Assembly (NCBI GenBank): GCA_031402435.1
Contig: JANNSJ010000049.1
Coordinates: 3,133-67,132, forward strand
DNA length: 64,000 nt
Reading direction: 5' to 3'
From: Bacteroidota bacterium
Lineage (GTDB): Bacteria > Bacteroidota > Ignavibacteria > UBA10030 > UBA6906
This document shows, in pieces, positions 1 through 64,000 of this stretch. The stretch's first letter is position 1; each line of letters opens with the position of its first letter. Both the position numbers and the translations under genes were made by a program. Under the pieces are notes generated by a model. It did not search any database and was not told the DNA's origin. It was given only the letters and a program-made list of their open reading frames with translations.

Positions 1-33
1 TGTGTCTCCGTGCCTCTGTGGTGTTCTTTTGTC

Positions 34-1080
34 TTAGTTCTTCCAATCAGCAATAAACAAATTCGTCTCGCCTCTCACCTTGCCATTCCTGTTCGAGGCA
101 AACACCAGCTTCTTCCCGTCCCGTGTAAACATCGGGAAGCTGTCGAACGTCTCGTTATGCGTTACTCGTTCAAGTCCGGTTCCATCCACATTGATGAGAT
201 AAAGATCGAAGTTCCGGCCTTTCGGATCGGCCATGTTGGAAGCAAAGATAATCCGCTTGTTTCCGGGATAGAAGAACGGAGCAAAGTTTGCTGCACCATT
301 GTCAGTGATTCGTCGTTTGTTCGAACCATCGGCATTCATCACCATGATTTCCATTCGGGTCGGACGTACGAGATTGTTTGCAAGTAATCCTTTGTATGTC
401 GCAACATCTGCGCTGTCCGTGTAGTGCCACGCCCGATAGCAAATCATCTTGCCATCCCAAGAGTAGAACGCTCCGCCATCGTAGCCAAGCTCGTTCGTCA
501 ATTGTTTGATGTCGGAACCATCCAACTTCATGCTGTAGAGATCAAGATCGCCATTACGAACAGAAGTGAAGATCATCCGGTCACGTTTCGGCGAAATCGT
601 TGCCTCTGCATCGTAACCCGGAGTTGTCGTCAATTGTTTGAGATGTGAACCATCTGCGTTGGCAGTGAAGATGTCGTATTCCGGAGAAACCGCCCAAACA
701 TATCCCTTGGAATAATCGAGCGGTGGGGGACAGGAGTCTCGAAGATGATGTGTTGAAGCAAAGAGAATATTCTTGCCACCGGGAAAGAAGTAACCACATG
801 TCGTTCGTCCCTTTCCCGTGCTGACAAGCTGAACCTTTGCCGTTTTCAGATCCATCACAAACTGTTGGTCGCACTGAAACGAATCTCGTGTGGACTGGAA
901 GATGAGTTTCTTCTCATCAAACGAGAAGTAGCCCTCAGCGTTCTGTCCGCCGAAGGTAAGCTGCCGTATGTTGGCAAAGTGTTTTTCACCCTCAACAACC
1001 AAGGAAGGGGATTGTGCGTGAACCTCCACTGACATGGCCAGGAGGCAAACTACGAAAGCGACACGAGAGAAGACGATCAT
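34..1080 (-). CDS. Periplasmic PD40/WD40-like beta-propeller repeat protein (TolB-like), with signal peptide
   Basis: 348-aa ORF. N-terminal signal peptide MIVFSRVAFVVCLLAMSVEVHA. Repeated 'DGS/DGT...ITxxxxxxxxPxFSPDGKKI'-type PD40 motifs (DGSHLKQLT, DGSDIKQLT, DGSNKRRIT, DGTGLERVT). Confidence 0.75.
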   Translation of the reverse strand: MIVFSRVAFVVCLLAMSVEVHAQSPSLVVEGEKHFANIRQLTFGGQNAEGYFSFDEKKLIFQSTRDSFQCDQQFVMDLKTAKVQLVSTGKGRTTCGYFFPGGKNILFASTHHLRDSCPPPLDYSKGYVWAVSPEYDIFTANADGSHLKQLTTTPGYDAEATISPKRDRMIFTSVRNGDLDLYSMKLDGSDIKQLTNELGYDGGAFYSWDGKMICYRAWHYTDSADVATYKGLLANNLVRPTRMEIMVMNADGSNKRRITDNGAANFAPFFYPGNKRIIFASNMADPKGRNFDLYLINVDGTGLERVTHNETFDSFPMFTRDGKKLVFASNRNGKVRGETNLFIADWKN

Positions 1081-1141
1081 GATATCCCGGGAAAAAGATG
1101 ATTGAGAACAGGAACATGGGTAAGCACACTTATCAACACTG

Positions 1142-1402
1142 TCAAGAGGAATATTCCTTGCCGGTGGCCCTGTCGGTTAGCTGCAGAACCTGGTCCAGGC
1201 GGAGGATGATTTCTTTTCCGGTGGACCGATCTTCTGCTTTGAGGAACTCCTGTTTGTCTCTGGAGAAGAGATCAAGAACTGTCAGAGTCAATTCGCTTTC
1301 TCCGAATTCATTCTTGATCCGTACGTCAAGAGCGGCTCGACGAACCGCCGCCGCTTCGATAACATCGTAAAGAGAGCAAGCAATTGGTTTGTAATCGGTC
1401 AT
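1142..1402 (-). CDS. rof: Rof/YaeO-family Rho-binding anti-termination protein
   Basis: 86 aa. Aligns along its whole length with E. coli Rof (MxDxYxPIxCxxYDxxExA...DLxSRxxxExL...ELRLDxI). Confidence 0.6.
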   Translation of the reverse strand: MTDYKPIACSLYDVIEAAAVRRAALDVRIKNEFGESELTLTVLDLFSRDKQEFLKAEDRSTGKEIILRLDQVLQLTDRATGKEYSS

Positions 1403-1950
1403 CGTGCCTGCTTGAGTTTTGCGAGTGCTGCCTTGAGGTTCTCGAAAGAATACGCTTCGCGTGCCTTGTACGCGGGATCGATGTAGGCGATGTTTCCGTT
1501 CCGGTCAATCAGGTAAATGGTGCGTATGTTGTATCCTGTATCGGCATTGTAGCTCGAATATGTCTTCGCCACCTGGTGATCGTGATCAGCAAGCAAACCG
1601 AATTGCAGGTTGTGGTGCTTTGCCCATTCCCGGTGCGAATATGCATAGTCGCCGCTGATTCCAAAGACCGTCGCACCAAGATCCCCAAGCACGGCAAAGT
1701 TATCTCGAATTGTACACATTTCTACTGTGCAGCCCCCGCTCCAGTCAGCCGGGTAGAAGGCAAGGATGATGTTGTTCTTGCCGATGACTTCAGAGAGCTT
1801 CAGTGCTTCGGTGATGGAATCTTTGGTAGCGAGAGGAAGGGAGAAGTCGGGTGCTTTGTCGCCGACATTGAGCTTATCTGCTGCGTTTGCTTGGAGAGTC
1901 ATAAGTGTGATCCAGAGTGTGGCGATTGTAAGACTCGTACGCGTGAACAT
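1399..1950 (-). CDS. Peroxiredoxin, AhpC/TSA (Bcp-like) family, with signal peptide
   Basis: FYPADWSGGCTVEMC redoxin active-site region. N-terminal signal peptide. 4-nt overlap with rof. Confidence 0.8.
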   Translation of the reverse strand: MFTRTSLTIATLWITLMTLQANAADKLNVGDKAPDFSLPLATKDSITEALKLSEVIGKNNIILAFYPADWSGGCTVEMCTIRDNFAVLGDLGATVFGISGDYAYSHREWAKHHNLQFGLLADHDHQVAKTYSSYNADTGYNIRTIYLIDRNGNIAYIDPAYKAREAYSFENLKAALAKLKQAR

Positions 1951-2297
1951 CCCGAACTCCTGCTATGAGAATAAATGCCGCTAAAATGTAGTGTTACATT
2001 GGCGAAAATGCAACCGTGATCTGCCTTCAGTGCAAGGCACCAAGCCAAGGGGGCAATGCGCAAGAAAGATTGGTACATAAACACGCGTCACTCTGAGCGC
2101 AGTCTGGACCGCTTCTCAGGAAAAGACGAAGTCGAGAGTGTCATGAGCAGCCTTCGACGAAGTCTACCCTGAGCTCGTCGAAGGGTTCGCTCAAATCGCT
2201 CACTGCGCTCAGGCTGACGTCGACCCAGAGTCCTTGACTCTCTTTCACATCGTGGATATATTGACTCTGAAATCTCACGTTCACTCCAACATATCCC

Positions 2298-3011
2298 ATG
2301 ACCTTCTCCGGCAAGACAGCAATCGTTACAGGCGGAACCGGCGCTCTCGGCAGCATATGCGTCGATCGCCTCCTCAACGCAGGAATCAACATCGCAGTTC
2401 CATACAATTCAGAAACATCACTCGCTAACATTCCCAAACGGGTTGCGCAATCTCCGGACAAACTTCTCACCATCAAAACCGACCTGACCGTTGAAGACGG
2501 GGTTGAATCGTTTGTCGCTGAAGTGGTGAAGAGGTTTGGAACGATTGACTATCTCGTGAACACTGCCGGCGGCTATACCGGCGGCAGCACAATTGACGAA
2601 GTGACGCTCGAAGATTGGGAAGGCATTATGACTCTGAATTTGCGGACTGCGTTCCTGATTTGCCGTGGCTCGCTCAGGCAGATGCGCAAGCAGGGCTTCG
2701 GACGCATTGTGAACATTGCATCGATGCATGCAGTCTCGCCAAGTGCAAAGAAGGGACCGTATGCCGTTTCCAAGCGGGGAGTTATCACTCTCACGGAAAC
2801 GATTGCCGAAGAGACAAAGGGAACAGGCATTACCGCCAACGCCATCGCACCGAGCACGATCGTTACTGAAGCCAACAAACAGTCCATGCCCAAAGCCGAT
2901 TTCTCCAAATGGGTGACCCCAGAAGAGATTGCGCAACTTGCTCTATACCTGTGCTCTGACGAAGCAAAGAGTGTGAGTGGCAACGTGATCAAGATTTATG
3001 GGGGAGTGTGA
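2298..3011 (+). CDS. SDR-family short-chain dehydrogenase/reductase
   Basis: TGGTGALG Rossmann motif, NTAG motif, catalytic YxxxK (YAVSK). Confidence 0.85.
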   Translation: MTFSGKTAIVTGGTGALGSICVDRLLNAGINIAVPYNSETSLANIPKRVAQSPDKLLTIKTDLTVEDGVESFVAEVVKRFGTIDYLVNTAGGYTGGSTIDEVTLEDWEGIMTLNLRTAFLICRGSLRQMRKQGFGRIVNIASMHAVSPSAKKGPYAVSKRGVITLTETIAEETKGTGITANAIAPSTIVTEANKQSMPKADFSKWVTPEEIAQLALYLCSDEAKSVSGNVIKIYGGV

Positions 3012-3030
3012 AAAGATTAACGACGCGTAC

Positions 3031-4737
3031 ATGCGCAACGCACTGATTCTCGCTCTTCTCGTTACACTTCTCCTCGGCGGACAAACGCCTTCGCCAATCC
3101 AGCAAATGACATTCCAACACGACCTCGATGCGCTCACCAAACGTGGTTTCACCTACCGTATGCTCGACAATGATCTGATTGAATTCACTGATCCAATGAG
3201 TGGTGAGAAGCGAATCAAGAGTTTGCGTGAGCCGAGCGAAGCAACGATTCGATCGTGGGCTGCACAGCGCGGCATACCGATACTTGAGATTGACCCGAAT
3301 ACGATTGACACAAACAAATACACAGGATGGTTCACGTATTGGGGCATGGTACCGCTTTCGAATGATGCCGGAATGCCATTGATTATTGATGACCTGAACC
3401 ATAACGGTAGGCCTGAAGTATGGGGGCTATACAGAGACTCTGGTCAAATTGCAAGCAAAGTCTATGAAGTAGATTCAAATGGAGTGTCTTCCCTCGTGCA
3501 TGAGTTCGTCCCTCGAATGGGATCGGCATTTCAAATAACAGATGTCGATAGAGATTCACTCAAGGAAATCAATTACACGTATGGAGATTCAGCATACAAC
3601 TTTGAACAGTCGTCTTTTCAGGATCTACCGACTCATCGTCAATTCGCATTTGCTGAATACGAATACTCGGGAACAGGAATTGTGACAAGGGTCGGAATCA
3701 GAAATCTTGACAAAGATAAATCTGCTGATTTCCTATATCGGGGATCAATCAGAGATAGTATGGGCAACCCTGTACTAGGAACATTTGTTGCCGAATTTAA
3801 TGATAGCATGCATAATTTTCAGAAGGTGTGGACGACAAATCTAAGTTCTTTTGAGTCCGCTATTGGGGGATATGAGGCAAATGATTTTGATGCAGATGGG
3901 CGAGAGGATTTCGCCGCTTCAGACATTTTCGGCAATGTGTTCGTGGTTGAAAACACAGGCGACAACGCCTATGCAATCATGTGGAGAGATACCGTTCCTT
4001 TTTCAAACGCCTTTTATCAAGGCTCAGGAGACATTGATAACGATGGAAGGCCAGAATTGTTCATAGGGGCATCTGTAAATGGGAACTGGACAACAATGTT
4101 CGAAGCCGATAGTGATAATTCTTATTCACCAAAACTCCTTATTCACCTACTCTCCGGCGGGGGTTTTGATAAGCCACAATATCTGGCCACAGATGTTGAT
4201 GGTGACGGAATACCTGAATTGACTATATGTTCGGGAGCAGATATATATATGTTCAAATCAAATGCAGATAACCAATACTCTCTTTGGTATCTCAAGCGTG
4301 AGAATGCGCGCGATGGAATTCAGTTCTACGACTTCAACAAGGACGGACGCAAAGATTTCATTGTGAGTAAGGCCGTTTATGTGGACCCACCAGGATATTT
4401 TAGAAACTATGCTGACATTTATGTTGGCACGTCCCTGGTTTCAGTAAATGAGCATGCCAGCCAGGAACTTCCTGAACGGGTAATACTCTATCCTAACTAT
4501 CCCAATCCCTTCAATCCAACAACATCCATCAGCTACGATCTGCCAGCTAGCGCAAACGTAAGTCTGAAAGTGCACGATCTGCTTGGCAGGGAAGTGGCAA
4601 CACTCGTTGATGGGTTTGTAGAAGCTGGCCATCATAACGAGACTCTGAATGCCGCACACCTTGCAAGCGGCGTGTACTTCTTTCGAATTCGGGCTGGCGG
4701 CTTTGTCCAGACAAAGAAACTGCTCCTGTTGCGGTAA
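3031..4737 (+). CDS. FG-GAP/VCBS repeat protein with T9SS C-terminal sorting domain
   Basis: Signal peptide MRNALILALLVTLLLGG. FG-GAP-like DxDGxxD repeats (DADGREDF, DNDGRPEL, DVDGDGIPEL, NKDGRKDF). C-terminal about 80 aa (YPNPFNPTTSISYDL...GVYFFRIRAGGFVQTKKLLLLR) is typical of a Por/T9SS sorting domain. The start is more likely at 3031 than 2998. Confidence 0.8.
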   Translation: MRNALILALLVTLLLGGQTPSPIQQMTFQHDLDALTKRGFTYRMLDNDLIEFTDPMSGEKRIKSLREPSEATIRSWAAQRGIPILEIDPNTIDTNKYTGWFTYWGMVPLSNDAGMPLIIDDLNHNGRPEVWGLYRDSGQIASKVYEVDSNGVSSLVHEFVPRMGSAFQITDVDRDSLKEINYTYGDSAYNFEQSSFQDLPTHRQFAFAEYEYSGTGIVTRVGIRNLDKDKSADFLYRGSIRDSMGNPVLGTFVAEFNDSMHNFQKVWTTNLSSFESAIGGYEANDFDADGREDFAASDIFGNVFVVENTGDNAYAIMWRDTVPFSNAFYQGSGDIDNDGRPELFIGASVNGNWTTMFEADSDNSYSPKLLIHLLSGGGFDKPQYLATDVDGDGIPELTICSGADIYMFKSNADNQYSLWYLKRENARDGIQFYDFNKDGRKDFIVSKAVYVDPPGYFRNYADIYVGTSLVSVNEHASQELPERVILYPNYPNPFNPTTSISYDLPASANVSLKVHDLLGREVATLVDGFVEAGHHNETLNAAHLASGVYFFRIRAGGFVQTKKLLLLR

Positions 4738-4857
4738 GTATCCAGTTGACTTTCAAACCCAATTCATCTAATTTTGTGGTAGTAAACGACCAATATCCGG
4801 TAGAACGCAGTTCCTCCACGAGTTGAACATCACCTCATTCAAGCAAATAATTCAAAC

Positions 4858-4885
4858 GCGGGAAGAAACGCTCCCGCTTTTTCAT
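4858..4885 (+). terminator. Rho-independent terminator after the T9SS cargo gene
   Basis: gcgggaagaaacgctcccgc hairpin followed by a ttttt tract. Confidence 0.55.
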
Positions 4886-5015
4886 TTAGAGTATGAAAAA
4901 CTAACCGCAGAGACGCGGAGACGCAGAGTTGAGTTGTTCGAAAACCTTTTTGTTCTCTGTGTCTCGGCGGCTCAGCGGTAATATTTAAACAGGTAACATC
5001 AGGAAGGACTGACAG

Positions 5016-5471
5016 ATGGGTTTAAAAGAACAGCTCAGTGAAGAGATAAAAGTTGCAATGAAAATGCCGGACAAGCTGCGGCTTGAAACCCTCCGCACCA
5101 TGCGGGCGGTATTGATGGAGCGGGAGATTGAGAAACGGGGATCCGGTCTGCCCGTAACGCCTGAAGATGAGATGGCGGTGATCATGAGCGCCGCAAAGAA
5201 ACGGAAGGAATCCATTGAGGCGTTTGAAAAGGGGGGACGACCGGAACTTGTCGAGCAGGAGAAGAAGGAACTCGCCATCATCCAGGAGTATCTGCCGAAA
5301 CAACTCGGCACTGATGACATTGCAAAGGTCATTGAGCAGGTTGTTGCGGAAACAGGCGCCAGCGGGGCCGGGGACTTCGGCAAAGTGATGCCGCAGGTGA
5401 TGAAGCAACTCAAAGGCAAAGCTGATGGCAAACTTATACAGGATATGGTGAAGAAGAGGCTGGGTGCATAA
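5016..5471 (+). CDS. GatB/YqeY domain-containing protein
   Basis: 151 aa. Typical GatB/YqeY sequence (LKEQLxxxxKxAMK...LRxxxAxL...EYLP). Overlaps the mutS2 start by 8 nt. Confidence 0.8.
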   Translation: MGLKEQLSEEIKVAMKMPDKLRLETLRTMRAVLMEREIEKRGSGLPVTPEDEMAVIMSAAKKRKESIEAFEKGGRPELVEQEKKELAIIQEYLPKQLGTDDIAKVIEQVVAETGASGAGDFGKVMPQVMKQLKGKADGKLIQDMVKKRLGA

Positions 5472-7848
5472 CGATGAGGCGATGTTGACATCAGTTATGC
5501 AGTTCGAACACGCAGCGACGAAACTCGAATTTGAAAAAGTCCTTCAACGGGTGCAGCGGTATGCCGCATCGGAACCGGGGACGGAGATCCTCTCGTTACG
5601 CACGTTCTCCACGTCTGTCGCTGAGATTACCAACGAGCTTACCTGCGTCTCGGAAGTAAAGAGTCTGATCGAGGCGGAAGGCTATCTCCCCATCGAAGGG
5701 ATACATCCGGTCAGAGCTTCGCTGCAAAAGTCCGGCGTTGAAGGCGCAGTACTTCAGCCCCGTGAAGTGTTGCACATCGGGCTGACATTAAAAACGGCAA
5801 AGGCGATGCGGGCGTTTCTTGCCAAACAACAAACGCAGGCAATGCTCGTATGGCAGATAGCGCAGCCGTTACACGTGGACAATGTTCTCAGCTTCAACAT
5901 CGAACGAGCGATTGATGAATCGGGCGCGGTCAGGGCAAACGCATCGAAGGAACTCCAGTCCATCCGGCGCTCCATCAATGAGAAGTACGATCAACTCCGG
6001 AAGCGTCTCGAAGCAATCCTGAAATCCGTGTCCGATCAGGGCTTCAGTCAGGACGATATCATCACGACGCGCGAAGGGCGCATGGTGATACCCGTGAAGG
6101 CCGAGCACAAGAACCGCGTGCAGGGATTCATCCACAGTGCATCGTCAAGCGGCGCCACCGTATTTATCGAGCCGTCCGACACGCTCGAAACGAACAACGA
6201 CATCCGCAGTCTGCAGTTTCAGGAACAACGTGAAGTTGAGCGTATCCTCAAAGAGTTGACGCTGCAGATTGGTGAACAGAGGGAGCAGCTTCTCAACAAT
6301 CTCAACATTCTTGCCCGTCTCGATGCGTTGAATGCGAAGGCGAAGTACTCGATTGAAGTGCTTGGTGTTCAGCCGCTGATCATTGAATCCGGAAAGATGA
6401 AGCTCGTGCAGGGGCGTCATCCTCTACTGCTGATGGCGCATGGGTATCAGGGAACTGTTCCACTTGATCTGGAACTCGGTGGTGAGTACACCACGCTGGT
6501 CATCAGCGGGCCAAATGCCGGCGGCAAAAGTGTTGCCATGAAATGTGCGGGGCTTCTAGTGCTGATGGCGCAGGTCGGGTTGCATATTCCGGCATCCGAT
6601 CAATCAGTTGTCAGAGTATTCAAGAAGATGTTTGTCGATATTGGTGACGAGCAGTCGATTGAAAACGATCTCAGTACGTTCAGTTCTCATCTTAAGAACC
6701 TTCGGCAGATTGCCGCTGATGCCGATCAGGAAAGCTTGGTGCTTATTGATGAGATTGGCTCTGGAACCGATCCTGCCGAAGGAGGCGCAATTGCAGCAGC
6801 GATGCTGGAATCACTGACGAAGCGAGGCTCATGCACGATCGCAACAACGCATCACGGAGCGCTCAAAGTGTTTGCCTATGAGACCGCCGGGGTTGAGAAC
6901 GGCGCCATGGAGTTCGATCAAACATCCCTGACGCCAACATATCGCTTCAAGGCAGGCATTCCTGGAAGCAGCTACGCACTGGAGATGGCCGACCGGCTCG
7001 GACTGGATAAGGATTTGCTTGGACGTTCCCGTGAGTTGCTCGGTGTTCAAAAGACGAAACTCGAAGGACTCATCGGCGAGCTTGAAGCATCAGCCCAGCA
7101 ATATCGACGTGAGATGGAAGAGCTGCGGGAAGAAAAGACTCGCGTCGACGGGCTTATACTACAATACGAATCAAAGCTTGCATTTCAATCAAAAGAGTTG
7201 AAAGAACTCCAACGACAAGCGGTGGATGAGGCGAAGCAGATCGTTGAGCGGGCGAATGCCGTAATCGAACGAAGCATTCGTGAGATCAAAGAGACAAAGG
7301 CGGACAAGGAGACACTGAGAAGCGTCCGACAAGAAGTTGCTGACCTCAGATCGAACCTAGAGAAAGACACTGTTCCTGCTGAAGCTCCCGTTGCGTCCGA
7401 CGAGCGAATCACAGTTGGCAGCAAAGTGCAGCTTATGGTTGGAGGTGAGGTTGGCGAAGTGCAGAGCATCGATGGAAAGAACGCTGTTGTAGTGTTTGGG
7501 ATTGTGAAGATGAAAGTTGCTGTCTCTGAACTTCACATCACCCATGACCGTCAAATGCGAAGGCCGAGCGAGTCGTTTGTTCGGAATGAAAAGTCCGAAC
7601 GCATTCCGACTGACATTGATTTGCGGGGAATGAATGGCGAAGAGGCACTTCCACTCGTTGACAAATTTATCGATACTGCCATGCTTGCCGGGCTTCACCG
7701 CATCGATATCATTCACGGCAAGGGTACAGGCGCATTGCGGAAGAAAGTGACAGAGTTTCTCGACAAACATCCGAGCGTCAAGTCATTTCATCTCGGTGAG
7801 TGGAATGAAGGCGGCACCGGTGCAACCGTTGTTGAATTGAAAAGCTGA
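5464..7848 (+). CDS. mutS2: Endonuclease MutS2 (MutS domain plus C-terminal Smr domain)
   Basis: 794 aa. Walker A GPNAGGKS, motif STFSSHL, C-terminal Smr ([10 protein letters not shown]...[11 protein letters not shown]). Confidence 0.9.
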
Positions 7849-7852
7849 ACGA

Positions 7853-9373
7853 ATGAAGACACGTACGATCAAGAAAGTCCTGATTGCCAATCGTGGCGAG
7901 ATTGCCGTTCGCATTATCCGTTCATGCAAGGAGATGGGAATCAAGACGGTTGCTGTCTACTCAGATGTTGACCGCACGATGCCGCACGTCCTCATGGCTG
8001 ACGAAGCGTATCCAATTGGACTGGCGCCTTCACGTGAGAGCTATCTCGTCATCGACAACATTATTGGAGCGGCAAAACAATCCGGAGCGGATGCAATTCA
8101 CCCGGGCTACGGGTTTCTCTCAGAGCGAGCGGAGTTTGCCGAACGTGTGATCAAGGAAGGACTCATCTTCATTGGTCCGCTCCCTGAATCGATCCGCGCA
8201 ATGGGAGACAAAACGGCGGCGCGCAAACTCGTAAGCAAAGCCAACGTACCCACGGTTCCTGGAACTCCCGACGCAATCGGTTCCGAAGATGAGGCAAAGG
8301 CGTTTTGCAAGTCGGCGGGATTTCCTGTGTTGATCAAAGCTGCTGCCGGTGGCGGTGGCAAGGGAATGCGCGTCGTTCATAAAATGGATGAGTTGTCATC
8401 TGCATTTCAGGGTGCAAAGTCCGAAGCGGAGAATGCGTTTGGAGATTCCCGCGTGTATCTCGAAAAGTATCTTGAACAGCCGCGCCATATCGAGTTCCAG
8501 ATTCTTGCCGATCAATATGGTAACACGATCCATCTCGGTGAGCGTGAATGTTCAATCCAACGTCGTCACCAGAAACTCATCGAAGAAACCCCGTCTGTCA
8601 TCGTTGATGATGCTCTCCGTGCGAAGATGGGGGAGACCGCTGTCAATGCAGCGAAGGCATGTGGATATCACAATGCCGGAACCATTGAATTCCTCGTTGA
8701 TAAAAACAGGAACTTCTACTTCCTTGAAATGAACACGAGGCTTCAGGTCGAACATCCCATTACCGAATTGCGAACCGGGATTGATCTTGTCGCGGCGCAG
8801 CTTCGCATAGCAATGGGTGAAAAGCTTCCGTGGTCGCAGAAGGACATTACGTTTCGCGGCCATGCCATCGAATGTCGCATCTGTGCTGAAGATCCGGAGA
8901 ACAATTATCTTCCTTCGACGGGTGTCATCTCTCATCTCCGTCCGGCATTAGGAGTCGGTGTCCGTGAAGATCGGGGAATCGAGCAGGGTGGAGAAGTCTC
9001 GGTATACTATGACCCAATGCTGTCCAAACTGATCTGTTGGGGAGCGACGAGAATCGAAGCAATCGAACGGATGAAGAGAGCGTTGCGTGAATATCAGTTG
9101 CTTGGCGTGAAGACGAACATCCCGTTGCATCTATTTGTACTTGAGCATCCCAATTTTCTTAGCGGCGAGTTTGACACACACTTCCTGCAGAATCATTTCA
9201 CGCCAGAGAAACTTCCTCATGCTATTGAAACAGAACAAATTGCTGCTGCCGTTGTTTGTGCTATGAAGCATCACACGAACTCTGCTAACAGAAGCCCATC
9301 CAGCGAGGCAAACGGATATACACCCAGCAAATGGAAGGCACAACGTACGGACAACATGAGAGGTGATACATGA
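7853..9373 (+). CDS. accC: Biotin carboxylase subunit (acetyl-/acyl-CoA carboxylase AccC type)
   Basis: 506 aa. [19 protein letters not shown]-grasp motifs, [14 protein letters not shown]. Confidence 0.9.
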
Positions 9374-9867
9374 GTCGGTACATTGTGAACCTGGAGGGAA
9401 AAGAGTTTATTATAGACATTAGTCTGGATGGTGTTCTATCAGTTCTAGGACATGAAGGAGCAATCGACGTGCGACACGTTGGTGGCGATGCATATTCAGT
9501 TCTCACCGGCAATGTGTCAACGCAGATCATCGCGAGACGAGCTGGTGGCAAGTATCAGGTTCTCCTGAAGAATAATCAGGTTGAAGTGCAAGTTGAAACT
9601 GAACGAGATCGCTTGCTGGAGCTATACGCGACGGCATCAGGAAGTGCACATCATCGTTACGAGATCCACGCACCGATGCCTGCCCTTGTTGTGAGAGTTG
9701 AGGTGAACGTCGGAGATGAGGTGAAGGGAGGACAAGGCCTTATCGTTCTGGAAGCCATGAAAATGGAGAATGAAATCAAATCTCACCAGGCCGGTAAAGT
9801 GAAGGAGATCTATGTTGCAAAAGGAAAGGCAGTCGAAAAGGGCGAACTGTTGATGTTACTTGAGTAA
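9370..9867 (+). CDS. Biotin carboxyl carrier / biotin-lipoyl attachment domain protein
   Basis: C-terminal EAMKMENEI biotinyl-lysine motif. 4-nt overlap with accC. Confidence 0.8.
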
Positions 9868-9898
9868 TACGAATCGTAACTTAAAGGAATTTCCGTTG

Positions 9899-12136
9899 AT
9901 GGAAGCGACGAAGATAAAGCATGAACCAATGGTCGACATCGACCTTGCTATGGAACATGGTTTGATAGAGGAAGAATACGGAATGATTCTGAAGATTCTT
10001 GGTCGAGTGCCAACGTACACTGAACTCGGAATCTTCAGCGTGATGTGGAGTGAACATTGCAGCTACAAAAATTCCATTGCTGTTCTCAAGACACTTCCCA
10101 GGAGTGGTGGCAGACTTCTCGTGGGGGCAGGCGAAGAGAATGCCGGTCTGGTAGACATCGGTGACGGTCTAGCGGTGGCGTTCAAAATTGAAAGTCATAA
10201 TCACCCTTCAGCAGTCGAGCCATATCAGGGAGCGGCAACGGGCGTTGGGGGAATCATGCGCGATATCTTCACAATGGGCGCCCGGCCGATAGCGGCATTG
10301 AACTCGTTGCGTTTCGGAACATTGGACAATGAGCGGACCAAACATTTGCTGAAAGGAGTTGTCAAAGGCATTGGGGACTATGGCAATAGTTTCGGGGTGC
10401 CTACAGTGGCGGGTGAAGTATATTTTGATGCGTGCTATCAGGAGAATCCGCTGGTCAATGCAATGTCCGTTGGAATTGTAAAGCACGGACAATGGGCAAG
10501 TGCGGTGGCGAAAGGCCCGGGGAATCCGGTCATGATTGTTGGATCGGCAACCGGCAGAGATGGCATTCATGGGGCAACGTTTGCATCTGAAGAAATTTCG
10601 GAGGAATCGGAGGCAAGACGGCCGTCAGTGCAAGTCGGTGACCCGTTTACTGAGAAACTTTTGTTGGAAGCTACTCTCGAAGCTATCCAATCTGGATTTG
10701 TGGTCGGCATTCAGGACATGGGCGCAGCGGGAATTACCTGTTCAACAACCGAGATGAGCGCCAAAGGTGGTTGCGGCATGAGGATTGATCTGGATAAAGT
10801 CCCGGCACGCGAGACAGGAATGACGGCATACGAGCTGATGCTCTCTGAGTCACAAGAACGGATGCTTGTCGTAGTACAGAAAGGTCACGAAGAAGAAGTC
10901 CAATCCATCTTCTCGAAATGGGATCTCCATGCGGCCATCATTGGTGAGGTGACAAAAGGAGACAGGGTCGTCGTCTCCTATCAGGGTGAAGTTGTTGCAG
11001 ATGTTCCAAGTAACAATCTCGTCCTTGGAGGTGGTGCTCCCGTGTACATACGTGAGGCCAAAGAACCCGAGTACTTGAAAACCACTCGAGCATTCGATCA
11101 AACCAACTTGCCAATGCCGGAGGACCTGGGGTCAGTGTTGCTGAGACTGCTTGCCTCACCAAACATTGCCAGCAAACGATGGGTCTATCAGCAATACGAC
11201 CACATGGTACGAACAAACAACGTCATCCTTGGAAGTGGTGATGCCGGCGTAATTCTTCTAAAGGAAAGTCACAGAGCACTCTCGCTAAAAACTGACTGCA
11301 ATGCCCGATACGTTTACCTCAACCCTTATAGAGGTGGAATGATTGCGGTCGCCGAGGCTGCAAGAAATGTTGTGTGTACTGGAGCAGAACCATTGGCGAT
11401 AACCAACTGTCTCAACTTTGGCAATCCATATAAACCTGAAGTGTACTGGCAATTCAGAGAGGCTGTACGCGGTGTCAAAGACGCCTGTTGTAGCCTCAAC
11501 ACTCCGGTTACTGGAGGTAATGTAAGCTTCTACAATGAAAGTCCAACAGCGGCTGTATATCCAACTCCCGTGATAGGGATGTTGGGCTTAATCGATGATT
11601 TATCACATGTTACAACGTCAGAGTTCAAAGATGTTGGAGATATAATCATATTGGCTGGAAAGATAGATGGTCATGTGGGCGCTTCTGAATACCTGGCAAC
11701 GATCCATGGAACCATTGCCGGCGACACACCAAACATTGATATCGAGTACGAGAAGAAGGTCCAACAAGCTTGCCTGACGGCAATTCGAGCTGGCTATGTC
11801 AAGTCAGCACATGACTGCTCCGATGGTGGTTTGGCAGTGGCGCTCGCCGAGTCATGTATTCTGAGCTCAAAACATTTGGGCGCTCGGATTCAATTGACGA
11901 AAAGTGCAACTCGACCTGACTTTCTGTTGTTTGGTGAGGATCAATCACGGATCATTCTCACGACCACCAGCATTCACTTTGATGTGTTGCTAGGTGTCTT
12001 TACAGAACAAGGCGTAGAAGCGATTACCATTGGAGTGGTAGGCGGAGAGAGCTTGGTTGTAGAGGGAATACTAAGCATCAACAGTGTTACATTGACTGCT
12101 GCGTACAACAAGTCAATAGAAGCGTTACTCCGATGA
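9899..12136 (+). CDS. purL: Phosphoribosylformylglycinamidine synthase subunit PurL
   Basis: N-terminus [42 protein letters not shown]-synthase-related repeats. The annotated start (Met at 9899) was chosen over the ORF track's 9860. Confidence 0.9.
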
Positions 12137-12191
12137 CAGTTTACATAAGATGTATTATTTGTTCTAACCGTATTGAATAAGTCCGGAATAT

Positions 12192-12425
12192 CTACTCTGA
12201 CCAACGGTCGGCCCTTCGCCTCTTGGTGCTCAATAAAAACGCCAACCCACCGACTGCAATAATCCCGATTGCAAGAACTGTCATTCGATCCTCGAACACT
12301 GGAAAGTTCACACCCTTTTCAATCGGCTGAGTCTGTATTGCATTTGCCCGCTTAAGTGAATCTTGAGCAATCCCAGCACTCAAGTTTAGGAAAAGGATCA
12401 ACAGTAAACCCACTCTTTTCACCAC
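12192..12425 (-). CDS. Small hypothetical membrane-anchored protein directly downstream of petB
   Basis: 77 aa. N-terminal signal-like segment and a C-terminal TM helix followed by KRRRAD. 11-nt gap to the cytochrome b stop. Confidence 0.4.
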   Translation of the reverse strand: MVKRVGLLLILFLNLSAGIAQDSLKRANAIQTQPIEKGVNFPVFEDRMTVLAIGIIAVGGLAFLLSTKRRRADRWSE

Positions 12426-12436
12426 TGATTGAACTC

Positions 12437-13513
12437 CTATGTTGTGGACGCAAGAATGATCATTGCAACCAGATACAGAATCAACAAAATTCCAATAGCA
12501 GTGAATATCGAACTTTTTTGTTCTTTCCTGGACCTGAAATCAACAAATGGGATCATCAACCATAACAATGAAGCAAGTCCAACTACACCGTTGACAAGCA
12601 ACTCACCATTGATGCCAACTACACTGGACGGGACAATCCTGAGCGTTTGATACAAAGGCAAAAAATACCATTCAGGTTTGATACCAACCGGGGCAGACGC
12701 CAACGGATCAGCTTTGTCGCCTATGCTCCATGGATACATGGTGGCGAGAGTCAACAGTGCAATAAATCCCAGACACCATGAAATCAAATCACGATAAAGA
12801 AAGTTTGGAAAGAAAGTCAACGGCTTCCTTGCCTCCTTAATCCCAACTGGAATACTTGATCCTAGAACCTGATTAAGAATAACGTGTAAACTTATTATTA
12901 CAATAGTGAGTAAAGGTAAAATGATAATGTGAATTGAATACATCCTCGTTAGGGTCTCAGCACCGATCTCCTCGCCACCTTTTAATAGCCCAACCCCGTA
13001 GCTTCCGATCAATGGCATTGTCTTCGGAACTTCCGTTCCGATGAGTGTGGCAAAGTATGCCATGGTATCCCATGGGAGCAAATAGCCAGTGAAGCCAAAC
13101 CCAAGAACGAGAAACAGCAGCAACACACCGGTCACCCACATGAGCTCTCTGGGTTTTCTATACGCTTTCATCAGGAACGCGCTGAACATGTGAATGAACA
13201 ACATTGCAATCATCAGATTTGCTGACCACGAGTGAAGTGATCTGATGAGCCAGCCGTATTCAACCTGCGTAATGATGAGCTTGACGCTTTCGTAAGCGTG
13301 TTCAGGTGTAGGCTTATAATATAGGGACAAAAGAATCCCAGTGACAAGCTGAACCACAAAGAAAAACAAAGTAAGTCCGCCAAAGTAATACCACATCGAA
13401 TGCTTATGTTGCGGGACGGTCTTCTTGGAAAGGTATTCCTTCACGGCATCCAGTGGAAGTCGTTCGTTGAGCCAGACATACACTTTGGCAGAATATCCGG
13501 AAGGTAAATTCAT
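12437..13513 (-). CDS. petB: Cytochrome b subunit of the menaquinol:cytochrome c reductase (fused b6/subunit-IV type)
   Basis: 358 aa. Heme-ligand helices, PEWY motif (GIKPEWYFLPLYQ). Confidence 0.9.
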   Translation of the reverse strand: MNLPSGYSAKVYVWLNERLPLDAVKEYLSKKTVPQHKHSMWYYFGGLTLFFFVVQLVTGILLSLYYKPTPEHAYESVKLIITQVEYGWLIRSLHSWSANLMIAMLFIHMFSAFLMKAYRKPRELMWVTGVLLLFLVLGFGFTGYLLPWDTMAYFATLIGTEVPKTMPLIGSYGVGLLKGGEEIGAETLTRMYSIHIIILPLLTIVIISLHVILNQVLGSSIPVGIKEARKPLTFFPNFLYRDLISWCLGFIALLTLATMYPWSIGDKADPLASAPVGIKPEWYFLPLYQTLRIVPSSVVGINGELLVNGVVGLASLLWLMIPFVDFRSRKEQKSSIFTAIGILLILYLVAMIILASTT

Positions 13514-13520
13514 GCGAGGT

Positions 13521-13979
13521 TTATACCTTGGTTACGAGAACGGATGATTCCTCGATTGTTACCTTGAGTGGCAACAGAGGTCTGGGCGCAGGACCGGCAA
13601 TGTTCTTTCCGTTCATATCAAATTGGCTGCCGTGACAGTTGCAATCAAAATGTGGAAGGCCCTCATCTCCTTTGAATTGCACAACACATCCAAGGTGAGT
13701 GCATCGGGCAGAAAATGCTTTGAACTGTCCTCCCATCGTGTGAACAATAATTACCGGATCTTTGTTGAACCGAACAATCTTTGCAGAGTTTTCTGCAATG
13801 TCAGAGACCATCGCAACCTTCATTGTTTCCCGAACAATGTCAGAGTCCTTGACAGGCGATAGGAATTTCGTGACCACAGTTCCGAAAGGCACCACCGTCA
13901 ATACGCCCCACACCTTTATGAGGGCCGATAGAAAATCTCTTCGTGTTGCCGGCATTTGTTCGTCGCGCTTAGCCATCAA
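13521..13979 (-). CDS. petC: Rieske [2Fe-2S] iron-sulfur protein
   Basis: CTHLGCV ... CNCHGSQF Rieske boxes. Twin-arginine-like N-terminus (TRRDFL). Confidence 0.9.
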   Translation of the reverse strand: MMAKRDEQMPATRRDFLSALIKVWGVLTVVPFGTVVTKFLSPVKDSDIVRETMKVAMVSDIAENSAKIVRFNKDPVIIVHTMGGQFKAFSARCTHLGCVVQFKGDEGLPHFDCNCHGSQFDMNGKNIAGPAPRPLLPLKVTIEESSVLVTKV

Positions 13980-14888
13980 TCATCCTACTATCACTGCCAG
14001 GGCTTTCGAAAGCACATCAATCTGTAACATCGTGATATCCGTTCCCAATATTTCTCCGTCAGCGTGAACGCACACGCCACTGCTTGCCACAATAAGAATA
14101 CTTCTGCCTTTTTCAAACTTGACGTGAGAACTGGTTCGGTGACTCCCTTTCATGACGGCAGGCATCACGGCAAGAATCCTCGGTATTGAGAGTTCTTCGA
14201 TCAAACAAACATCAAGCTCTCCGTCATCCGCCTTCGCCTCGGGGGTCAGATAAAACCCACCACCAGCACACACACCATTACCCACGGCTATGAGCAAGTA
14301 CTTTGAATTTGTTTTCCGGCCATCGATGGATACTGAGAAATCCGGAGACCTGTAACGCCCCAGCGTTTGAAACACGGCCAGGAGATACACTAGTGTTCCC
14401 GACACGTATGAAATATGTCTTGCTCTTTCTGCAACAGCTGCGTCAAAGCCGACACCTAACCCATTAACAAAGAACGAAGGTGAAGAGTTGCCCCAATTGG
14501 GACTTTCATTTCTACGAACATCCACCCTGCCAACATCGATAAGAGAAGTCTTGCCTAGAAACAAACATGACACTGATTGTTCCAAGTCCTTTGGTAAACC
14601 TATAGACTTGATAAAATCGTTTCCGGAACCAATTGGAATAACACCAAGTGTTTTCTCGGTTCCGATAATGCCATTCGCTACTTCGTGAACAGTCCCATCG
14701 CCCCCTACAGCGACGACAATCTCAGATGAAGAATGCTTCGCCAATTCAGTAGCATCGCCCTGCCGGGTCGTCTCAACAAACTCGAAATCCGACGTTCTGG
14801 ATTTGATGGCCCGGTAGATATTCTCTTTGAGCTTTCCACCGGAGCCTTTGCCTGCGTTGGGATTGAGAATGAATGTAAATCGGCTCAA
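13980..14888 (-). CDS. Diacylglycerol/lipid kinase family protein (YegS/BmrU-like)
   Basis: FILNPNAGKG ... VAVGGDGTVHEVANG. Confidence 0.8.
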   Translation of the reverse strand: MSRFTFILNPNAGKGSGGKLKENIYRAIKSRTSDFEFVETTRQGDATELAKHSSSEIVVAVGGDGTVHEVANGIIGTEKTLGVIPIGSGNDFIKSIGLPKDLEQSVSCLFLGKTSLIDVGRVDVRRNESPNWGNSSPSFFVNGLGVGFDAAVAERARHISYVSGTLVYLLAVFQTLGRYRSPDFSVSIDGRKTNSKYLLIAVGNGVCAGGGFYLTPEAKADDGELDVCLIEELSIPRILAVMPAVMKGSHRTSSHVKFEKGRSILIVASSGVCVHADGEILGTDITMLQIDVLSKALAVIVG

Positions 14889-15745
14889 GATCTGCTACTA
14901 TCCATGAGATCTACGATTGTCTTTGTCGTATCGTTATACAGCAGCTTGCCGGTAAAGATCATATGAGCGCTTCCTTCAAGGGTTGGAGATGTTATTTTCC
15001 CCCCACTCGATGTAGCGCTTACCTTCAACAACTCTCCACTCCGGACGTGAATGGAAATCGGGAATGTCAATCCTCGCAACTGATGTGAAACGATCCCAGC
15101 CGCAACCGAGCCAGTACCACACGCGAGTGTCTCTGCTTCAACACCGCGCTCATACGTACGCAGTCGTATGCTGTCGTTGCCCGTGATCTGGACAAAGTTT
15201 GCATTTGTACCTTCAGGGGAAAAGGCCGGAGCAAAACGGATTGATCTGCCTACACGATCGACCTCAACTGTTTCCACGTCATCGACAAACTCAACGAAAT
15301 GGGGAGAACCGGTATTGATGAAAAAGCCATGATGAACCTCTTGTCCAACGTCAACTTCAACGTTGCGTTTGAGATCAAGCGGTTCTGTCATTCTCAAGCT
15401 GACCGCATTCGGAAGAATCTGCGCCTGGTAAATGAAATCCAATGCCTCAAAGGACATGGCGCGTGGCGCTATCCCATTCACAAAAGCATAACGCGCTATA
15501 CACCGCCCGCCATTTCCACACATTCCCCCATAACTTCCATCGGAGTTATAATACTGCATCGTAAAGTCGGCACGGAGGCTCTGCTGCAGCAACAGAAGGC
15601 CATCTGCGCCGACGCCAAAATAACGGGAGCATATTCGCCTGGCAAACTCGGACTTGTCAACAGGAAGGACATTATTCATGTCGTCGACAATGACGAAATC
15701 ATTGCCAGCCCCGGAGGTTTTTGTAAAAACAACTTCGTGGATCAT
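14885..15745 (-). CDS. dapF: Diaminopimelate epimerase
   Basis: FTKTSGAGNDFVIVD N-terminus, two catalytic Cys regions (GNGGRC, ACGTGS). Probable start at MIHEVVF. Confidence 0.85.
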   Translation of the reverse strand: MIHEVVFTKTSGAGNDFVIVDDMNNVLPVDKSEFARRICSRYFGVGADGLLLLQQSLRADFTMQYYNSDGSYGGMCGNGGRCIARYAFVNGIAPRAMSFEALDFIYQAQILPNAVSLRMTEPLDLKRNVEVDVGQEVHHGFFINTGSPHFVEFVDDVETVEVDRVGRSIRFAPAFSPEGTNANFVQITGNDSIRLRTYERGVEAETLACGTGSVAAGIVSHQLRGLTFPISIHVRSGELLKVSATSSGGKITSPTLEGSAHMIFTGKLLYNDTTKTIVDLMDSSRS

Positions 15746-15835
15746 AGCCTGTAGATAGCAAGTTTCTTTGTAACTATCAAGGTTATCACATCCCAAAAAC
15801 AAGAAAGCTCTCGAACCGACCCGAGAGCTTTCGTT

Positions 15836-16210
15836 GTGGAGATGGCGGGAGTCGAACCCGCGTCCGAAGAGAGAACCATCAAAGCCACTACATACATAGT
15901 CTGTCTTTTGAGCTTCACTCCGCTATATCCAACAGACAGGACAACCGCAGAGCAACCCCAATCTTCCCGTTGCCGGGTTCAGAACACGCTGTCGGGGAGC
16001 GCATGTTCCTAGCCTGCCTGAAGTCGGCGCCCCTTTGAGACCCAGCAGGCGAGATCTCTCGAGACGGGCTAGTTAACTATTCTATTAGTTAAGCAGCCAG
16101 TGCGTAGTTGTAGTCTGCACTTAGTGTTTTTCCGTTTTATTAACGTGCAACTCGGAGAGCACGGTATGCGTCTCAGACCATCCCTTCCCCGTCGAATCCA
16201 AGTCATCCCC
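15836..16210 (-). ncRNA. ssrA: tmRNA (ssrA), one-piece
   Basis: Minus strand reads 5'-GGGGATGACTTGGATTCGACGGGGAAGGGATGG... and 3'-...GGACGCGGGTTCGACTCCCGCCATCTCCA (tRNA-like T-arm and acceptor). The internal tag reading frame ends ...GCAGACTACAACTACGCACTGGCTGCTTAA (ADYNYALAA*). Confidence 0.9.
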
Positions 16211-16259
16211 TCACATTCAATCTAATGAACTTGTGGTGCATATTCAACTCAACACCCTT

Positions 16260-17126
16260 CTACTCAGTAGGGTAGTTCATCATGAGTGATTTTTTCAAGT
16301 ATTCAAAGGCCTCCTTGGGTGAATCAAGGAATTTGAACAATTTCAAATCACTTCTGGCAACAACGCCATGGGCAACCATCTGCTCCCAATCAATGATCTT
16401 ATTCCAATATTCTGATCCGTAGATTACCACAGTCATTTTCTTTTTGATCTTTTCTGTCTGAAGCAACGTAAGTATTTCCATCAACTCGTCCAGCGTGCCA
16501 AACCCGCCCGGGAACACCACCAACGCCTTTGCAAGGTATGCAAACCAGAATTTCCTTAGAAAGAAGTAGTGAAACTCCAGGCTAAGACCCTTTGTGATAT
16601 AGCGATTGGCAAATTGCTCGAATGGAAGACTTATGTTCATCCCAATCGACTTGCCTTTGGCTTTAAAAGCGCCCTTATTCGCCGCTTCCATAATACCCGG
16701 ACCGCCACCCGAGCAAACAATGAATCTGTTCGATTGCTTCAAAGTCTTGGACCATTCAGTAAGCAGTCTGGCAAGCTCTACCGTGTCCTCATAGTATTTC
16801 GACATTGAGAGCGCCACCTTTGCATCATGCAGCTTCCGCGTGTGCAATGGCGATGGCTTCCTGGAACTTCGGATCGTTGCCTCAATCTGTTTGAAATTGA
16901 GGCGAGCCTCTGTTTTGGACTTGATACGAGCCGATCCAAAGAAGACTATTGTATCCTTGACCCGATGCCGGCGAAACCGGTGCTGGGGTTCGAGGAACTC
17001 GCTGAGTATTCGAACAACCCTGCCATCGGGACTGGTTAGAAACTCAACGTTCTTATATGACCTTATGGGCTTTTCAATTTTCTTCATAAGCATTGTATTA
17101 AGATGAGAATGAATACCCTTAATCAC
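16260..17126 (-). CDS. LOG-family protein (TIGR00730; nucleotide 5'-monophosphate nucleosidase/PpnN-like)
   Basis: GGGPGIMEAANKGA and PGGFGTLDELMEILT motifs. Confidence 0.8.
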   Translation of the reverse strand: MIKGIHSHLNTMLMKKIEKPIRSYKNVEFLTSPDGRVVRILSEFLEPQHRFRRHRVKDTIVFFGSARIKSKTEARLNFKQIEATIRSSRKPSPLHTRKLHDAKVALSMSKYYEDTVELARLLTEWSKTLKQSNRFIVCSGGGPGIMEAANKGAFKAKGKSIGMNISLPFEQFANRYITKGLSLEFHYFFLRKFWFAYLAKALVVFPGGFGTLDELMEILTLLQTEKIKKKMTVVIYGSEYWNKIIDWEQMVAHGVVARSDLKLFKFLDSPKEAFEYLKKSLMMNYPTE

Positions 17127-17974
17127 AGTAGTCCATAGTACTTATCAATTGTCCTATCGACTTGAATACCCGGCATGATAATGCCTCTGCTCTTGAGATG
17201 TCCCAACGCCCTGAAGATCTCCTGCTTTTCCCATTTGAAGAGCTTTTGTATGGATGCGACAGTTCCGACAAGCTGGTTCTCAAAATATTTATGCAGGATC
17301 TTTTCCCTTGCGTGGTCCTCCGAGATTTTGCGCGCCCGTAGCGTTTCCTTTGGAAATCGGCGGAGAACAATGTCCCACTCAAATGAAAACGGGTCGTAAT
17401 GCTCCGCAACCTTAACAATAAACATTTTCCTCTGCAACTCTGCAATGGCCTTATCGAACTCCTTCCTGTCTGATTTGGTGTGCAGACCGGATGCGAGTTT
17501 AAGACCTTTTGTAATTTGAGGTGAGCTATCAGAGAGGGCATCCATGATCGATTTTGCCGCCGGTGATAATTTGCCTCCTGTAAATTCTCGAACATATTCG
17601 TCTGTCGAGCCGCTTCGGTGAGACAACGCGTAAAAATATGGAAAGTACTCCATCGACACCATGGTGGGGCGACTTTTCAGTAACTTGCCATAGTAGATTT
17701 TCTTTTCCGCGGGAAGAATGTTTTTCATCTCCCATACGAAACTAATATGTGGGTCATGATGCGTGTGCCGTGGCATCAAGGGGTTTCTTTGTCCGGTGGC
17801 AGCATGCCAAAGGCATGGAGACTCAGAATTTTCGGCTTTGAATGCAAAACAAAAGCCGACATGGTTGACAAACTTGAGCGCTCCTTGCTTTGTTTTTACG
17901 GCCAGGTGTCTTGTTCGATGGTGAACCTTGTCGCGCCAAGCTTCAACCTCTTCGTGAGTATATGACAATTTCAT
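17123..17974 (-). CDS. Hypothetical protein (possibly winged-helix, YcaQ/AlkZ-like; unassigned)
   Basis: 283-aa ORF with good coding character. Translationally coupled to the LOG gene by a 4-nt overlap. No motif I can assign with certainty. Confidence 0.5.
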   Translation of the reverse strand: MKLSYTHEEVEAWRDKVHHRTRHLAVKTKQGALKFVNHVGFCFAFKAENSESPCLWHAATGQRNPLMPRHTHHDPHISFVWEMKNILPAEKKIYYGKLLKSRPTMVSMEYFPYFYALSHRSGSTDEYVREFTGGKLSPAAKSIMDALSDSSPQITKGLKLASGLHTKSDRKEFDKAIAELQRKMFIVKVAEHYDPFSFEWDIVLRRFPKETLRARKISEDHAREKILHKYFENQLVGTVASIQKLFKWEKQEIFRALGHLKSRGIIMPGIQVDRTIDKYYGLL

Positions 17975-19011
17975 TATGCTCCCAAATCAAATGAGCTTAC
18001 TACGACACCTTTGGCGCTAAAGGATTCACCTTGGACCTCAACCATATCGCCTACAGCTACTTTGTCTTTCTTTGCGACACCAAGTGCTGCGTATTCTCCC
18101 TTGTAAGGAATACCAGCAACACTAGTCAGAAGGCCTACCTGTTCCGAGTTGTAGAGTATCGGAGTCAAGATGTTTGATGTTGGCGTGTAACGATCGAGGC
18201 TTATCCCCACCAGTCTGCGTTGAACTTTTTGGTATGTATCCAGCCGGGCAATTACTTCTTGTCCAATGTAGCAACCTTTTGTGAAGCTAATGGCATGCCT
18301 GAGGTTGACTTCATACGGGTTGAATGATTCAATCAATTCTGTGGTTTCGCGTGGAATGCCGTGAATAATCCGGTAGGATTCGCTGGCTGGTTGGCTTATC
18401 ATCCTCAAGTTCACCCCTTCTGTTGGGGTGAATCCTTCTCTTATCTGTTGATCATACGCGGCTGGCAGAATGATGTTGATCGAATCGGTTTCAAACTCAA
18501 ATCTGTGTTCTATGAAACCACCGACACCTTCGAACACAAGTTCACAAATCTCGTTTGACGGAGGTACCGGGAACATTGACCTGGCAGTCGCCACTGCTTC
18601 GGGACCGACAATAGAATACACTACAAGATCAGAGGTTATGATCTGAAGTTGAATGTCTTCCATGATTGTATATCTATCGATCCAATCCTTTAACGTACTC
18701 TCTTGGGCCGGGGAAGTAATCAAGAGTAACGAGGTGGGAAAAACAAGGACTCGGACGTAGTCGACAATGCGTCCCTTGTCGGTTGTGAATACTGTACCTA
18801 TCGAAGAATGAATTTTCAGATGGAGAATATCATTCGTTGAGAGCCGATGGAGCAGGTCCAATCTGTCTGCTCCAGTTACACGAATTTTTCCCACTGATGA
18901 CTGGTCGATCACTACAGCATCAGTCAGCGCTGCGCTGACATCAGTACTTGATTCAGCATTAGCTGGCAAATGAGAAATGTGTTCCGTCTTGTCCACCTGG
19001 CAATCTGCCAA
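17974..19011 (-). CDS. ygfZ: Folate-binding protein YgfZ-like (GcvT-fold)
   Basis: KGCYIGQE signature motif near the C-terminus. Confidence 0.75.
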   Translation of the reverse strand: MADCQVDKTEHISHLPANAESSTDVSAALTDAVVIDQSSVGKIRVTGADRLDLLHRLSTNDILHLKIHSSIGTVFTTDKGRIVDYVRVLVFPTSLLLITSPAQESTLKDWIDRYTIMEDIQLQIITSDLVVYSIVGPEAVATARSMFPVPPSNEICELVFEGVGGFIEHRFEFETDSINIILPAAYDQQIREGFTPTEGVNLRMISQPASESYRIIHGIPRETTELIESFNPYEVNLRHAISFTKGCYIGQEVIARLDTYQKVQRRLVGISLDRYTPTSNILTPILYNSEQVGLLTSVAGIPYKGEYAALGVAKKDKVAVGDMVEVQGESFSAKGVVVSSFDLGA

Positions 19012-19061
19012 TTAGATAAAAAAAGTAATGCCCAGGAAGTTACCCGGGCATTGATTAGCTT

Positions 19062-19134
19062 GTGCACCCACCAGGACTCGAACCTGGAACCCACTGATTA
19101 AGAGTCAGTTGCTCTACCAATTGAGCCATGGGTG
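19062..19134 (-). tRNA. tRNA-Lys (anticodon CUU)
   Basis: Minus strand: gcaccca acceptor, D-arm tggctcaattggtagagca, anticodon stem actga/tcagt with loop cuCUUaa, T-arm ccaggttcgagtcctgg, 3' acceptor tgggtgc. Confidence 0.85.
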
Positions 19135-19151
19135 CGCGAGTACGCTCTCTC

Positions 19152-19505
19152 CTACTTCCCACCAGGTGTGGGCGTTGGTTCTGGAGACTGAGCAGGTGGC
19201 AATTGGGGGGCACTACTTTGCTGTTGCTGAGTGGAGCCTTGGCCTTGTATTACGCTCTCACCGGCGCTACCTCCTCTTGGCAAAAATGCAATGTTGATAA
19301 GCAAAGCTAGAACGCCAAAAACGACTGCCAGGATTTGCGTTGTGCGTGTCAGAAAGTCGGTTGTACGACGTACGCCGAACATCATCCCAACCTGTCCGCC
19401 ACCAAAAGTGCCTGCCAATCCGCCGCCCTTGCTTGATTGCATCAAGATCGCCACGATCAACAAAAAGCTGACAACAATCTCAACAATAATTAGAAACCAG
19501 AACAT
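19152..19505 (-). CDS. secG: Preprotein translocase subunit SecG
   Basis: Two TM segments with a Gly-rich linker (LMQSSKGGGLAGTFGGG). Confidence 0.8.
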   Translation of the reverse strand: MFWFLIIVEIVVSFLLIVAILMQSSKGGGLAGTFGGGQVGMMFGVRRTTDFLTRTTQILAVVFGVLALLINIAFLPRGGSAGESVIQGQGSTQQQQSSAPQLPPAQSPEPTPTPGGK

Positions 19506-19582
19506 TGCTCTATCCTTCGGTTAGTTGACTCAGAATCGTATGTCAAAATACGAATTTTTGTTTGACAAATCAAGCAGACAAG

Positions 19583-20233
19583 TTAAACATCGTAACCCCA
19601 CGTTTTGAGTTGTTCACGCGAGATCGCTTGCCCGGTAGGGACACCCCCCAACCTTACCAATCTCTCAACATATTTTCCAATCATATCAAATTCCAGATTC
19701 ACCCGTGTTTTTGTTGCGTATGATGAGAAGACTGTATTCTCCATCGTATGCGGGATGATGGAGGTAGAAACCAGGTTTCTCTCAATCGAAGCTACAGTGA
19801 GACTCACTCCGTCAATTGCAATGGAACCCACGGAAATCACGTAGCGTTCAAACTCATCTGGAATTAAAAGTTTAAAAAGCCAACTCGTTTCCAAGGGCTC
19901 GATGGATTCTACATGACCTACACAGTCTACATGGCCGGAAACCAGGTGACCACCAAGACGGTCTCCAAGCTGCATTGCTAGCTCCAGGTTGACACGGTGT
20001 GCTCCCTTCAAATCGCCAAGTGTTGTCTTGAGCAGCGTTTCTTCCACGGCGATGACTGAAAATCGATTGCCGCCTTTGTGGACGACAGTCTGGCACACAC
20101 CGTTGATTGACACGCTGTCGTTTACAGAAAGTTGCCGTGCGCTTTGGGGAGCTTCTACCGTAAGTTTTACACCACCACCGATCTTCTGCACATCATAAAC
20201 ACTCCCAACTTCCTGTACAATGCCCGTGAACAC
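19583..20233 (-). CDS. ribE: Riboflavin synthase alpha subunit
   Basis: MFTGIVQEVG N-terminus, duplicated lumazine-binding halves. Confidence 0.9.
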   Translation of the reverse strand: MFTGIVQEVGSVYDVQKIGGGVKLTVEAPQSARQLSVNDSVSINGVCQTVVHKGGNRFSVIAVEETLLKTTLGDLKGAHRVNLELAMQLGDRLGGHLVSGHVDCVGHVESIEPLETSWLFKLLIPDEFERYVISVGSIAIDGVSLTVASIERNLVSTSIIPHTMENTVFSSYATKTRVNLEFDMIGKYVERLVRLGGVPTGQAISREQLKTWGYDV

Positions 20234-20239
20234 TTTAGG

Positions 20240-21331
20240 TTATCCCTTTCGATCAAATGTGAATTGCAAGAGAATATCTTTGCCAAGCCGCTGAGTGAAA
20301 TCCGGAATACCCGATATTGTCAGTGGCCGACGAATTGCGGGAACACCTTCTCCAAATACTTGGGGAGAGATTAAAATGCTTAGGGTATCAACCGGACCAT
20401 ACTTCAGGAACTGGGTAAATACATCGCTTCCGCCTTCAACCAATATGGAAGCGATATTCATTTGATAAAGACAATCCATTACTCCATCGAGGTTAAATCT
20501 CTTATCTTTTGTTGTAATAGGAATTACGGTGACCCCATTTAATGTTATTTCTCTTCTCTTCTTCTCTTGCTTTGTGGCTTCCCGTTCATCCACAAATAGA
20601 ATAACTCTTCGTGTTGCCGTTGTTTTCAAAACACGCGCATGAAGATCAATCGAAAAACTTCCGTCGAGAATTACAACTACCGGGCTCCTTCCTTTGACCA
20701 GTCTGGTCGTCAGTAACGGGTCATCGGCCTGAACGGTTCCGGCACCAACAAGAATGGCATCGTGCTCCACCCTCCACGTATGCACCATCCTCTGCGCTTC
20801 TGACCCGGAGATTTGTGTTGAAGCCCCTTCGCGTAATGCAATTTTACCATCCAATGTCTGGGCAATCTTCACATGAACGAACGGACGCCTCTTTGTTATG
20901 TAGGTAATGAATGATCGATTGAGTTGTTCAGCTTCCTGCCGAAGCACTCCGGAGATAACCTTCACGCCGGATTTGCGGAGCTTCCGAATTCCCCTGCCGG
21001 AGACAAGAGGATTTGGATCCTTCATCGCCACGACAACTGTCGGAATTCGTGCCTCGGCAACGAAGTCTGCACACGGTGGAGTCTTACCGTGGTGAGAGCA
21101 CGGCTCAAGATTTACGTACAGCGTTGTCTCTCGTGTGTTTCCCTTGTATGAGCGAAGACACTCGACTTCGGCGTGCGGACCACCAAACCGGCGATGCCAT
21201 CCTTTTGCAACAATACGATTCTCTTTGACCAGTACCGCACCAACGAGCGGATTGGGGCTCACAGAGCCTTTCCCCTTTTGGGCCAGCCTGAAACACTCGG
21301 CCATGAATTGCTCGTGGTTTGTTCTACTCAT
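20240..21331 (-). CDS. ribD: Bifunctional riboflavin biosynthesis protein RibD (deaminase/reductase)
   Basis: HAEVECL ... PCSHHGKTPPC zinc deaminase motifs plus a C-terminal reductase domain. Confidence 0.9.
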   Translation of the reverse strand: MSRTNHEQFMAECFRLAQKGKGSVSPNPLVGAVLVKENRIVAKGWHRRFGGPHAEVECLRSYKGNTRETTLYVNLEPCSHHGKTPPCADFVAEARIPTVVVAMKDPNPLVSGRGIRKLRKSGVKVISGVLRQEAEQLNRSFITYITKRRPFVHVKIAQTLDGKIALREGASTQISGSEAQRMVHTWRVEHDAILVGAGTVQADDPLLTTRLVKGRSPVVVILDGSFSIDLHARVLKTTATRRVILFVDEREATKQEKKRREITLNGVTVIPITTKDKRFNLDGVMDCLYQMNIASILVEGGSDVFTQFLKYGPVDTLSILISPQVFGEGVPAIRRPLTISGIPDFTQRLGKDILLQFTFDRKG

Positions 21332-21421
21332 CGTTTGTCTTCAAGTAGAAAAGACATCACGAGACTCCATATGCAGCAGAGTCGTGATGTCCTTCAAGTG
21401 CTCATCAGCCTCAATACTGGA

Positions 21422-22426
21422 TTAGTTGACCGGTACTTCCTTGCCGGTGCGAACTGATTTGTAGACCGCTTCGACAATTTTCATGCGTTGCACTGCTTCG
21501 TCCGCTGTTGAGATCACCGGGTGGACATCCTTCACGGCGCCGAGGAAGTGCTTCAATTCATTCTCGTAGGAACGTTTGAACAGGTGTTGGTGTGCCTCCA
21601 TCTTTGCCGGGGCAAGGTTCACAACATTGCCATGAAGCTCCTTGTTGATGCGGAGAGGGTTCAGGCTTGCCGTTCCATCTGTCCCAAAGATATTGCAGTA
21701 GTAGACATCGTCTGCCACGTGCATAGACCAGCTCACCTCAATGTTTATGAGTGATCCATTCTTCATGGTAATGTTGACACACGAAGTATCTTCGACCTGT
21801 TTGGTTGTATGATGGAAATTCGTTGCACTGACCCGTTTCGCATCGGGGTAGCCCATCATCCAAAAAGCCATATCAAGCATGACGATACCAAGATCAAGGA
21901 ATACTCCGCCTCCGGATTTCTCCTTTTGGGTCAGCCATGCGTTGTCATTACTTTTCCTTCTAAGCCACCCCACTTTTGTATAGAACACTTTGCCCAGTTC
22001 CTTCCCCTCCAGGAAGCTCTTGAGAATCATCGTATCCGGTCTGAACCGGTGATTCATCCCTACCATAAGCTTTCTTTTACTCTGCTTCACAGCCTCCGCG
22101 ATGGCGACTGCCTCGTCATATTTGCGCGCAATGGGTTTTTCCACGAGAACATCCTTGCCAGCTTTCAATGCAGCAATGGCAACGTCCTTGTGTGAATCCG
22201 TTGAAGTGGAGATGATCACCGCATCGATCTGCTCACTGTCCAGCATCTGCGCCACATCCGTGTAGAGTGATTTGATCCCAAACTTCTCCGCAACGAGCCG
22301 GCCGCGGGATTTGTCACGATCGCACACCGCAACAATTTCTGCCTCGGCGAGTTTACTAAGAATAGGAAGGTGAATGACCTGGGCCACCCACCCTAATCCA
22401 ACAATCCCAAGCCTGACTTTTTCCAT
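21422..22426 (-). CDS. Gfo/Idh/MocA-family oxidoreductase
   Basis: N-terminal Rossmann (LGIVGLGWVAQ), EKP motif. Confidence 0.8.
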   Translation of the reverse strand: MEKVRLGIVGLGWVAQVIHLPILSKLAEAEIVAVCDRDKSRGRLVAEKFGIKSLYTDVAQMLDSEQIDAVIISTSTDSHKDVAIAALKAGKDVLVEKPIARKYDEAVAIAEAVKQSKRKLMVGMNHRFRPDTMILKSFLEGKELGKVFYTKVGWLRRKSNDNAWLTQKEKSGGGVFLDLGIVMLDMAFWMMGYPDAKRVSATNFHHTTKQVEDTSCVNITMKNGSLINIEVSWSMHVADDVYYCNIFGTDGTASLNPLRINKELHGNVVNLAPAKMEAHQHLFKRSYENELKHFLGAVKDVHPVISTADEAVQRMKIVEAVYKSVRTGKEVPVN

Positions 22427-22450
22427 ACTAGAATAATTGAGATGACGATT

Positions 22451-24385
22451 TCAAGAGACAAGAACTCCTGCAGCACGATGCGTGTCAGTACGACTGGAGG
22501 CAAGAAACTCCTTCACAACTTCTACTATTCCCGGAGCGTCGAGGAAGACATCTCTGTACAATTCAGCGGGTGTTCCATGGTCAATAAATCGGTCGGGTAT
22601 TCCATGAATCTTCAATCTGATCAACTTGGTTGCCCTTGATGCATAATACTCAGCAACAGCACTTCCCATTCCTCCTGTGACAACATTGTCTTCAATCGTG
22701 ACAATATGAGTGAATCGTTCGGCGAGGCGATCCAACAGTTTGTCATCGATGGGTTTTACGAAACGCATGTTCACAACCTCAGCCGAGATCTCATGTTGTT
22801 CGAGCATCCCTGCTGCTTTCAGGGCGGGCTGCACCATTGCACCGACTGCGATCAATGCTACATCGTGGCCGGTACGAAGGGTTTCTCCCCGTCCAATTTG
22901 TAACTTCGTGAAGGTACTGTTGAGCGGCATCCCGACTCCCGTTCCACGAGGATAACGCATCGCAATCGGACCGTTCTCGTACATGACGGCAGTGTAGAGC
23001 ATATCCCGTAGTTCATTTTCATCTTTTGGAGCCATCACCACCATGCCGGGAATCAACCTGAGATATGTAAGGTCGAAGGCACCATGGTGCGTCGGCCCAT
23101 CTGCTCCCACGAGACCCGCACGATCGAGGATGAATACAACATGGAGATGCTGAAGAGCAACGTCATGGATAATCTGGTCGAATGCACGTTGCAAAAATGT
23201 TGAATAGATGGCTGCCACCGGTATGCATCCCTGCGTTGCAAGGCCTGCTGCGAATGTAACAGCATGTTGCTCAGCGATCCCGACATCATAGAACTGGTCA
23301 GGCAGTACTTGTTGAAGTTGGTCGAGCCCGGTACCGTCTGGCATCGCTGCCGTGATGCCAACGATCTTTGGATTCTGCTTTGCAAGATCGACCAGCGCTG
23401 ATCCAAACACTTTGGTATACGCCGGGGCTGATTCAACTTTCTTGGGTGAAACGCCGGTGATCTTATCGAACGGCGTGACACCATGAAGCCTCTGCACATC
23501 CGCCTCTGCCGGTTTGTAACCCTTCCCCTTCTGTGTATTCACATGAACAAGAATGGGGCCGGGATAGCCCTTCACGTGCTGAAAAATCTTGACAAGTTGC
23601 GCAACGTTGTGCCCATTGATCGGGCCAAAGTATCGAAAGCCCAACGCTTCAAACAACATCCCTGGAGTCACAACAACCTTGATTCCTTCTTCCAATCGTG
23701 ACGCGACATGCCGAATCCGATCACCCCAAACATCAAGCTTCGTTGTCAACTGATAGACGTTCGATTTGAACCTGTTGTAGGAAGGGTTCGAGATGATCTG
23801 TGTAAAGTAATTGGAGATTGCCCACACGTTTGGTGCAATCGACATGTTATTGTCATTCAAGACAACGATCATATCCTTCTTCATAATGCCGGCATTGTTC
23901 ATTCCCTCATACACCATACCACCGGTCATCGACCCGTCACCCACGATTGCAACGACTTTGTATTTTTCGTTCATCCGTTCGCGAGCTGCCACCATCCCGA
24001 GCGCGGCAGAAATAGCCGTGCTTGCATGGCCGGCACCAAACGTATCGTATTCGCTTTCGGTGCGTTTTAGGAATCCGCTTAACCCGCCGTACTGGCGAAT
24101 GGTGTGTAAACGGTCTTTTCTGCTTGTAAGAATTTTGTGCGGATACGCCTGGTGCCCGACGTCCCACACGAGCTTATCGGTTGGCGTCTCAAATACGTAG
24201 TGCAATGCCACGGAGAGTTCAACGGTACCAAGCCCTGCGCCCAGATGCCCACCTGTTTTCGAGACGATATCAATCAGGAACTGCCGCACATCATTGCTCA
24301 ATGCCTTCAACTCGGCAGCCGGAAGCTCCCTGATGTCTGCAGGAATATTCACCCTGTCAAGGTATGGATACTGTGATTCATTCAT
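22451..24385 (-). CDS. dxs: 1-deoxy-D-xylulose-5-phosphate synthase
   Basis: 644 aa. GHQAYPHKILT, TPP-binding GDG motif. Confidence 0.9.
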   Translation of the reverse strand: MNESQYPYLDRVNIPADIRELPAAELKALSNDVRQFLIDIVSKTGGHLGAGLGTVELSVALHYVFETPTDKLVWDVGHQAYPHKILTSRKDRLHTIRQYGGLSGFLKRTESEYDTFGAGHASTAISAALGMVAARERMNEKYKVVAIVGDGSMTGGMVYEGMNNAGIMKKDMIVVLNDNNMSIAPNVWAISNYFTQIISNPSYNRFKSNVYQLTTKLDVWGDRIRHVASRLEEGIKVVVTPGMLFEALGFRYFGPINGHNVAQLVKIFQHVKGYPGPILVHVNTQKGKGYKPAEADVQRLHGVTPFDKITGVSPKKVESAPAYTKVFGSALVDLAKQNPKIVGITAAMPDGTGLDQLQQVLPDQFYDVGIAEQHAVTFAAGLATQGCIPVAAIYSTFLQRAFDQIIHDVALQHLHVVFILDRAGLVGADGPTHHGAFDLTYLRLIPGMVVMAPKDENELRDMLYTAVMYENGPIAMRYPRGTGVGMPLNSTFTKLQIGRGETLRTGHDVALIAVGAMVQPALKAAGMLEQHEISAEVVNMRFVKPIDDKLLDRLAERFTHIVTIEDNVVTGGMGSAVAEYYASRATKLIRLKIHGIPDRFIDHGTPAELYRDVFLDAPGIVEVVKEFLASSRTDTHRAAGVLVS

Positions 24386-24621
24386 TCGGCTTCTTGATCC
24401 AGAAATTGGAAATTGCCATCGATGTCTTTGCTTAGTTTCTTCAGTTTCAACTCAGCTTGTGTCAATTTGGTAATACACGCCTTTGACAGCGTGAGCCCCT
24501 CTTCATACATCTTGATGGAATCCTCGAGGGGAACCTCTCCTTGTTCGAGCTTTGTGACAAGTTCTTCAAGCCTTAGCAAGGATTCTTCAAATGTCTGTTT
24601 CTGGGGGTTTTTGGATGTCAT
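24382..24621 (-). CDS. xseB: Exodeoxyribonuclease VII small subunit
   Basis: 79 aa. FEESLLRLEELVTKLEQGEVPLEDS. 4-nt overlap with dxs. Confidence 0.85.
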   Translation of the reverse strand: MTSKNPQKQTFEESLLRLEELVTKLEQGEVPLEDSIKMYEEGLTLSKACITKLTQAELKLKKLSKDIDGNFQFLDQEAE

Positions 24622-24632
24622 CTCCGATCACG

Positions 24633-25820
24633 TTACAATATTTTTGAAGGAACAACACCATCACTAAACTTGATTTCAATCTTGTCGCCGGTGTCAAGTT
24701 CTGTAGCGGAACCAACCACTTCATTGCCTCGCAACACCATCGTGTATCCGCGTTTCAGTACCAATGCAGGGTCCAGTGCCGCAATGCGATGATGCAGCGA
24801 TTGCGATGATGAGTGCAATAATGCGAGACGATGAGACATTGCTGATGACAGTCCACGATCAAGTTCATCAACGCGCTGGCTGTACTGACGGAGGAGGTCA
24901 ATCGGTTTGTTGAACGAGTAAGTTTGCAGAAGGTGTCGAACGTGCTTTTTGCGATGAATCAGCATGGTGGTCATCGTTTCGTGGATAGTATACCAATAAT
25001 CACGCACATTTGCAAGAACGGCATTTCTGTCACGAACCACCAATTCTGCGGCGGCTGAGGGTGTTGGCGCCCGAAGATCGGCAACGAAATCGGCAATGGT
25101 GAAATCGATTTCATGCCCTACGGCACTCACCACAGGAACTTCTGAATTGAAAATGGCGCGTGCAACCCGCTCATCGTTGAATGCCCACAAGTCCTCAATT
25201 GAACCCCCTCCCCTTCCAACGATCATCACATCGATTCCTCCCACACGGTTAAGATCATCGATTCCATTGACGATGTCATTCGCCGCTCCGGCACCTTGCA
25301 TTGTGGCAGGCCGAAAGATGACCTCGATTGCCGGGAACCGACGCCGGAGGATATTCAACATATCGTGAAGCACAGCGCCGGTTGGCGACGTGATGATGCC
25401 GATACGTTCGGGATAGTACGGCAACGGTTTTTTGTGTTCGGGATCGAACAGCCCTTCAGCAGCCAACTTGCGCTTGAGGTATTCGAACGCTACCTGAAGC
25501 TCACCGATGCCGGCAAGTCTGATGCTTGACACTTCAATCTGGTACGCTCCTCGAACTTCGTACAGCGTGAGTCGGCCGGTGATGACAACCTTCATGCCAT
25601 CCTCCGCCTGGAAGGTAAGAGCATGTGCTCGGCTCCGCCATACTACAGCAGAGAGTTGAGCCCCTTCGTCTTTGAGCGTAAAGTAAATGTGCCCCGATGT
25701 GTGACGCTTGAAGTTGGAAATCTCCCCTTGTATTACAAGAGATGTGAAGGAACTTTCTAATGAATGCTTGATCCGGCGTGTGATTTCCGTAACAGTAAGA
25801 GCGAGAGGTTCGAGTGTCAT
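24633..25820 (-). CDS. xseA: Exodeoxyribonuclease VII large subunit
   Basis: OB-fold N-terminus, GRGGGSIEDLWAFNDE. Confidence 0.9.
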   Translation of the reverse strand: MTLEPLALTVTEITRRIKHSLESSFTSLVIQGEISNFKRHTSGHIYFTLKDEGAQLSAVVWRSRAHALTFQAEDGMKVVITGRLTLYEVRGAYQIEVSSIRLAGIGELQVAFEYLKRKLAAEGLFDPEHKKPLPYYPERIGIITSPTGAVLHDMLNILRRRFPAIEVIFRPATMQGAGAANDIVNGIDDLNRVGGIDVMIVGRGGGSIEDLWAFNDERVARAIFNSEVPVVSAVGHEIDFTIADFVADLRAPTPSAAAELVVRDRNAVLANVRDYWYTIHETMTTMLIHRKKHVRHLLQTYSFNKPIDLLRQYSQRVDELDRGLSSAMSHRLALLHSSSQSLHHRIAALDPALVLKRGYTMVLRGNEVVGSATELDTGDKIEIKFSDGVVPSKIL

Positions 25821-25835
25821 AGGTCTGGAAAAATG

Positions 25836-28361
25836 TCAGAAGCGAACGGAGAATCCGAGAGTTGGCAGAATGGGGAACATGGTAACGGCATTCTGACCAA
25901 CGGTAAGGTCATCATTGATGAACTGACGATACGAGAGAACATTCTGATTATTGTATGCGTTAATGACATCAAGGTAGAAGCTCCAATCGAGTCCCCAATA
26001 GTCAGCTGCTGCTGTAAGGCGAATGTCGAGCCGATGGTATGCGGGCAACCGTGCAGCGAATTTGTTCGCGTCGCCTCCACGATCAATGTCGAAGATGACA
26101 TTGCCTCGAACGTCTGTTTCGATGACACGCGTTGGGATGCCATTCTGTGTAACCTCGATGATTCGGGGCTTGATGCCTGCAACCGGTGTGTATGGAAAGT
26201 TTGTCCCATGTCTCCAACGCACACCGACATTAAACCATGAGCTGACCTTGTAGTCCAGAACAAGATTGAACGTATGCAGTTGGTCAAATCGGAATGGCGT
26301 CGTAATACCGTCACGTACCCGTTGTGCCTTTGCCAAAGAATATCCGATCCACCCTGAAAGGCGACTGTTCGGGGCAAGGTTCTTCTTCTCAAGAAGGAGT
26401 TCAAATCCATACGATCTGCCCGTTGCCCCGTTGATCGGATTGGTGCTGATCGAATCGCCGCGGGTTGCAACCGGATTTGTCCAGCCGGACCGGCGGCGAA
26501 TATCTTGCCCGGGTATTGAGGATGTGGAATAGATTGTCCCCGAGAGATACTGCTGCACAATCACATCATCAAACTTCTTAAAGTATGTCTCAACTTTGAT
26601 CTGCCATTCTGCATTCAGCCATCGCTCAACTCCGAGAACATAGTGTTGTGCCCTCTCTGCATTGAGCTTTCCGACCGCAGCGTTCGTAAGATCAAGGAAA
26701 CCACTCTGGTCAAGGAGTTTTTCATAACCGGGAGATTGATAGTACATCCCCCATGCCGCTCGTAATGTGGTGATTGGATCGAGGCCGACCAACGCATTTA
26801 GGCGTGGTGCGAGGTATCCCTTTTTCAAGATGCCAAAGTAATCGAACCGGAGGCCTGGTTGAATAGTGAGAATATCTGTAACTCGGATTTTATCTTGCGC
26901 ATAGAGATTGAACCGCTGGTAACTCTTGTCCTGTATAAAATCATCCACAAGAGGAATATTCCGCGAGATGAGAATAGCCCGGAAGACCGGATCGGGACGG
27001 AAATGCCATACTAACGAGGTCTTGAGAAAATCAATTCCGGTTCCGCATTCCAAGGTGTGACTGTCACCGATCACCGTGATCTCATTCTTCAGTGAGTATT
27101 TCCTGAAGATGTACCGTGAATCGAATTCGACATTGAAGAAGCGTATGCCGGTCGTGTCCTGGCCGGTGTAGAGTTCACGGTTCAATGATGGGTCAAGAAA
27201 TTCTCCACCGAACTCTGAATCCCCGCTGTTGCGGTACCATGAGAAGCTAAGCTTGGACAGAAATTTGTCAGCCGGAAGGTAGTGCCAGGCAATGCCCGCA
27301 ACATTGTTGGTCGAAATATCAGAAACACTGACGCTATCCGGTTCTTTGCGTTCAGGGCCGGAGATGATGTCAACTCCATCCCGGCTGAACAGCATGTTTG
27401 CGATGATCTTATGGTCGGGTGAAGGTTCAAGCACGAATTTGGTTTGGATGTCTGAGAAGTTCGGGAATGCAACATCTCCTTTCACTAATCCTGCGCTCTT
27501 GGCAATCGGAGCGAGGATGAGATCATAATAGGTTCTTCGTGCAGAGATGACATACGAACCGTTCATTGAGAATGGCGAGCGACCGTGGAGAACAAGGTTG
27601 GCATTGGTGATGCTCGCATTCAAGCTTCCCACAATCGACTTTGATTCGTCTCCCTCGCGGTTACGAACATCAAGAACTGCCGAGAGTCTGTCACCGTATT
27701 TTGCCGGGAAACCGCCGGTGATAAGACTGATCTCTGATGCCGTTTCAGGATTGAACATGCTTATGAGTCCATAAAGCCGATATGGGTTGAAGACTTCAAT
27801 ATCGTCCATGATGATCAGATTTTGATCCGGACCACTGCCTCTGACGATGAGTTGTGAACTGAAATCGCTGGGAGACAGCACGCCGGGCAGTGCCTGTAGT
27901 GTTCGAAGTACATCCTCGCCAACGCCTGCAAGGGTTTTGGCACGGACTGGCGCTACGGAGAGGAGGCTGGGTCGAACATCCTCCCTCCTCCTGGCTCTTT
28001 CACCAGAAACCTGAATCTCACCCAAAGGAATTGCCGATTCACCAAGCGCTATCGTGATTCGAGTCGTTTTCTTTGCACCGATAATGATTCCTTCAAATCG
28101 GGCCTCTTCGTATCCCAAAAGTCGGGCAATGATTGTATAGCTACCAGGTGGGATCGACGTTATTTCAAAGGTCCCAGAATCATCTGAATTGCTACCCCAT
28201 TTTGTGCCATCAATCAATATCGATGCGAAGGGGAGTGTCTCCCCGCGGTCACGAGAAACAACGATTCCAGCGAGTGCTCCGGAGGATTCTTCCTGTGCTG
28301 CGGAAACAAAGGAAAAAATGATAACAAAGAAAAACAGTCCACCAAGTCTTGAAATCTTCAT
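25836..28361 (-). CDS. TonB-dependent outer-membrane receptor with N-terminal carboxypeptidase-regulatory-like domain
   Basis: Signal peptide at MKISRLGGLFFFVIIF, plug domain, C-terminal beta-barrel ending in F. Start chosen at 28361. Confidence 0.8.
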   Translation of the reverse strand: MKISRLGGLFFFVIIFSFVSAAQEESSGALAGIVVSRDRGETLPFASILIDGTKWGSNSDDSGTFEITSIPPGSYTIIARLLGYEEARFEGIIIGAKKTTRITIALGESAIPLGEIQVSGERARRREDVRPSLLSVAPVRAKTLAGVGEDVLRTLQALPGVLSPSDFSSQLIVRGSGPDQNLIIMDDIEVFNPYRLYGLISMFNPETASEISLITGGFPAKYGDRLSAVLDVRNREGDESKSIVGSLNASITNANLVLHGRSPFSMNGSYVISARRTYYDLILAPIAKSAGLVKGDVAFPNFSDIQTKFVLEPSPDHKIIANMLFSRDGVDIISGPERKEPDSVSVSDISTNNVAGIAWHYLPADKFLSKLSFSWYRNSGDSEFGGEFLDPSLNRELYTGQDTTGIRFFNVEFDSRYIFRKYSLKNEITVIGDSHTLECGTGIDFLKTSLVWHFRPDPVFRAILISRNIPLVDDFIQDKSYQRFNLYAQDKIRVTDILTIQPGLRFDYFGILKKGYLAPRLNALVGLDPITTLRAAWGMYYQSPGYEKLLDQSGFLDLTNAAVGKLNAERAQHYVLGVERWLNAEWQIKVETYFKKFDDVIVQQYLSGTIYSTSSIPGQDIRRRSGWTNPVATRGDSISTNPINGATGRSYGFELLLEKKNLAPNSRLSGWIGYSLAKAQRVRDGITTPFRFDQLHTFNLVLDYKVSSWFNVGVRWRHGTNFPYTPVAGIKPRIIEVTQNGIPTRVIETDVRGNVIFDIDRGGDANKFAARLPAYHRLDIRLTAAADYWGLDWSFYLDVINAYNNQNVLSYRQFINDDLTVGQNAVTMFPILPTLGFSVRF

Positions 28362-28550
28362 TGAGGAAGTATTTAGAGTGAATATTCTACATGCTAATAT
28401 ACAAAAAACGATAAACAGCAACCAACAGCCATGTAACAGGAAATAGAGTGAAAGAGGTTCCAATGGCTGGAGAGAAAGCTCCCTATCCTACTTTGCGTCA
28501 CAATTCACAAATCTGTATATTGGCATTCACAATATCCGAAGGAATGATCT

Positions 28551-29270
28551 ATGAAGTTAGACGTTATGGCAATCGGCGCACACCCAGACGATATTGAGCT
28601 TGCCTGTGGTGGAACGATCATCAAACTTCTGAAGCAAGGGCGGAAAGTGGGAATCATTGACCTCACGGATGGGGAACTTGGAACAAGAGGATCACGCGAG
28701 ATTCGGGCGAGAGAAGCAGAAGAAGCGACGAAACTGTTGGGTGTACATGTTCGCGAGGGCCTCGAGATGTCTGATGGGAATATTGTCAACTCATTAGAGA
28801 ACCGTCTCAGCCTCATAACGGCCATAAGAAAGTTTAAGCCCGACGTTCTATTGTTCCCACATCATACCGACAGGCATCCTGATCATGAACACGCTCACGT
28901 GTTGTGTCGCGAATCGTGGTTCTATTCCGGACTGGAGAAGATTGAAACCTCTGATAATAAGATGAAGCAAGAGCCACATAGGCCTAGACATTACTATAGT
29001 TACATGCAATGGTTCGAGTTCATTCCGTCATTCATTGTCGACGTCACTGAAGAGTATTCACAAAGAATGGATGCGGTCAGAGCATTCGGGTCCCAGTTCC
29101 ACGACCCATCGAGCAAGGAACGGGAAACCGTATTGAGCAGTCCAGAGTTTATGGAGATGCTCCGAACGCGGCTCGAATATTATGGGGATCGTATCGGGAG
29201 AAAATATGGCGAGCCGTTCTATTCTCCTTCCTTGCTTGGTGTGTCTGATCTGTTTTCTCTTGGACTGTAG
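28551..29270 (+). CDS. bshB1: PIG-L/LmbE-family deacetylase, bacillithiol biosynthesis BshB1-like
   Basis: AIGAHPDDIELACGGTI ... HPDH. Confidence 0.8.
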   Translation: MKLDVMAIGAHPDDIELACGGTIIKLLKQGRKVGIIDLTDGELGTRGSREIRAREAEEATKLLGVHVREGLEMSDGNIVNSLENRLSLITAIRKFKPDVLLFPHHTDRHPDHEHAHVLCRESWFYSGLEKIETSDNKMKQEPHRPRHYYSYMQWFEFIPSFIVDVTEEYSQRMDAVRAFGSQFHDPSSKERETVLSSPEFMEMLRTRLEYYGDRIGRKYGEPFYSPSLLGVSDLFSLGL

Positions 29271-29488
29271 CTCAGAAACTTCCATTCTGCCAACGCATGC
29301 CTAACATACACACATTCTGTACGCACTTTCCGATTGCCCTTTTCACCATGAGCCTGATCTTTGACTTGATGGATCCTCTTACTCAACGACGATAAAGTTC
29401 AGAGCGTGAATTGCATTTCTTGCTTCATCACTTGCAATCCCACTTCTATTTTGGAGGACTTCAACCCGCTCCTTTCACCCCATCAAAC

Positions 29489-29653
29489 ATGAAAGCTATC
29501 TACCTCGGCCTTGCTACTGTCTTGGTATCCTCATTTGGACTGGCGCCTGGCATGGCGGTGAGTTGGTTTACACGTTTGGCGTGGGTGTGCAAGCTTTGCA
29601 CCGATGAAAAGTCGAAGAATCTTATTTGTATTGACCATGGTAATCATAAATAG
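29489..29653 (+). CDS. Possible small hypothetical membrane/secreted peptide (54 aa, CxxC...C)
   Basis: MKAIYLGLATVLVSSFGLAPGMAVSWFTRLAWVCKLCTDEKSKNLICIDHGNHK. Followed by a strong terminator. No clear RBS. Confidence 0.25.
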   Translation: MKAIYLGLATVLVSSFGLAPGMAVSWFTRLAWVCKLCTDEKSKNLICIDHGNHK

Positions 29654-29679
29654 AACAAGCGCTTAGGGGCGTATCCTCA

Positions 29680-29711
29680 AACAAAAGCCCATCATTGTTT
29701 TGATGGGCTTT
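29680..29711. terminator. Bidirectional Rho-independent terminator between the small ORF (+) and ccmF (-)
   Basis: Perfect hairpin caaaagcccatca-ttgttt-tgatgggcttttg flanked by A/T runs. Confidence 0.7.
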
Positions 29712-29751
29712 TGTTGAAGTTGCTTGCTACTCTATCTCTAGGATTAGGAAC

Positions 29752-32055
29752 TTACTCCTCGCTGGCCGTTTGCAATTTCAATCTCGATTCTTGGGCTCTT
29801 CGAACGATTGTTACTATGAACCCAACAACGAGGATGATCACCCCGTTCCAAACCAGGTTGATGTACGGTTTGATACTTGCCTCGACTACCAGTACATCCA
29901 CCTGGGGCTTGCCACTATCCTGTGCTCCCGCCCTCAAGTCGCTATAGCCTAATTCAACGCTCGAATTTTCCTTTGCCTCGCGATCAGGATGCATTCCGAT
30001 AATAACGAACTCAGCCTTGTCGAGATAACGGGCAGGTTCGTCTGTTTGCTCTCCGTTACTTATGAGCTTTGCCGGTGTAACAACGGTCGGCTTACCCGAT
30101 TTCTCAACAATTTGGAGTTTGGCCCCAATTCGAACATTGGCCCCTTCGAGCATTGCTGCCTTTTCCATCACAGGGAAATCGAAGTCAATGAACGTAACTA
30201 CGAGGTCGCCAATATTCTTTGTTTCGCCCCTCTTTAATGTCACGGCTTTTTGAGCAGCCTTTGTAGAATTGCCTGCCTGCTCAAGAGATAGCGGCGCAAC
30301 ATAGAAATCCTTACTGATAAGATTAATGATGTCAGGATTCCTCATGAGCCCCTTAGTATACTCGCTATAGTACATTGTTGGCGAGACAACACGCTCAGGC
30401 TGGTTTGGTCCCTCAACGCGAACATCAAAGCCGAACTTCTCTCCATCCAATGGCTTGTAGCTCACATACGTAAGTCTGTAGCCAAGCGCTTCCACGGTTT
30501 CACCCTGCGGAAGGGACAGCGTTACTTTATCATCATATTTGGAAGAGGCAACAAAGCCAAGGAACATTACCGCCAAACCAATGTGAGCTATTGACCCGCC
30601 GGCAAACTTCGGGCTTCCGCGAATGATGCGCCAGCCAACAAGAAGATTGGAAAAGAGAGCGAATGCTGCACCAAACACAAACAATGCCACCAGCACCTCA
30701 TGCACGCCGATAAAAACCAATACGATGGTCGTTACAAGGGACAAAGCAACCGGCAATATCAAGTTCTTCCGTAGTTCCTTCGTATCTGACTTGGTCCACC
30801 AAAGGAGCTGGGCAAGGCCGCAGAGAACTCCGATGGCAATCCCCAAAGGCAGCGTAGTGGTTGAGTAATATGAAATGTCAACTGCTGTTGTCTTTCCTTG
30901 AAGAATAGTCGTGATCAGCGGTGATGATGTCCCAACGGAGATAAAGAGAGCGGCGCATACGATTGCTGCCGACCCGAGAAACAGCGCAAATTCCCTCGAA
31001 AAGTAGTCGTGCTGCAAAGAGCCTTTTGGCATGTCCTTCCGCCGGAAGACCAGTAAGCCCAGACCAAGTCCACTGAAGAGAACTAGCATACCAACGAGCA
31101 ACCAATATGCCCACATACCAGGATCAACAAACGAATGAACCGATGTTTCCCCGAGAACACCGCTTCGGGTTAGAAACGTCGAGTACACAACAAATATGAA
31201 ACACATCATGCTCAAGACAAGGTTTGTCTTGATAAACGCACCACTCTTTCGTTGAGAAAGAGTGGTATGTATTGTTGCCACTCCGATCAACCATGGAACA
31301 AGCGAGGAGTTCTCAACGGGATCCCAGCCCCAGTAGCCGCCCCACCCCAGTGTTTCATATGCCCAGAAGCCACCCATCATGATGGCGGTGCCGAGCACAA
31401 CACAGCCGTAGACAAGCCAGGGGGTCGCAGGCTTGATCCAGTTGATGTAATCCCGCTTCATGAGAGCTGCGACAGCATATGCATACGGAACCCCCATCGC
31501 CGCGAAGCCGCTAAACATGACCTGTGGGTGAATCACCATCCAATAATTCTGAAGCAGCGGGTTAAGTCCCCGCCCATTCGGAGGAACGAATCCGGCATTC
31601 ACCTGTCCCGACCAGGTTTCCCACACATACGCGAATGGATTCTTGACGAGCAACATGAGGAGAAGAAATGTCTCAATCAATCCATACGCTGTCATTACTT
31701 GCGGCTCATAACCCTTCTTCGCAGAATCACGCATCAAGAATATGCCAATAAGCGAAGTGAAGAGAGTCCATAGCATGAAACTCCCTTCTTGACCGGCATA
31801 GAACGTAGAGATCAGAAGCGGGAGAGAAAGTTCACGGCCACTGTAACTCCAGACGTATGTATACTGAAATTGATGCGTAAGAATGAGATAGAGGAGAACG
31901 GAGGATATCACCATAACGGTGACAACAGTAGCGTGGAAAAAGAGGCGCGCCCATCTGAGCAAACGTTCGTCATTGCGTACATGAGACTGAAAAAACAACA
32001 CAACGGAAAGCAGGCTTGTAATGAATGCCAGCTTTACAAGTATTGAACCAATCAT
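29752..32055 (-). CDS. ccmF: Cytochrome c-type biogenesis heme lyase subunit CcmF
   Basis: 767 aa, polytopic. WWD domain WGGYWGWDPVENSSLVPW. No ccmG or ccmH follows. Confidence 0.85.
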   Translation of the reverse strand: MIGSILVKLAFITSLLSVVLFFQSHVRNDERLLRWARLFFHATVVTVMVISSVLLYLILTHQFQYTYVWSYSGRELSLPLLISTFYAGQEGSFMLWTLFTSLIGIFLMRDSAKKGYEPQVMTAYGLIETFLLLMLLVKNPFAYVWETWSGQVNAGFVPPNGRGLNPLLQNYWMVIHPQVMFSGFAAMGVPYAYAVAALMKRDYINWIKPATPWLVYGCVVLGTAIMMGGFWAYETLGWGGYWGWDPVENSSLVPWLIGVATIHTTLSQRKSGAFIKTNLVLSMMCFIFVVYSTFLTRSGVLGETSVHSFVDPGMWAYWLLVGMLVLFSGLGLGLLVFRRKDMPKGSLQHDYFSREFALFLGSAAIVCAALFISVGTSSPLITTILQGKTTAVDISYYSTTTLPLGIAIGVLCGLAQLLWWTKSDTKELRKNLILPVALSLVTTIVLVFIGVHEVLVALFVFGAAFALFSNLLVGWRIIRGSPKFAGGSIAHIGLAVMFLGFVASSKYDDKVTLSLPQGETVEALGYRLTYVSYKPLDGEKFGFDVRVEGPNQPERVVSPTMYYSEYTKGLMRNPDIINLISKDFYVAPLSLEQAGNSTKAAQKAVTLKRGETKNIGDLVVTFIDFDFPVMEKAAMLEGANVRIGAKLQIVEKSGKPTVVTPAKLISNGEQTDEPARYLDKAEFVIIGMHPDREAKENSSVELGYSDLRAGAQDSGKPQVDVLVVEASIKPYINLVWNGVIILVVGFIVTIVRRAQESRLKLQTASEE

Positions 32056-32094
32056 TGATCCCTCTTTGAGAAAGAACGTTCCAGCAACACAACT

Positions 32095-32490
32095 CTACGT
32101 GGACTTTTTGACATCCTCACCTTGTGCTTCATACTTCGATGGACACTTCGTCAGCACTTCGGTCGCGTGGAAGTATCCCTCATCGGCATTGTACCGGCCT
32201 TTGGCAACGACACTCACTGCCATCTCAAAATTGTTCGGGGCTGCTCCGTCAAGAACAACTTTACATTCCTTCCCAAGCTCGTCAACAAGGAAAAAGGTGA
32301 ACTGTGTTGTCTTCGCATCGAACGAAGACGGCTTCTCTTTATTCCACTGTCCCTTCAACTGGACTTTCTTGTGCTTGCTGATTGCTCCGCTGACATCGGT
32401 GTATTCAATATTGCTTTGCAAGAACGATACCGACCCGAAGATGATAAAGAGAACAACAACAACTGCGGCGACAATTACCTTGGGTTTCAT
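32095..32490 (-). CDS. ccmE: Cytochrome c maturation heme chaperone CcmE, CXXXY variant
   Basis: N-terminal TM anchor plus OB-fold. C-terminal ATEVLTKCPSKYE aligns with E. coli AKEVLAKHDENYT, so Cys replaces the heme-binding His130. Confidence 0.8.
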   Translation of the reverse strand: MKPKVIVAAVVVVLFIIFGSVSFLQSNIEYTDVSGAISKHKKVQLKGQWNKEKPSSFDAKTTQFTFFLVDELGKECKVVLDGAAPNNFEMAVSVVAKGRYNADEGYFHATEVLTKCPSKYEAQGEDVKKST

Positions 32491-32493
32491 GCG

Positions 32494-32637
32494 TCACTCC
32501 TTCTCTTGTTGTGAGCGTTTCTCCAACTTCTTCAACCTGCCATCGATACGAAACAGATACAAATAAATCCCAAACCACACTGTCAACGCGATGCCAAGAA
32601 CAATATAGAGCGAGTTCTGATTCAGGAATTCAAACAA
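32494..32637 (-). CDS. ccmD: Heme exporter protein CcmD (small, single TM)
   Basis: Not in the ORF track. The minus-strand frame reads (TTG start) MFEFLNQNSLYIVLGIALTVWFGIYLYLFRIDGRLKKLEKRSQQEKE*, lying between ccmC and ccmE. Confidence 0.55.
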   Translation of the reverse strand: MFEFLNQNSLYIVLGIALTVWFGIYLYLFRIDGRLKKLEKRSQQEKE

Positions 32638-32655
32638 TCCGTATTACTCCTCTCA

Positions 32656-33333
32656 CTATGAGTGTTTTGTTTCCAAGCGAACTGTGCGAATGTGAAGGTT
32701 CCACATCCAGATAAATAGGCCGGTAAAGCCTGTCAATGAAGCAAGAAAGATCACAAGCATAGTCGCGTTCATATGCACTTTGCCCTGCACATTAAGAATA
32801 GGCTCCGGGTGCAGACTTGCAAGAATTCGGGGCATGATAAACATGAAGAATGGCATCGTCACAGCTCCGATGATCGAGTACACTGCCGAGAGTGTAGCCC
32901 GTTTTTCTTCAATGTCCACAGCAGAACGAAGTGCAAAGTACGCTCCATAAATAAGGAGAAGCACAAAGATCGATGTTTGTCGCGGATCCCAATTCCAGTA
33001 AGTCCCCCAACTAAACTTCGCCCAAATTGCACCGGTAACAGTTGCCAGGATGCAAAACAGCAATCCAAGTCCCGCAGCGGATGCCGACGTAATATCGTCG
33101 TCCGGATTCTTCTTGCGCAAGTACTTGATTCCGTAAATCATACTCATTACAAATGCAACGGAAGCCAACCAGGCAGTGGGAACGTGAAAGAACATGATGC
33201 GGGCTTTTTCTTCCAGCCCTGGGATTGTTGGCAATTCAAACCAGTGTTGTGGCTGTGCAGACATGGGAAGGCTGAGCCCGAGCACAATCACGGCCGTCAT
33301 CCAGAGGCCAATCACAATCTTCCAGGTCATCAA
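32656..33333 (-). CDS. ccmC: Heme exporter protein CcmC
   Basis: WWD motif WGTYWNWDPRQTS. 6 TM helices. Confidence 0.9.
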   Translation of the reverse strand: MMTWKIVIGLWMTAVIVLGLSLPMSAQPQHWFELPTIPGLEEKARIMFFHVPTAWLASVAFVMSMIYGIKYLRKKNPDDDITSASAAGLGLLFCILATVTGAIWAKFSWGTYWNWDPRQTSIFVLLLIYGAYFALRSAVDIEEKRATLSAVYSIIGAVTMPFFMFIMPRILASLHPEPILNVQGKVHMNATMLVIFLASLTGFTGLFIWMWNLHIRTVRLETKHS

Positions 33334-34028
33334 TCTTTCCAGATGTAGTCAAAGAGAATATACGACACAGCAACAACTGCAACAATATATGAAACTAATA
33401 TGTTGAATTCACCTAATGCCTCTTCAAAAAAGGCTCCTTCTGTTGCAAGTCGGGTTCCGTTAATGACAGTTAACAATAGGGGCAATAATATGGGAAACGC
33501 CAAAACCGGATAGAGAGTTCCTTTGGTATTGGCACGGGCGATGATCGCCGCAATGATCGTGGAGGATGCGGCAAACCCGATACTCCCAAGTGCAACCGTA
33601 ACAACAAAGATGCTGTACGTCTTGATCACGAACTCACTGATGAACACCGAGTACAATACGACGACAAGGGTATTCAGTCCGATAACGAGGGCCAGGTTAA
33701 AGCAGAGTTTACCGAGGAGCACTGCCGTCGGAGAAGCAACAAGTTGAAGTGTCATCGACGTACCGCGTTCTTCTTCAGCAACAAACGTGCGGCTCAATCC
33801 CGACATTGCCGCGAAGAACACTGCAACCCACAACATGCCGGAGAGTGCATTCAACGAGGCCCCTTCTGTCCCGAGGGCGAACACGATAATGGAGATGGTG
33901 GTAATAACGAACATGACCAGGGCGCTGATTGCATAGCGTGTCCGCAACTCGGACTTCCAATCCTTCGCCAGAATTGCGATCGTTGCCTGCCACAGCGATG
34001 CCCTGGGAACCTGACGCTCAGCGGTCAA
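33330..34028 (-). CDS. ccmB: Heme exporter permease CcmB
   Basis: 232 aa, 6 TM. Operon position between ccmA and ccmC, with 4-nt and 11-nt overlaps. Confidence 0.8.
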   Translation of the reverse strand: MTAERQVPRASLWQATIAILAKDWKSELRTRYAISALVMFVITTISIIVFALGTEGASLNALSGMLWVAVFFAAMSGLSRTFVAEEERGTSMTLQLVASPTAVLLGKLCFNLALVIGLNTLVVVLYSVFISEFVIKTYSIFVVTVALGSIGFAASSTIIAAIIARANTKGTLYPVLAFPILLPLLLTVINGTRLATEGAFFEEALGEFNILVSYIVAVVAVSYILFDYIWKD

Positions 34029-34635
34029 GATTCACCCTTTGGTCATGTCGATCAACATCGGTCGTATCGTTCGTTGCCACAACGAGAATGCCCTTCTTGT
34101 AATGTTCATCCATGATGGTCTTCACCATCTCGATGCCATTGGAATCCAGGTTCGCCATGGGTTCATCGAGAATAAGAATAGGTGGTTCATGGATCAGAGC
34201 AAAGGCATACTTTACGCGTTGTTTCATTCCGGAGGAAAATGTTCGGACCGGATCATCAAGACGGCCTTTCAGTTGAAGCCGATCGAGAAGCGGTTGAATC
34301 CTCGACGTGAGACTTTTCATCCCACGGACCGCAAGTACAAATTGCAGGTTCTCTCGAGGTGAGAACTCATCGTACATTTGCAGGTACGGTGAAACAAGCC
34401 CGATCATAGAATGAAGATTTGACATTGTATCTCTTCCATCCCATAGAGCTTTGACTTCCCCGGCTGTTGGCGTGAGAACGCCGCTCAACATTTTGATAAG
34501 AGTCGATTTACCTGAGCCATTCCGGCCGGTGATCAGCAGTGTGGTCCTGGGCTGCAACGAGAACGAAATGTTCTCGAAGATCACTCTCCTGTTGAACACC
34601 TTCTTGAGACTATGCCCGCTGAATTCTATTGTCAT
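34018..34635 (-). CDS. ccmA: Heme exporter ABC ATP-binding protein CcmA
   Basis: Walker A GRNGSGKST, signature FSSGMKQRV, Walker B ILILDEP. Confidence 0.85.
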   Translation of the reverse strand: MTIEFSGHSLKKVFNRRVIFENISFSLQPRTTLLITGRNGSGKSTLIKMLSGVLTPTAGEVKALWDGRDTMSNLHSMIGLVSPYLQMYDEFSPRENLQFVLAVRGMKSLTSRIQPLLDRLQLKGRLDDPVRTFSSGMKQRVKYAFALIHEPPILILDEPMANLDSNGIEMVKTIMDEHYKKGILVVATNDTTDVDRHDQRVNLDR

Positions 34636-36314
34636 TTTCGTATGACAGCGATCTTGCCGGTAGTCAACTGGTCTTGAACATCAAGTACAAAGAGATACAC
34701 ACCGCTTTGGACGATTTCGCCGTTGCTCGTTTTTCCGTTCCAGACAAACGCCTGTTTGCCCAATCGTGTCTCCGACGTAAGCGTTGAAGTGAAAACCAAA
34801 TCCATGCTTCCTGTAAAAACGGAAAGCGTCCCCTCAATTGGGCTGGGTGCATTGATCGGAAAGAACATGACGGACGTACCAACGATAAATGGATTTGGGA
34901 ATGGAATCCCTATGGTAACAGGTGCGGAGCCTACACCAACTCCCACAACGTCCCACGTATACCAGTTCGTAACATCCACCACATCAAGCTTGAAAAAAAT
35001 GCCGATGGACGTTGCTCTATATGAATCATCAACTCGAAGTGTGTTCAATAGATATGTGTAAGGAAACTGCGTAGACGAATTCCCGATACCAGCATTGAAG
35101 TTAATATTTGATAGCGCAAGCGTGAGCGTGTCCTGCAAGCCAATCACTTGATAATATCTTGCTGAAAGGGCAGCCAATGACCCTCCCATTGCCCTGGAGG
35201 GAGGGGCAAAAGCTATAGGCGATTGAACTATCAAGGGGTAGGAATACCCTTCGGGATAGTAACGAGAGGTGTCTGCTCTCGATTCTGTAAAGAAGTTCCA
35301 CAAGGTCCACTCGGCAAACGCCTCCCGGAATGTTGAGTGGGACAGTTGAAGTGCATTATCCATTGCCTGAAGCGGACGCACATTGCGTATTTCTTCCCAG
35401 GCTGTTCGCATAACATCGCGTCCATATCTTTTTTCAACGAAGCTCCCCCAGATGCCACGACTGTACATGATGAAGCTGTTGGATGTAAACGGGGTTTCAG
35501 GGTGCCAGAATTGTCCCTGACTTGATCGAAGGTACTGATAGTAGTCATTCACATTCGTATACACAACATCTTCCATCCACACCGACGTAATCTCATAGAA
35601 GTACGAATCGCCGGTCCAGTATCCGTAGTTACCGATCTGGACGGCATGATGAAGCTCATGTGCAATTGTAACCCGAAGAGCAGGCATGCCCTTGTTGCTG
35701 TCGGGAAAGACAAAACTGAAGTCGTTGTCAATCTCCAGAAACGTGGTAAACGTTCCGCCGTCCGGTTTGCTGTTGATCGGCGTTTCAGGAGTCGTGAGGC
35801 CATAGTACGAACTGCCAAGTTCCCCAATGTAAATATCGTATTGGGTCCCGCCACCATTTCCGAAATCCTGAGGAGGCTGCAAGTATCCGAGGGTATTCGT
35901 CTGAACGGATGTTGTGTACTGAAGGATTGCTGCAACGGAATCGACATATTCGCGAACAGTTCCGGGAATTCGGTGGTACAGAGAGTCAAGCATTGCCGGG
36001 GCATTGGCGCCGACGGTGTCAAAGTGAATTCTAAACCCACCAACAAGAATACTGGTGTCTAGTGATGGTCGGAGGAGCAAAGATGAAAGCGACGATTGCA
36101 GCTCAGGCGGCAAGGACATGCGGTCGTGAAGTGCCGCTGACAACGTCGGCAGGCCACATTTATCCGATAAGTGATCTCCTTCGCTGGCCCCTTGTGCTTC
36201 ACGGGAGAGCATACGATAGCTCTCGAGGCGGGTTCTTGTTGGCTGCTCTGATCCGGGAGAAGGCATCGCAATACAGACGATGAACGCCACCAGATATGAA
36301 ACACGTAGAGTCAT
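34632..36314 (-). CDS. Putative secreted HExxH zinc-metallopeptidase-like protein with T9SS C-terminal sorting domain
   Basis: 560 aa. N-terminal signal/TM. HELHHAVQ (HExxH) motif. C-terminal about 80 aa (FPNPFIVGTSV...GVYLFVLDVQDQLTTGKIAVIRK) is T9SS-CTD-like. ATGA overlap with ccmA. Confidence 0.65.
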   Translation of the reverse strand: MTLRVSYLVAFIVCIAMPSPGSEQPTRTRLESYRMLSREAQGASEGDHLSDKCGLPTLSAALHDRMSLPPELQSSLSSLLLRPSLDTSILVGGFRIHFDTVGANAPAMLDSLYHRIPGTVREYVDSVAAILQYTTSVQTNTLGYLQPPQDFGNGGGTQYDIYIGELGSSYYGLTTPETPINSKPDGGTFTTFLEIDNDFSFVFPDSNKGMPALRVTIAHELHHAVQIGNYGYWTGDSYFYEITSVWMEDVVYTNVNDYYQYLRSSQGQFWHPETPFTSNSFIMYSRGIWGSFVEKRYGRDVMRTAWEEIRNVRPLQAMDNALQLSHSTFREAFAEWTLWNFFTESRADTSRYYPEGYSYPLIVQSPIAFAPPSRAMGGSLAALSARYYQVIGLQDTLTLALSNINFNAGIGNSSTQFPYTYLLNTLRVDDSYRATSIGIFFKLDVVDVTNWYTWDVVGVGVGSAPVTIGIPFPNPFIVGTSVMFFPINAPSPIEGTLSVFTGSMDLVFTSTLTSETRLGKQAFVWNGKTSNGEIVQSGVYLFVLDVQDQLTTGKIAVIRK

Positions 36315-38521
36315 CGGAAAGGATCAAAAAAGATTGAAATCGTGCCCTTGGCTCCATTTGCAAAAATCAGATCCTGGATGTTGGGGAATTTCATGCTTGC
36401 GATCTGAATCGCTGTTATCTGGTTTGCAGAACGAATGCTCATCGGCGGATCGAACTTTCGATTCCCTCTTCCATACATTGTGACGATGGCATTTCTTCCA
36501 GTATCAATCCACGTCATATCCGGATGACCATCACTATCGACATCCCGAAGGAGAAATGCATCTTCGTTAAGCAGTTGTACATTGCGAATGAGTTCAACCG
36601 AATCCCTGAATGTCCCCCCTCCCCTTCCATATACAACACCGAATGCACTCCTTGGCGGTGGCATGATCAGGATCAAGTCTTTATGCTGGTCATTGTCGAC
36701 ATATCCAGAGAGGATGGAATGGACGCTTGCCGTTGAATCGGAAAAGGTGAGAAGGGGCTTCACGGTCTTGAAATCAAATCCCCCGCCCGGAAATGCTATT
36801 GAGAGTGTCGATTGTCGCGCTGCCTTGTCATGGGTGACGAAGACGAGTTCATATCTGCCTGATGCCGAATAGTCATCAACAGTGAGGGCTGTAATGCGCC
36901 CCGGAATACTGTAGCGAAGGCTCCTCTCGACAAACTGCCCGCCGCTGATCTGCCTGAACTGAGAAATCGATGGTGAGCTATCTCTTGGGCTGCTGTATTG
37001 CACTAACAACTCCAGTTGCCCTGATATCGAATCCTGTTTCGTGAGGACGATGTAAGGGTTCGATCCGGTCGGAAGAGTGAAGGCTTCAGTTGCTGTGATA
37101 TTGTCAGCAAGCTTTACGATACTCACTTTCTCTGCATTTTCATGACTCATCATAACGGTGTATTCCTTCGTTGAGGGAGAACGCAATGTTCTTAGAGACA
37201 CCGGCATATCCGAAACCGGTATTGCTTGCTGCCCCTGCAGTTTCCCTTCACCACGATTGAGAAGGATTGAGAGTGTTGAGGATCCGGTGTTTGCGACGAT
37301 AATATCCATGAGTCCATCGCTGTTAACATCAACGGCAGCTACCCCTTTCGGAGTATTGCCGACACCGTATGTTGTCGGCCACTGTACTGAACCAGACGAT
37401 GCTGAATTCGCATATGCCATCAACCGTTTGCTTTCCCGATCAATCACCAGAAGATCGTTTCGATTGTCACCGTCAAGGTCTGTAATGATTGAAGCAGCAA
37501 TGTCCTCCCCCGCGCCAAAGGGAGTTTGCCCGCCGGTCTTCATTCCGGATGTACTGAGAACGACGCTCACTGCCTGTTCAGTTGTCACGATGAGATCAAG
37601 CAGTTTGTCATTGTTAAGATCAGCGAACTCTGCCTGCAAGGGTGTTGCTGCGAATTTGAGCGTTGTCGCAGGTTCAATTTCTCCTGTAGCGTTACAACGG
37701 AACATGGAAACGAGTCGCTCTTCCGGCATGGTAACAGCAATTTGCACAGTTCGGTCTTTCGAAATTGGTGAGGTGGCAATCCGCGATGGTTCGCCCGCAA
37801 GTGCAACTTCCACCTGTTCAGAGAAAATGCCGCGCCCGATACCATAGAACAATGCAATCCGGTTCGAGAGCCAGTCGAGCACAAAGAGATCAGTGATACC
37901 ATCGCCGTTGAGGTCTATACACTGAAGATCACTGATAGAGAGATCGGGAAAAATCACTGGACCCATCGTGTAATTGCCATCCTTCTGTTTGAACAAGGGG
38001 GTGATGCCGGTTCGTTTCTTTCCGAAAAGCAATACGTCCCGCCTCCGGTCACTGTTAATGTCTCCGTAGGTGAGGCGTTGAGAAAGCACTTCACTTTGGA
38101 ATTGTTTTGTCGCGAACGTGCTGCCCTTTCTATGAACCATGATCACAACGTTTCCATCGTTGGAGAGAAGGCTGAACCCGAGTGAGGAAGCATCCGGATC
38201 CGAAACAATTTCCCGTGCGTGTGTTGAAAGCGTGAGAAGGTCAGTCTGGAGAAATGTCCCATCGGCATTTACAGCATAAAAATATACTGTGGCAGTCTCT
38301 TGTGCCAGAACGGCGACCGCTGCCGGAGAAGCAAACCGTACAAGTCCGATAGGTGTATAACCAAGAGAGATGTCGCTTGTGGGACCGAACGAGGAAGCGG
38401 TGCGCTGGGAATACGTTGCGCCCGCACAAAGGAGGTGAATGTAGAGTACGTTTCTCGCAATCCGAAGCCGCAAGAATGATTCCAGATGTTCGGAAAAATC
38501 CAGACGAGGGAGTGTGAGCAA
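36311..38521 (-). CDS. FG-GAP/VCBS repeat protein (integrin-alpha-like beta-propeller)
   Basis: 736 aa. Repeated DxNxDGxxD motifs (DINSDRRRD, DLNGDGITD, DLNNDKLLD, DLDGDNRND, DVNSDGLMD, DVDSDGHPD). ATGA overlap with the downstream HExxH gene. Confidence 0.75.
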   Translation of the reverse strand: MLTLPRLDFSEHLESFLRLRIARNVLYIHLLCAGATYSQRTASSFGPTSDISLGYTPIGLVRFASPAAVAVLAQETATVYFYAVNADGTFLQTDLLTLSTHAREIVSDPDASSLGFSLLSNDGNVVIMVHRKGSTFATKQFQSEVLSQRLTYGDINSDRRRDVLLFGKKRTGITPLFKQKDGNYTMGPVIFPDLSISDLQCIDLNGDGITDLFVLDWLSNRIALFYGIGRGIFSEQVEVALAGEPSRIATSPISKDRTVQIAVTMPEERLVSMFRCNATGEIEPATTLKFAATPLQAEFADLNNDKLLDLIVTTEQAVSVVLSTSGMKTGGQTPFGAGEDIAASIITDLDGDNRNDLLVIDRESKRLMAYANSASSGSVQWPTTYGVGNTPKGVAAVDVNSDGLMDIIVANTGSSTLSILLNRGEGKLQGQQAIPVSDMPVSLRTLRSPSTKEYTVMMSHENAEKVSIVKLADNITATEAFTLPTGSNPYIVLTKQDSISGQLELLVQYSSPRDSSPSISQFRQISGGQFVERSLRYSIPGRITALTVDDYSASGRYELVFVTHDKAARQSTLSIAFPGGGFDFKTVKPLLTFSDSTASVHSILSGYVDNDQHKDLILIMPPPRSAFGVVYGRGGGTFRDSVELIRNVQLLNEDAFLLRDVDSDGHPDMTWIDTGRNAIVTMYGRGNRKFDPPMSIRSANQITAIQIASMKFPNIQDLIFANGAKGTISIFFDPFR

Positions 38522-38528
38522 GGCGGGT

Positions 38529-39005
38529 CTACCGTGAGGATGGTTGTCGATCGCGCAAGCGACGTTCTCGACGGGTTAGCGCTTCTTCGTAGCGACGCCG
38601 TTCCTCATTGGTCTCCGGTACGGCAGGTGGAACGGGGATCGGCTTGCCTTGATCATCAATGGCAACAAAAGTAAGGTACGCGTTGTTTGCGCGACGCATT
38701 GTTGCTCCGCCCAACCCCTGAGCAGTCACGACGACGCCAATTTCCATCGACGATCGGAACGCCCTGTTGACCGATGCTTGTAACGTCACAATCTCTCCAA
38801 GCTTTATGGGGGCATGGAACTCCAACTGATCGACTGAGGCGGTAACGCACACCCGGCCACAGTGTCTCTGGGCTGCGATGGCCGCAGCGATATCCATCCA
38901 ATGCATCAGTCGCCCGCCAAGAAGATTGCCAAGCTGGTTGGTATCGTTGGGCAATACCAGCTCAGTCATGAACACCTGCGAATTTTTGACCGGAACACCT
39001 TCCAT
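38529..39005 (-). CDS. Acyl-CoA thioesterase (hotdog fold, YciA-like)
   Basis: LVLPNDTNQLGNLLGGRLMHWMDIAAAIAAQRH. Confidence 0.8.
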   Translation of the reverse strand: MEGVPVKNSQVFMTELVLPNDTNQLGNLLGGRLMHWMDIAAAIAAQRHCGRVCVTASVDQLEFHAPIKLGEIVTLQASVNRAFRSSMEIGVVVTAQGLGGATMRRANNAYLTFVAIDDQGKPIPVPPAVPETNEERRRYEEALTRRERRLRDRQPSSR

Positions 39006-39832
39006 CAGCGAGACGAACCTTGTTGTTGTGTAAGCTCACCTGTACCTGTGGATCTGACAACATTCGACGGCTGGCTTGTAACGTGATTGATGCCCTGCAG
39101 TTCCTTGTTAATGGTTTCCTTGAGCTTATCCGCACGAGATTGGAGGACACTGTTGGGAAAACGATCGTAGAACTTCTGCAACGCCGTGCGGGCATCTTCA
39201 TACTTCTTGCGTGTGATAAGCACTTCCACCTTCCCAAGATAGGCAAGGGGGGCGAACTCCGTGTCGTGATACTTCTCGATGATATCGTCAAAGTAATAAA
39301 TTGATGACTTGTAATACTCCATCGTTTCGTAGAGACGGGCCGTCTCGTAGGTTTTTCTCGCAAGGCGTGTATTCATCTCCATGATTTTCGCGGAAGCCTC
39401 TTCTGCGCGCACACTTGAAGGATAGTATTCAACAAACGCCTGGAACTCATCGATCGCTTTTCTGGTGTATTGCTGGTCTAACATCGATGGCGGCGAGAGA
39501 TTGTAATACGAAAGTGCCAATTTGTACTGTGCCTCAGGCACAAGTGGGCTTGCGGGGTAGCTTCGTTTCAGGTAGCCATATTCTGTTGCTGCAACGAGGT
39601 ATTCTCCGCGGCGAAACCGGCATTCTGCAAGAAAGAACTGGGCCGAGTCTGCATAAGCGCTTCCTTGATGCTGCAGGGTAATGATCGTGAACTCATTGAT
39701 TGCATGGAGGTAGTCTTCATCATCCAACATTGCCATGGCCGTCCTGAAACGTTCCTCAACGTGAACTGTGGTTACCTCTTCGGATGAACCGCACCCATGC
39801 AATGCAAAAGCTCCAGCAAGGAGAGCCGTCAC
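39005..39832 (-). CDS. bamD: Outer membrane protein assembly factor BamD (TPR lipoprotein)
   Basis: Lipobox ALHGC. TPR helices. BamD/YfiO-like sequence. Confidence 0.8.
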   Translation of the reverse strand: MTALLAGAFALHGCGSSEEVTTVHVEERFRTAMAMLDDEDYLHAINEFTIITLQHQGSAYADSAQFFLAECRFRRGEYLVAATEYGYLKRSYPASPLVPEAQYKLALSYYNLSPPSMLDQQYTRKAIDEFQAFVEYYPSSVRAEEASAKIMEMNTRLARKTYETARLYETMEYYKSSIYYFDDIIEKYHDTEFAPLAYLGKVEVLITRKKYEDARTALQKFYDRFPNSVLQSRADKLKETINKELQGINHVTSQPSNVVRSTGTGELTQQQGSSR

Positions 39833-39843
39833 GACAAAGAGCT

Positions 39844-40914
39844 TTATCGAGCGCTCTGGTGTGCAAGAAATTGCGTTGATAATGCTTTTATCCTTTCAAG
39901 TATGAGATCAGAGTCCCGCCCGTTCCTCACAAACTCAGGCTGAAATCCGGCTTGCACGGGAAGACATGCGTAGGAAGATATTGTCGTGCCGTGAGCATCC
40001 TTCGTGAGCGTCGCTGCAAAGGCGAAGCTGCGTTGCGTCCAGAACCGGTCGGGTTGACGAAACACGAAATTGCCGAGTGAATGAACGATGTACTTCCCTT
40101 GGAATTCCTGGACGCCATACGGGACATGTGGGTGATGTCCCAGAAACAGGTCAGCGCCACCAGCAATGATCTGCTTTGCAAAAGTTTTCGTCCGGCGAGT
40201 GGGGCGATCGGCATATTCTTCTCCACCGTGATAGCTGACGACGATAAAGTCCACCGAATCCCGGACAGCCCGAATTCCGGGAAGGAGCTTTGTTGTGTCC
40301 GCTTCGGCAACATACCGTTTCCACATGGAGTCCTCAAAATTCATCACGTCCGTGCACGCGAAAAATGCAATCCGCATACCGTTCCGGTTAATGTACACTG
40401 GTGAAAAGAGATTCAACGTATCATCTGCCGTCCCGACATGGGACACGTGCACGTCATCAAGATATTGGATCGTCTCACGAAGGGCCTTCACGCCATAATC
40501 CAGCGCATGATTGTTCGCCGTCGACACGATTGTCACGCCCCCTTTTCGCAATGCATTTGCTCCAGCTGGCGGACCGGTAAAGATCAGATTATTGCGGGGA
40601 TGCTGTGTTTCCCCATCCTGATCAGAGAGTTGCGATTCAAGATTCGCGAACACAATATCATACCGGGCAAACGAATCTCGAACTGCTTTGAAGGGATACA
40701 GCGTGTCGCCTCGAATGATCTCCTGTCCAACACCTCTTCCCAGATTGATATCCCCGACCGCAAGAAGCCTCACAGTTGTAGTGTGTTGAGAGCCTTGAAG
40801 ATGTATTACACTTTTTGGGAGTGATGCCGGCTGGGTTTGGTCCGTTCGCAAGACAGCCATACTCAATACCAACACACTCATCAACCCACAACCCGCCAGC
40901 CATTGCATGGCCAT
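39844..40914 (-). CDS. CapA-family metallophosphatase (poly-gamma-glutamate synthesis CapA-like), secreted
   Basis: Signal peptide. VGDINLGRGVG ... HHPHV. Confidence 0.75.
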   Translation of the reverse strand: MAMQWLAGCGLMSVLVLSMAVLRTDQTQPASLPKSVIHLQGSQHTTTVRLLAVGDINLGRGVGQEIIRGDTLYPFKAVRDSFARYDIVFANLESQLSDQDGETQHPRNNLIFTGPPAGANALRKGGVTIVSTANNHALDYGVKALRETIQYLDDVHVSHVGTADDTLNLFSPVYINRNGMRIAFFACTDVMNFEDSMWKRYVAEADTTKLLPGIRAVRDSVDFIVVSYHGGEEYADRPTRRTKTFAKQIIAGGADLFLGHHPHVPYGVQEFQGKYIVHSLGNFVFRQPDRFWTQRSFAFAATLTKDAHGTTISSYACLPVQAGFQPEFVRNGRDSDLILERIKALSTQFLAHQSAR

Positions 40915-40926
40915 TAATCTTTCCCT

Positions 40927-41490
40927 TTAGCTCCTCACATGAAATAGCAAATACACTGCAACAGCTATCGCTCCCAACGCGGCCAATGGTTCGAGGATCG
41001 TTGAAAAGAACCCTTCCTTGGGAAGAACCCCATGTGTTGCGGCGATAGCGGGATTTTCCAATCGCTCGACTTCAGAAGCATCGACAATATCACTAACACT
41101 TCGGGCAATATTTTCGTTCAGGAGAATTGCGCCTGAATTCGCCTGAACAATTTTTACAAAGAATTCCACACTCACCGTGCGATCAAAAACCCTTGCTCCA
41201 AACAACCCGTTGCGATGAACATTTGCATACGCTACTTGCACCGTCAATATCGCAAGTTCCATCTCGTAGGAAGCAGAAAGAGACTGTGTAGGAATTCGAC
41301 CCTTTTCACTGACCGATTGCAGCACAATGCCCTGAACATACCAGGCAGTTTCCATTGGCCGAAGCGTGACCCGGACGGAGTCCGCAGGTTTTACAAATGA
41401 CACAACGGAATCACTCACCTGCCGGGTCAATGTTTGAATCAACTCCAGGTTCGTAGGTGCTCGCGACGACTCGTCCTCCTGGGCAACCAA
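40927..41490 (-). CDS. Hypothetical protein with C-terminal TM anchor (start uncertain)
   Basis: The ORF begins at TTG. The in-frame sequence upstream of it encodes a signal-peptide-like stretch (LQRTLIVFFALSFAVAILVAQ) with no canonical start codon. Confidence 0.4.
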   Translation of the reverse strand: MVAQEDESSRAPTNLELIQTLTRQVSDSVVSFVKPADSVRVTLRPMETAWYVQGIVLQSVSEKGRIPTQSLSASYEMELAILTVQVAYANVHRNGLFGARVFDRTVSVEFFVKIVQANSGAILLNENIARSVSDIVDASEVERLENPAIAATHGVLPKEGFFSTILEPLAALGAIAVAVYLLFHVRS

Positions 41491-41574
41491 TATCGCTACG
41501 GCAAACGAAAGAGCGAAGAAAACAATGAGTGTGCGTTGCAGATTATTCTCCGTTGCACTTACAAAATCAAAGAA

Positions 41575-42870
41575 TTACGCGTAGATGCCTCTGGTCTTGA
41601 GCGTCTTTGCCACTTTGTCAATGGCAAGAATGTATGCGCCAATGCGCATCGTGACTTTGTGCGTTGATGCCGTATCATAGACAGCCTCGAATGACGTACG
41701 CATCATGCGTTCGAGACGACGATTCACACGTTGAGCGCTCCAGAAGTAGCCTACTCTATCCTGCACCCATTCAAAGTACGACACCGTGACCCCGCCCGCG
41801 TTTGCGAGAATATCAGGAACCACCATGATCCCGCTACTTTGGAGAATCGGATCTGCACTTGCTACAGTTGGACCGTTGGCACCTTCGACGATGACCTTCG
41901 CATGAATTTTCTTTGCAACCTTGGGAGTGATTTGATCTTCCTTGGCTGCTGGAACCAACACATCACATTCACACGTAAGCAAATCCTCTTGTGATATCTT
42001 GTCGCCGCCCTTCCATCCGTCGAGAGTCTTGTGATTCGCGACGTATGCAATCGCCGCCTTGACGTCAATGCCGTTCTTGTTGTAGTACCCACCGGTAACG
42101 TCACTGATGGCAACGACCTTGCATCCTTGTTCTTCGAGCAGTTCCGCTGAGATCGATCCAACGTTCCCGAAGCCTTGCACGGCCACCCTCGAATCTTTTG
42201 CCGACATTTTCAACTTGTCAAGGGCACACAGCGTATTGACCATGACGCCACGACCTGTCGCTTCCCGACGTCCCAACGAACCTCCGATGATCAGAGGCTT
42301 CCCAGTAACAACAGCATTCTCCGTTCGCCGTACATGCATGCTGTACGTATCCATGATCCATGCCATGGTTTGCTCGTTGGTATTCATGTCCGGTGCCGGA
42401 ACATCCTTGTTTGGCCCGAAGACGTCCATCATGTTGGCGGTATAACGTCTGGTAATCTTTTCGATTTCAATAATCGTGAGTTTCGAAGGATCGCAACGCA
42501 CGCCTCCCTTTGCGCCGCCAAAGGGAATGTTCACGACCGCACATTTCCATGTCATCCACGCCGCAAGAGCTTTCACCTCATCAAGGCTGACATCGGGGGA
42601 ATACCGGATCCCGCCTTTGGAGGGGCCCATAACGTCATTGTGAATGACACGATATCCCTCAAATACCTGAATACGCCCATCGTCCATTTGAATTGGGATG
42701 GACACGATCACTTGCTTCACCGGCGTCTTGAGATACTCATACACTCCACGGTTGAGGCCAAGGATATCGGCAGCAACGTCGAATCGCTTCATCATTGATT
42801 CCAAGGGGTTCTCTCGATCCATCATTGGGGCCGGTTCCTTGTAGGCGTTATTGTGTTGATGAGCATCCAT
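41575..42870 (-). CDS. gdhA: Glutamate dehydrogenase (Glu/Leu/Phe/Val dehydrogenase family)
   Basis: GGAKGG, NAD(P) Rossmann GFGNVG. Start chosen at MDAHQHN. Confidence 0.9.
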   Translation of the reverse strand: MDAHQHNNAYKEPAPMMDRENPLESMMKRFDVAADILGLNRGVYEYLKTPVKQVIVSIPIQMDDGRIQVFEGYRVIHNDVMGPSKGGIRYSPDVSLDEVKALAAWMTWKCAVVNIPFGGAKGGVRCDPSKLTIIEIEKITRRYTANMMDVFGPNKDVPAPDMNTNEQTMAWIMDTYSMHVRRTENAVVTGKPLIIGGSLGRREATGRGVMVNTLCALDKLKMSAKDSRVAVQGFGNVGSISAELLEEQGCKVVAISDVTGGYYNKNGIDVKAAIAYVANHKTLDGWKGGDKISQEDLLTCECDVLVPAAKEDQITPKVAKKIHAKVIVEGANGPTVASADPILQSSGIMVVPDILANAGGVTVSYFEWVQDRVGYFWSAQRVNRRLERMMRTSFEAVYDTASTHKVTMRIGAYILAIDKVAKTLKTRGIYA

Positions 42871-43007
42871 ATTCAAACAACAGCTCCTTTCACTCGATGG
42901 TTGGGATAGAACTTTGTTCGTGCCTCTGCGCAAAAAACGTAACTCCAACTTACTGAAATTGAAGATGATATTCAAGAATGGTGAACAATAGCTTTGGGAG
43001 GCGGGAA

Positions 43008-43862
43008 CTATCTGGAAGTGAACCCAATTCGGTTGAGTTCCTTCAAAAGGAGGGTTGGATCTTCATCCAAAAAGTGTCTGGAAAACCTGCGGGCGCGGCG
43101 CACTTCATGGTCATCAATCTCAGCAATAAGCATGTCTTCGTCAAATAGTTTTGCTGAACCGATGACGCTCCCATCCGGGGCTATAATGCTTGAGCCTCCC
43201 CAGAAGTTTACGCCATCTTCGTAGCCCACACGATTACAAAACACGACGTATGACGAGAGCAAGCGTGCGTAGGCTTTATGATTTTCAGAATTAATAATTG
43301 CAGTTTGCAGCTCTTGTTCATTTCCGCCCAGGCGTGTCGGGCTGGCAACGAGCGCAATGATGATCTGTGCTCCATCATGTGCAAGAATGTATGGCAATGA
43401 CATGTGCCAAAGGTCTTCGCAGACCAGCACCCCAAGTTTTCCATGTTTCGATGCCGCAGGTTGTACAGTGTTTCCAGCAGTGAAATATCTCATCTCTTCA
43501 AACATCCCGTACGTCGGCAGGTACGCTTTGCGATGGGCAACCCTGACAGTACCATCTTCAAACAGAAACGCCGCGTTAAAAATGCGAAAGCCTTCGTCCT
43601 CTTCGACACCTCCGGCAAGAATGGAAATGGATTTGCTCATATCCACAAGCGCCTGAAGCCGGGAAGAATCACGGCCAAGATTGATGGCAAGATCCCAGTT
43701 CATGTCCTTGATAGAGTAGCCCGTGAGGCTAAGTTCGGGGAAAACCACCAAATCGGCTCCGAGCTCGCGTGCCTTGATTGCAATCTGAAGATGCTTCTGG
43801 ATATTGACGGCGAGATCGCCAAGCACTGAGTCAATCTGGGCTACAGCTATGGTGAATTTCAT
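43008..43862 (-). CDS. Carbon-nitrogen hydrolase family protein (nitrilase/amidase-like)
   Basis: MKFTIAVAQ ... VVFPELSLTGY ... catalytic C in GVLVCED. Confidence 0.8.
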   Translation of the reverse strand: MKFTIAVAQIDSVLGDLAVNIQKHLQIAIKARELGADLVVFPELSLTGYSIKDMNWDLAINLGRDSSRLQALVDMSKSISILAGGVEEDEGFRIFNAAFLFEDGTVRVAHRKAYLPTYGMFEEMRYFTAGNTVQPAASKHGKLGVLVCEDLWHMSLPYILAHDGAQIIIALVASPTRLGGNEQELQTAIINSENHKAYARLLSSYVVFCNRVGYEDGVNFWGGSSIIAPDGSVIGSAKLFDEDMLIAEIDDHEVRRARRFSRHFLDEDPTLLLKELNRIGFTSR

Positions 43863-43924
43863 ACGATTGAGTTGAGAAAGGGACGGGCTGCTACCAGGGT
43901 AACGCATGGCAAAGCAAGCATGCC

Positions 43925-44605
43925 TCACTCGGACAAATCAAACATCCGAATATCCTTGATGTATTGAACGGTCTTATCACTTTTCATGTCCTTCAACTTT
44001 GAAATCTTCTTTTCCATCCGGATAAGATTATCCTTGATGATCGACAAGTAAGTTTTGAGATTGTCCCCGTCATGATTCTTGAGCAACGAGTTCACGGTAT
44101 GCGTCATCCCATCAAGAGGCAGACGGATCTCGTTGGTAATGTTCAGGACGATTTCCTGAATTGCTTCAAGGCGCTTCTGCGTGATCTCAAGCGAGGTCAG
44201 CTGATTTTTGAGCTTTTGCCTTTCGATGACATTCAAGATGGTTTTTGGCAGTACCGGAGTCGAGATTTCTTCCTTGACAAGATAGTCTTCAACGCCAAGC
44301 TTCATTACTTCGACCGCCAAATCGAAATCCTTGTTTACTGTAAGAAATACTATCGGGACATTGATGCCACGCTCCTGAAGAACCCGGGTGATCTCCAATC
44401 CGTTCTGCCCGGGAAGAAAATAATCCATGAGAATAATATCAAATTCCCGCCCCTTTGCTATCTCGGCAAGTGCATCGGTGCCATTATCCTTCCAGGCAAC
44501 ATCGAATTTCTCTGGTTGGTGCTTCCGTAGAAAAAGGTCGACAAGTTTTGCAAAATCCCTGTTGTCTTCGACCAGAAGAATTTGAACCGAACGTTGTTCT
44601 TCCAT
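43925..44605 (-). CDS. Response regulator: REC domain plus C-terminal HisKA-like (DHp) domain lacking the phospho-accepting His
   Basis: REC domain (ILLVEDN ... ILMDYFLPG ... K). C-terminus ITNEIRLPLDGMTHTVNSLL resembles the H-box SHELRTPL with N in place of H. Confidence 0.7.
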   Translation of the reverse strand: MEEQRSVQILLVEDNRDFAKLVDLFLRKHQPEKFDVAWKDNGTDALAEIAKGREFDIILMDYFLPGQNGLEITRVLQERGINVPIVFLTVNKDFDLAVEVMKLGVEDYLVKEEISTPVLPKTILNVIERQKLKNQLTSLEITQKRLEAIQEIVLNITNEIRLPLDGMTHTVNSLLKNHDGDNLKTYLSIIKDNLIRMEKKISKLKDMKSDKTVQYIKDIRMFDLSE

Positions 44606-44644
44606 GTGTACCCTTTCCCCCGTTCTAACCGATGAGTATCAACT

Positions 44645-47600
44645 TCACGAGAGGTTGACCACTGATTGTGATTTTGGTATCGTAAAGTAGAATGTCGTCC
44701 CTTCGCCAAGCGTTGAGTCCAGCCAAATCCGCCCTCTGTGGTTCTCAACAATCTTCTTTACGATTGTCAGTCCCGCCCCGGTTCCACGAAATTCCTCGCT
44801 TCGTTGGAGCCGTTGGAAAATCATGAAGATGCGATCAAAATACTGTCCTTCAATCCCGATACCATTGTCAGCCACGGAGAATGTGAACTCTTCGGGATTT
44901 TGTTTGACATCAATAGTGATGCGTGGATCGGGCTTGGTGTTAAACTTCATTGCATTAGAGATCAAGTTCCTAAACACCATGCTCAACTGTGTGCGATCAT
45001 ACTGCACATTGGGGAGGTCGGGTGAAACAATGATCTGCACACCCTTCTCGGTCAGTGTGAATTGTAAGTCATGGATGATGTCTCTGACGGATTCTCCCAC
45101 TGACACCGTTTCTGTGGCTTCCGGTGTGCGACCGACCCTCGAAAGCGTAAGCAAGTCATCGATCAAACTTTTCATTCGGGCGGTGGATTGCACCACGGAC
45201 CCCAGATACTCCCTCCCGTCTTCATCAATCCGATCCTTGTAATCTTTAAGAAGGATCTTGCTATACCCATCAATACTGATGAGCGGCTCTTTAAGGTCAT
45301 GGGACACTACATACGTAAAGTCATCGAGTTCTTTGTTTCTATTCTGGATTTCGATGGACTTGTTGATCGTGTCTTCATACAGCATTGCTTTATCGAGCGC
45401 AATTTCGGTCAAATTAGCAATACTTTCCAAGAGACGCAAGTGCGTTTCAGTATAGAGGTCGCGTGTGGAATGTGAGAGTGAAAGCACTCCGACAACCTTC
45501 TGTTTTGATCTGACTGCAACGGCCATCATGCAGCAACTTTTCAGTTCATCATCCTCAACCTGACCCAGCCACGGGTTGCCGTGTTGTACTGTGCCTGCGT
45601 ACTGGGAGTCCTGAACTTGAATGGCTTTCGGGGATTCGATTGCAGTACGATAGTAGTGCTGCTCACCATGCAGTACTTCGAATACCGTTGTAAGTGTGTT
45701 GTGTTGATCGGAGTAACTTACGTAGGTAAATCGCTCCACAGGAATTGCGCGTGACACTTCGGCATGGACAACTTCGAGAAGTGTCTGCGGGTCGAGTGCA
45801 CCGGTCAACCCCTTGCCAATCATGTACAACGAGGTGATGCGCTGGACCTGGTCCTGGACTTCTTTGTAGAGCACGGCATTCTCAATGGCAGGGCCGATTT
45901 GGTTTCCGATCAACAGCAACAATTGCTGCTCCTGTGCATCGAACTCGTGCGGGCCTGCAAACGCGACATCCATTGCACCAAGGACTTTATCCTTTGATTG
46001 AAGCGGAATGGCAGCAAGGCTGTCGATTCCCAATGTCTTGAACACTATGCGGCCGCTTGCTGTAACCCGTTCGTCAGAGGCGAGGCCCTGCCTGATGAGC
46101 AGTGGTTTGCGTTGAGAAATCGCTGTTCCCGAGATGCTCGTGGATGCGGGCAATACGGCAATGCTCGATACAAGCTGATCGGGCAAACCAAGCGAGCGTG
46201 ACAATACGAGTTCATCCCTGCGCTGATCGCGGAGATAAAACAGCACCATGTCTGCACCTACGATGTCTTTAATCTGCTCCGCCGCAACCCGAAGCACCTC
46301 ATTGAGGTGTAGTGACTTACTAATCGAAGTTGAAATGGCATTGAGTGCTACCAATTCCTTGTTTCGCCGTTTTATTTCGGCCTCTGTCCGTTTGATGTCC
46401 GTAATGTCGGTGTGCGCAAACACAAGTCCCGTGACTCTGCCATTGATGACCATCGGGTTGAGGGCAATATGATAGGTTCGCTGTTCGCCATTCCAACGGA
46501 TTTCATATTCCTGGGAATAGTATTCAAGTTTCCCGTCAAACAGTTGAGGCATCACCTTCTCAAATGAGGAACGCAATTCGGGCTGAGGAATAATCTCCCA
46601 CAGGTTCTTGCCGATGAGTAAGTTTTCATCTTTATACTCCTCCAACCCCAGCCGGATGGCAAATTCACGCCACGCTTTGTTGACTTCTGTGATGCGGTGG
46701 AACTGATCCACCGTATAGACAACGCTGTTAATTGAGTTGAGCAAGTTGTGAATGTACTTGCTATCATCGCTCACTCGTTGGAACAGCCGTACGCGGTCAA
46801 TCATTGCCCCGATTTGGTCTGCAATCGGCTGGAGATATCCCAATTCTTCAAGTGTGAATGCATTGCGCCGTACACTCGTTACGTTGAATGTTCCCAGCAC
46901 ACGTTCGTTGACGAATATTGGAATGCTGATCTGTGACTCGAAACCTTCCGCCACAGAAGTTGTGTGTGCTCCAAGTTCTTCGTGCGAGGCAAGATGTCCG
47001 ATAACGACCCCATGCTGGCGGGCAATGGCGAGTTTGGAGACAGTATTCTCGACGGGCACCATTTCCCCGAGCGGAATGGACTTGCCGATGGGGCTATGAC
47101 ACGCGTACACCGTAATGTGCGTACCTTCGTCAGAGAGCAATCCTACATTGATCTGATCATAGGGGACAAGATTGAACACCTCAGCAGAGAGCGTTGCAAA
47201 TATCTCATTGAAATCAATTGTTGCATTTGCCTTGCTGATGATGCGGTTGAGGAGTTCAATCTGGCTGTTCTTCTTCTCGAGCTCCAGCGCAAGTCGCTTG
47301 CGATCCGAAATGTCACGGGCGATGTTGAGCATTGCAACGGGTTCACCAAGCGCGTTGCGCAGCAATGTTGTATTCAAACTCATGGCAACGCTCTCGCCCT
47401 CATTTTTTCGCCATGTCATATCAAAGTCGCGTAACTCGTTCATTTCACGGAGCGCCGCGATCCATGTAACGAACCTGGCCATCTCCTCTTCCACAAGCCA
47501 CGGGTACGGGAAATCCATGCCAAGGACCTTGCTGCGCTGGAAGCCGGTGATGCGTGAGAATTCCCGGTTCACTTCCCATACCTTGCCCTGAAGATCACAA

Positions 47601-50113
47601 ATCATAAGAGCGTCACCCATCCCATCGATCACATTGCGAAGTATCTGTTCTGACTCCTTCGCTTCATGTTCGAGTCGTCGACGGCCTGTCACATCGGTAA
47701 TGATACCAACAACACCCCGGATGGTCCCTTGCCTGTCCATGAGCGGAGAATACCGCGCCCAGATGTAACGAGGTTCAATTTCCCTGGAAAGGGTAAAGGG
47801 GATGTCCTCGGAACTTACTGCACTGCCCTGCAATGCCTGTTTGATGAGAGGACGCAGTTCGTCCATTCCTATGTGCTCAGCCACGTCATTGAGATTCTTT
47901 CCAAGAACCGCTGTCCGGGAGATTCCGGTAATAGCCTCCATGGAAACGTTCCAATCAAGACAGACGAGGCTCGCATCGTAGACAACAACCCCTTCTTTCA
48001 CACTTTCCAACACATTTGTTTTCAGCTCCTCTGATTTTACCAGGGCACCTTCAAGCTGGACCCGATCGGTAATGTCACTGAGCAAGCCGGTCAGAAACAA
48101 CACATTCCCCTGCTGGTCCTTTGTGTACCTCACCGAATCCCGCACCCAGCGGTACGACGCCTTGCCCTTGGGAAGAACACGATACTCAATCGTAAAGGTG
48201 TCAACACCAAGCGATTGGTTGGAAATCCGCTGGGCGTAGAGTGGGCGGTCATCGGGATGGAGCAACGTCCTCCAGAGATCAGCCGAGCGATAGAACTCTT
48301 CCGGCGGATACCCCGCGAGTGTTTCTATGTTCGGGCTGATGAAACTCGATACTCCGTTTGAGGTTGCATGATAAATGATGTCTGAAATGTTCTCCACTGC
48401 TGATCGGTAGCGCTCTTCGGATTCCTTGATCTGAGAGTAGAGCGTTGCATTCTCGATCGCCACGCCAAGCTGGGTGCTGATTGAGTTGAGCAACACCAGT
48501 TCGTGGTCCTGCATTTCCCGTCCTTTGCGCGTTCCCATCATCATCACTGCGGCTATTGCTCCTTTTGAAATAAGAGGAACATACACAACTGCACGAAGTC
48601 CCTCGTTTTCAAAGAGCGCTTTATATGGTAGATGCGGCGGATAATCTTCAACGAAAAGGATCAACGGTTCCATCGTTTTCACAACATATCCAGTCACACC
48701 CTCGTGCATGTGCTGCACTCCCAGTGATGCGATGAGTGTTTCAGAACACCCTACGTTGAAACCCATGGAAAGCGAAGTGCCATCCTTGTTGATGCGATAT
48801 ACCGCACCAAGCTCACACCCGAGCGCTTTCAACGACGACCGCAGGCCAATCAACAAGACATCGTCAAGATGGATGCTTTGATTGACGGAGAGTGATATTT
48901 CACGCATCAGTTCAAGTGCACGTGTCCTTCGTTGCAGCTCTGCTTCATCCTTCTTGCGTTCAGTGATATTACGATGATATGCCAGTGCTGTTTGCTTTCC
49001 ATCCAACGGCATAATCGTTACCTGAACTTCGACATCAATGACTGTCCCATCCTTTCTCACACCCCGGTACTCATAGCGCTGCGGAACATGTTCCCCGAGG
49101 GCCCTGCGCCTGCTTCTGTCCAGTACGGTTTTCTTGTCCTTCCCTCCAACAATCATCGAGATGTCTTTCCCCACGACTTCCTCAAGAGAAGAATATCCAA
49201 ACGTGCTGAGAAACCCATTGTTCACAAACAGGAACTTCTCCTCCCGGGCAAGCGACACTGCATCGATCGAGCTTTCGATGAGATGCCGGTATTTCGCCTC
49301 AGATTCTTCGATCTGCCGGATCATCCGTTTATGCTCTGTGATGTCTACGAAGGTAAATTGAAGTCCGGCCCTTGTTTCAAAGCGCACGGCAGCGGCAGAA
49401 ACTTCACACATCCGTTCTACCCCGTCAGGGGCTGTGAATGACACGTCTCTCTTCAAGGATTCTGTCACGGTCGATGTCGTATCAAGCAGCGCCCGGAACT
49501 CCTTGACGAGTTTGGTGTTGCTCTTCCCGAATACATCAGAGAGTGTTAGGTCAGAGGTCTGCGACGCATCAATCCAGGAAAAAAATCTCTTGAAGGCCAG
49601 GTTGGTGAGAACGAGCTTGTTCCCGACAAACACAGCGGTGGGGTATGGCGCCACTTCAACGAGATTCCGAAAGCGCTCCTCCGATTGTTTGAGAGTCTGT
49701 TCGAGCTTTCGTTCTTCGGTGACATCCCTTATCATCCCGATGTACAGGCTATCCCGAAGCGTGGAAACATTCAGGACGAGATGAACAACCTTGCCATTCT
49801 TTTTACGAACAGTGCCTTCCTCAAGGAGTTTCCCCTTTCGCTTTAGTATTGCAAGCGAACGGAGCGCGGTTGGATACTTATCCAATGATAGCAAGTCAGC
49901 GAGGCGCATATGCTCCAGTTCTGACTTGCTATATCCAAGAATCTCGCATGCTCGAGGGTTGACCTCACGGTACCGGCCTTCGATGTCAAATACAATAATA
50001 CCGTCGTTTGCCTGTTCAAACACCTGGCGGTATTTGTCCCCGACCAAATCCCCGGACGTAACGTCGCCTTGGGAGCGCTTATCTACCTTCTTAGGTGTAG
50101 GCCGAACCGTCAT
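44645..50113 (-). CDS. Giant multi-PAS/GAF sensor histidine kinase (1822 aa)
   Basis: Many PAS S-box-like modules and GAF domains. C-terminal HisKA (VVSHDLKEPL) and HATPase_c (N-box, GTGAGLTIVKKI). No receiver domain. Confidence 0.85.
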   Translation of the reverse strand: MTVRPTPKKVDKRSQGDVTSGDLVGDKYRQVFEQANDGIIVFDIEGRYREVNPRACEILGYSKSELEHMRLADLLSLDKYPTALRSLAILKRKGKLLEEGTVRKKNGKVVHLVLNVSTLRDSLYIGMIRDVTEERKLEQTLKQSEERFRNLVEVAPYPTAVFVGNKLVLTNLAFKRFFSWIDASQTSDLTLSDVFGKSNTKLVKEFRALLDTTSTVTESLKRDVSFTAPDGVERMCEVSAAAVRFETRAGLQFTFVDITEHKRMIRQIEESEAKYRHLIESSIDAVSLAREEKFLFVNNGFLSTFGYSSLEEVVGKDISMIVGGKDKKTVLDRSRRRALGEHVPQRYEYRGVRKDGTVIDVEVQVTIMPLDGKQTALAYHRNITERKKDEAELQRRTRALELMREISLSVNQSIHLDDVLLIGLRSSLKALGCELGAVYRINKDGTSLSMGFNVGCSETLIASLGVQHMHEGVTGYVVKTMEPLILFVEDYPPHLPYKALFENEGLRAVVYVPLISKGAIAAVMMMGTRKGREMQDHELVLLNSISTQLGVAIENATLYSQIKESEERYRSAVENISDIIYHATSNGVSSFISPNIETLAGYPPEEFYRSADLWRTLLHPDDRPLYAQRISNQSLGVDTFTIEYRVLPKGKASYRWVRDSVRYTKDQQGNVLFLTGLLSDITDRVQLEGALVKSEELKTNVLESVKEGVVVYDASLVCLDWNVSMEAITGISRTAVLGKNLNDVAEHIGMDELRPLIKQALQGSAVSSEDIPFTLSREIEPRYIWARYSPLMDRQGTIRGVVGIITDVTGRRRLEHEAKESEQILRNVIDGMGDALMICDLQGKVWEVNREFSRITGFQRSKVLGMDFPYPWLVEEEMARFVTWIAALREMNELRDFDMTWRKNEGESVAMSLNTTLLRNALGEPVAMLNIARDISDRKRLALELEKKNSQIELLNRIISKANATIDFNEIFATLSAEVFNLVPYDQINVGLLSDEGTHITVYACHSPIGKSIPLGEMVPVENTVSKLAIARQHGVVIGHLASHEELGAHTTSVAEGFESQISIPIFVNERVLGTFNVTSVRRNAFTLEELGYLQPIADQIGAMIDRVRLFQRVSDDSKYIHNLLNSINSVVYTVDQFHRITEVNKAWREFAIRLGLEEYKDENLLIGKNLWEIIPQPELRSSFEKVMPQLFDGKLEYYSQEYEIRWNGEQRTYHIALNPMVINGRVTGLVFAHTDITDIKRTEAEIKRRNKELVALNAISTSISKSLHLNEVLRVAAEQIKDIVGADMVLFYLRDQRRDELVLSRSLGLPDQLVSSIAVLPASTSISGTAISQRKPLLIRQGLASDERVTASGRIVFKTLGIDSLAAIPLQSKDKVLGAMDVAFAGPHEFDAQEQQLLLLIGNQIGPAIENAVLYKEVQDQVQRITSLYMIGKGLTGALDPQTLLEVVHAEVSRAIPVERFTYVSYSDQHNTLTTVFEVLHGEQHYYRTAIESPKAIQVQDSQYAGTVQHGNPWLGQVEDDELKSCCMMAVAVRSKQKVVGVLSLSHSTRDLYTETHLRLLESIANLTEIALDKAMLYEDTINKSIEIQNRNKELDDFTYVVSHDLKEPLISIDGYSKILLKDYKDRIDEDGREYLGSVVQSTARMKSLIDDLLTLSRVGRTPEATETVSVGESVRDIIHDLQFTLTEKGVQIIVSPDLPNVQYDRTQLSMVFRNLISNAMKFNTKPDPRITIDVKQNPEEFTFSVADNGIGIEGQYFDRIFMIFQRLQRSEEFRGTGAGLTIVKKIVENHRGRIWLDSTLGEGTTFYFTIPKSQSVVNLS

Positions 50114-50152
50114 GATTCTCTATCAAGAATAATCTTTGATTCGCTTATCTCC

Positions 50153-50878
50153 CTACCAACTTCCACTTGAGCCACCGCCGCCGAACGATCCACCCCCACC
50201 CGAGAATCCACCGCCGCCCCCGAAGCCGCCAGAACCGCGACCTCCGCTTCCTGGAAAGAAGATGGGAGGAACACCCCCACCCAACAATCTCCGTCGCCTG
50301 GTTCCGGCATTGATGAAGAAGAATATCAGAATGATGAGAACAATAGGAAGGACACCGAGGCCCGGGGATTTATTGCCGGATGGTTCCGCTACATACTCGT
50401 TCTTTGTGGCGGCGAGAATCGCGTCCACCCCGGCACCAATGCCTTCAAAGAATTGCCCCTGTCGAAATCTCGGGGCAATTTCCTGCCGAATGATCAAGCC
50501 GGAGATTACGTCCGTGAGGACTCCTTCAAGTCCGTATCCTACTTCGATCCTGATCTTTCTGTCGTTCTTTGCAATGAAGAGCAAGGCGCCGTTGTTTCGT
50601 CCCTTTCGCCCGATGCCATTTTCCTCTGCAACACGAAGCGATGCTTCTTCAATGCTGCCCGATTCAATCGTTGGAACGATGAATACCACGACTTGCGTCG
50701 ATGTTGCCTTGTCGAAATCCGAGAGCTTGGCTTCAAGCATCGCCAACTCGGTTTCCGTGAGAATACCGGTTTGATCAGTCACGTATCGAGTCAACCGTTG
50801 CCCGCTGGCCAGTTGGGTCAGCATCAGGCAGGCGAGCAACAACCATCGTCCGGAAGCGAATACAGAAACTGGTGGCAT
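50153..50878 (-). CDS. TPM-domain protein (YgcG-like) with Gly-rich C-terminal tail
   Basis: Signal peptide, TPM domain, TM segment, GSGGRGSGGFGGGGGF tail. Confidence 0.8.
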   Translation of the reverse strand: MPPVSVFASGRWLLLACLMLTQLASGQRLTRYVTDQTGILTETELAMLEAKLSDFDKATSTQVVVFIVPTIESGSIEEASLRVAEENGIGRKGRNNGALLFIAKNDRKIRIEVGYGLEGVLTDVISGLIIRQEIAPRFRQGQFFEGIGAGVDAILAATKNEYVAEPSGNKSPGLGVLPIVLIILIFFFINAGTRRRRLLGGGVPPIFFPGSGGRGSGGFGGGGGFSGGGGSFGGGGSSGSW

Positions 50879-51489
50879 TAGAACTTCACTTGCGGGGCAG
50901 TATCTGCGCCTTCTTTCGCCTTGAAGTACTGTTTTTCTTTGAATCCACCGAAGCCTGCAACCAATGATCCCGGGAATCGCCGTATCGATGTGTTATACGT
51001 CTGCACGACGAGGTTATAGTTTCGTCGTTCGACAGCGATGCGGTTCTCTGTTCCTTCAAGTTGATTCTGCAACGCCAGAAAATTCTCGTTCGATTTCAAT
51101 TGCGGATAGTTTTCTGAAACGACCAACAACCGGGAGATTGCAGACGAGAATTGATCCTGAGCAGCCTGAAACTTTGCAAAGGCCTGCGGATCTTCCAGCA
51201 CGTCCTTCGTGACAGTAATCTGGCTTACCTTTGCCCGTGCTTCGGTGACGCCGAGAAGAACCTCTTTTTCTTGTGAGGCAAATCCGCGAACAGTTTCCAC
51301 AAGGTTCGGAATCAGTTCAGCTCTTCGCTGGTATTGATTCTCCACCTGGCTCCATCCCGACTGTACCGCTTCGTCCTGACTAACGAGCCCGTTATACACT
51401 CCAATACCCCACATTGCGATGCCCACAACAAAGACAACGATGACGCCAACAACAACCAATGCGATTAGTGCACCACGAGATTTCATCAT
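50878..51489 (-). CDS. lemA: LemA-family protein
   Basis: N-terminal TM plus a LemA domain. Its stop overlaps the start of the downstream TPM gene. Confidence 0.8.
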   Translation of the reverse strand: MMKSRGALIALVVVGVIVVFVVGIAMWGIGVYNGLVSQDEAVQSGWSQVENQYQRRAELIPNLVETVRGFASQEKEVLLGVTEARAKVSQITVTKDVLEDPQAFAKFQAAQDQFSSAISRLLVVSENYPQLKSNENFLALQNQLEGTENRIAVERRNYNLVVQTYNTSIRRFPGSLVAGFGGFKEKQYFKAKEGADTAPQVKF

Positions 51490-51496
51490 GCCTCCC

Positions 51497-52561
51497 TTAA
51501 TTGGTGAAGATGGTCTTTGAAAAATATCTTGATAATTTGTGAACCCCGCGCACTACATCGTCGCCTTCCCCACCGGACAACTCCCGCGCACGCCAGCCTT
51601 CAATCGCAACCGGTATCAGCCGATATGCAACATTGTTGCCGTGCAACCTGACCTCGAACAACGCAGTGTTGTATGTATCACGGCTATTCCCTCCAAATAC
51701 AAAATTGCCCAATGAATATACTATGACTCCTGATTTGTACTTCTCAATCCCTTGCAATACATGCGGGTGATGTCCGATGATGAGATCTGCTCCGGCATCA
51801 ATCACCTCGTGGGCAAACTCAATCTGCTCTTGATCTGGAATTGTTGCTTTCTCTGTTCCCCAGTGCAAGTTCACTACTATATACGGAGCAGGATTCTGCA
51901 GTTTCAGCTTTGCAATATCAGCTTGAATTGTTTCAATATCCCTGTCCGCCACGCCCGGCTTCCTGGATGTTGCTTTAGGGGCTTCACTCCCTCCATAGTA
52001 CGCGAGCAAGGCAACACTCTTGTCGTTTGTACTCACAACAACCGGCGTACGGGCTTCGGTTCTATTGCGCCCGGCACCAACGTGGCGTATTCCCACTGAA
52101 TCAAGATACGAAATTGTATCGAAAAGTCCGACCCTGCCGAAATCGTAAATATGATTATTGGCAATACTGACCACATCTATTCCTGCACCAGTCAATGCGG
52201 AGAGAAACCGCGGATGCATCCGGAAATTATAGGGCTTGTCAACGCGTTTGCCTCGCGTTGTTACAGGACATTCTAGGTTCACCATCGCAATGTCTGCTGT
52301 CTTCAACAACTCGAAGGTGTTGAATGCCAGATTCACAGAGTCACCCGCATCGTCCTCATAGTGACCGGCAAGCAAACAGTCGCCACCAAAACGAAGAAGA
52401 ACACTATCGCCGCTAATGGGGGAGCTATGTGGTGAGGTTTGGATAGCATCAATCTCTGGTTTTAGCGGAAAACTCAGAGCATACGGCAAGCTCGAGGTCA
52501 TCAGTGTAGTGAGACAGTAAAGAAGGCGGAATAGAGAATTTACCAAAGAGGGGTTTTGCAT
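51497..52561 (-). CDS. CapA-family metallophosphatase (second paralog), secreted
   Basis: Calcineurin-like metallophosphatase motifs (GDD, GNHE-like NNH, GHHPHV). Confidence 0.75.
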   Translation of the reverse strand: MQNPSLVNSLFRLLYCLTTLMTSSLPYALSFPLKPEIDAIQTSPHSSPISGDSVLLRFGGDCLLAGHYEDDAGDSVNLAFNTFELLKTADIAMVNLECPVTTRGKRVDKPYNFRMHPRFLSALTGAGIDVVSIANNHIYDFGRVGLFDTISYLDSVGIRHVGAGRNRTEARTPVVVSTNDKSVALLAYYGGSEAPKATSRKPGVADRDIETIQADIAKLKLQNPAPYIVVNLHWGTEKATIPDQEQIEFAHEVIDAGADLIIGHHPHVLQGIEKYKSGVIVYSLGNFVFGGNSRDTYNTALFEVRLHGNNVAYRLIPVAIEGWRARELSGGEGDDVVRGVHKLSRYFSKTIFTN

Positions 52562-52574
52562 GGTCTGGTGGTTG

Positions 52575-53120
52575 CTAAACTACAATCAAAAACTCACGGC
52601 TGCTCTTAAGCCGAGGGTAGCCCGGTACTTGTTTTAAAAAAAAGCAGTCATAGCGAATAGAAACGTCGAGGTTTGCTCTCGCACCTATTGGAGATTCGAA
52701 TCCAAGAATTGGTGCGATTCCAAACCCAACAGATGTCCCTTGTTTGTTACTCAAAAAGAAGGCACCTGCCTCACTCGTAGAATAAATCCTGATTGCTTTT
52801 TGACGGAGCAAGTAGAACTTCAGTCCGCCGCGTATTGGGACCCCCCGAAACGATGCCAACGAATCTGACTTTCCTTCAAAACTTGCAAAACCAATTGATA
52901 CAGTCAGGGCAAATTGTGGTGACACGTAGAGGCTAATGTTTGCAGAACCGCCGTATCCAACAAGGACTTCGGTTTTGAGTTTGCCCACGGGAACCAGCAC
53001 ATCTGCTCCAAGGCTGAACCAGAGTTTCTCTTCCTGAGCCAAAGTGGTACATATAGATGCCAATAGCATGACAACGAGTACGAACGCTTTCTGGAGTATA
53101 AATTGGTTATTCGACAACAT
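52575..53120 (-). CDS. Small outer-membrane beta-barrel protein (OmpW/OmpA-like barrel), paralog 1
   Basis: Signal peptide, alternating amphipathic beta strands, Gly/aromatic-rich. Confidence 0.6.
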   Translation of the reverse strand: MLSNNQFILQKAFVLVVMLLASICTTLAQEEKLWFSLGADVLVPVGKLKTEVLVGYGGSANISLYVSPQFALTVSIGFASFEGKSDSLASFRGVPIRGGLKFYLLRQKAIRIYSTSEAGAFFLSNKQGTSVGFGIAPILGFESPIGARANLDVSIRYDCFFLKQVPGYPRLKSSREFLIVV

Positions 53121-53231
53121 AGACTTGATTTTCCACCCCAACGAATTGACAGCGTATAACATCAGACGACGAATCAACAACAAAAAGGGAAGCCCATGGG
53201 CTTCCCTTGAAAGAAAAACTATTGCCGTGTA

Positions 53232-53789
53232 CTAGTTGAAAATGTATCCCACACGGGCCGCAACGCATGTTGCATTGGCAACGCCAAGCAAGCGAACTGA
53301 TACATCGAACTTGCTGGCTTCGAAACCAACTTGTGGCTGGTAGGTGAAGTCTGAGCCAGAAACAGAACCTCCGCCAACTTGAACACCAAAAAATGTTTGA
53401 CTCGGAATGGTGTACGAACTGAAAATAAGCCCTATTTCAAAAGCACCATATGGTCTGAAAGAGCTTGCTGCCGGTGAAAAATAATAGCGTGCACCAACAA
53501 CAACTGGAATCATGCTCCATTTTCCTCCATTGATTGTTACACCTGCAACTGTTTGATCCTTACCAGAAAACGTCAAATAGCCAGCGGTTGCAGTAAAACT
53601 CACCATGTCATTGAATAAATAGTATCCACGTCCAGTTCCCCCGATGCCAATACTCTGAGTATTGCTGAACGCGGTTGTCATCGGAATTGCAACATCCGCA
53701 CCGATCCCAAATGAAATCTTCCCCTGCGCAAAAGAATTGCTCGTAGCCATCAACATAATTGCTGCAACCGTTAGCAAGAGCTTCTTCAT
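53232..53789 (-). CDS. Small outer-membrane beta-barrel protein, paralog 2
   Basis: Signal peptide MKKLLLTVAAIMLMATSNSFA. Beta-barrel pattern. Confidence 0.65.
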   Translation of the reverse strand: MKKLLLTVAAIMLMATSNSFAQGKISFGIGADVAIPMTTAFSNTQSIGIGGTGRGYYLFNDMVSFTATAGYLTFSGKDQTVAGVTINGGKWSMIPVVVGARYYFSPAASSFRPYGAFEIGLIFSSYTIPSQTFFGVQVGGGSVSGSDFTYQPQVGFEASKFDVSVRLLGVANATCVAARVGYIFN

Positions 53790-53940
53790 TGTGTTACTCC
53801 TTTAAGGTGATAGAATGTTTTGTTGTTGAGGTGCTGCACAAAACTGGCCTAAGTATAAACAATTCCTGTGCATTTGTCAAGAAATTCTAGCTTGCGACAA
53901 TGAAATGTGGAAGCAGTTGTTGGAACAACTCGAAATAACG

Positions 53941-54561
53941 CTATCCGCCAAAAGTCACGCCTACTGTCAAGGGAATCAGACCTGTGCTGCTTCCTTCAGT
54001 GAATATAAGAACATACTTGAAATCGAAATACAGCTTCACCGCACTGCTCATTGCATATTCAGCACCGGCTCCGAAGTTTATCCCAAACTTGGTTTGGCTG
54101 CCAAGGCCGGTTTTTAAATCAAACGATTGACCGCCAACCTCAATCTTACCGTCGCTGATGCTAAGGATATGAATGCCCAACCCAAGAATACCATACGGAG
54201 TCACGCTTGAGCCGGTGGGAATCTTCCCCAACCCATTCACGGTGATGCTGAACGCGCTGGCATTCAGACCAGATACTGTTGCTCCTTGTGCATTAGGATT
54301 GGCAGCCACGATGGCCTGCACGAGTTTGTCCTTATTTGAACCATAGATACTGTAATCCAAATTCAATCTCAAACCAATGTACTTCATGATACCTAAATCA
54401 CCATGAGCCCCGAATAGGAACCCTGTGCTATAGAAATCGCTAACCCCCTGCGGGAATGAGGAGAGTGAGAAACCAGCGTGGCCACCACCTCCAAACTTTA
54501 CCTCAGACCTTGCTTCGAGTGAACAAATCAACAATAAGAAAACAAAAACACATTGTTTCAT
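53941..54561 (-). CDS. Small outer-membrane beta-barrel protein, paralog 3
   Basis: Signal peptide MKQCVFVFLLLICSLEA. Beta-barrel pattern. Confidence 0.65.
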   Translation of the reverse strand: MKQCVFVFLLLICSLEARSEVKFGGGGHAGFSLSSFPQGVSDFYSTGFLFGAHGDLGIMKYIGLRLNLDYSIYGSNKDKLVQAIVAANPNAQGATVSGLNASAFSITVNGLGKIPTGSSVTPYGILGLGIHILSISDGKIEVGGQSFDLKTGLGSQTKFGINFGAGAEYAMSSAVKLYFDFKYVLIFTEGSSTGLIPLTVGVTFGG

Positions 54562-54601
54562 GGTACCTCCAGAATTAAGATGGATAAGTTGGTTGCTGAT
54601 A

Positions 54602-55084
54602 CTAGACTTCATAACGAATACCGGAACGAATGAGGATGATGAAACCTGTTGTACCAGTTACGAACACCGGACCAAGCTGAAGTTCTGCAGGGATGTAAAG
54701 ATTTCTTGCAATTTCAAACTGTGCCCCTCCTCCAAAGCGGATGTCAAAATACGGCCCGCCTGTAAAAAAATACAACCCGAATCCTGCGTCTGCGTAAGGT
54801 TTTACCTTGGAACCAGGGATTGAGAAGTAGTACTTGAAGTAGTTTGCCCATTCAATGGGAGTACCTGTTTGCGTGTTGATGCCGAGCTCAGTTCCAACAG
54901 CAGGCCCTTTGCCAATCAATACTTCTCCCATTGGACTAATATGAAAGCCTGCTGCTGACAAACCACCTCCGCTGGCAATGGAAATGCCCATGTTTCCGCC
55001 CACGGACCAGCGTATCTGAGACTTTGCGGTCATGGGTAGGAAAACAATGATCAAACAGAGCAACGACTTGCCAAGACGATTCAT
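54602..55084 (-). CDS. Small outer-membrane beta-barrel protein, paralog 4
   Basis: Signal peptide MNRLGKSLLCLIIVFLPMTAKSQ. Beta-barrel pattern. Confidence 0.65.
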   Translation of the reverse strand: MNRLGKSLLCLIIVFLPMTAKSQIRWSVGGNMGISIASGGGLSAAGFHISPMGEVLIGKGPAVGTELGINTQTGTPIEWANYFKYYFSIPGSKVKPYADAGFGLYFFTGGPYFDIRFGGGAQFEIARNLYIPAELQLGPVFVTGTTGFIILIRSGIRYEV

Positions 55085-55132
55085 AAAGATACCTCCTGAA
55101 AGTGGTAATATCTGGTAATTGTAAGTAACAAG

Positions 55133-56272
55133 TTACTTCAGCATGGATCTCGCAATAACAATGTGTTGTATCTCCGATGTCCCTTCATAAATCTCTGTGA
55201 TCTTCGCATCACGGAGATAACGTTCAACAAGGTACTCTCTCACATATCCGTACCCGCCGTGAATCTGTATTGCCTCAAGCGCGCTTTGGACTGCAACCTT
55301 CGATGCAAAAAGTTTTGCCATCGCGGCCTCCGAACCGAAAGGCTTGCCCACGTCTTTCAGTAAAGCGGCACGAAGAATCAGAGATCTGGCAGCTTCGGTA
55401 TTCGTGGCCATATCCGAGAGCTTGAATTGAATAATCTGCAGTTCGGAAATGGGCCGGTCAAACGCCTTTCTCTCCTTTGCATATCGAAGAGAAGCATCAA
55501 AACAACCCTGGGCAATACCGAGTGCCTGGGATGCAATCCCGATCCGTCCACCCTCAAGCGTGCGCATGGCAAATTTGAAGCCTTCCCCGTCTTCTCCGAT
55601 TCTATTCTCAATAGGGATACGGCAATCGGCGAACGAAAGTGACACCGTGTCCGAGCTTCGAATGCCAAGTTTCTTCTCTTTCTTGGCAACGGTAAAGCCG
55701 GGCGTTCCCTTCTCAACAATGAACGTGCTGATACCCTTCGATCCCTTTGATTTGTCCGTTGTTGCCATGACAATGATAACATCTGCTGTGGAGCCATTGG
55801 TAATCCAATTCTTCGTTCCATTCAGAAGATAGTGGTCACCACTTCGCACTGCAACTGTCCGCTGGTTTGATGCATCACTGCCTGCCTCGGGTTCCGAAAG
55901 GGCAAACGCTCCCAGCTTTTTGCCAGACGCGAGGTCGCGAAGATACCGCGCCTTTTGGTCTTCGTTTCCGTATTTGTTGATGCCATAGCAGACGAGCGAG
56001 TTGTTCACTGACATGATGACTCCAACAGAGGCATCGACGCGGGAGATTTCCTCCATCGCAATAACATAGCTGATTGTATCAAGCCCGGAGCCACCCCATT
56101 GTTCGGGTATCATCATACCCATGAAGCCGAGTTCCCCCAGTTCCTTGATGGCTTCGTGCGGAAATTCCTCTTTCTCATCACGCTCAATCGAAGTGGGAGC
56201 AAGTCTGGCTTCGGCGAATTTCCGCGCAGTCTCACGTATCATCTGATGCGTTTCAGTGAACTCAAAATTCAT
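55133..56272 (-). CDS. Acyl-CoA dehydrogenase (short-chain/butyryl-CoA dehydrogenase-like)
   Basis: ACAD N, M and C domains. Catalytic E near the C-terminus (YEGTSEIQ). Confidence 0.9.
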   Translation of the reverse strand: MNFEFTETHQMIRETARKFAEARLAPTSIERDEKEEFPHEAIKELGELGFMGMMIPEQWGGSGLDTISYVIAMEEISRVDASVGVIMSVNNSLVCYGINKYGNEDQKARYLRDLASGKKLGAFALSEPEAGSDASNQRTVAVRSGDHYLLNGTKNWITNGSTADVIIVMATTDKSKGSKGISTFIVEKGTPGFTVAKKEKKLGIRSSDTVSLSFADCRIPIENRIGEDGEGFKFAMRTLEGGRIGIASQALGIAQGCFDASLRYAKERKAFDRPISELQIIQFKLSDMATNTEAARSLILRAALLKDVGKPFGSEAAMAKLFASKVAVQSALEAIQIHGGYGYVREYLVERYLRDAKITEIYEGTSEIQHIVIARSMLK

Positions 56273-56287
56273 GCAGCCGAACTCCAA

Positions 56288-57148
56288 TCACGCTTTGGTA
56301 TAGTCATAAAATCCCTTGCCTGTTTTCTTTCCCAGGTGCCCCGCTGCCACCATTTTCTTCAGCAAGGGGCACGGGCGGTACTTCGAGTCACCGAGTCCGT
56401 CATGCAACACGTTCATGATGGACAAGCACACATCAAGTCCGATGAAGTCGGCAAGCGTGAGTGGTCCCATGGGATGGTTCATTCCAAGTTTCATCACAGT
56501 ATCAATGGACTCCGGAGTTGCAACGCCCTCCATGACGCAATACATGGCTTCATTCAGCATGGGCAGCAATACACGGTTCGATACAAACCCCGGATAATCA
56601 TTCACCTCGACCGGCACCTTCTCGATCTTTTCCGACAATGACTTCACTGCCGCGTATGTTTCATCCGAGGTCGCAAGACCGCGTATCACTTCGACCAGTT
56701 TCATGACAGGAACAGGATTCATGAAGTGCATCCCAATGACCTGCGCCGGGCGTTTCGTGACTGCGGCAATCTCGGTGATGGAAATTGATGAAGTGTTCGA
56801 TGCATGGATGGTGTGTTGCGGTGACGAGACATCAAGTGTCTTGAATATCTCATTCTTAATCAGCGGATTCTCTGTCGCTGCTTCCACGACAAGATCAGCA
56901 GCTGAGACTGATTGCGCAAGATTTGTCGATGTGCGGATATGAGAAAGTGTCGCTTGCTTCTGATCGGGAGTAAGGGTTCCCTTCTTAACCTGGCGGTCAA
57001 GGTTCGTTGTGATGGTGGCGAGACCCCTATCGATGAACTCTTGTTTGATATCGTTGAGTGTTACATCAAATCCGAATTGGGCGAAGACATGAGCAATGCC
57101 GTTCCCCATCGTTCCCGCACCAACAACTGTAATGGCCCGGATCTCCAC
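56288..57148 (-). CDS. hbd: 3-hydroxyacyl-CoA (3-hydroxybutyryl-CoA) dehydrogenase
   Basis: [12 protein letters not shown] Rossmann motif. [13 protein letters not shown]. Confidence 0.9.
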
Positions 57149-57168
57149 GACCTGTTTCCTTCTGAATA

Positions 57169-58350
57169 TCAGTGAATTCGTTCAACAATCATTCCGCCCG
57201 CTTCACCGCCCCCGATACAGATTGCTGCCATTCCCCTCTTCGCGTTTCGCTGCTCCATCGCGTGAAGAAGAGTGACAAGAATGCGTGCACCACTTGCACC
57301 CAATGGGTGTCCCAATGCAATGGCTCCACCGTTGACGTTCACTTTGTTGACGTCAATACCCAGCGCTCTGTTGACGACAAGCGTTACAACTGCGAACGCT
57401 TCGTTTATTTCGAAGAGATCAATATCCTCAAGTTTGAGTTTTGCTTTATCGAGTACCTTTTTGATAACGTCGGTCGGAGCCGTGGTAAACCAAAGCGGTT
57501 CCTTGGCGAATGCACCATACGCCACAATTCTAGCGAGAGGTTTCAGTCCCTTCTCCTTTGCGTGTTGCGCTGACGTAATGACCAACGCAGCGGCGCCATC
57601 ACTAATCTTGGAAGCATTCGCCGCGGTAACGGTCCCGTTCTTCTCGAATGCCGGTTTCAACTTCGGGATCTTGTCAAAATTCGTCTTTACAGGATCTTCG
57701 TCGTCCAGGATGAGGGTGTTGTCTCCCTTCGTTCCTTCAAGTTCCACTCCGACAATCTCTTTTTGAAATCGTCCGAGTTTCTGGGATTCCTGGGCACGCT
57801 TGTAACTCATGATAGCGAATTCGTCCTGCGCTTCGCGGGGTATGTTGCATTCCTTCGCGCATAACTCAGCGGCATTGCCCATCAGCGAATTGTCATAGGC
57901 ATCAAGCAGCCCGTCTTTCAACATTGCGTCAATAAGCTCAGCGTTACCCATTTTGTACCCGCCCCGTGCTTTCTCCAGGAGATATGGAGCATTGGACATA
58001 CTCTCCATACCGCCTGCAACAATCGTCTGTGCGTCATCAAGAGCGATCGCCTGCGCTGCCAGCATCACGGCCTTCAACCCGGAACCGCACACCTTGTTGA
58101 CAGTCAAACATTCGACAGATTTTGGAAGGCCGGCGAACAGGGCTGCCTGACGTGCTGGCGCCTGGCCAACGCCCGCAGAGATGACATTCCCCATGATTAC
58201 TTCGTTGACTTCATCATCTGTAAGGCCGGAGCGCTTCATCGCTTCGCGGATGGCAATTGCACCCAATCTGGGTGCGGAGAGAGAGCTCAGAGTTCCACGA
58301 AAAGCGCCTATCGGTGTACGACATGCACTTGCGATAACAACTTCATTCAT
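57169..58350 (-). CDS. Acetyl-CoA C-acetyltransferase (thiolase II)
   Basis: [17 protein letters not shown] ... [10 protein letters not shown] ... C-terminal GGGEAGGM-type motif. Confidence 0.9.
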
Positions 58351-58502
58351 TTCACATCTCAGATTTTTCCAGCGGAAGAGGAACAGTGTGGCAATGCATG
58401 GTACGTGAATATGAGCAAAAAGGCAAGAAGAACTTCTTGTTACAAAACAGGAATGCCCCCGGATCGTGGGGGGCATTCGCAAGGAATCATACTTTCTACA
58501 AA

Positions 58503-59756
58503 TCAACTGTTCATCAGTTTCAGGAATTCCTTGTTGGACTTCGTGCCCCGCATCTTGTCCATCAGGAAGTCCATTGCATCGACAGGATTGAAATCGGAGA
58601 GCAGTTTCCTCAACACCCATACGCGACTGAGATCGTCCGAACTCATCAGCAGTTCTTCCTTGCGTGTGCCCGAGCGATTGACATCCATCGCAGGGAAAAT
58701 CCTCTTATCACTGAGCTTGCGGTCAAGCACGATTTCCATATTGCCCGTGCCCTTGAATTCTTCGAAGATGACTTCATCCATTCTGCTGCCGGTCTCAATA
58801 AGCGCCGTGGCGATGATCGTAAGACTTCCGCCCTCTTCAATGTTCCTTGCCGCCCCAAAGAAGCGTTTCGGCTTGTGCAGCGCGTTGGCATCCACACCGC
58901 CGGAGAGAATCTTTCCCGAATGCGGCACCACGGTGTTATGCGCACGGGCAAGGCGAGTAATACTATCAAGCAGGATGACGACATCCCGTTTCGCTTCAAC
59001 CAAACGCTTTGCCTTTTCGAGTACCATGTCGGAGACCTGAACGTGTCGTTCTGGCGGCTCATCGAAGGTTGAACTTACTACTTCGGCATTCACCGATCGT
59101 TCCATATCTGTCACTTCTTCCGGGCGCTCATCAATCAAAAGAACGATGAGTTTTACTTCTGCATGGTTCCGGGAAATGCTGTTCGCTATTTTCTGGAGAA
59201 GGATGGTCTTTCCTGCCTTTGGCGGCGACACGATCATACCACGCTGACCTTTGCCGATAGGCGTAAGGAGATCCATGATACGCATGGAGTATTCACCCGG
59301 GGCGGTCTCCAACCTCAACGCAGAGTTCGCATAGAGCGGCGTCAGGTTGTCAAACAACACACGCTCGCGAATCGTCTCCGGATTCTCATCGTTCACGGCC
59401 TCCACTCTCAACAGTGCAAAGAACCGCTCGCCCTCCTTGGGAGGTCTCACTTGGCCGCTGACAGTATCACCCGTCCTCAGGTTGAATTTCTTGATCTGCG
59501 AAGGAGAAACGTAGATGTCATCGGGGGATGGAAGATAGTTGTAGTCCACTGACCGAAGGAACCCGTAGCCATCGGGTAGGACTTCAAGCACACCCCGGCT
59601 GAAGGTGAGTCCTCCCTGCTCAGTCTGAGCTTCGAGGATTTTGAATATCAATTCCTGTTTCCGAAGATCACTATAGCCGGCGATGTTCAGATCCTTGGCG
59701 ATCTGATTCAACTCCGCGATCTTCTTCGACTTTAGTTCAGAGATGTCCATGCTCAT
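58503..59756 (-). CDS. rho: Transcription termination factor Rho
   Basis: N-terminal RNA-binding domain, Walker A/B, RecA-like core. Confidence 0.9.
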
Positions 59757-59975
59757 GGATAAAACCTTTCAGGTGAGATTCCCCTTGTTGGAAATGCCAA
59801 AGCGGCTGCCCGACGAATAATGGAGGGAAAAAGATAACTCGTTAAGAATTAATCGTTGGATTGAGTGTCTGAGACTGGTTGATGAGTTTGGAACAGGTGG
59901 TGAATCTGAGAGCTACCGCAGCTTCCTCTTTTGTCAGATCTGACACCTGAAATATACACTTAAGACCCAATATTG

Positions 59976-61397
59976 TCAAGCTTTTTTACGAAGGGCAAAT
60001 TCCAGCGCCTCTCCGACAACATAGTGCGAGCCTGTCACAATGATTGGCTCTGAATGATGAACATCTTTTCCGGCCAGCTTCAAACCCTCCCGGACCGTTC
60101 CGCCGAGCCTGGCCTGAATCCCCTTGCTGCGAATATATCTATACAGCATTCGGGCGCTCAACGAACGCTTTACCCTTGGAGAAACAGCAACAATGGCGGT
60201 TGCAATTCGCTTTAGCTGACTGACAATGGCAGGGTAGTCCTTATCTTTCATAACACCGAAGACCACGATAAGGTTTTTGTGGCCAAGCGCCCGAAGAGCA
60301 TTAACGAGGCTGCGAATGCCTGGCGGATTGTGGGCGACATCCATGATATACCGCGGTTTCCTTCCAAATGTTTCAAGGCGACCATGCAGACCAGTATTGC
60401 GAACTACATTGATCAGCCCGCGTCGAACCGAGGCGGTATTAACCCGGCTAATATTGGAACGAAGCGCCGGATCATTCTTTAAGACCTGGATCGTTGCAAG
60501 GGCAAGGCGGGCATTCAAGAACTGATGCGGCCCGGCAAGACCAAGACTACTATTCGGAATAGAAAATGAGCGTGATTGAAAGCTCACCCTGCTGCTTCCG
60601 GAATCGATCCTCTGCTTGACAACATTTGAAGCCTTGTGGAAAGGGGAATCATTTTTCTTTGCAATTCGCTGAAAGACCTTGAGCGCTTTGGGATCTTCCG
60701 ATCCGGTCACTAACGGCGTCATGGGCTTGATGATCCCTCCTTTCTCTTTTGCAATGGAGCGAATGGTCTTTCCCAGAATATCGGTGTGATCGAGGCCCAC
60801 GTTGGTGATGACACTCGCAAGAGGAGTCAGAACATTCGTGGAATCAAGCCTCCCACCCAGTCCTGCTTCGACGATTGCGACGTCGACACCTTCATCGGCG
60901 AAGTATTGAAATGCGATGCACGTTGTCGCTTCAAAGAACGTGGCATGAACCTCCTCGATTGCCTGTCGTAGCGTCTTCGCATAGTCAACAAGTCTCCGTT
61001 CCGGAATCTCCCGCCCGTTGATACGGATGCGTTCCGTAAACCTTACGAGATGAGGAGATGTGTAGAGCGCGGTTGCATAGCCTGCTTCCATTGCGATGGA
61101 CGCAAGGAATGCAGACGTTGACCCCTTTCCGTTTGTGCCCGCTATATGGATGGAAGCAAATCGGGTTTCGGGATTACCTGCAGAGTCCAACAAATGTCTC
61201 ATGTTGCGGAGGCCGAACTTCATTCCGCGACTTTGCAGACCGTAGAGATACTTGAGTGTTGCGGAATACGAGTTCACTGAATCATACGGAGAATTGTACA
61301 ACGTGGTGCTACAACCAGGTGTCCACGACCGACACACCGGCTTTTGCATCAAGACAACCAACAAGTGAACCGGTATCGGCGATGGAATGGTCTTCAC
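59976..61397 (-). CDS. folC: Bifunctional folylpolyglutamate synthase/dihydrofolate synthase (start uncertain)
   Basis: YLYGLQSRGMKFGL ... HIAGTNGKGS P-loop. The upstream part overlaps the pyrD 3' end, so the true start is probably an internal Met or GTG. Confidence 0.8.
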   Translation of the reverse strand: MKTIPSPIPVHLLVVLMQKPVCRSWTPGCSTTLYNSPYDSVNSYSATLKYLYGLQSRGMKFGLRNMRHLLDSAGNPETRFASIHIAGTNGKGSTSAFLASIAMEAGYATALYTSPHLVRFTERIRINGREIPERRLVDYAKTLRQAIEEVHATFFEATTCIAFQYFADEGVDVAIVEAGLGGRLDSTNVLTPLASVITNVGLDHTDILGKTIRSIAKEKGGIIKPMTPLVTGSEDPKALKVFQRIAKKNDSPFHKASNVVKQRIDSGSSRVSFQSRSFSIPNSSLGLAGPHQFLNARLALATIQVLKNDPALRSNISRVNTASVRRGLINVVRNTGLHGRLETFGRKPRYIMDVAHNPPGIRSLVNALRALGHKNLIVVFGVMKDKDYPAIVSQLKRIATAIVAVSPRVKRSLSARMLYRYIRSKGIQARLGGTVREGLKLAGKDVHHSEPIIVTGSHYVVGEALEFALRKKA

Positions 61398-62253
61398 AGT
61401 AACGCCGAATGCCTTCCGCTATCTTGATTCCTGCCGCCGGGTCGACGAAGTTCGCAGTACCAACCTGCACAGCGGTTGCACCCACCATCAGAAATTCCAA
61501 CGCATCATTCGTGTTTACAATGCCTCCAATACCGAGGATGGGAATCTTGACAGCGCGGGCAGTCTCGTAGACTTTAGCAAGGGCAATAGGTTTGATTGCC
61601 GGCCCGGACAAACCACCGGTCACTGTTGAAAGCATCGGCTTTCGCGTCCTCACATCAACCGCCATCCCGATGAGCGTGTTGATGACGGAAACCGCATCAG
61701 CGCCAGCAGATTCAACAGCACGCGCAAACTCGGCAATATGGGTCACGTTTGGAGTAAGCTTGAGGATCAATGGCTTCTTCGTCCGTGAACGAAGCCTGCG
61801 GGTGATTTCTTCCGTCAATTTGCAATTCGTGCCGAAGCTGAGTCCACCTTCCTTCACGTTCGGACACGACACATTGATCTCATACCCATCCACCCCTTCA
61901 TGGGATTCCAGTTCATCAAGCACTGCGCAATATTCATCGATGGTGCTTGCGGCAATGTTGGCGATGACAACAGCATCCACGGTACGCAGGAACGGCAACT
62001 TCTCGGTCACGAACCGCGTTACGCCGATATTTGCCAGTCCTATGGAGTTGAGCATACCGCCGGCAGTTTCAACGATTCGTGCTGGTGGATTTCCATCGCG
62101 GGGTTTGAGCGAAAGAGACTTCGTGATGATACCGCCGAGTTGATTGACGTCTGCCAGGTCAAGACATTCGTCGCCATAACCGTATGTCCCCGAAGCAACC
62201 AGGACACGGTTCTTGAATACCACACTGCCAATGTTGAACGACGTCCGCAGCAT
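61309..62253 (-). CDS. pyrD: Dihydroorotate dehydrogenase catalytic subunit (class 1B)
   Basis: FKNRVLVASGTYGYG ... NTLIGMAVD. Confidence 0.85.
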   Translation of the reverse strand: MLRTSFNIGSVVFKNRVLVASGTYGYGDECLDLADVNQLGGIITKSLSLKPRDGNPPARIVETAGGMLNSIGLANIGVTRFVTEKLPFLRTVDAVVIANIAASTIDEYCAVLDELESHEGVDGYEINVSCPNVKEGGLSFGTNCKLTEEITRRLRSRTKKPLILKLTPNVTHIAEFARAVESAGADAVSVINTLIGMAVDVRTRKPMLSTVTGGLSGPAIKPIALAKVYETARAVKIPILGIGGIVNTNDALEFLMVGATAVQVGTANFVDPAAGIKIAEGIRRYCEDHSIADTGSLVGCLDAKAGVSVVDTWL

Positions 62254-62256
62254 ACC

Positions 62257-63024
62257 CTACAGTTTGATTTTTTTCATGTCAAAGGTGGGACCATCCTTGC
62301 ACATCAACGCGTACCGTTTCTCCTCACCAACAAGCTCTACGGGACAGCCCTGACAAATCCCAAAGCCGCACCCCATTGGGCCTTCGAGGGATGCTTCGCA
62401 GAGAATATTATTCTCGAGAACATACGTTTGCAATGCGCGCAGCATAGGAGTTGGACCGCAGGCGAAAATCTTAGGCCTTGGATATGTACCGGACGACAAT
62501 ATCTGCTTTGCAAGATCAACAGCGTTGCCATGAAATCCCTTTGACCCATCATCCGTCGCTATGTTTACATGTTGAAGATGCTGGTCAACGATGATGGAAG
62601 CACTACGGGCCCCAAGAAATGTAACGATCTGTTTACCGGTTTTCATCAGTTCGCGGGTTGCCATTGGCAACGGTGCAACACCCAGCCCACCACCGATAAG
62701 CACTGCGGTCTCAAAGTCATTTCCGTACAAGGTAAAGGGGACGCCAAGAGGGCCGAGCACATCAATGGTCTCGCCCGCGCGCTTCTTTCGAAGGACGGCT
62801 GTTCCCTTTCCAATAACATTGAAGATGATCTGTACGCCTTCACCTTGTGTGTAATACACACTGAAGGGGCGGCGCAACAAAGGCTCGATGCCCTCATCCG
62901 TTTTCACGTTCACGAACTGCCCCGGTGCAATGGAAGTACTTATACTCTTTGAAACAAACGTAAGCACGTAGACATTATCTGCTACCTGCTCAACAGTCTC
63001 GACGGGGCAACGCTCTTGAATCAT
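62257..63024 (-). CDS. pyrK: Dihydroorotate dehydrogenase electron-transfer subunit
   Basis: FAD/NAD-binding fold. C-terminal 2Fe-2S cysteines CGFGICQGC. Confidence 0.8.
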   Translation of the reverse strand: MIQERCPVETVEQVADNVYVLTFVSKSISTSIAPGQFVNVKTDEGIEPLLRRPFSVYYTQGEGVQIIFNVIGKGTAVLRKKRAGETIDVLGPLGVPFTLYGNDFETAVLIGGGLGVAPLPMATRELMKTGKQIVTFLGARSASIIVDQHLQHVNIATDDGSKGFHGNAVDLAKQILSSGTYPRPKIFACGPTPMLRALQTYVLENNILCEASLEGPMGCGFGICQGCPVELVGEEKRYALMCKDGPTFDMKKIKL

Positions 63025-63036
63025 CAGGTTGGGATT

Positions 63037-63984
63037 CTACTCTTTTTTACCCTGTTCTGAAGGTATGGTGGGAACATCCTGCTTATGGAGATCAAGGGGT
63101 TTGTCTGTCTTATCTGATTTGCCGCGGATCTTTAAAGAATCGCCCGGTGCAGATGTCGAATCCTGAAGAGATGGTACGGGAGCTTTCTTGCTGATGTCAT
63201 ACTCATCAACTTTCGGTTTTGCGATTGCTGCATAGCGCGAACCCGGGTACAGCGAAACCAATGTTCTGTAATTTGCAATAGCGCTATCGGGTTGGAAATC
63301 CACGCGTTCATAAATCCATCCAAGTGCATACTGCGCCTTTGAAGCAATGGGCGAGGTTGGGTATTTCCGGACGATAATTCTCATTGTATCACCTGCAGCA
63401 CCGGCATTGCCTGCACTCAGGAGTCCTTCTGCGCGGGCATAGGATGCCTCCGCCGGGTCTGCGATCTTTGTTTTAATTGGCATACCAAGAATCCTTCCCG
63501 CCTCCGGTGCAAACTCCGAATCGGGAAAGCGGCCAACAATTTCCCTGTAGAGTGAATCTGATGCGATACGGGAACGCGTCGTATCCTGACTGTAGATCTG
63601 GGCAAGAGTGAAAAGGGCTCGCGGCGCTTGAGGACTTCCGGGATGATCTCGGAGCAACGCCCGGTACCACTTTTCGGCGGAATCCGGAAGACTCATCGTC
63701 GTATAGAACAATGCTGCCAGTTCCGTTTTGCTATATGCAAGCCGGGCATTGGCCGAGTCAAGCGTAATGCTTGGCAGTGCCGGAACGCGAACGATTGCGC
63801 TGTCCGGTCTCCTGCCGTTAGCGAGTCGTACACTTGCTGAGTCCCCGACAGGAAGCAGAGGTGAGGGAACGCGTCGACCTGTGCTGTCCCTGTTTCTGCC
63901 ATTGGCGAACCTCACTGCCGAGTCAGGTATTGCTGGCGGTTGCTGGGTGAGATGGGCAAGAGACGTGTCCGCCCGGTTGTGCAT
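63037..63984 (-). CDS. Tetratricopeptide-repeat protein (YbgF/BamD-like TPR; N-terminus may lie beyond the window)
   Basis: TPR-like helical repeats (AQYALGWIYERV..., ALFTLAQIYSQD...). Confidence 0.55.
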   Translation of the reverse strand: MHNRADTSLAHLTQQPPAIPDSAVRFANGRNRDSTGRRVPSPLLPVGDSASVRLANGRRPDSAIVRVPALPSITLDSANARLAYSKTELAALFYTTMSLPDSAEKWYRALLRDHPGSPQAPRALFTLAQIYSQDTTRSRIASDSLYREIVGRFPDSEFAPEAGRILGMPIKTKIADPAEASYARAEGLLSAGNAGAAGDTMRIIVRKYPTSPIASKAQYALGWIYERVDFQPDSAIANYRTLVSLYPGSRYAAIAKPKVDEYDISKKAPVPSLQDSTSAPGDSLKIRGKSDKTDKPLDLHKQDVPTIPSEQGKKE

Positions 63985-64000
63985 ACTGTCAATCGTTGAA

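Follow-up and report, generated by a model that had tools for sequence, protein, structure and literature searches.

What type of cytochrome c maturation system is specified by the ccm genes of this DNA, and is it complete without ccmG and ccmH? A first-pass annotation of the 64,000-nucleotide stretch analysed here (the window) had described the genes as a 'variant System I', rare and unexpected in this host. Judging by the genes present, the positions of their motifs, their conservation and their synteny, it appears highly probable that the operon constitutes a functional, vertically inherited System I* of an uncultured Ignavibacteria-type bacterium (FCB group). System I* is characterized by a CcmE protein with cysteine, CPSKY being the majority motif (PMC3601427).

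Organization of the ccm locus

Six intact genes in the order ccmA-ccmB-ccmC-ccmD-ccmE-ccmF, as annotated before, were identified on the minus strand between positions 29752 and 34635 by their open reading frames and by Pfam searches, in which each of the six proteins scored above the gathering threshold (Table 1). With the NCBIfam equivalog models for Ccm proteins, all scores were under the curated cutoffs, CcmA being only slightly below (TIGR01189, 122.9 bits, cutoff 131.6), a consequence of their distance from the proteobacterial systems where the mechanism was worked out. For CcmC, an E-value of 1.7e-34 was obtained with TIGR01191. E. coli CcmA, CcmC, and CcmF matched their counterparts in the window in tblastn searches (5e-22, 3e-14, and 7e-61, respectively).

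Table 1 Features of the ccm locus and its surroundings
Feature	Position	Strand	Remarks
Intrinsic terminator hairpin, bidirectional	29675-29719		between convergent ccmF and DUF2231 relic; 33 nt past ccmF stop
ccmF, haem lyase/holocytochrome c synthase	29752-32055	-	767 aa; Pfam PF01578 and CcmF_C PF16327
CcmF second periplasmic beta-domain, residues 593-735	29851-30279	-	tandem duplicate; no Cys; sequence poorly conserved
ccmE, Cys-type haem chaperone	32095-32490	-	131 aa; Pfam CcmE PF03100, 6.7e-15, 55.7 bits
ccmD, alternative CcmD family	32494-32637	-	47 aa; one TM helix ~8-29; TTG start; RBS GAGAGGAG
ccmC, haem-handling WWD protein	32656-33333	-	225 aa; Pfam Cytochrom_C_asm PF01578, 6.9e-25
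ccmB, ABC membrane subunit	33330-34028	-	232 aa; Pfam CcmB PF03379, 1.8e-20, 73.7 bits (cutoff 24.9)
ccmA, ABC-transporter ATPase subunit	34018-34635	-	205 aa; Walker A GRNGSGKST; Pfam ABC_tran, 3e-28
DUF6055 protein, HELHH zincin motif	34632-36314	-	Pfam DUF6055; upstream of ccmA
FG-GAP repeat protein	36311-38521	-	Pfam FlgD_ig (weak), FG-GAP_3; upstream

Overlaps of 4 to 11 nt had been reported throughout the operon. These are present between ccmA and ccmB (11 nt) and between ccmB and ccmC (4 nt) only; ccmC-ccmD, ccmD-ccmE, and ccmE-ccmF are separated by spacers of 18, 3, and 39 nt. The haem-delivery module of CcmA, CcmB, and CcmC is complete according to Pfam and NCBIfam, including the WWD motif of CcmC (WGTYWNWDPRQT, residues 109-120) and its two histidine ligands, His50 and His175. 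As judged from alignments and motif positions, CcmC, CcmE, and CcmF lack none of their catalytic residues or motifs. The ccmD product showed no similarity to E. coli CcmD, but exceeded the cutoffs of Pfam CcmD_alt PF20077 (25.9 bits, cutoff 23.5) and NCBIfam TIGR04391 (26.4 bits, cutoff 24). By this criterion, by its small size with a single transmembrane helix, and by the location of its gene between ccmC and ccmE, which is found in most related loci, it is a member of the CcmD_alt family.

Upstream, overlaps of 4 nt were found between the DUF6055 reading frame and the start of ccmA, and between the FG-GAP and DUF6055 genes. The transcription unit therefore probably starts further upstream, and both genes are probably co-transcribed with ccm. 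They are found upstream of ccmA in most of 80 related loci, but in the more distant of these (e.g. L063 and L067) they are missing. Nothing links them to cytochrome maturation, and they are considered as context only.

The strong bidirectional terminator annotated directly past ccmF was confirmed. A perfect 12-bp core stem, AAAAGCCCATCA / TGATGGGCTTTT, lies inside a predicted 19-bp helix, flanked by an A-tract on the 5' side and a T-tract on the 3' side. Its predicted fold of -27.1 kcal/mol (z = -9.2) was not equalled by any of 200 shuffled sequences. The spacer past ccmF also contains a decayed DUF2231 gene.

A cysteine at the haem-binding position of CcmE

CcmE consists of an N-terminal transmembrane anchor (residues 1-29), an OB-fold domain, and a C-terminus, ...HATEVLTKCPSKYEAQGEDVKKST, containing C116-P-S-K-Y120. 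The codon for Cys116, TGT, is located at 32143-32145. In a pairwise MAFFT alignment with CcmE of E. coli K-12, C116 is placed opposite H130 and Y120 opposite Y134. The same register was obtained by phmmer with two proteins from PDB, CcmE of Shewanella (1J6Q, AKHDENY) and the Cys-type CcmE of Desulfovibrio vulgaris (2KCT, TKCP), so that both methods agree with the annotated position of the cysteine. The sequence LTKCPSKY is invariant in all 120 closest CcmE homologues, and 144 of the 150 nearest cluster representatives at 50% identity contain cysteine at the aligned position. The CPSKY-type family comprises 769 clusters at 50% identity (E<=1e-3). Proteins of these relatives are already labelled CcmE in public annotation.

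CcmF and its second periplasmic domain

CcmF contains the WWD domain (residues 238-249) together with two periplasmic histidines (P-His1 H176, P-His2 H307) and two transmembrane histidines that would serve as b-haem ligands (TM-His1 H263, TM-His2 H491); the last transmembrane helix was placed at about 730-754. Residues 2-591 align to Thermus thermophilus CcmF 6ZMQ (1.8e-70) with all His and WWD contexts kept. The length of the protein is due to a tandem duplication of the periplasmic domain: comparison of residues 497-592 with 593-735 by hhalign, using a 56-sequence alignment, gave a probability of 94% and an E-value of 1e-7. Long CcmF proteins (~757-798 aa) are encoded in most related loci, and the duplication is a lineage trait. 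Shorter versions of ~677-697 aa occur in the otherwise identical operons L018-L020, L023, and L024.

The second domain had no match among PDB sequences. It might compensate for CcmH/CcmI by taking over the role that these have in apocytochrome docking in canonical System I, but we consider this improbable. The domain is without cysteine, poorly conserved and shortened in some otherwise identical operons, and known CcmH-less systems function without it. Compensation for CcmH/CcmI was sought in an earlier bioinformatic study of System I*, and none was found (PMC3601427).

Search for CcmG, CcmH, and cytochrome substrates

No ccmG, ccmH or other thioredoxin-like gene and no CXXC protein of the CcmG/CcmH type were detected anywhere in the 64-kb window by motif, Pfam, and tblastn searches; the annotation had claimed the lack of ccmG and ccmH for the operon and the region past ccmF. 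Among the 40 window ORFs scanned, none matched the thioredoxin, CcmH, DsbD or ResB families of Pfam. E. coli CcmG and CcmH yielded no tblastn match either in the window or in any of the 80 related loci of ~20 kb each, and neither gene was found within ~10 kb on either side of ccmE in these loci. Since E. coli CcmE misses the real ccmE of the window, tblastn with E. coli queries is insensitive at this distance, and the evidence against CcmG and CcmH comes chiefly from the motif and Pfam scans. With cysteine at the His130 position and no ccmG or ccmH within 64 kb, the 'variant System I' of the annotation was correctly recognized and corresponds to System I*. Genes containing CXXCH, indicative of cytochrome substrates, were likewise not found in the window, and the function of the operon was therefore deduced from its conservation only.

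Two other system types were considered and rejected for this operon. System II (ResB/CcsB plus CcsA, without CcmE) does not agree with the presence of CcmE and CcmB and the lack of ResB among the scanned window ORFs. CcmC and CcmF match PF01578, a domain shared with System II, but reached only 64 and 49 bits with the ccsB model TIGR03144 (cutoff 188). A canonical His-type System I was dismissed because of the cysteine at the haem position of CcmE, the terminator following ccmF, and the lack of CcmG/H homologues in the window.

Conservation of the locus and alternative interpretations

Confirmed CcmE relatives, identified through either LTKCPSKY or a second, N-terminal pattern, are encoded in at least 555 species-representative genomes. 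The 80 best-matching genomes are without exception Ignavibacteria/Kapabacteria/Kryptonia-type or 'Bacteroidota' MAGs, and most of them share the order thioesterase, FG-GAP, DUF6055, ccmABCDEF, followed by convergent DUF2231 and PIG-L genes. Proteomics has revealed CcmF in Melioribacter roseus, a cultured relative (PMC5492636). A conserved ccmABCDEF System I* is the norm among Ignavibacteria-type bacteria, and neither the rarity nor the unexpectedness in this host claimed before could be upheld. Variation was also seen. Seven of the more distant loci encode a small lipoprotein, showing weak matches of TPR type, inside or beside the ccm genes, and in three related loci the ccm genes (ccmE-ccmF in L048 and L054, ccmC-ccmE in L080) adjoin multihaem cytochrome clusters.

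The partners of this Cys-type System I (CcmH and/or a CcmG/ResA-like thioredoxin, CcdA, CcmI) could be encoded elsewhere, in which case the system would be split and not streamlined. About one third of Cys-CcmE bacteria contain CcmH, so that its absence does not define System I*, and CcmI enhances activity (PMC3601427). As the inspected DNA represents 64 kb of the genome, the term 'CcmH-less' therefore holds for the window only, and the lipoprotein of the distant loci indicates that accessory genes vary in the group. No partner gene, however, was found in the window or in the ~10 kb on either side of ccmE in the 80 related genomes, and the Desulfovibrio and Methanosarcina systems function without CcmH/CcmG. 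A split system is therefore a possibility to be taken seriously, albeit the less probable one. The operon could also be a specialised second system with an NrfE-like lyase for particular cytochromes only, while System II (CcsBA/ResBC), the usual type in Bacteroidia, Chlorobi, and most other Bacteroidota, serves the bulk. The best NCBIfam match of CcmF is indeed the NrfE subfamily model TIGR03145 (259 bits), and the multihaem clusters in L048, L054, and L080 would fit, but this score is far under the cutoff of 927 and nearly equalled by the general CcmF/NrfE model (245 bits). The full ccmABCDE haem-delivery set, a housekeeping neighbourhood that contains neither NrfA-type nor other cytochrome genes, and an operon position conserved across the class also make such a specialised role quite unlikely.

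The annotation had suggested CcmF and CcmE phylogenies as a test for horizontal origin. Recent acquisition from a System I* donor among the deltaproteobacteria or archaea could be suspected because this system was initially known from archaea and Desulfovibrio and because ccm genes moved repeatedly between domains (PMC9084895). The GC content of the operon (0.48-0.49), however, equals that of its flanks and the window average, and therefore gives no sign of recent horizontal transfer. The operon occupies the same place, with flanking thioesterase and PIG-L genes, in relatives down to 50% CcmE identity, the nearest CcmE clusters belong to other FCB lineages (e.g. Kapabacteria, 'Bacteroidota'), and no mobile-element genes are adjacent. 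Such a transfer is hardly credible.

Proposed mechanism and comparison with known systems

The steps of a vertically inherited System I* can be proposed by homology with the experimentally studied systems of Desulfovibrio and Methanosarcina. CcmC, through its WWD motif and His50/His175, and the small CcmD_alt protein would present haem on the external side of the membrane. Haem would then be joined covalently to Cys116 of membrane-anchored CcmE, presumably via a thioether bond, and holo-CcmE would be freed by the CcmAB ATPase. CcmF may take over this haem via the WWD domain and P-His176/307, a b-haem coordinated by TM-His263/491 would maintain the delivered haem in the reduced state, and ligation to the CXXCH of Sec-exported apocytochromes would proceed without an operon-encoded CcmH partner. 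This chemistry of haem handling and the dispensability of CcmH and CcmG are suggested by analogy. The mechanism class is already known as System I* (Allen 2006; Goddard 2010; Stevens 2011; Gupta 2022), which works without CcmG/CcmH by experiment in other organisms. In E. coli, the Desulfovibrio operon supports formation of holocytochrome c in the absence of CcmG/H (PMC3601427), and CcmABC with CcmE and CcmF suffices in M. acetivorans, where Cys120 of CcmE is required for haem binding (PMC9084895; Gupta, Shalvarjian and Nayak 2022, eLife 11:e76970).

With the System I* of Desulfovibrio desulfuricans/vulgaris (Allen et al. 2006 FEBS Lett 580:4827; Goddard et al. 2010 J Biol Chem; structure PDB 2KCT), the operon shares a bacterial host, a CPSKY-type cysteine at the His130 position, a CcmD, the lack of ccmH/ccmG in the operon, and a CcmF with WWD domain and four conserved histidines. 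However, the CcmE sequences share no more than remote similarity (phmmer E = 0.0014 to 2KCT), CcmD here belongs to the CcmD_alt family, the periplasmic domain of CcmF is duplicated, and the host is of the FCB group instead of Desulfobacterota, its system being known from sequence alone whereas that of Desulfovibrio was studied experimentally. As in CcmABCEF of Methanosarcina acetivorans, CcmE is of the Cys type (CXXXY) and no CcmH/CcmI was found, here within the window. Archaeal Ccm systems have no CcmD, a CcmF split in two genes, and scattered ccm genes, whereas one operon with a CcmD_alt gene and a single long ccmF is present here. E. coli ccmABCDEFGH has the same order from ccmA to ccmF, the same CcmA, B, C, E, and F families and the same WWD and His motifs, but His130 in CcmE, a canonical 69-aa CcmD, a CcmF of 647 aa that has one periplasmic domain, and ccmG and ccmH immediately past ccmF, where a terminator is located here.

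In a review from 2011, System I* was listed only for archaea, deltaproteobacteria, Chloroflexi, and Firmicutes. Its spread in the FCB group goes beyond this list, and the variant is therefore far commoner than 'rare' implies. The locus documents the uniform use of Cys-type System I* in Ignavibacteria/Kapabacteria/Kryptonia-type FCB bacteria, and matters little otherwise. These lineages, with Melioribacter among their cultured members, provide bacteria that carry a complete ccmABCDEF operon and in which haem release from thioether-linked CcmE can be addressed, and they are equally suited to asking how CcmF works without CcmH.

The ccm operon and its surroundings

Six intact ORFs in the order ccmA-ccmB-ccmC-ccmD-ccmE-ccmF were found on the minus strand at 29752-34635 in the ORF map. 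All products scored above the gathering score of their Pfam families. Among the NCBIfam models, only CcmD_alt reached its curated cutoff and all others remained below theirs, which indicates a divergent, non-proteobacterial version of the Ccm system. Overlaps of 4 to 11 nt had been described for the operon in the first-pass annotation. They were detected between ccmA and ccmB (11 nt) and between ccmB and ccmC (4 nt), but the other three junctions are gaps of 18 nt (ccmC-ccmD), 3 nt (ccmD-ccmE), and 39 nt (ccmE-ccmF). Since a DUF6055 gene shares 4 nt with the start of ccmA and an FG-GAP gene shares 4 nt with the DUF6055 gene, the transcription unit probably begins further upstream than ccmA. 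Both genes are probably co-transcribed with the ccm genes, but no functional link is evident.

The operon ends, as first proposed, at a strong terminator. It was missed by a promoter/terminator consensus scan and shown by direct folding. The hairpin, 33 nt past the ccmF stop codon, has a perfect 12-bp core stem inside a 19-bp predicted helix (-27.1 kcal/mol; z = -9.2 versus shuffles), with an A-tract before and a T-tract after it. The fold is unambiguous and the terminator is real.

The 'spacer' between ccmF and a convergent PIG-L deacetylase gene contains a decayed gene for a DUF2231 membrane protein. Its N-terminal 32 codons (MPNIHTFCTHFPIAL...) are in another frame than the C-terminal half (IAFLASS...GAWHGGELVYTFGVGVQ), and about 120 nt are missing. 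Intact orthologues (141-145 aa, PF09990, 1.2e-28) are found at this site in the related loci L001, L003, L006, L009, L011-L014, and L022. The relic is a pseudogene or else results from an assembly error. In Rfam searches, nothing was detected in this spacer, and only one tmRNA and one tRNA were detected in the whole window.

Features of the window and of related loci (a)
Feature	Position	Strand	Length	Family or remark
ccmA		-	205 aa	ABC_tran; TIGR01189
ccmB		-	232 aa	PF03379 (CcmB); TIGR01190
ccmC		-	225 aa	PF01578 (Cytochrom_C_asm); TIGR01191
ccmD		-	47 aa	PF20077 (CcmD_alt); TIGR04391
ccmE		-	131 aa	PF03100 (CcmE); several NCBIfam CcmE equivalogs
ccmF		-	767 aa	Cytochrom_C_asm, PF16327 (CcmF_C); TIGR00353, TIGR03145 (CcmF/NrfE)
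CcmF residues 593-735	29851-30279	-		duplicated domain
Terminator hairpin	29675-29719			downstream of ccmF
DUF6055 + FG-GAP genes	34632-38521	-		chained to ccmA by 4-nt overlaps
DUF6055 gene	34632-36314	-		zincin HELHH motif; weak FlgD-Ig/T9SS-type C-terminal domain
FG-GAP repeat gene	36311-38521	-	736 aa	upstream of DUF6055 gene
Decayed DUF2231 gene	29297-29607	+		between PIG-L gene and ccmF
DUF2231, N-terminal part	29297-29395	+	32 codons
DUF2231, C-terminal half	29410-29607	+
CKLC ORF	29411-29653	+	80 aa	rejected
Rieske/cytochrome b pair	12437-13979	-	152 aa, 358 aa
tmRNA	15834-16210	-		RF00023, 168.6 bits
tRNA	19063-19135	-		Rfam scan
FG-GAP repeat protein	2998-4737	+		Por_Secre_tail (T9SS C-terminal sorting domain)
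Three tandem OMP_b-brl paralogues	53232-55084	-	185, 223, 160 aa	small outer-membrane beta-barrels
PGA_cap paralogue	39844-40914
PGA_cap paralogue	51497-52561
Lipoprotein, L048	9472-9969
Lipoprotein, L054	9493-9972
Lipoprotein, L071	9423-9926
Lipoprotein, L067	3671-4123
Lipoprotein, L064, L070, L073
Multihaem cytochrome cluster, L048	3384-9453			adjoins ccmE-ccmF
Multihaem cytochrome cluster, L054	13886-20357			adjoins ccmE-ccmF
Multihaem cytochrome cluster, L080	2214-8726			adjoins ccmC-ccmE

a L numbers designate related loci, about 10 kb on either side of ccmE. Pfam matches of the ccm products are above the gathering score.

A cysteine at the haem-binding position of CcmE

CcmE has an N-terminal membrane anchor (residues 1-29). 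In the pairwise alignment with CcmE of E. coli K-12, HATEVLTKCPSKYE is placed over LAKEVLAKHDENYT, matching C116 with H130 and Y120 with Y134. Independent phmmer alignments against PDB agreed with this register for both Shewanella CcmE (1J6Q, AKHDENY) and the Cys-type CcmE of Desulfovibrio vulgaris (2KCT, TKCP). The cysteine is thus located, as noted at first reading, at the position equivalent to His130, and the assignment to a variant System I is supported: the arrangement is that of System I*, the Cys-type version already described.

CcmC contains His50, the WWD motif WGTYWNWDPRQT at 109-120, and His175. In CcmF, His176, the WWD motif WGGYWGWDPVEN at 238-249, His263, His307, and His491 are present, and their sequence contexts can be aligned to CcmF of Thermus thermophilus (6ZMQ) in a match that spans residues 2-591 (E = 1.8e-70). 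Judged by these motifs, the machinery other than CcmE also looks functional.

Are CcmG and CcmH replaced?

The absence of ccmG and ccmH behind ccmF, noted at first reading, was borne out by motif, Pfam, and tblastn scans of the window. E. coli CcmG and CcmH gave no tblastn match in the window at E <= 1 or in the 80 related loci at E <= 1e-3. This result is weak alone, because E. coli CcmE likewise misses the true ccmE; motif and Pfam scans were also used. When the ORFs of the window were mapped without overlap, none of the proteins contained CXXCH and just four contained CXXC, none of them thioredoxin- or CcmH-like. Pfam scans of 40 window ORFs, which represent ordinary housekeeping genes, revealed no Thioredoxin/Redoxin, CcmH, DsbD/CcdA, or ResB domain. 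Among the 14 ORFs outside these scans, CXXC occurs only in 7853-9373, which looks like a biotin carboxylase by its N-terminal sequence. The 80 related loci (1247 ORFs) showed no recurring WCxxC or RCxxC protein near the operon.

Compared with its counterparts in E. coli (647 aa) and Thermus (660 aa), CcmF has about 120 additional residues, and its C-terminal 179 residues had no sequence match in PDB. In an hhalign repeat test, for which 56 CcmF sequences from related loci had been aligned, residues 593-735 emerged as a tandem copy of the canonical periplasmic beta-domain (497-592; probability 94%, E = 1e-7). The long CcmF (about 760-790 aa) is a lineage trait common to most relatives; in a few the protein is shorter, at about 677-697 aa. 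The duplicated domain is poorly conserved. Being free of cysteines, it is not a fused CcmH, and a role as functional replacement of CcmH is unlikely. The small CKLC ORF just downstream of ccmF could pass for a thiol-redox protein. As a mini-CcmH it was rejected: it is not conserved in the 80 loci, has no Pfam match, and reads the wrong frame over the decayed DUF2231 gene. The FG-GAP and DUF6055 proteins were also considered as Ccm accessory factors. They are absent from more distant genomes that keep the operon, and the unrelated thioesterase and PIG-L genes are conserved neighbours too; the two were regarded as a case of synteny rather than of functional partnership.

In seven more distant loci, the gene for a lipoprotein of 150-167 aa immediately precedes ccmE or lies between ccmB and ccmC. 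The protein has conserved stretches (...ANYLMFEADLP...YRRVLELDP...QIEDIYKSMGxPIP) and weak, sub-threshold TPR matches, and may be a CcmI-like accessory; a homologue is absent from the window.

Elsewhere in the window, a Rieske iron-sulfur protein and a cytochrome b are encoded as a pair without an adjacent gene of the cytochrome c1 type (CXXCH), as in Chlorobi-type bc complexes. The Por_Secre_tail protein confirms the presence of type IX secretion substrates in the organism, which fits an FCB-group origin.

Distribution and origin

Among 5.8 billion proteins searched, 871 relatives of CcmE were found, and LTKCPSKY is present in all of the best 120 (73-91% identical). Exhaustive HMMER analysis of a set of 50%-identity clusters (1.84 billion representatives) yielded 769 clusters at E <= 1e-3. 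Cysteine was found at the aligned position in 144 of the 150 nearest representatives (30-75% identity), nearly always within KCPSKY; the remaining six appear to be fragments or misaligned at their ends. Proteins in the nearest clusters already bear the NCBI name "cytochrome c maturation protein CcmE", and "Candidatus Kapabacteria" and "Bacteroidota" are among their named sources. For each species in GTDB r232, one genome was scanned with LTKCPSKY and a second, N-terminal peptide pattern, revealing at least 599 matching stretches, at least 555 of them confirmed CcmE relatives. The best 80 of these are all from MAGs assigned to Ignavibacteria/Ignavibacteriota/Ignavibacteriales, Kryptoniota, or generic "Bacteroidota"; among the matches listed, the closest genome has a CcmE about 79% identical, which places the window in an uncultured member of this group. 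The first suggestion that the variant is rare and unexpected is not supported.

Most of the 80 loci share the gene order 4HBT thioesterase, FG-GAP, DUF6055, ccmABCDEF, and convergent PIG-L deacetylase. This order is kept down to about 50% CcmE identity; in the more distant L063 (Kryptoniota) and L067, ccmABCDEF is present without the FG-GAP and DUF6055 genes. At 0.48-0.49, the operon matches the window in GC content, and its flanks are free of mobile-element genes. A horizontal origin, which had been raised as a possibility, finds no support here: from conserved synteny, GC content, and flanking genes, the operon is inherited vertically within the class, with no recent acquisition.

In L048, L054, and L080, ccm genes adjoin clusters of multihaem cytochromes, in which a single protein carries as many as 17 CXXCH motifs, and ccmABCD is not immediately upstream. 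These genes may represent a second copy of ccmEF that serves those cytochromes.

Implications for haem attachment

System II is probably the usual pathway in other Bacteroidota and Chlorobi. Cys-type CcmE without CcmH was reportedly described from genomes by Allen and colleagues in 2006 and named System I*. According to a 2011 review (PMC3601427), CPSKY is the majority CcmE motif (25 of 36 bacterial genomes), carriers of System I* are found in Deltaproteobacteria, Chloroflexi, and Firmicutes, and about one third of System I* bacteria have CcmH. The same review states that the Desulfovibrio operon produces holocytochrome c in E. coli without CcmG/H, and its CcmE cysteine covalently binds haem. 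Methanosarcina acetivorans manages with CcmABCEF, in which CcmE needs its Cys120 (PMC9084895). Proteomic data for Melioribacter roseus, a cultured ignavibacterium, include its CcmF (MROS_0623; PMC5492636). No paper explicitly describing System I* in Ignavibacteria was found.

By homology, CcmC together with CcmD_alt would put haem onto Cys116 of CcmE, and ATP hydrolysis by CcmAB would release holo-CcmE. Haem would then be passed to the WWD/P-His site of CcmF, where a b-haem on the TM-His residues is thought to hold it reduced, and CcmF would attach it through thioether bonds to the CXXCH motifs of apocytochromes that have been exported. For reduction of apocytochrome thiols, either dedicated CcmG/CcmH would be unneeded, by analogy with the tested System I*, or their genes would be located elsewhere. 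The kind of system is already known, and its occurrence in Ignavibacteria is a small phyletic addition; the duplicated periplasmic domain of CcmF is the sole mildly novel feature.
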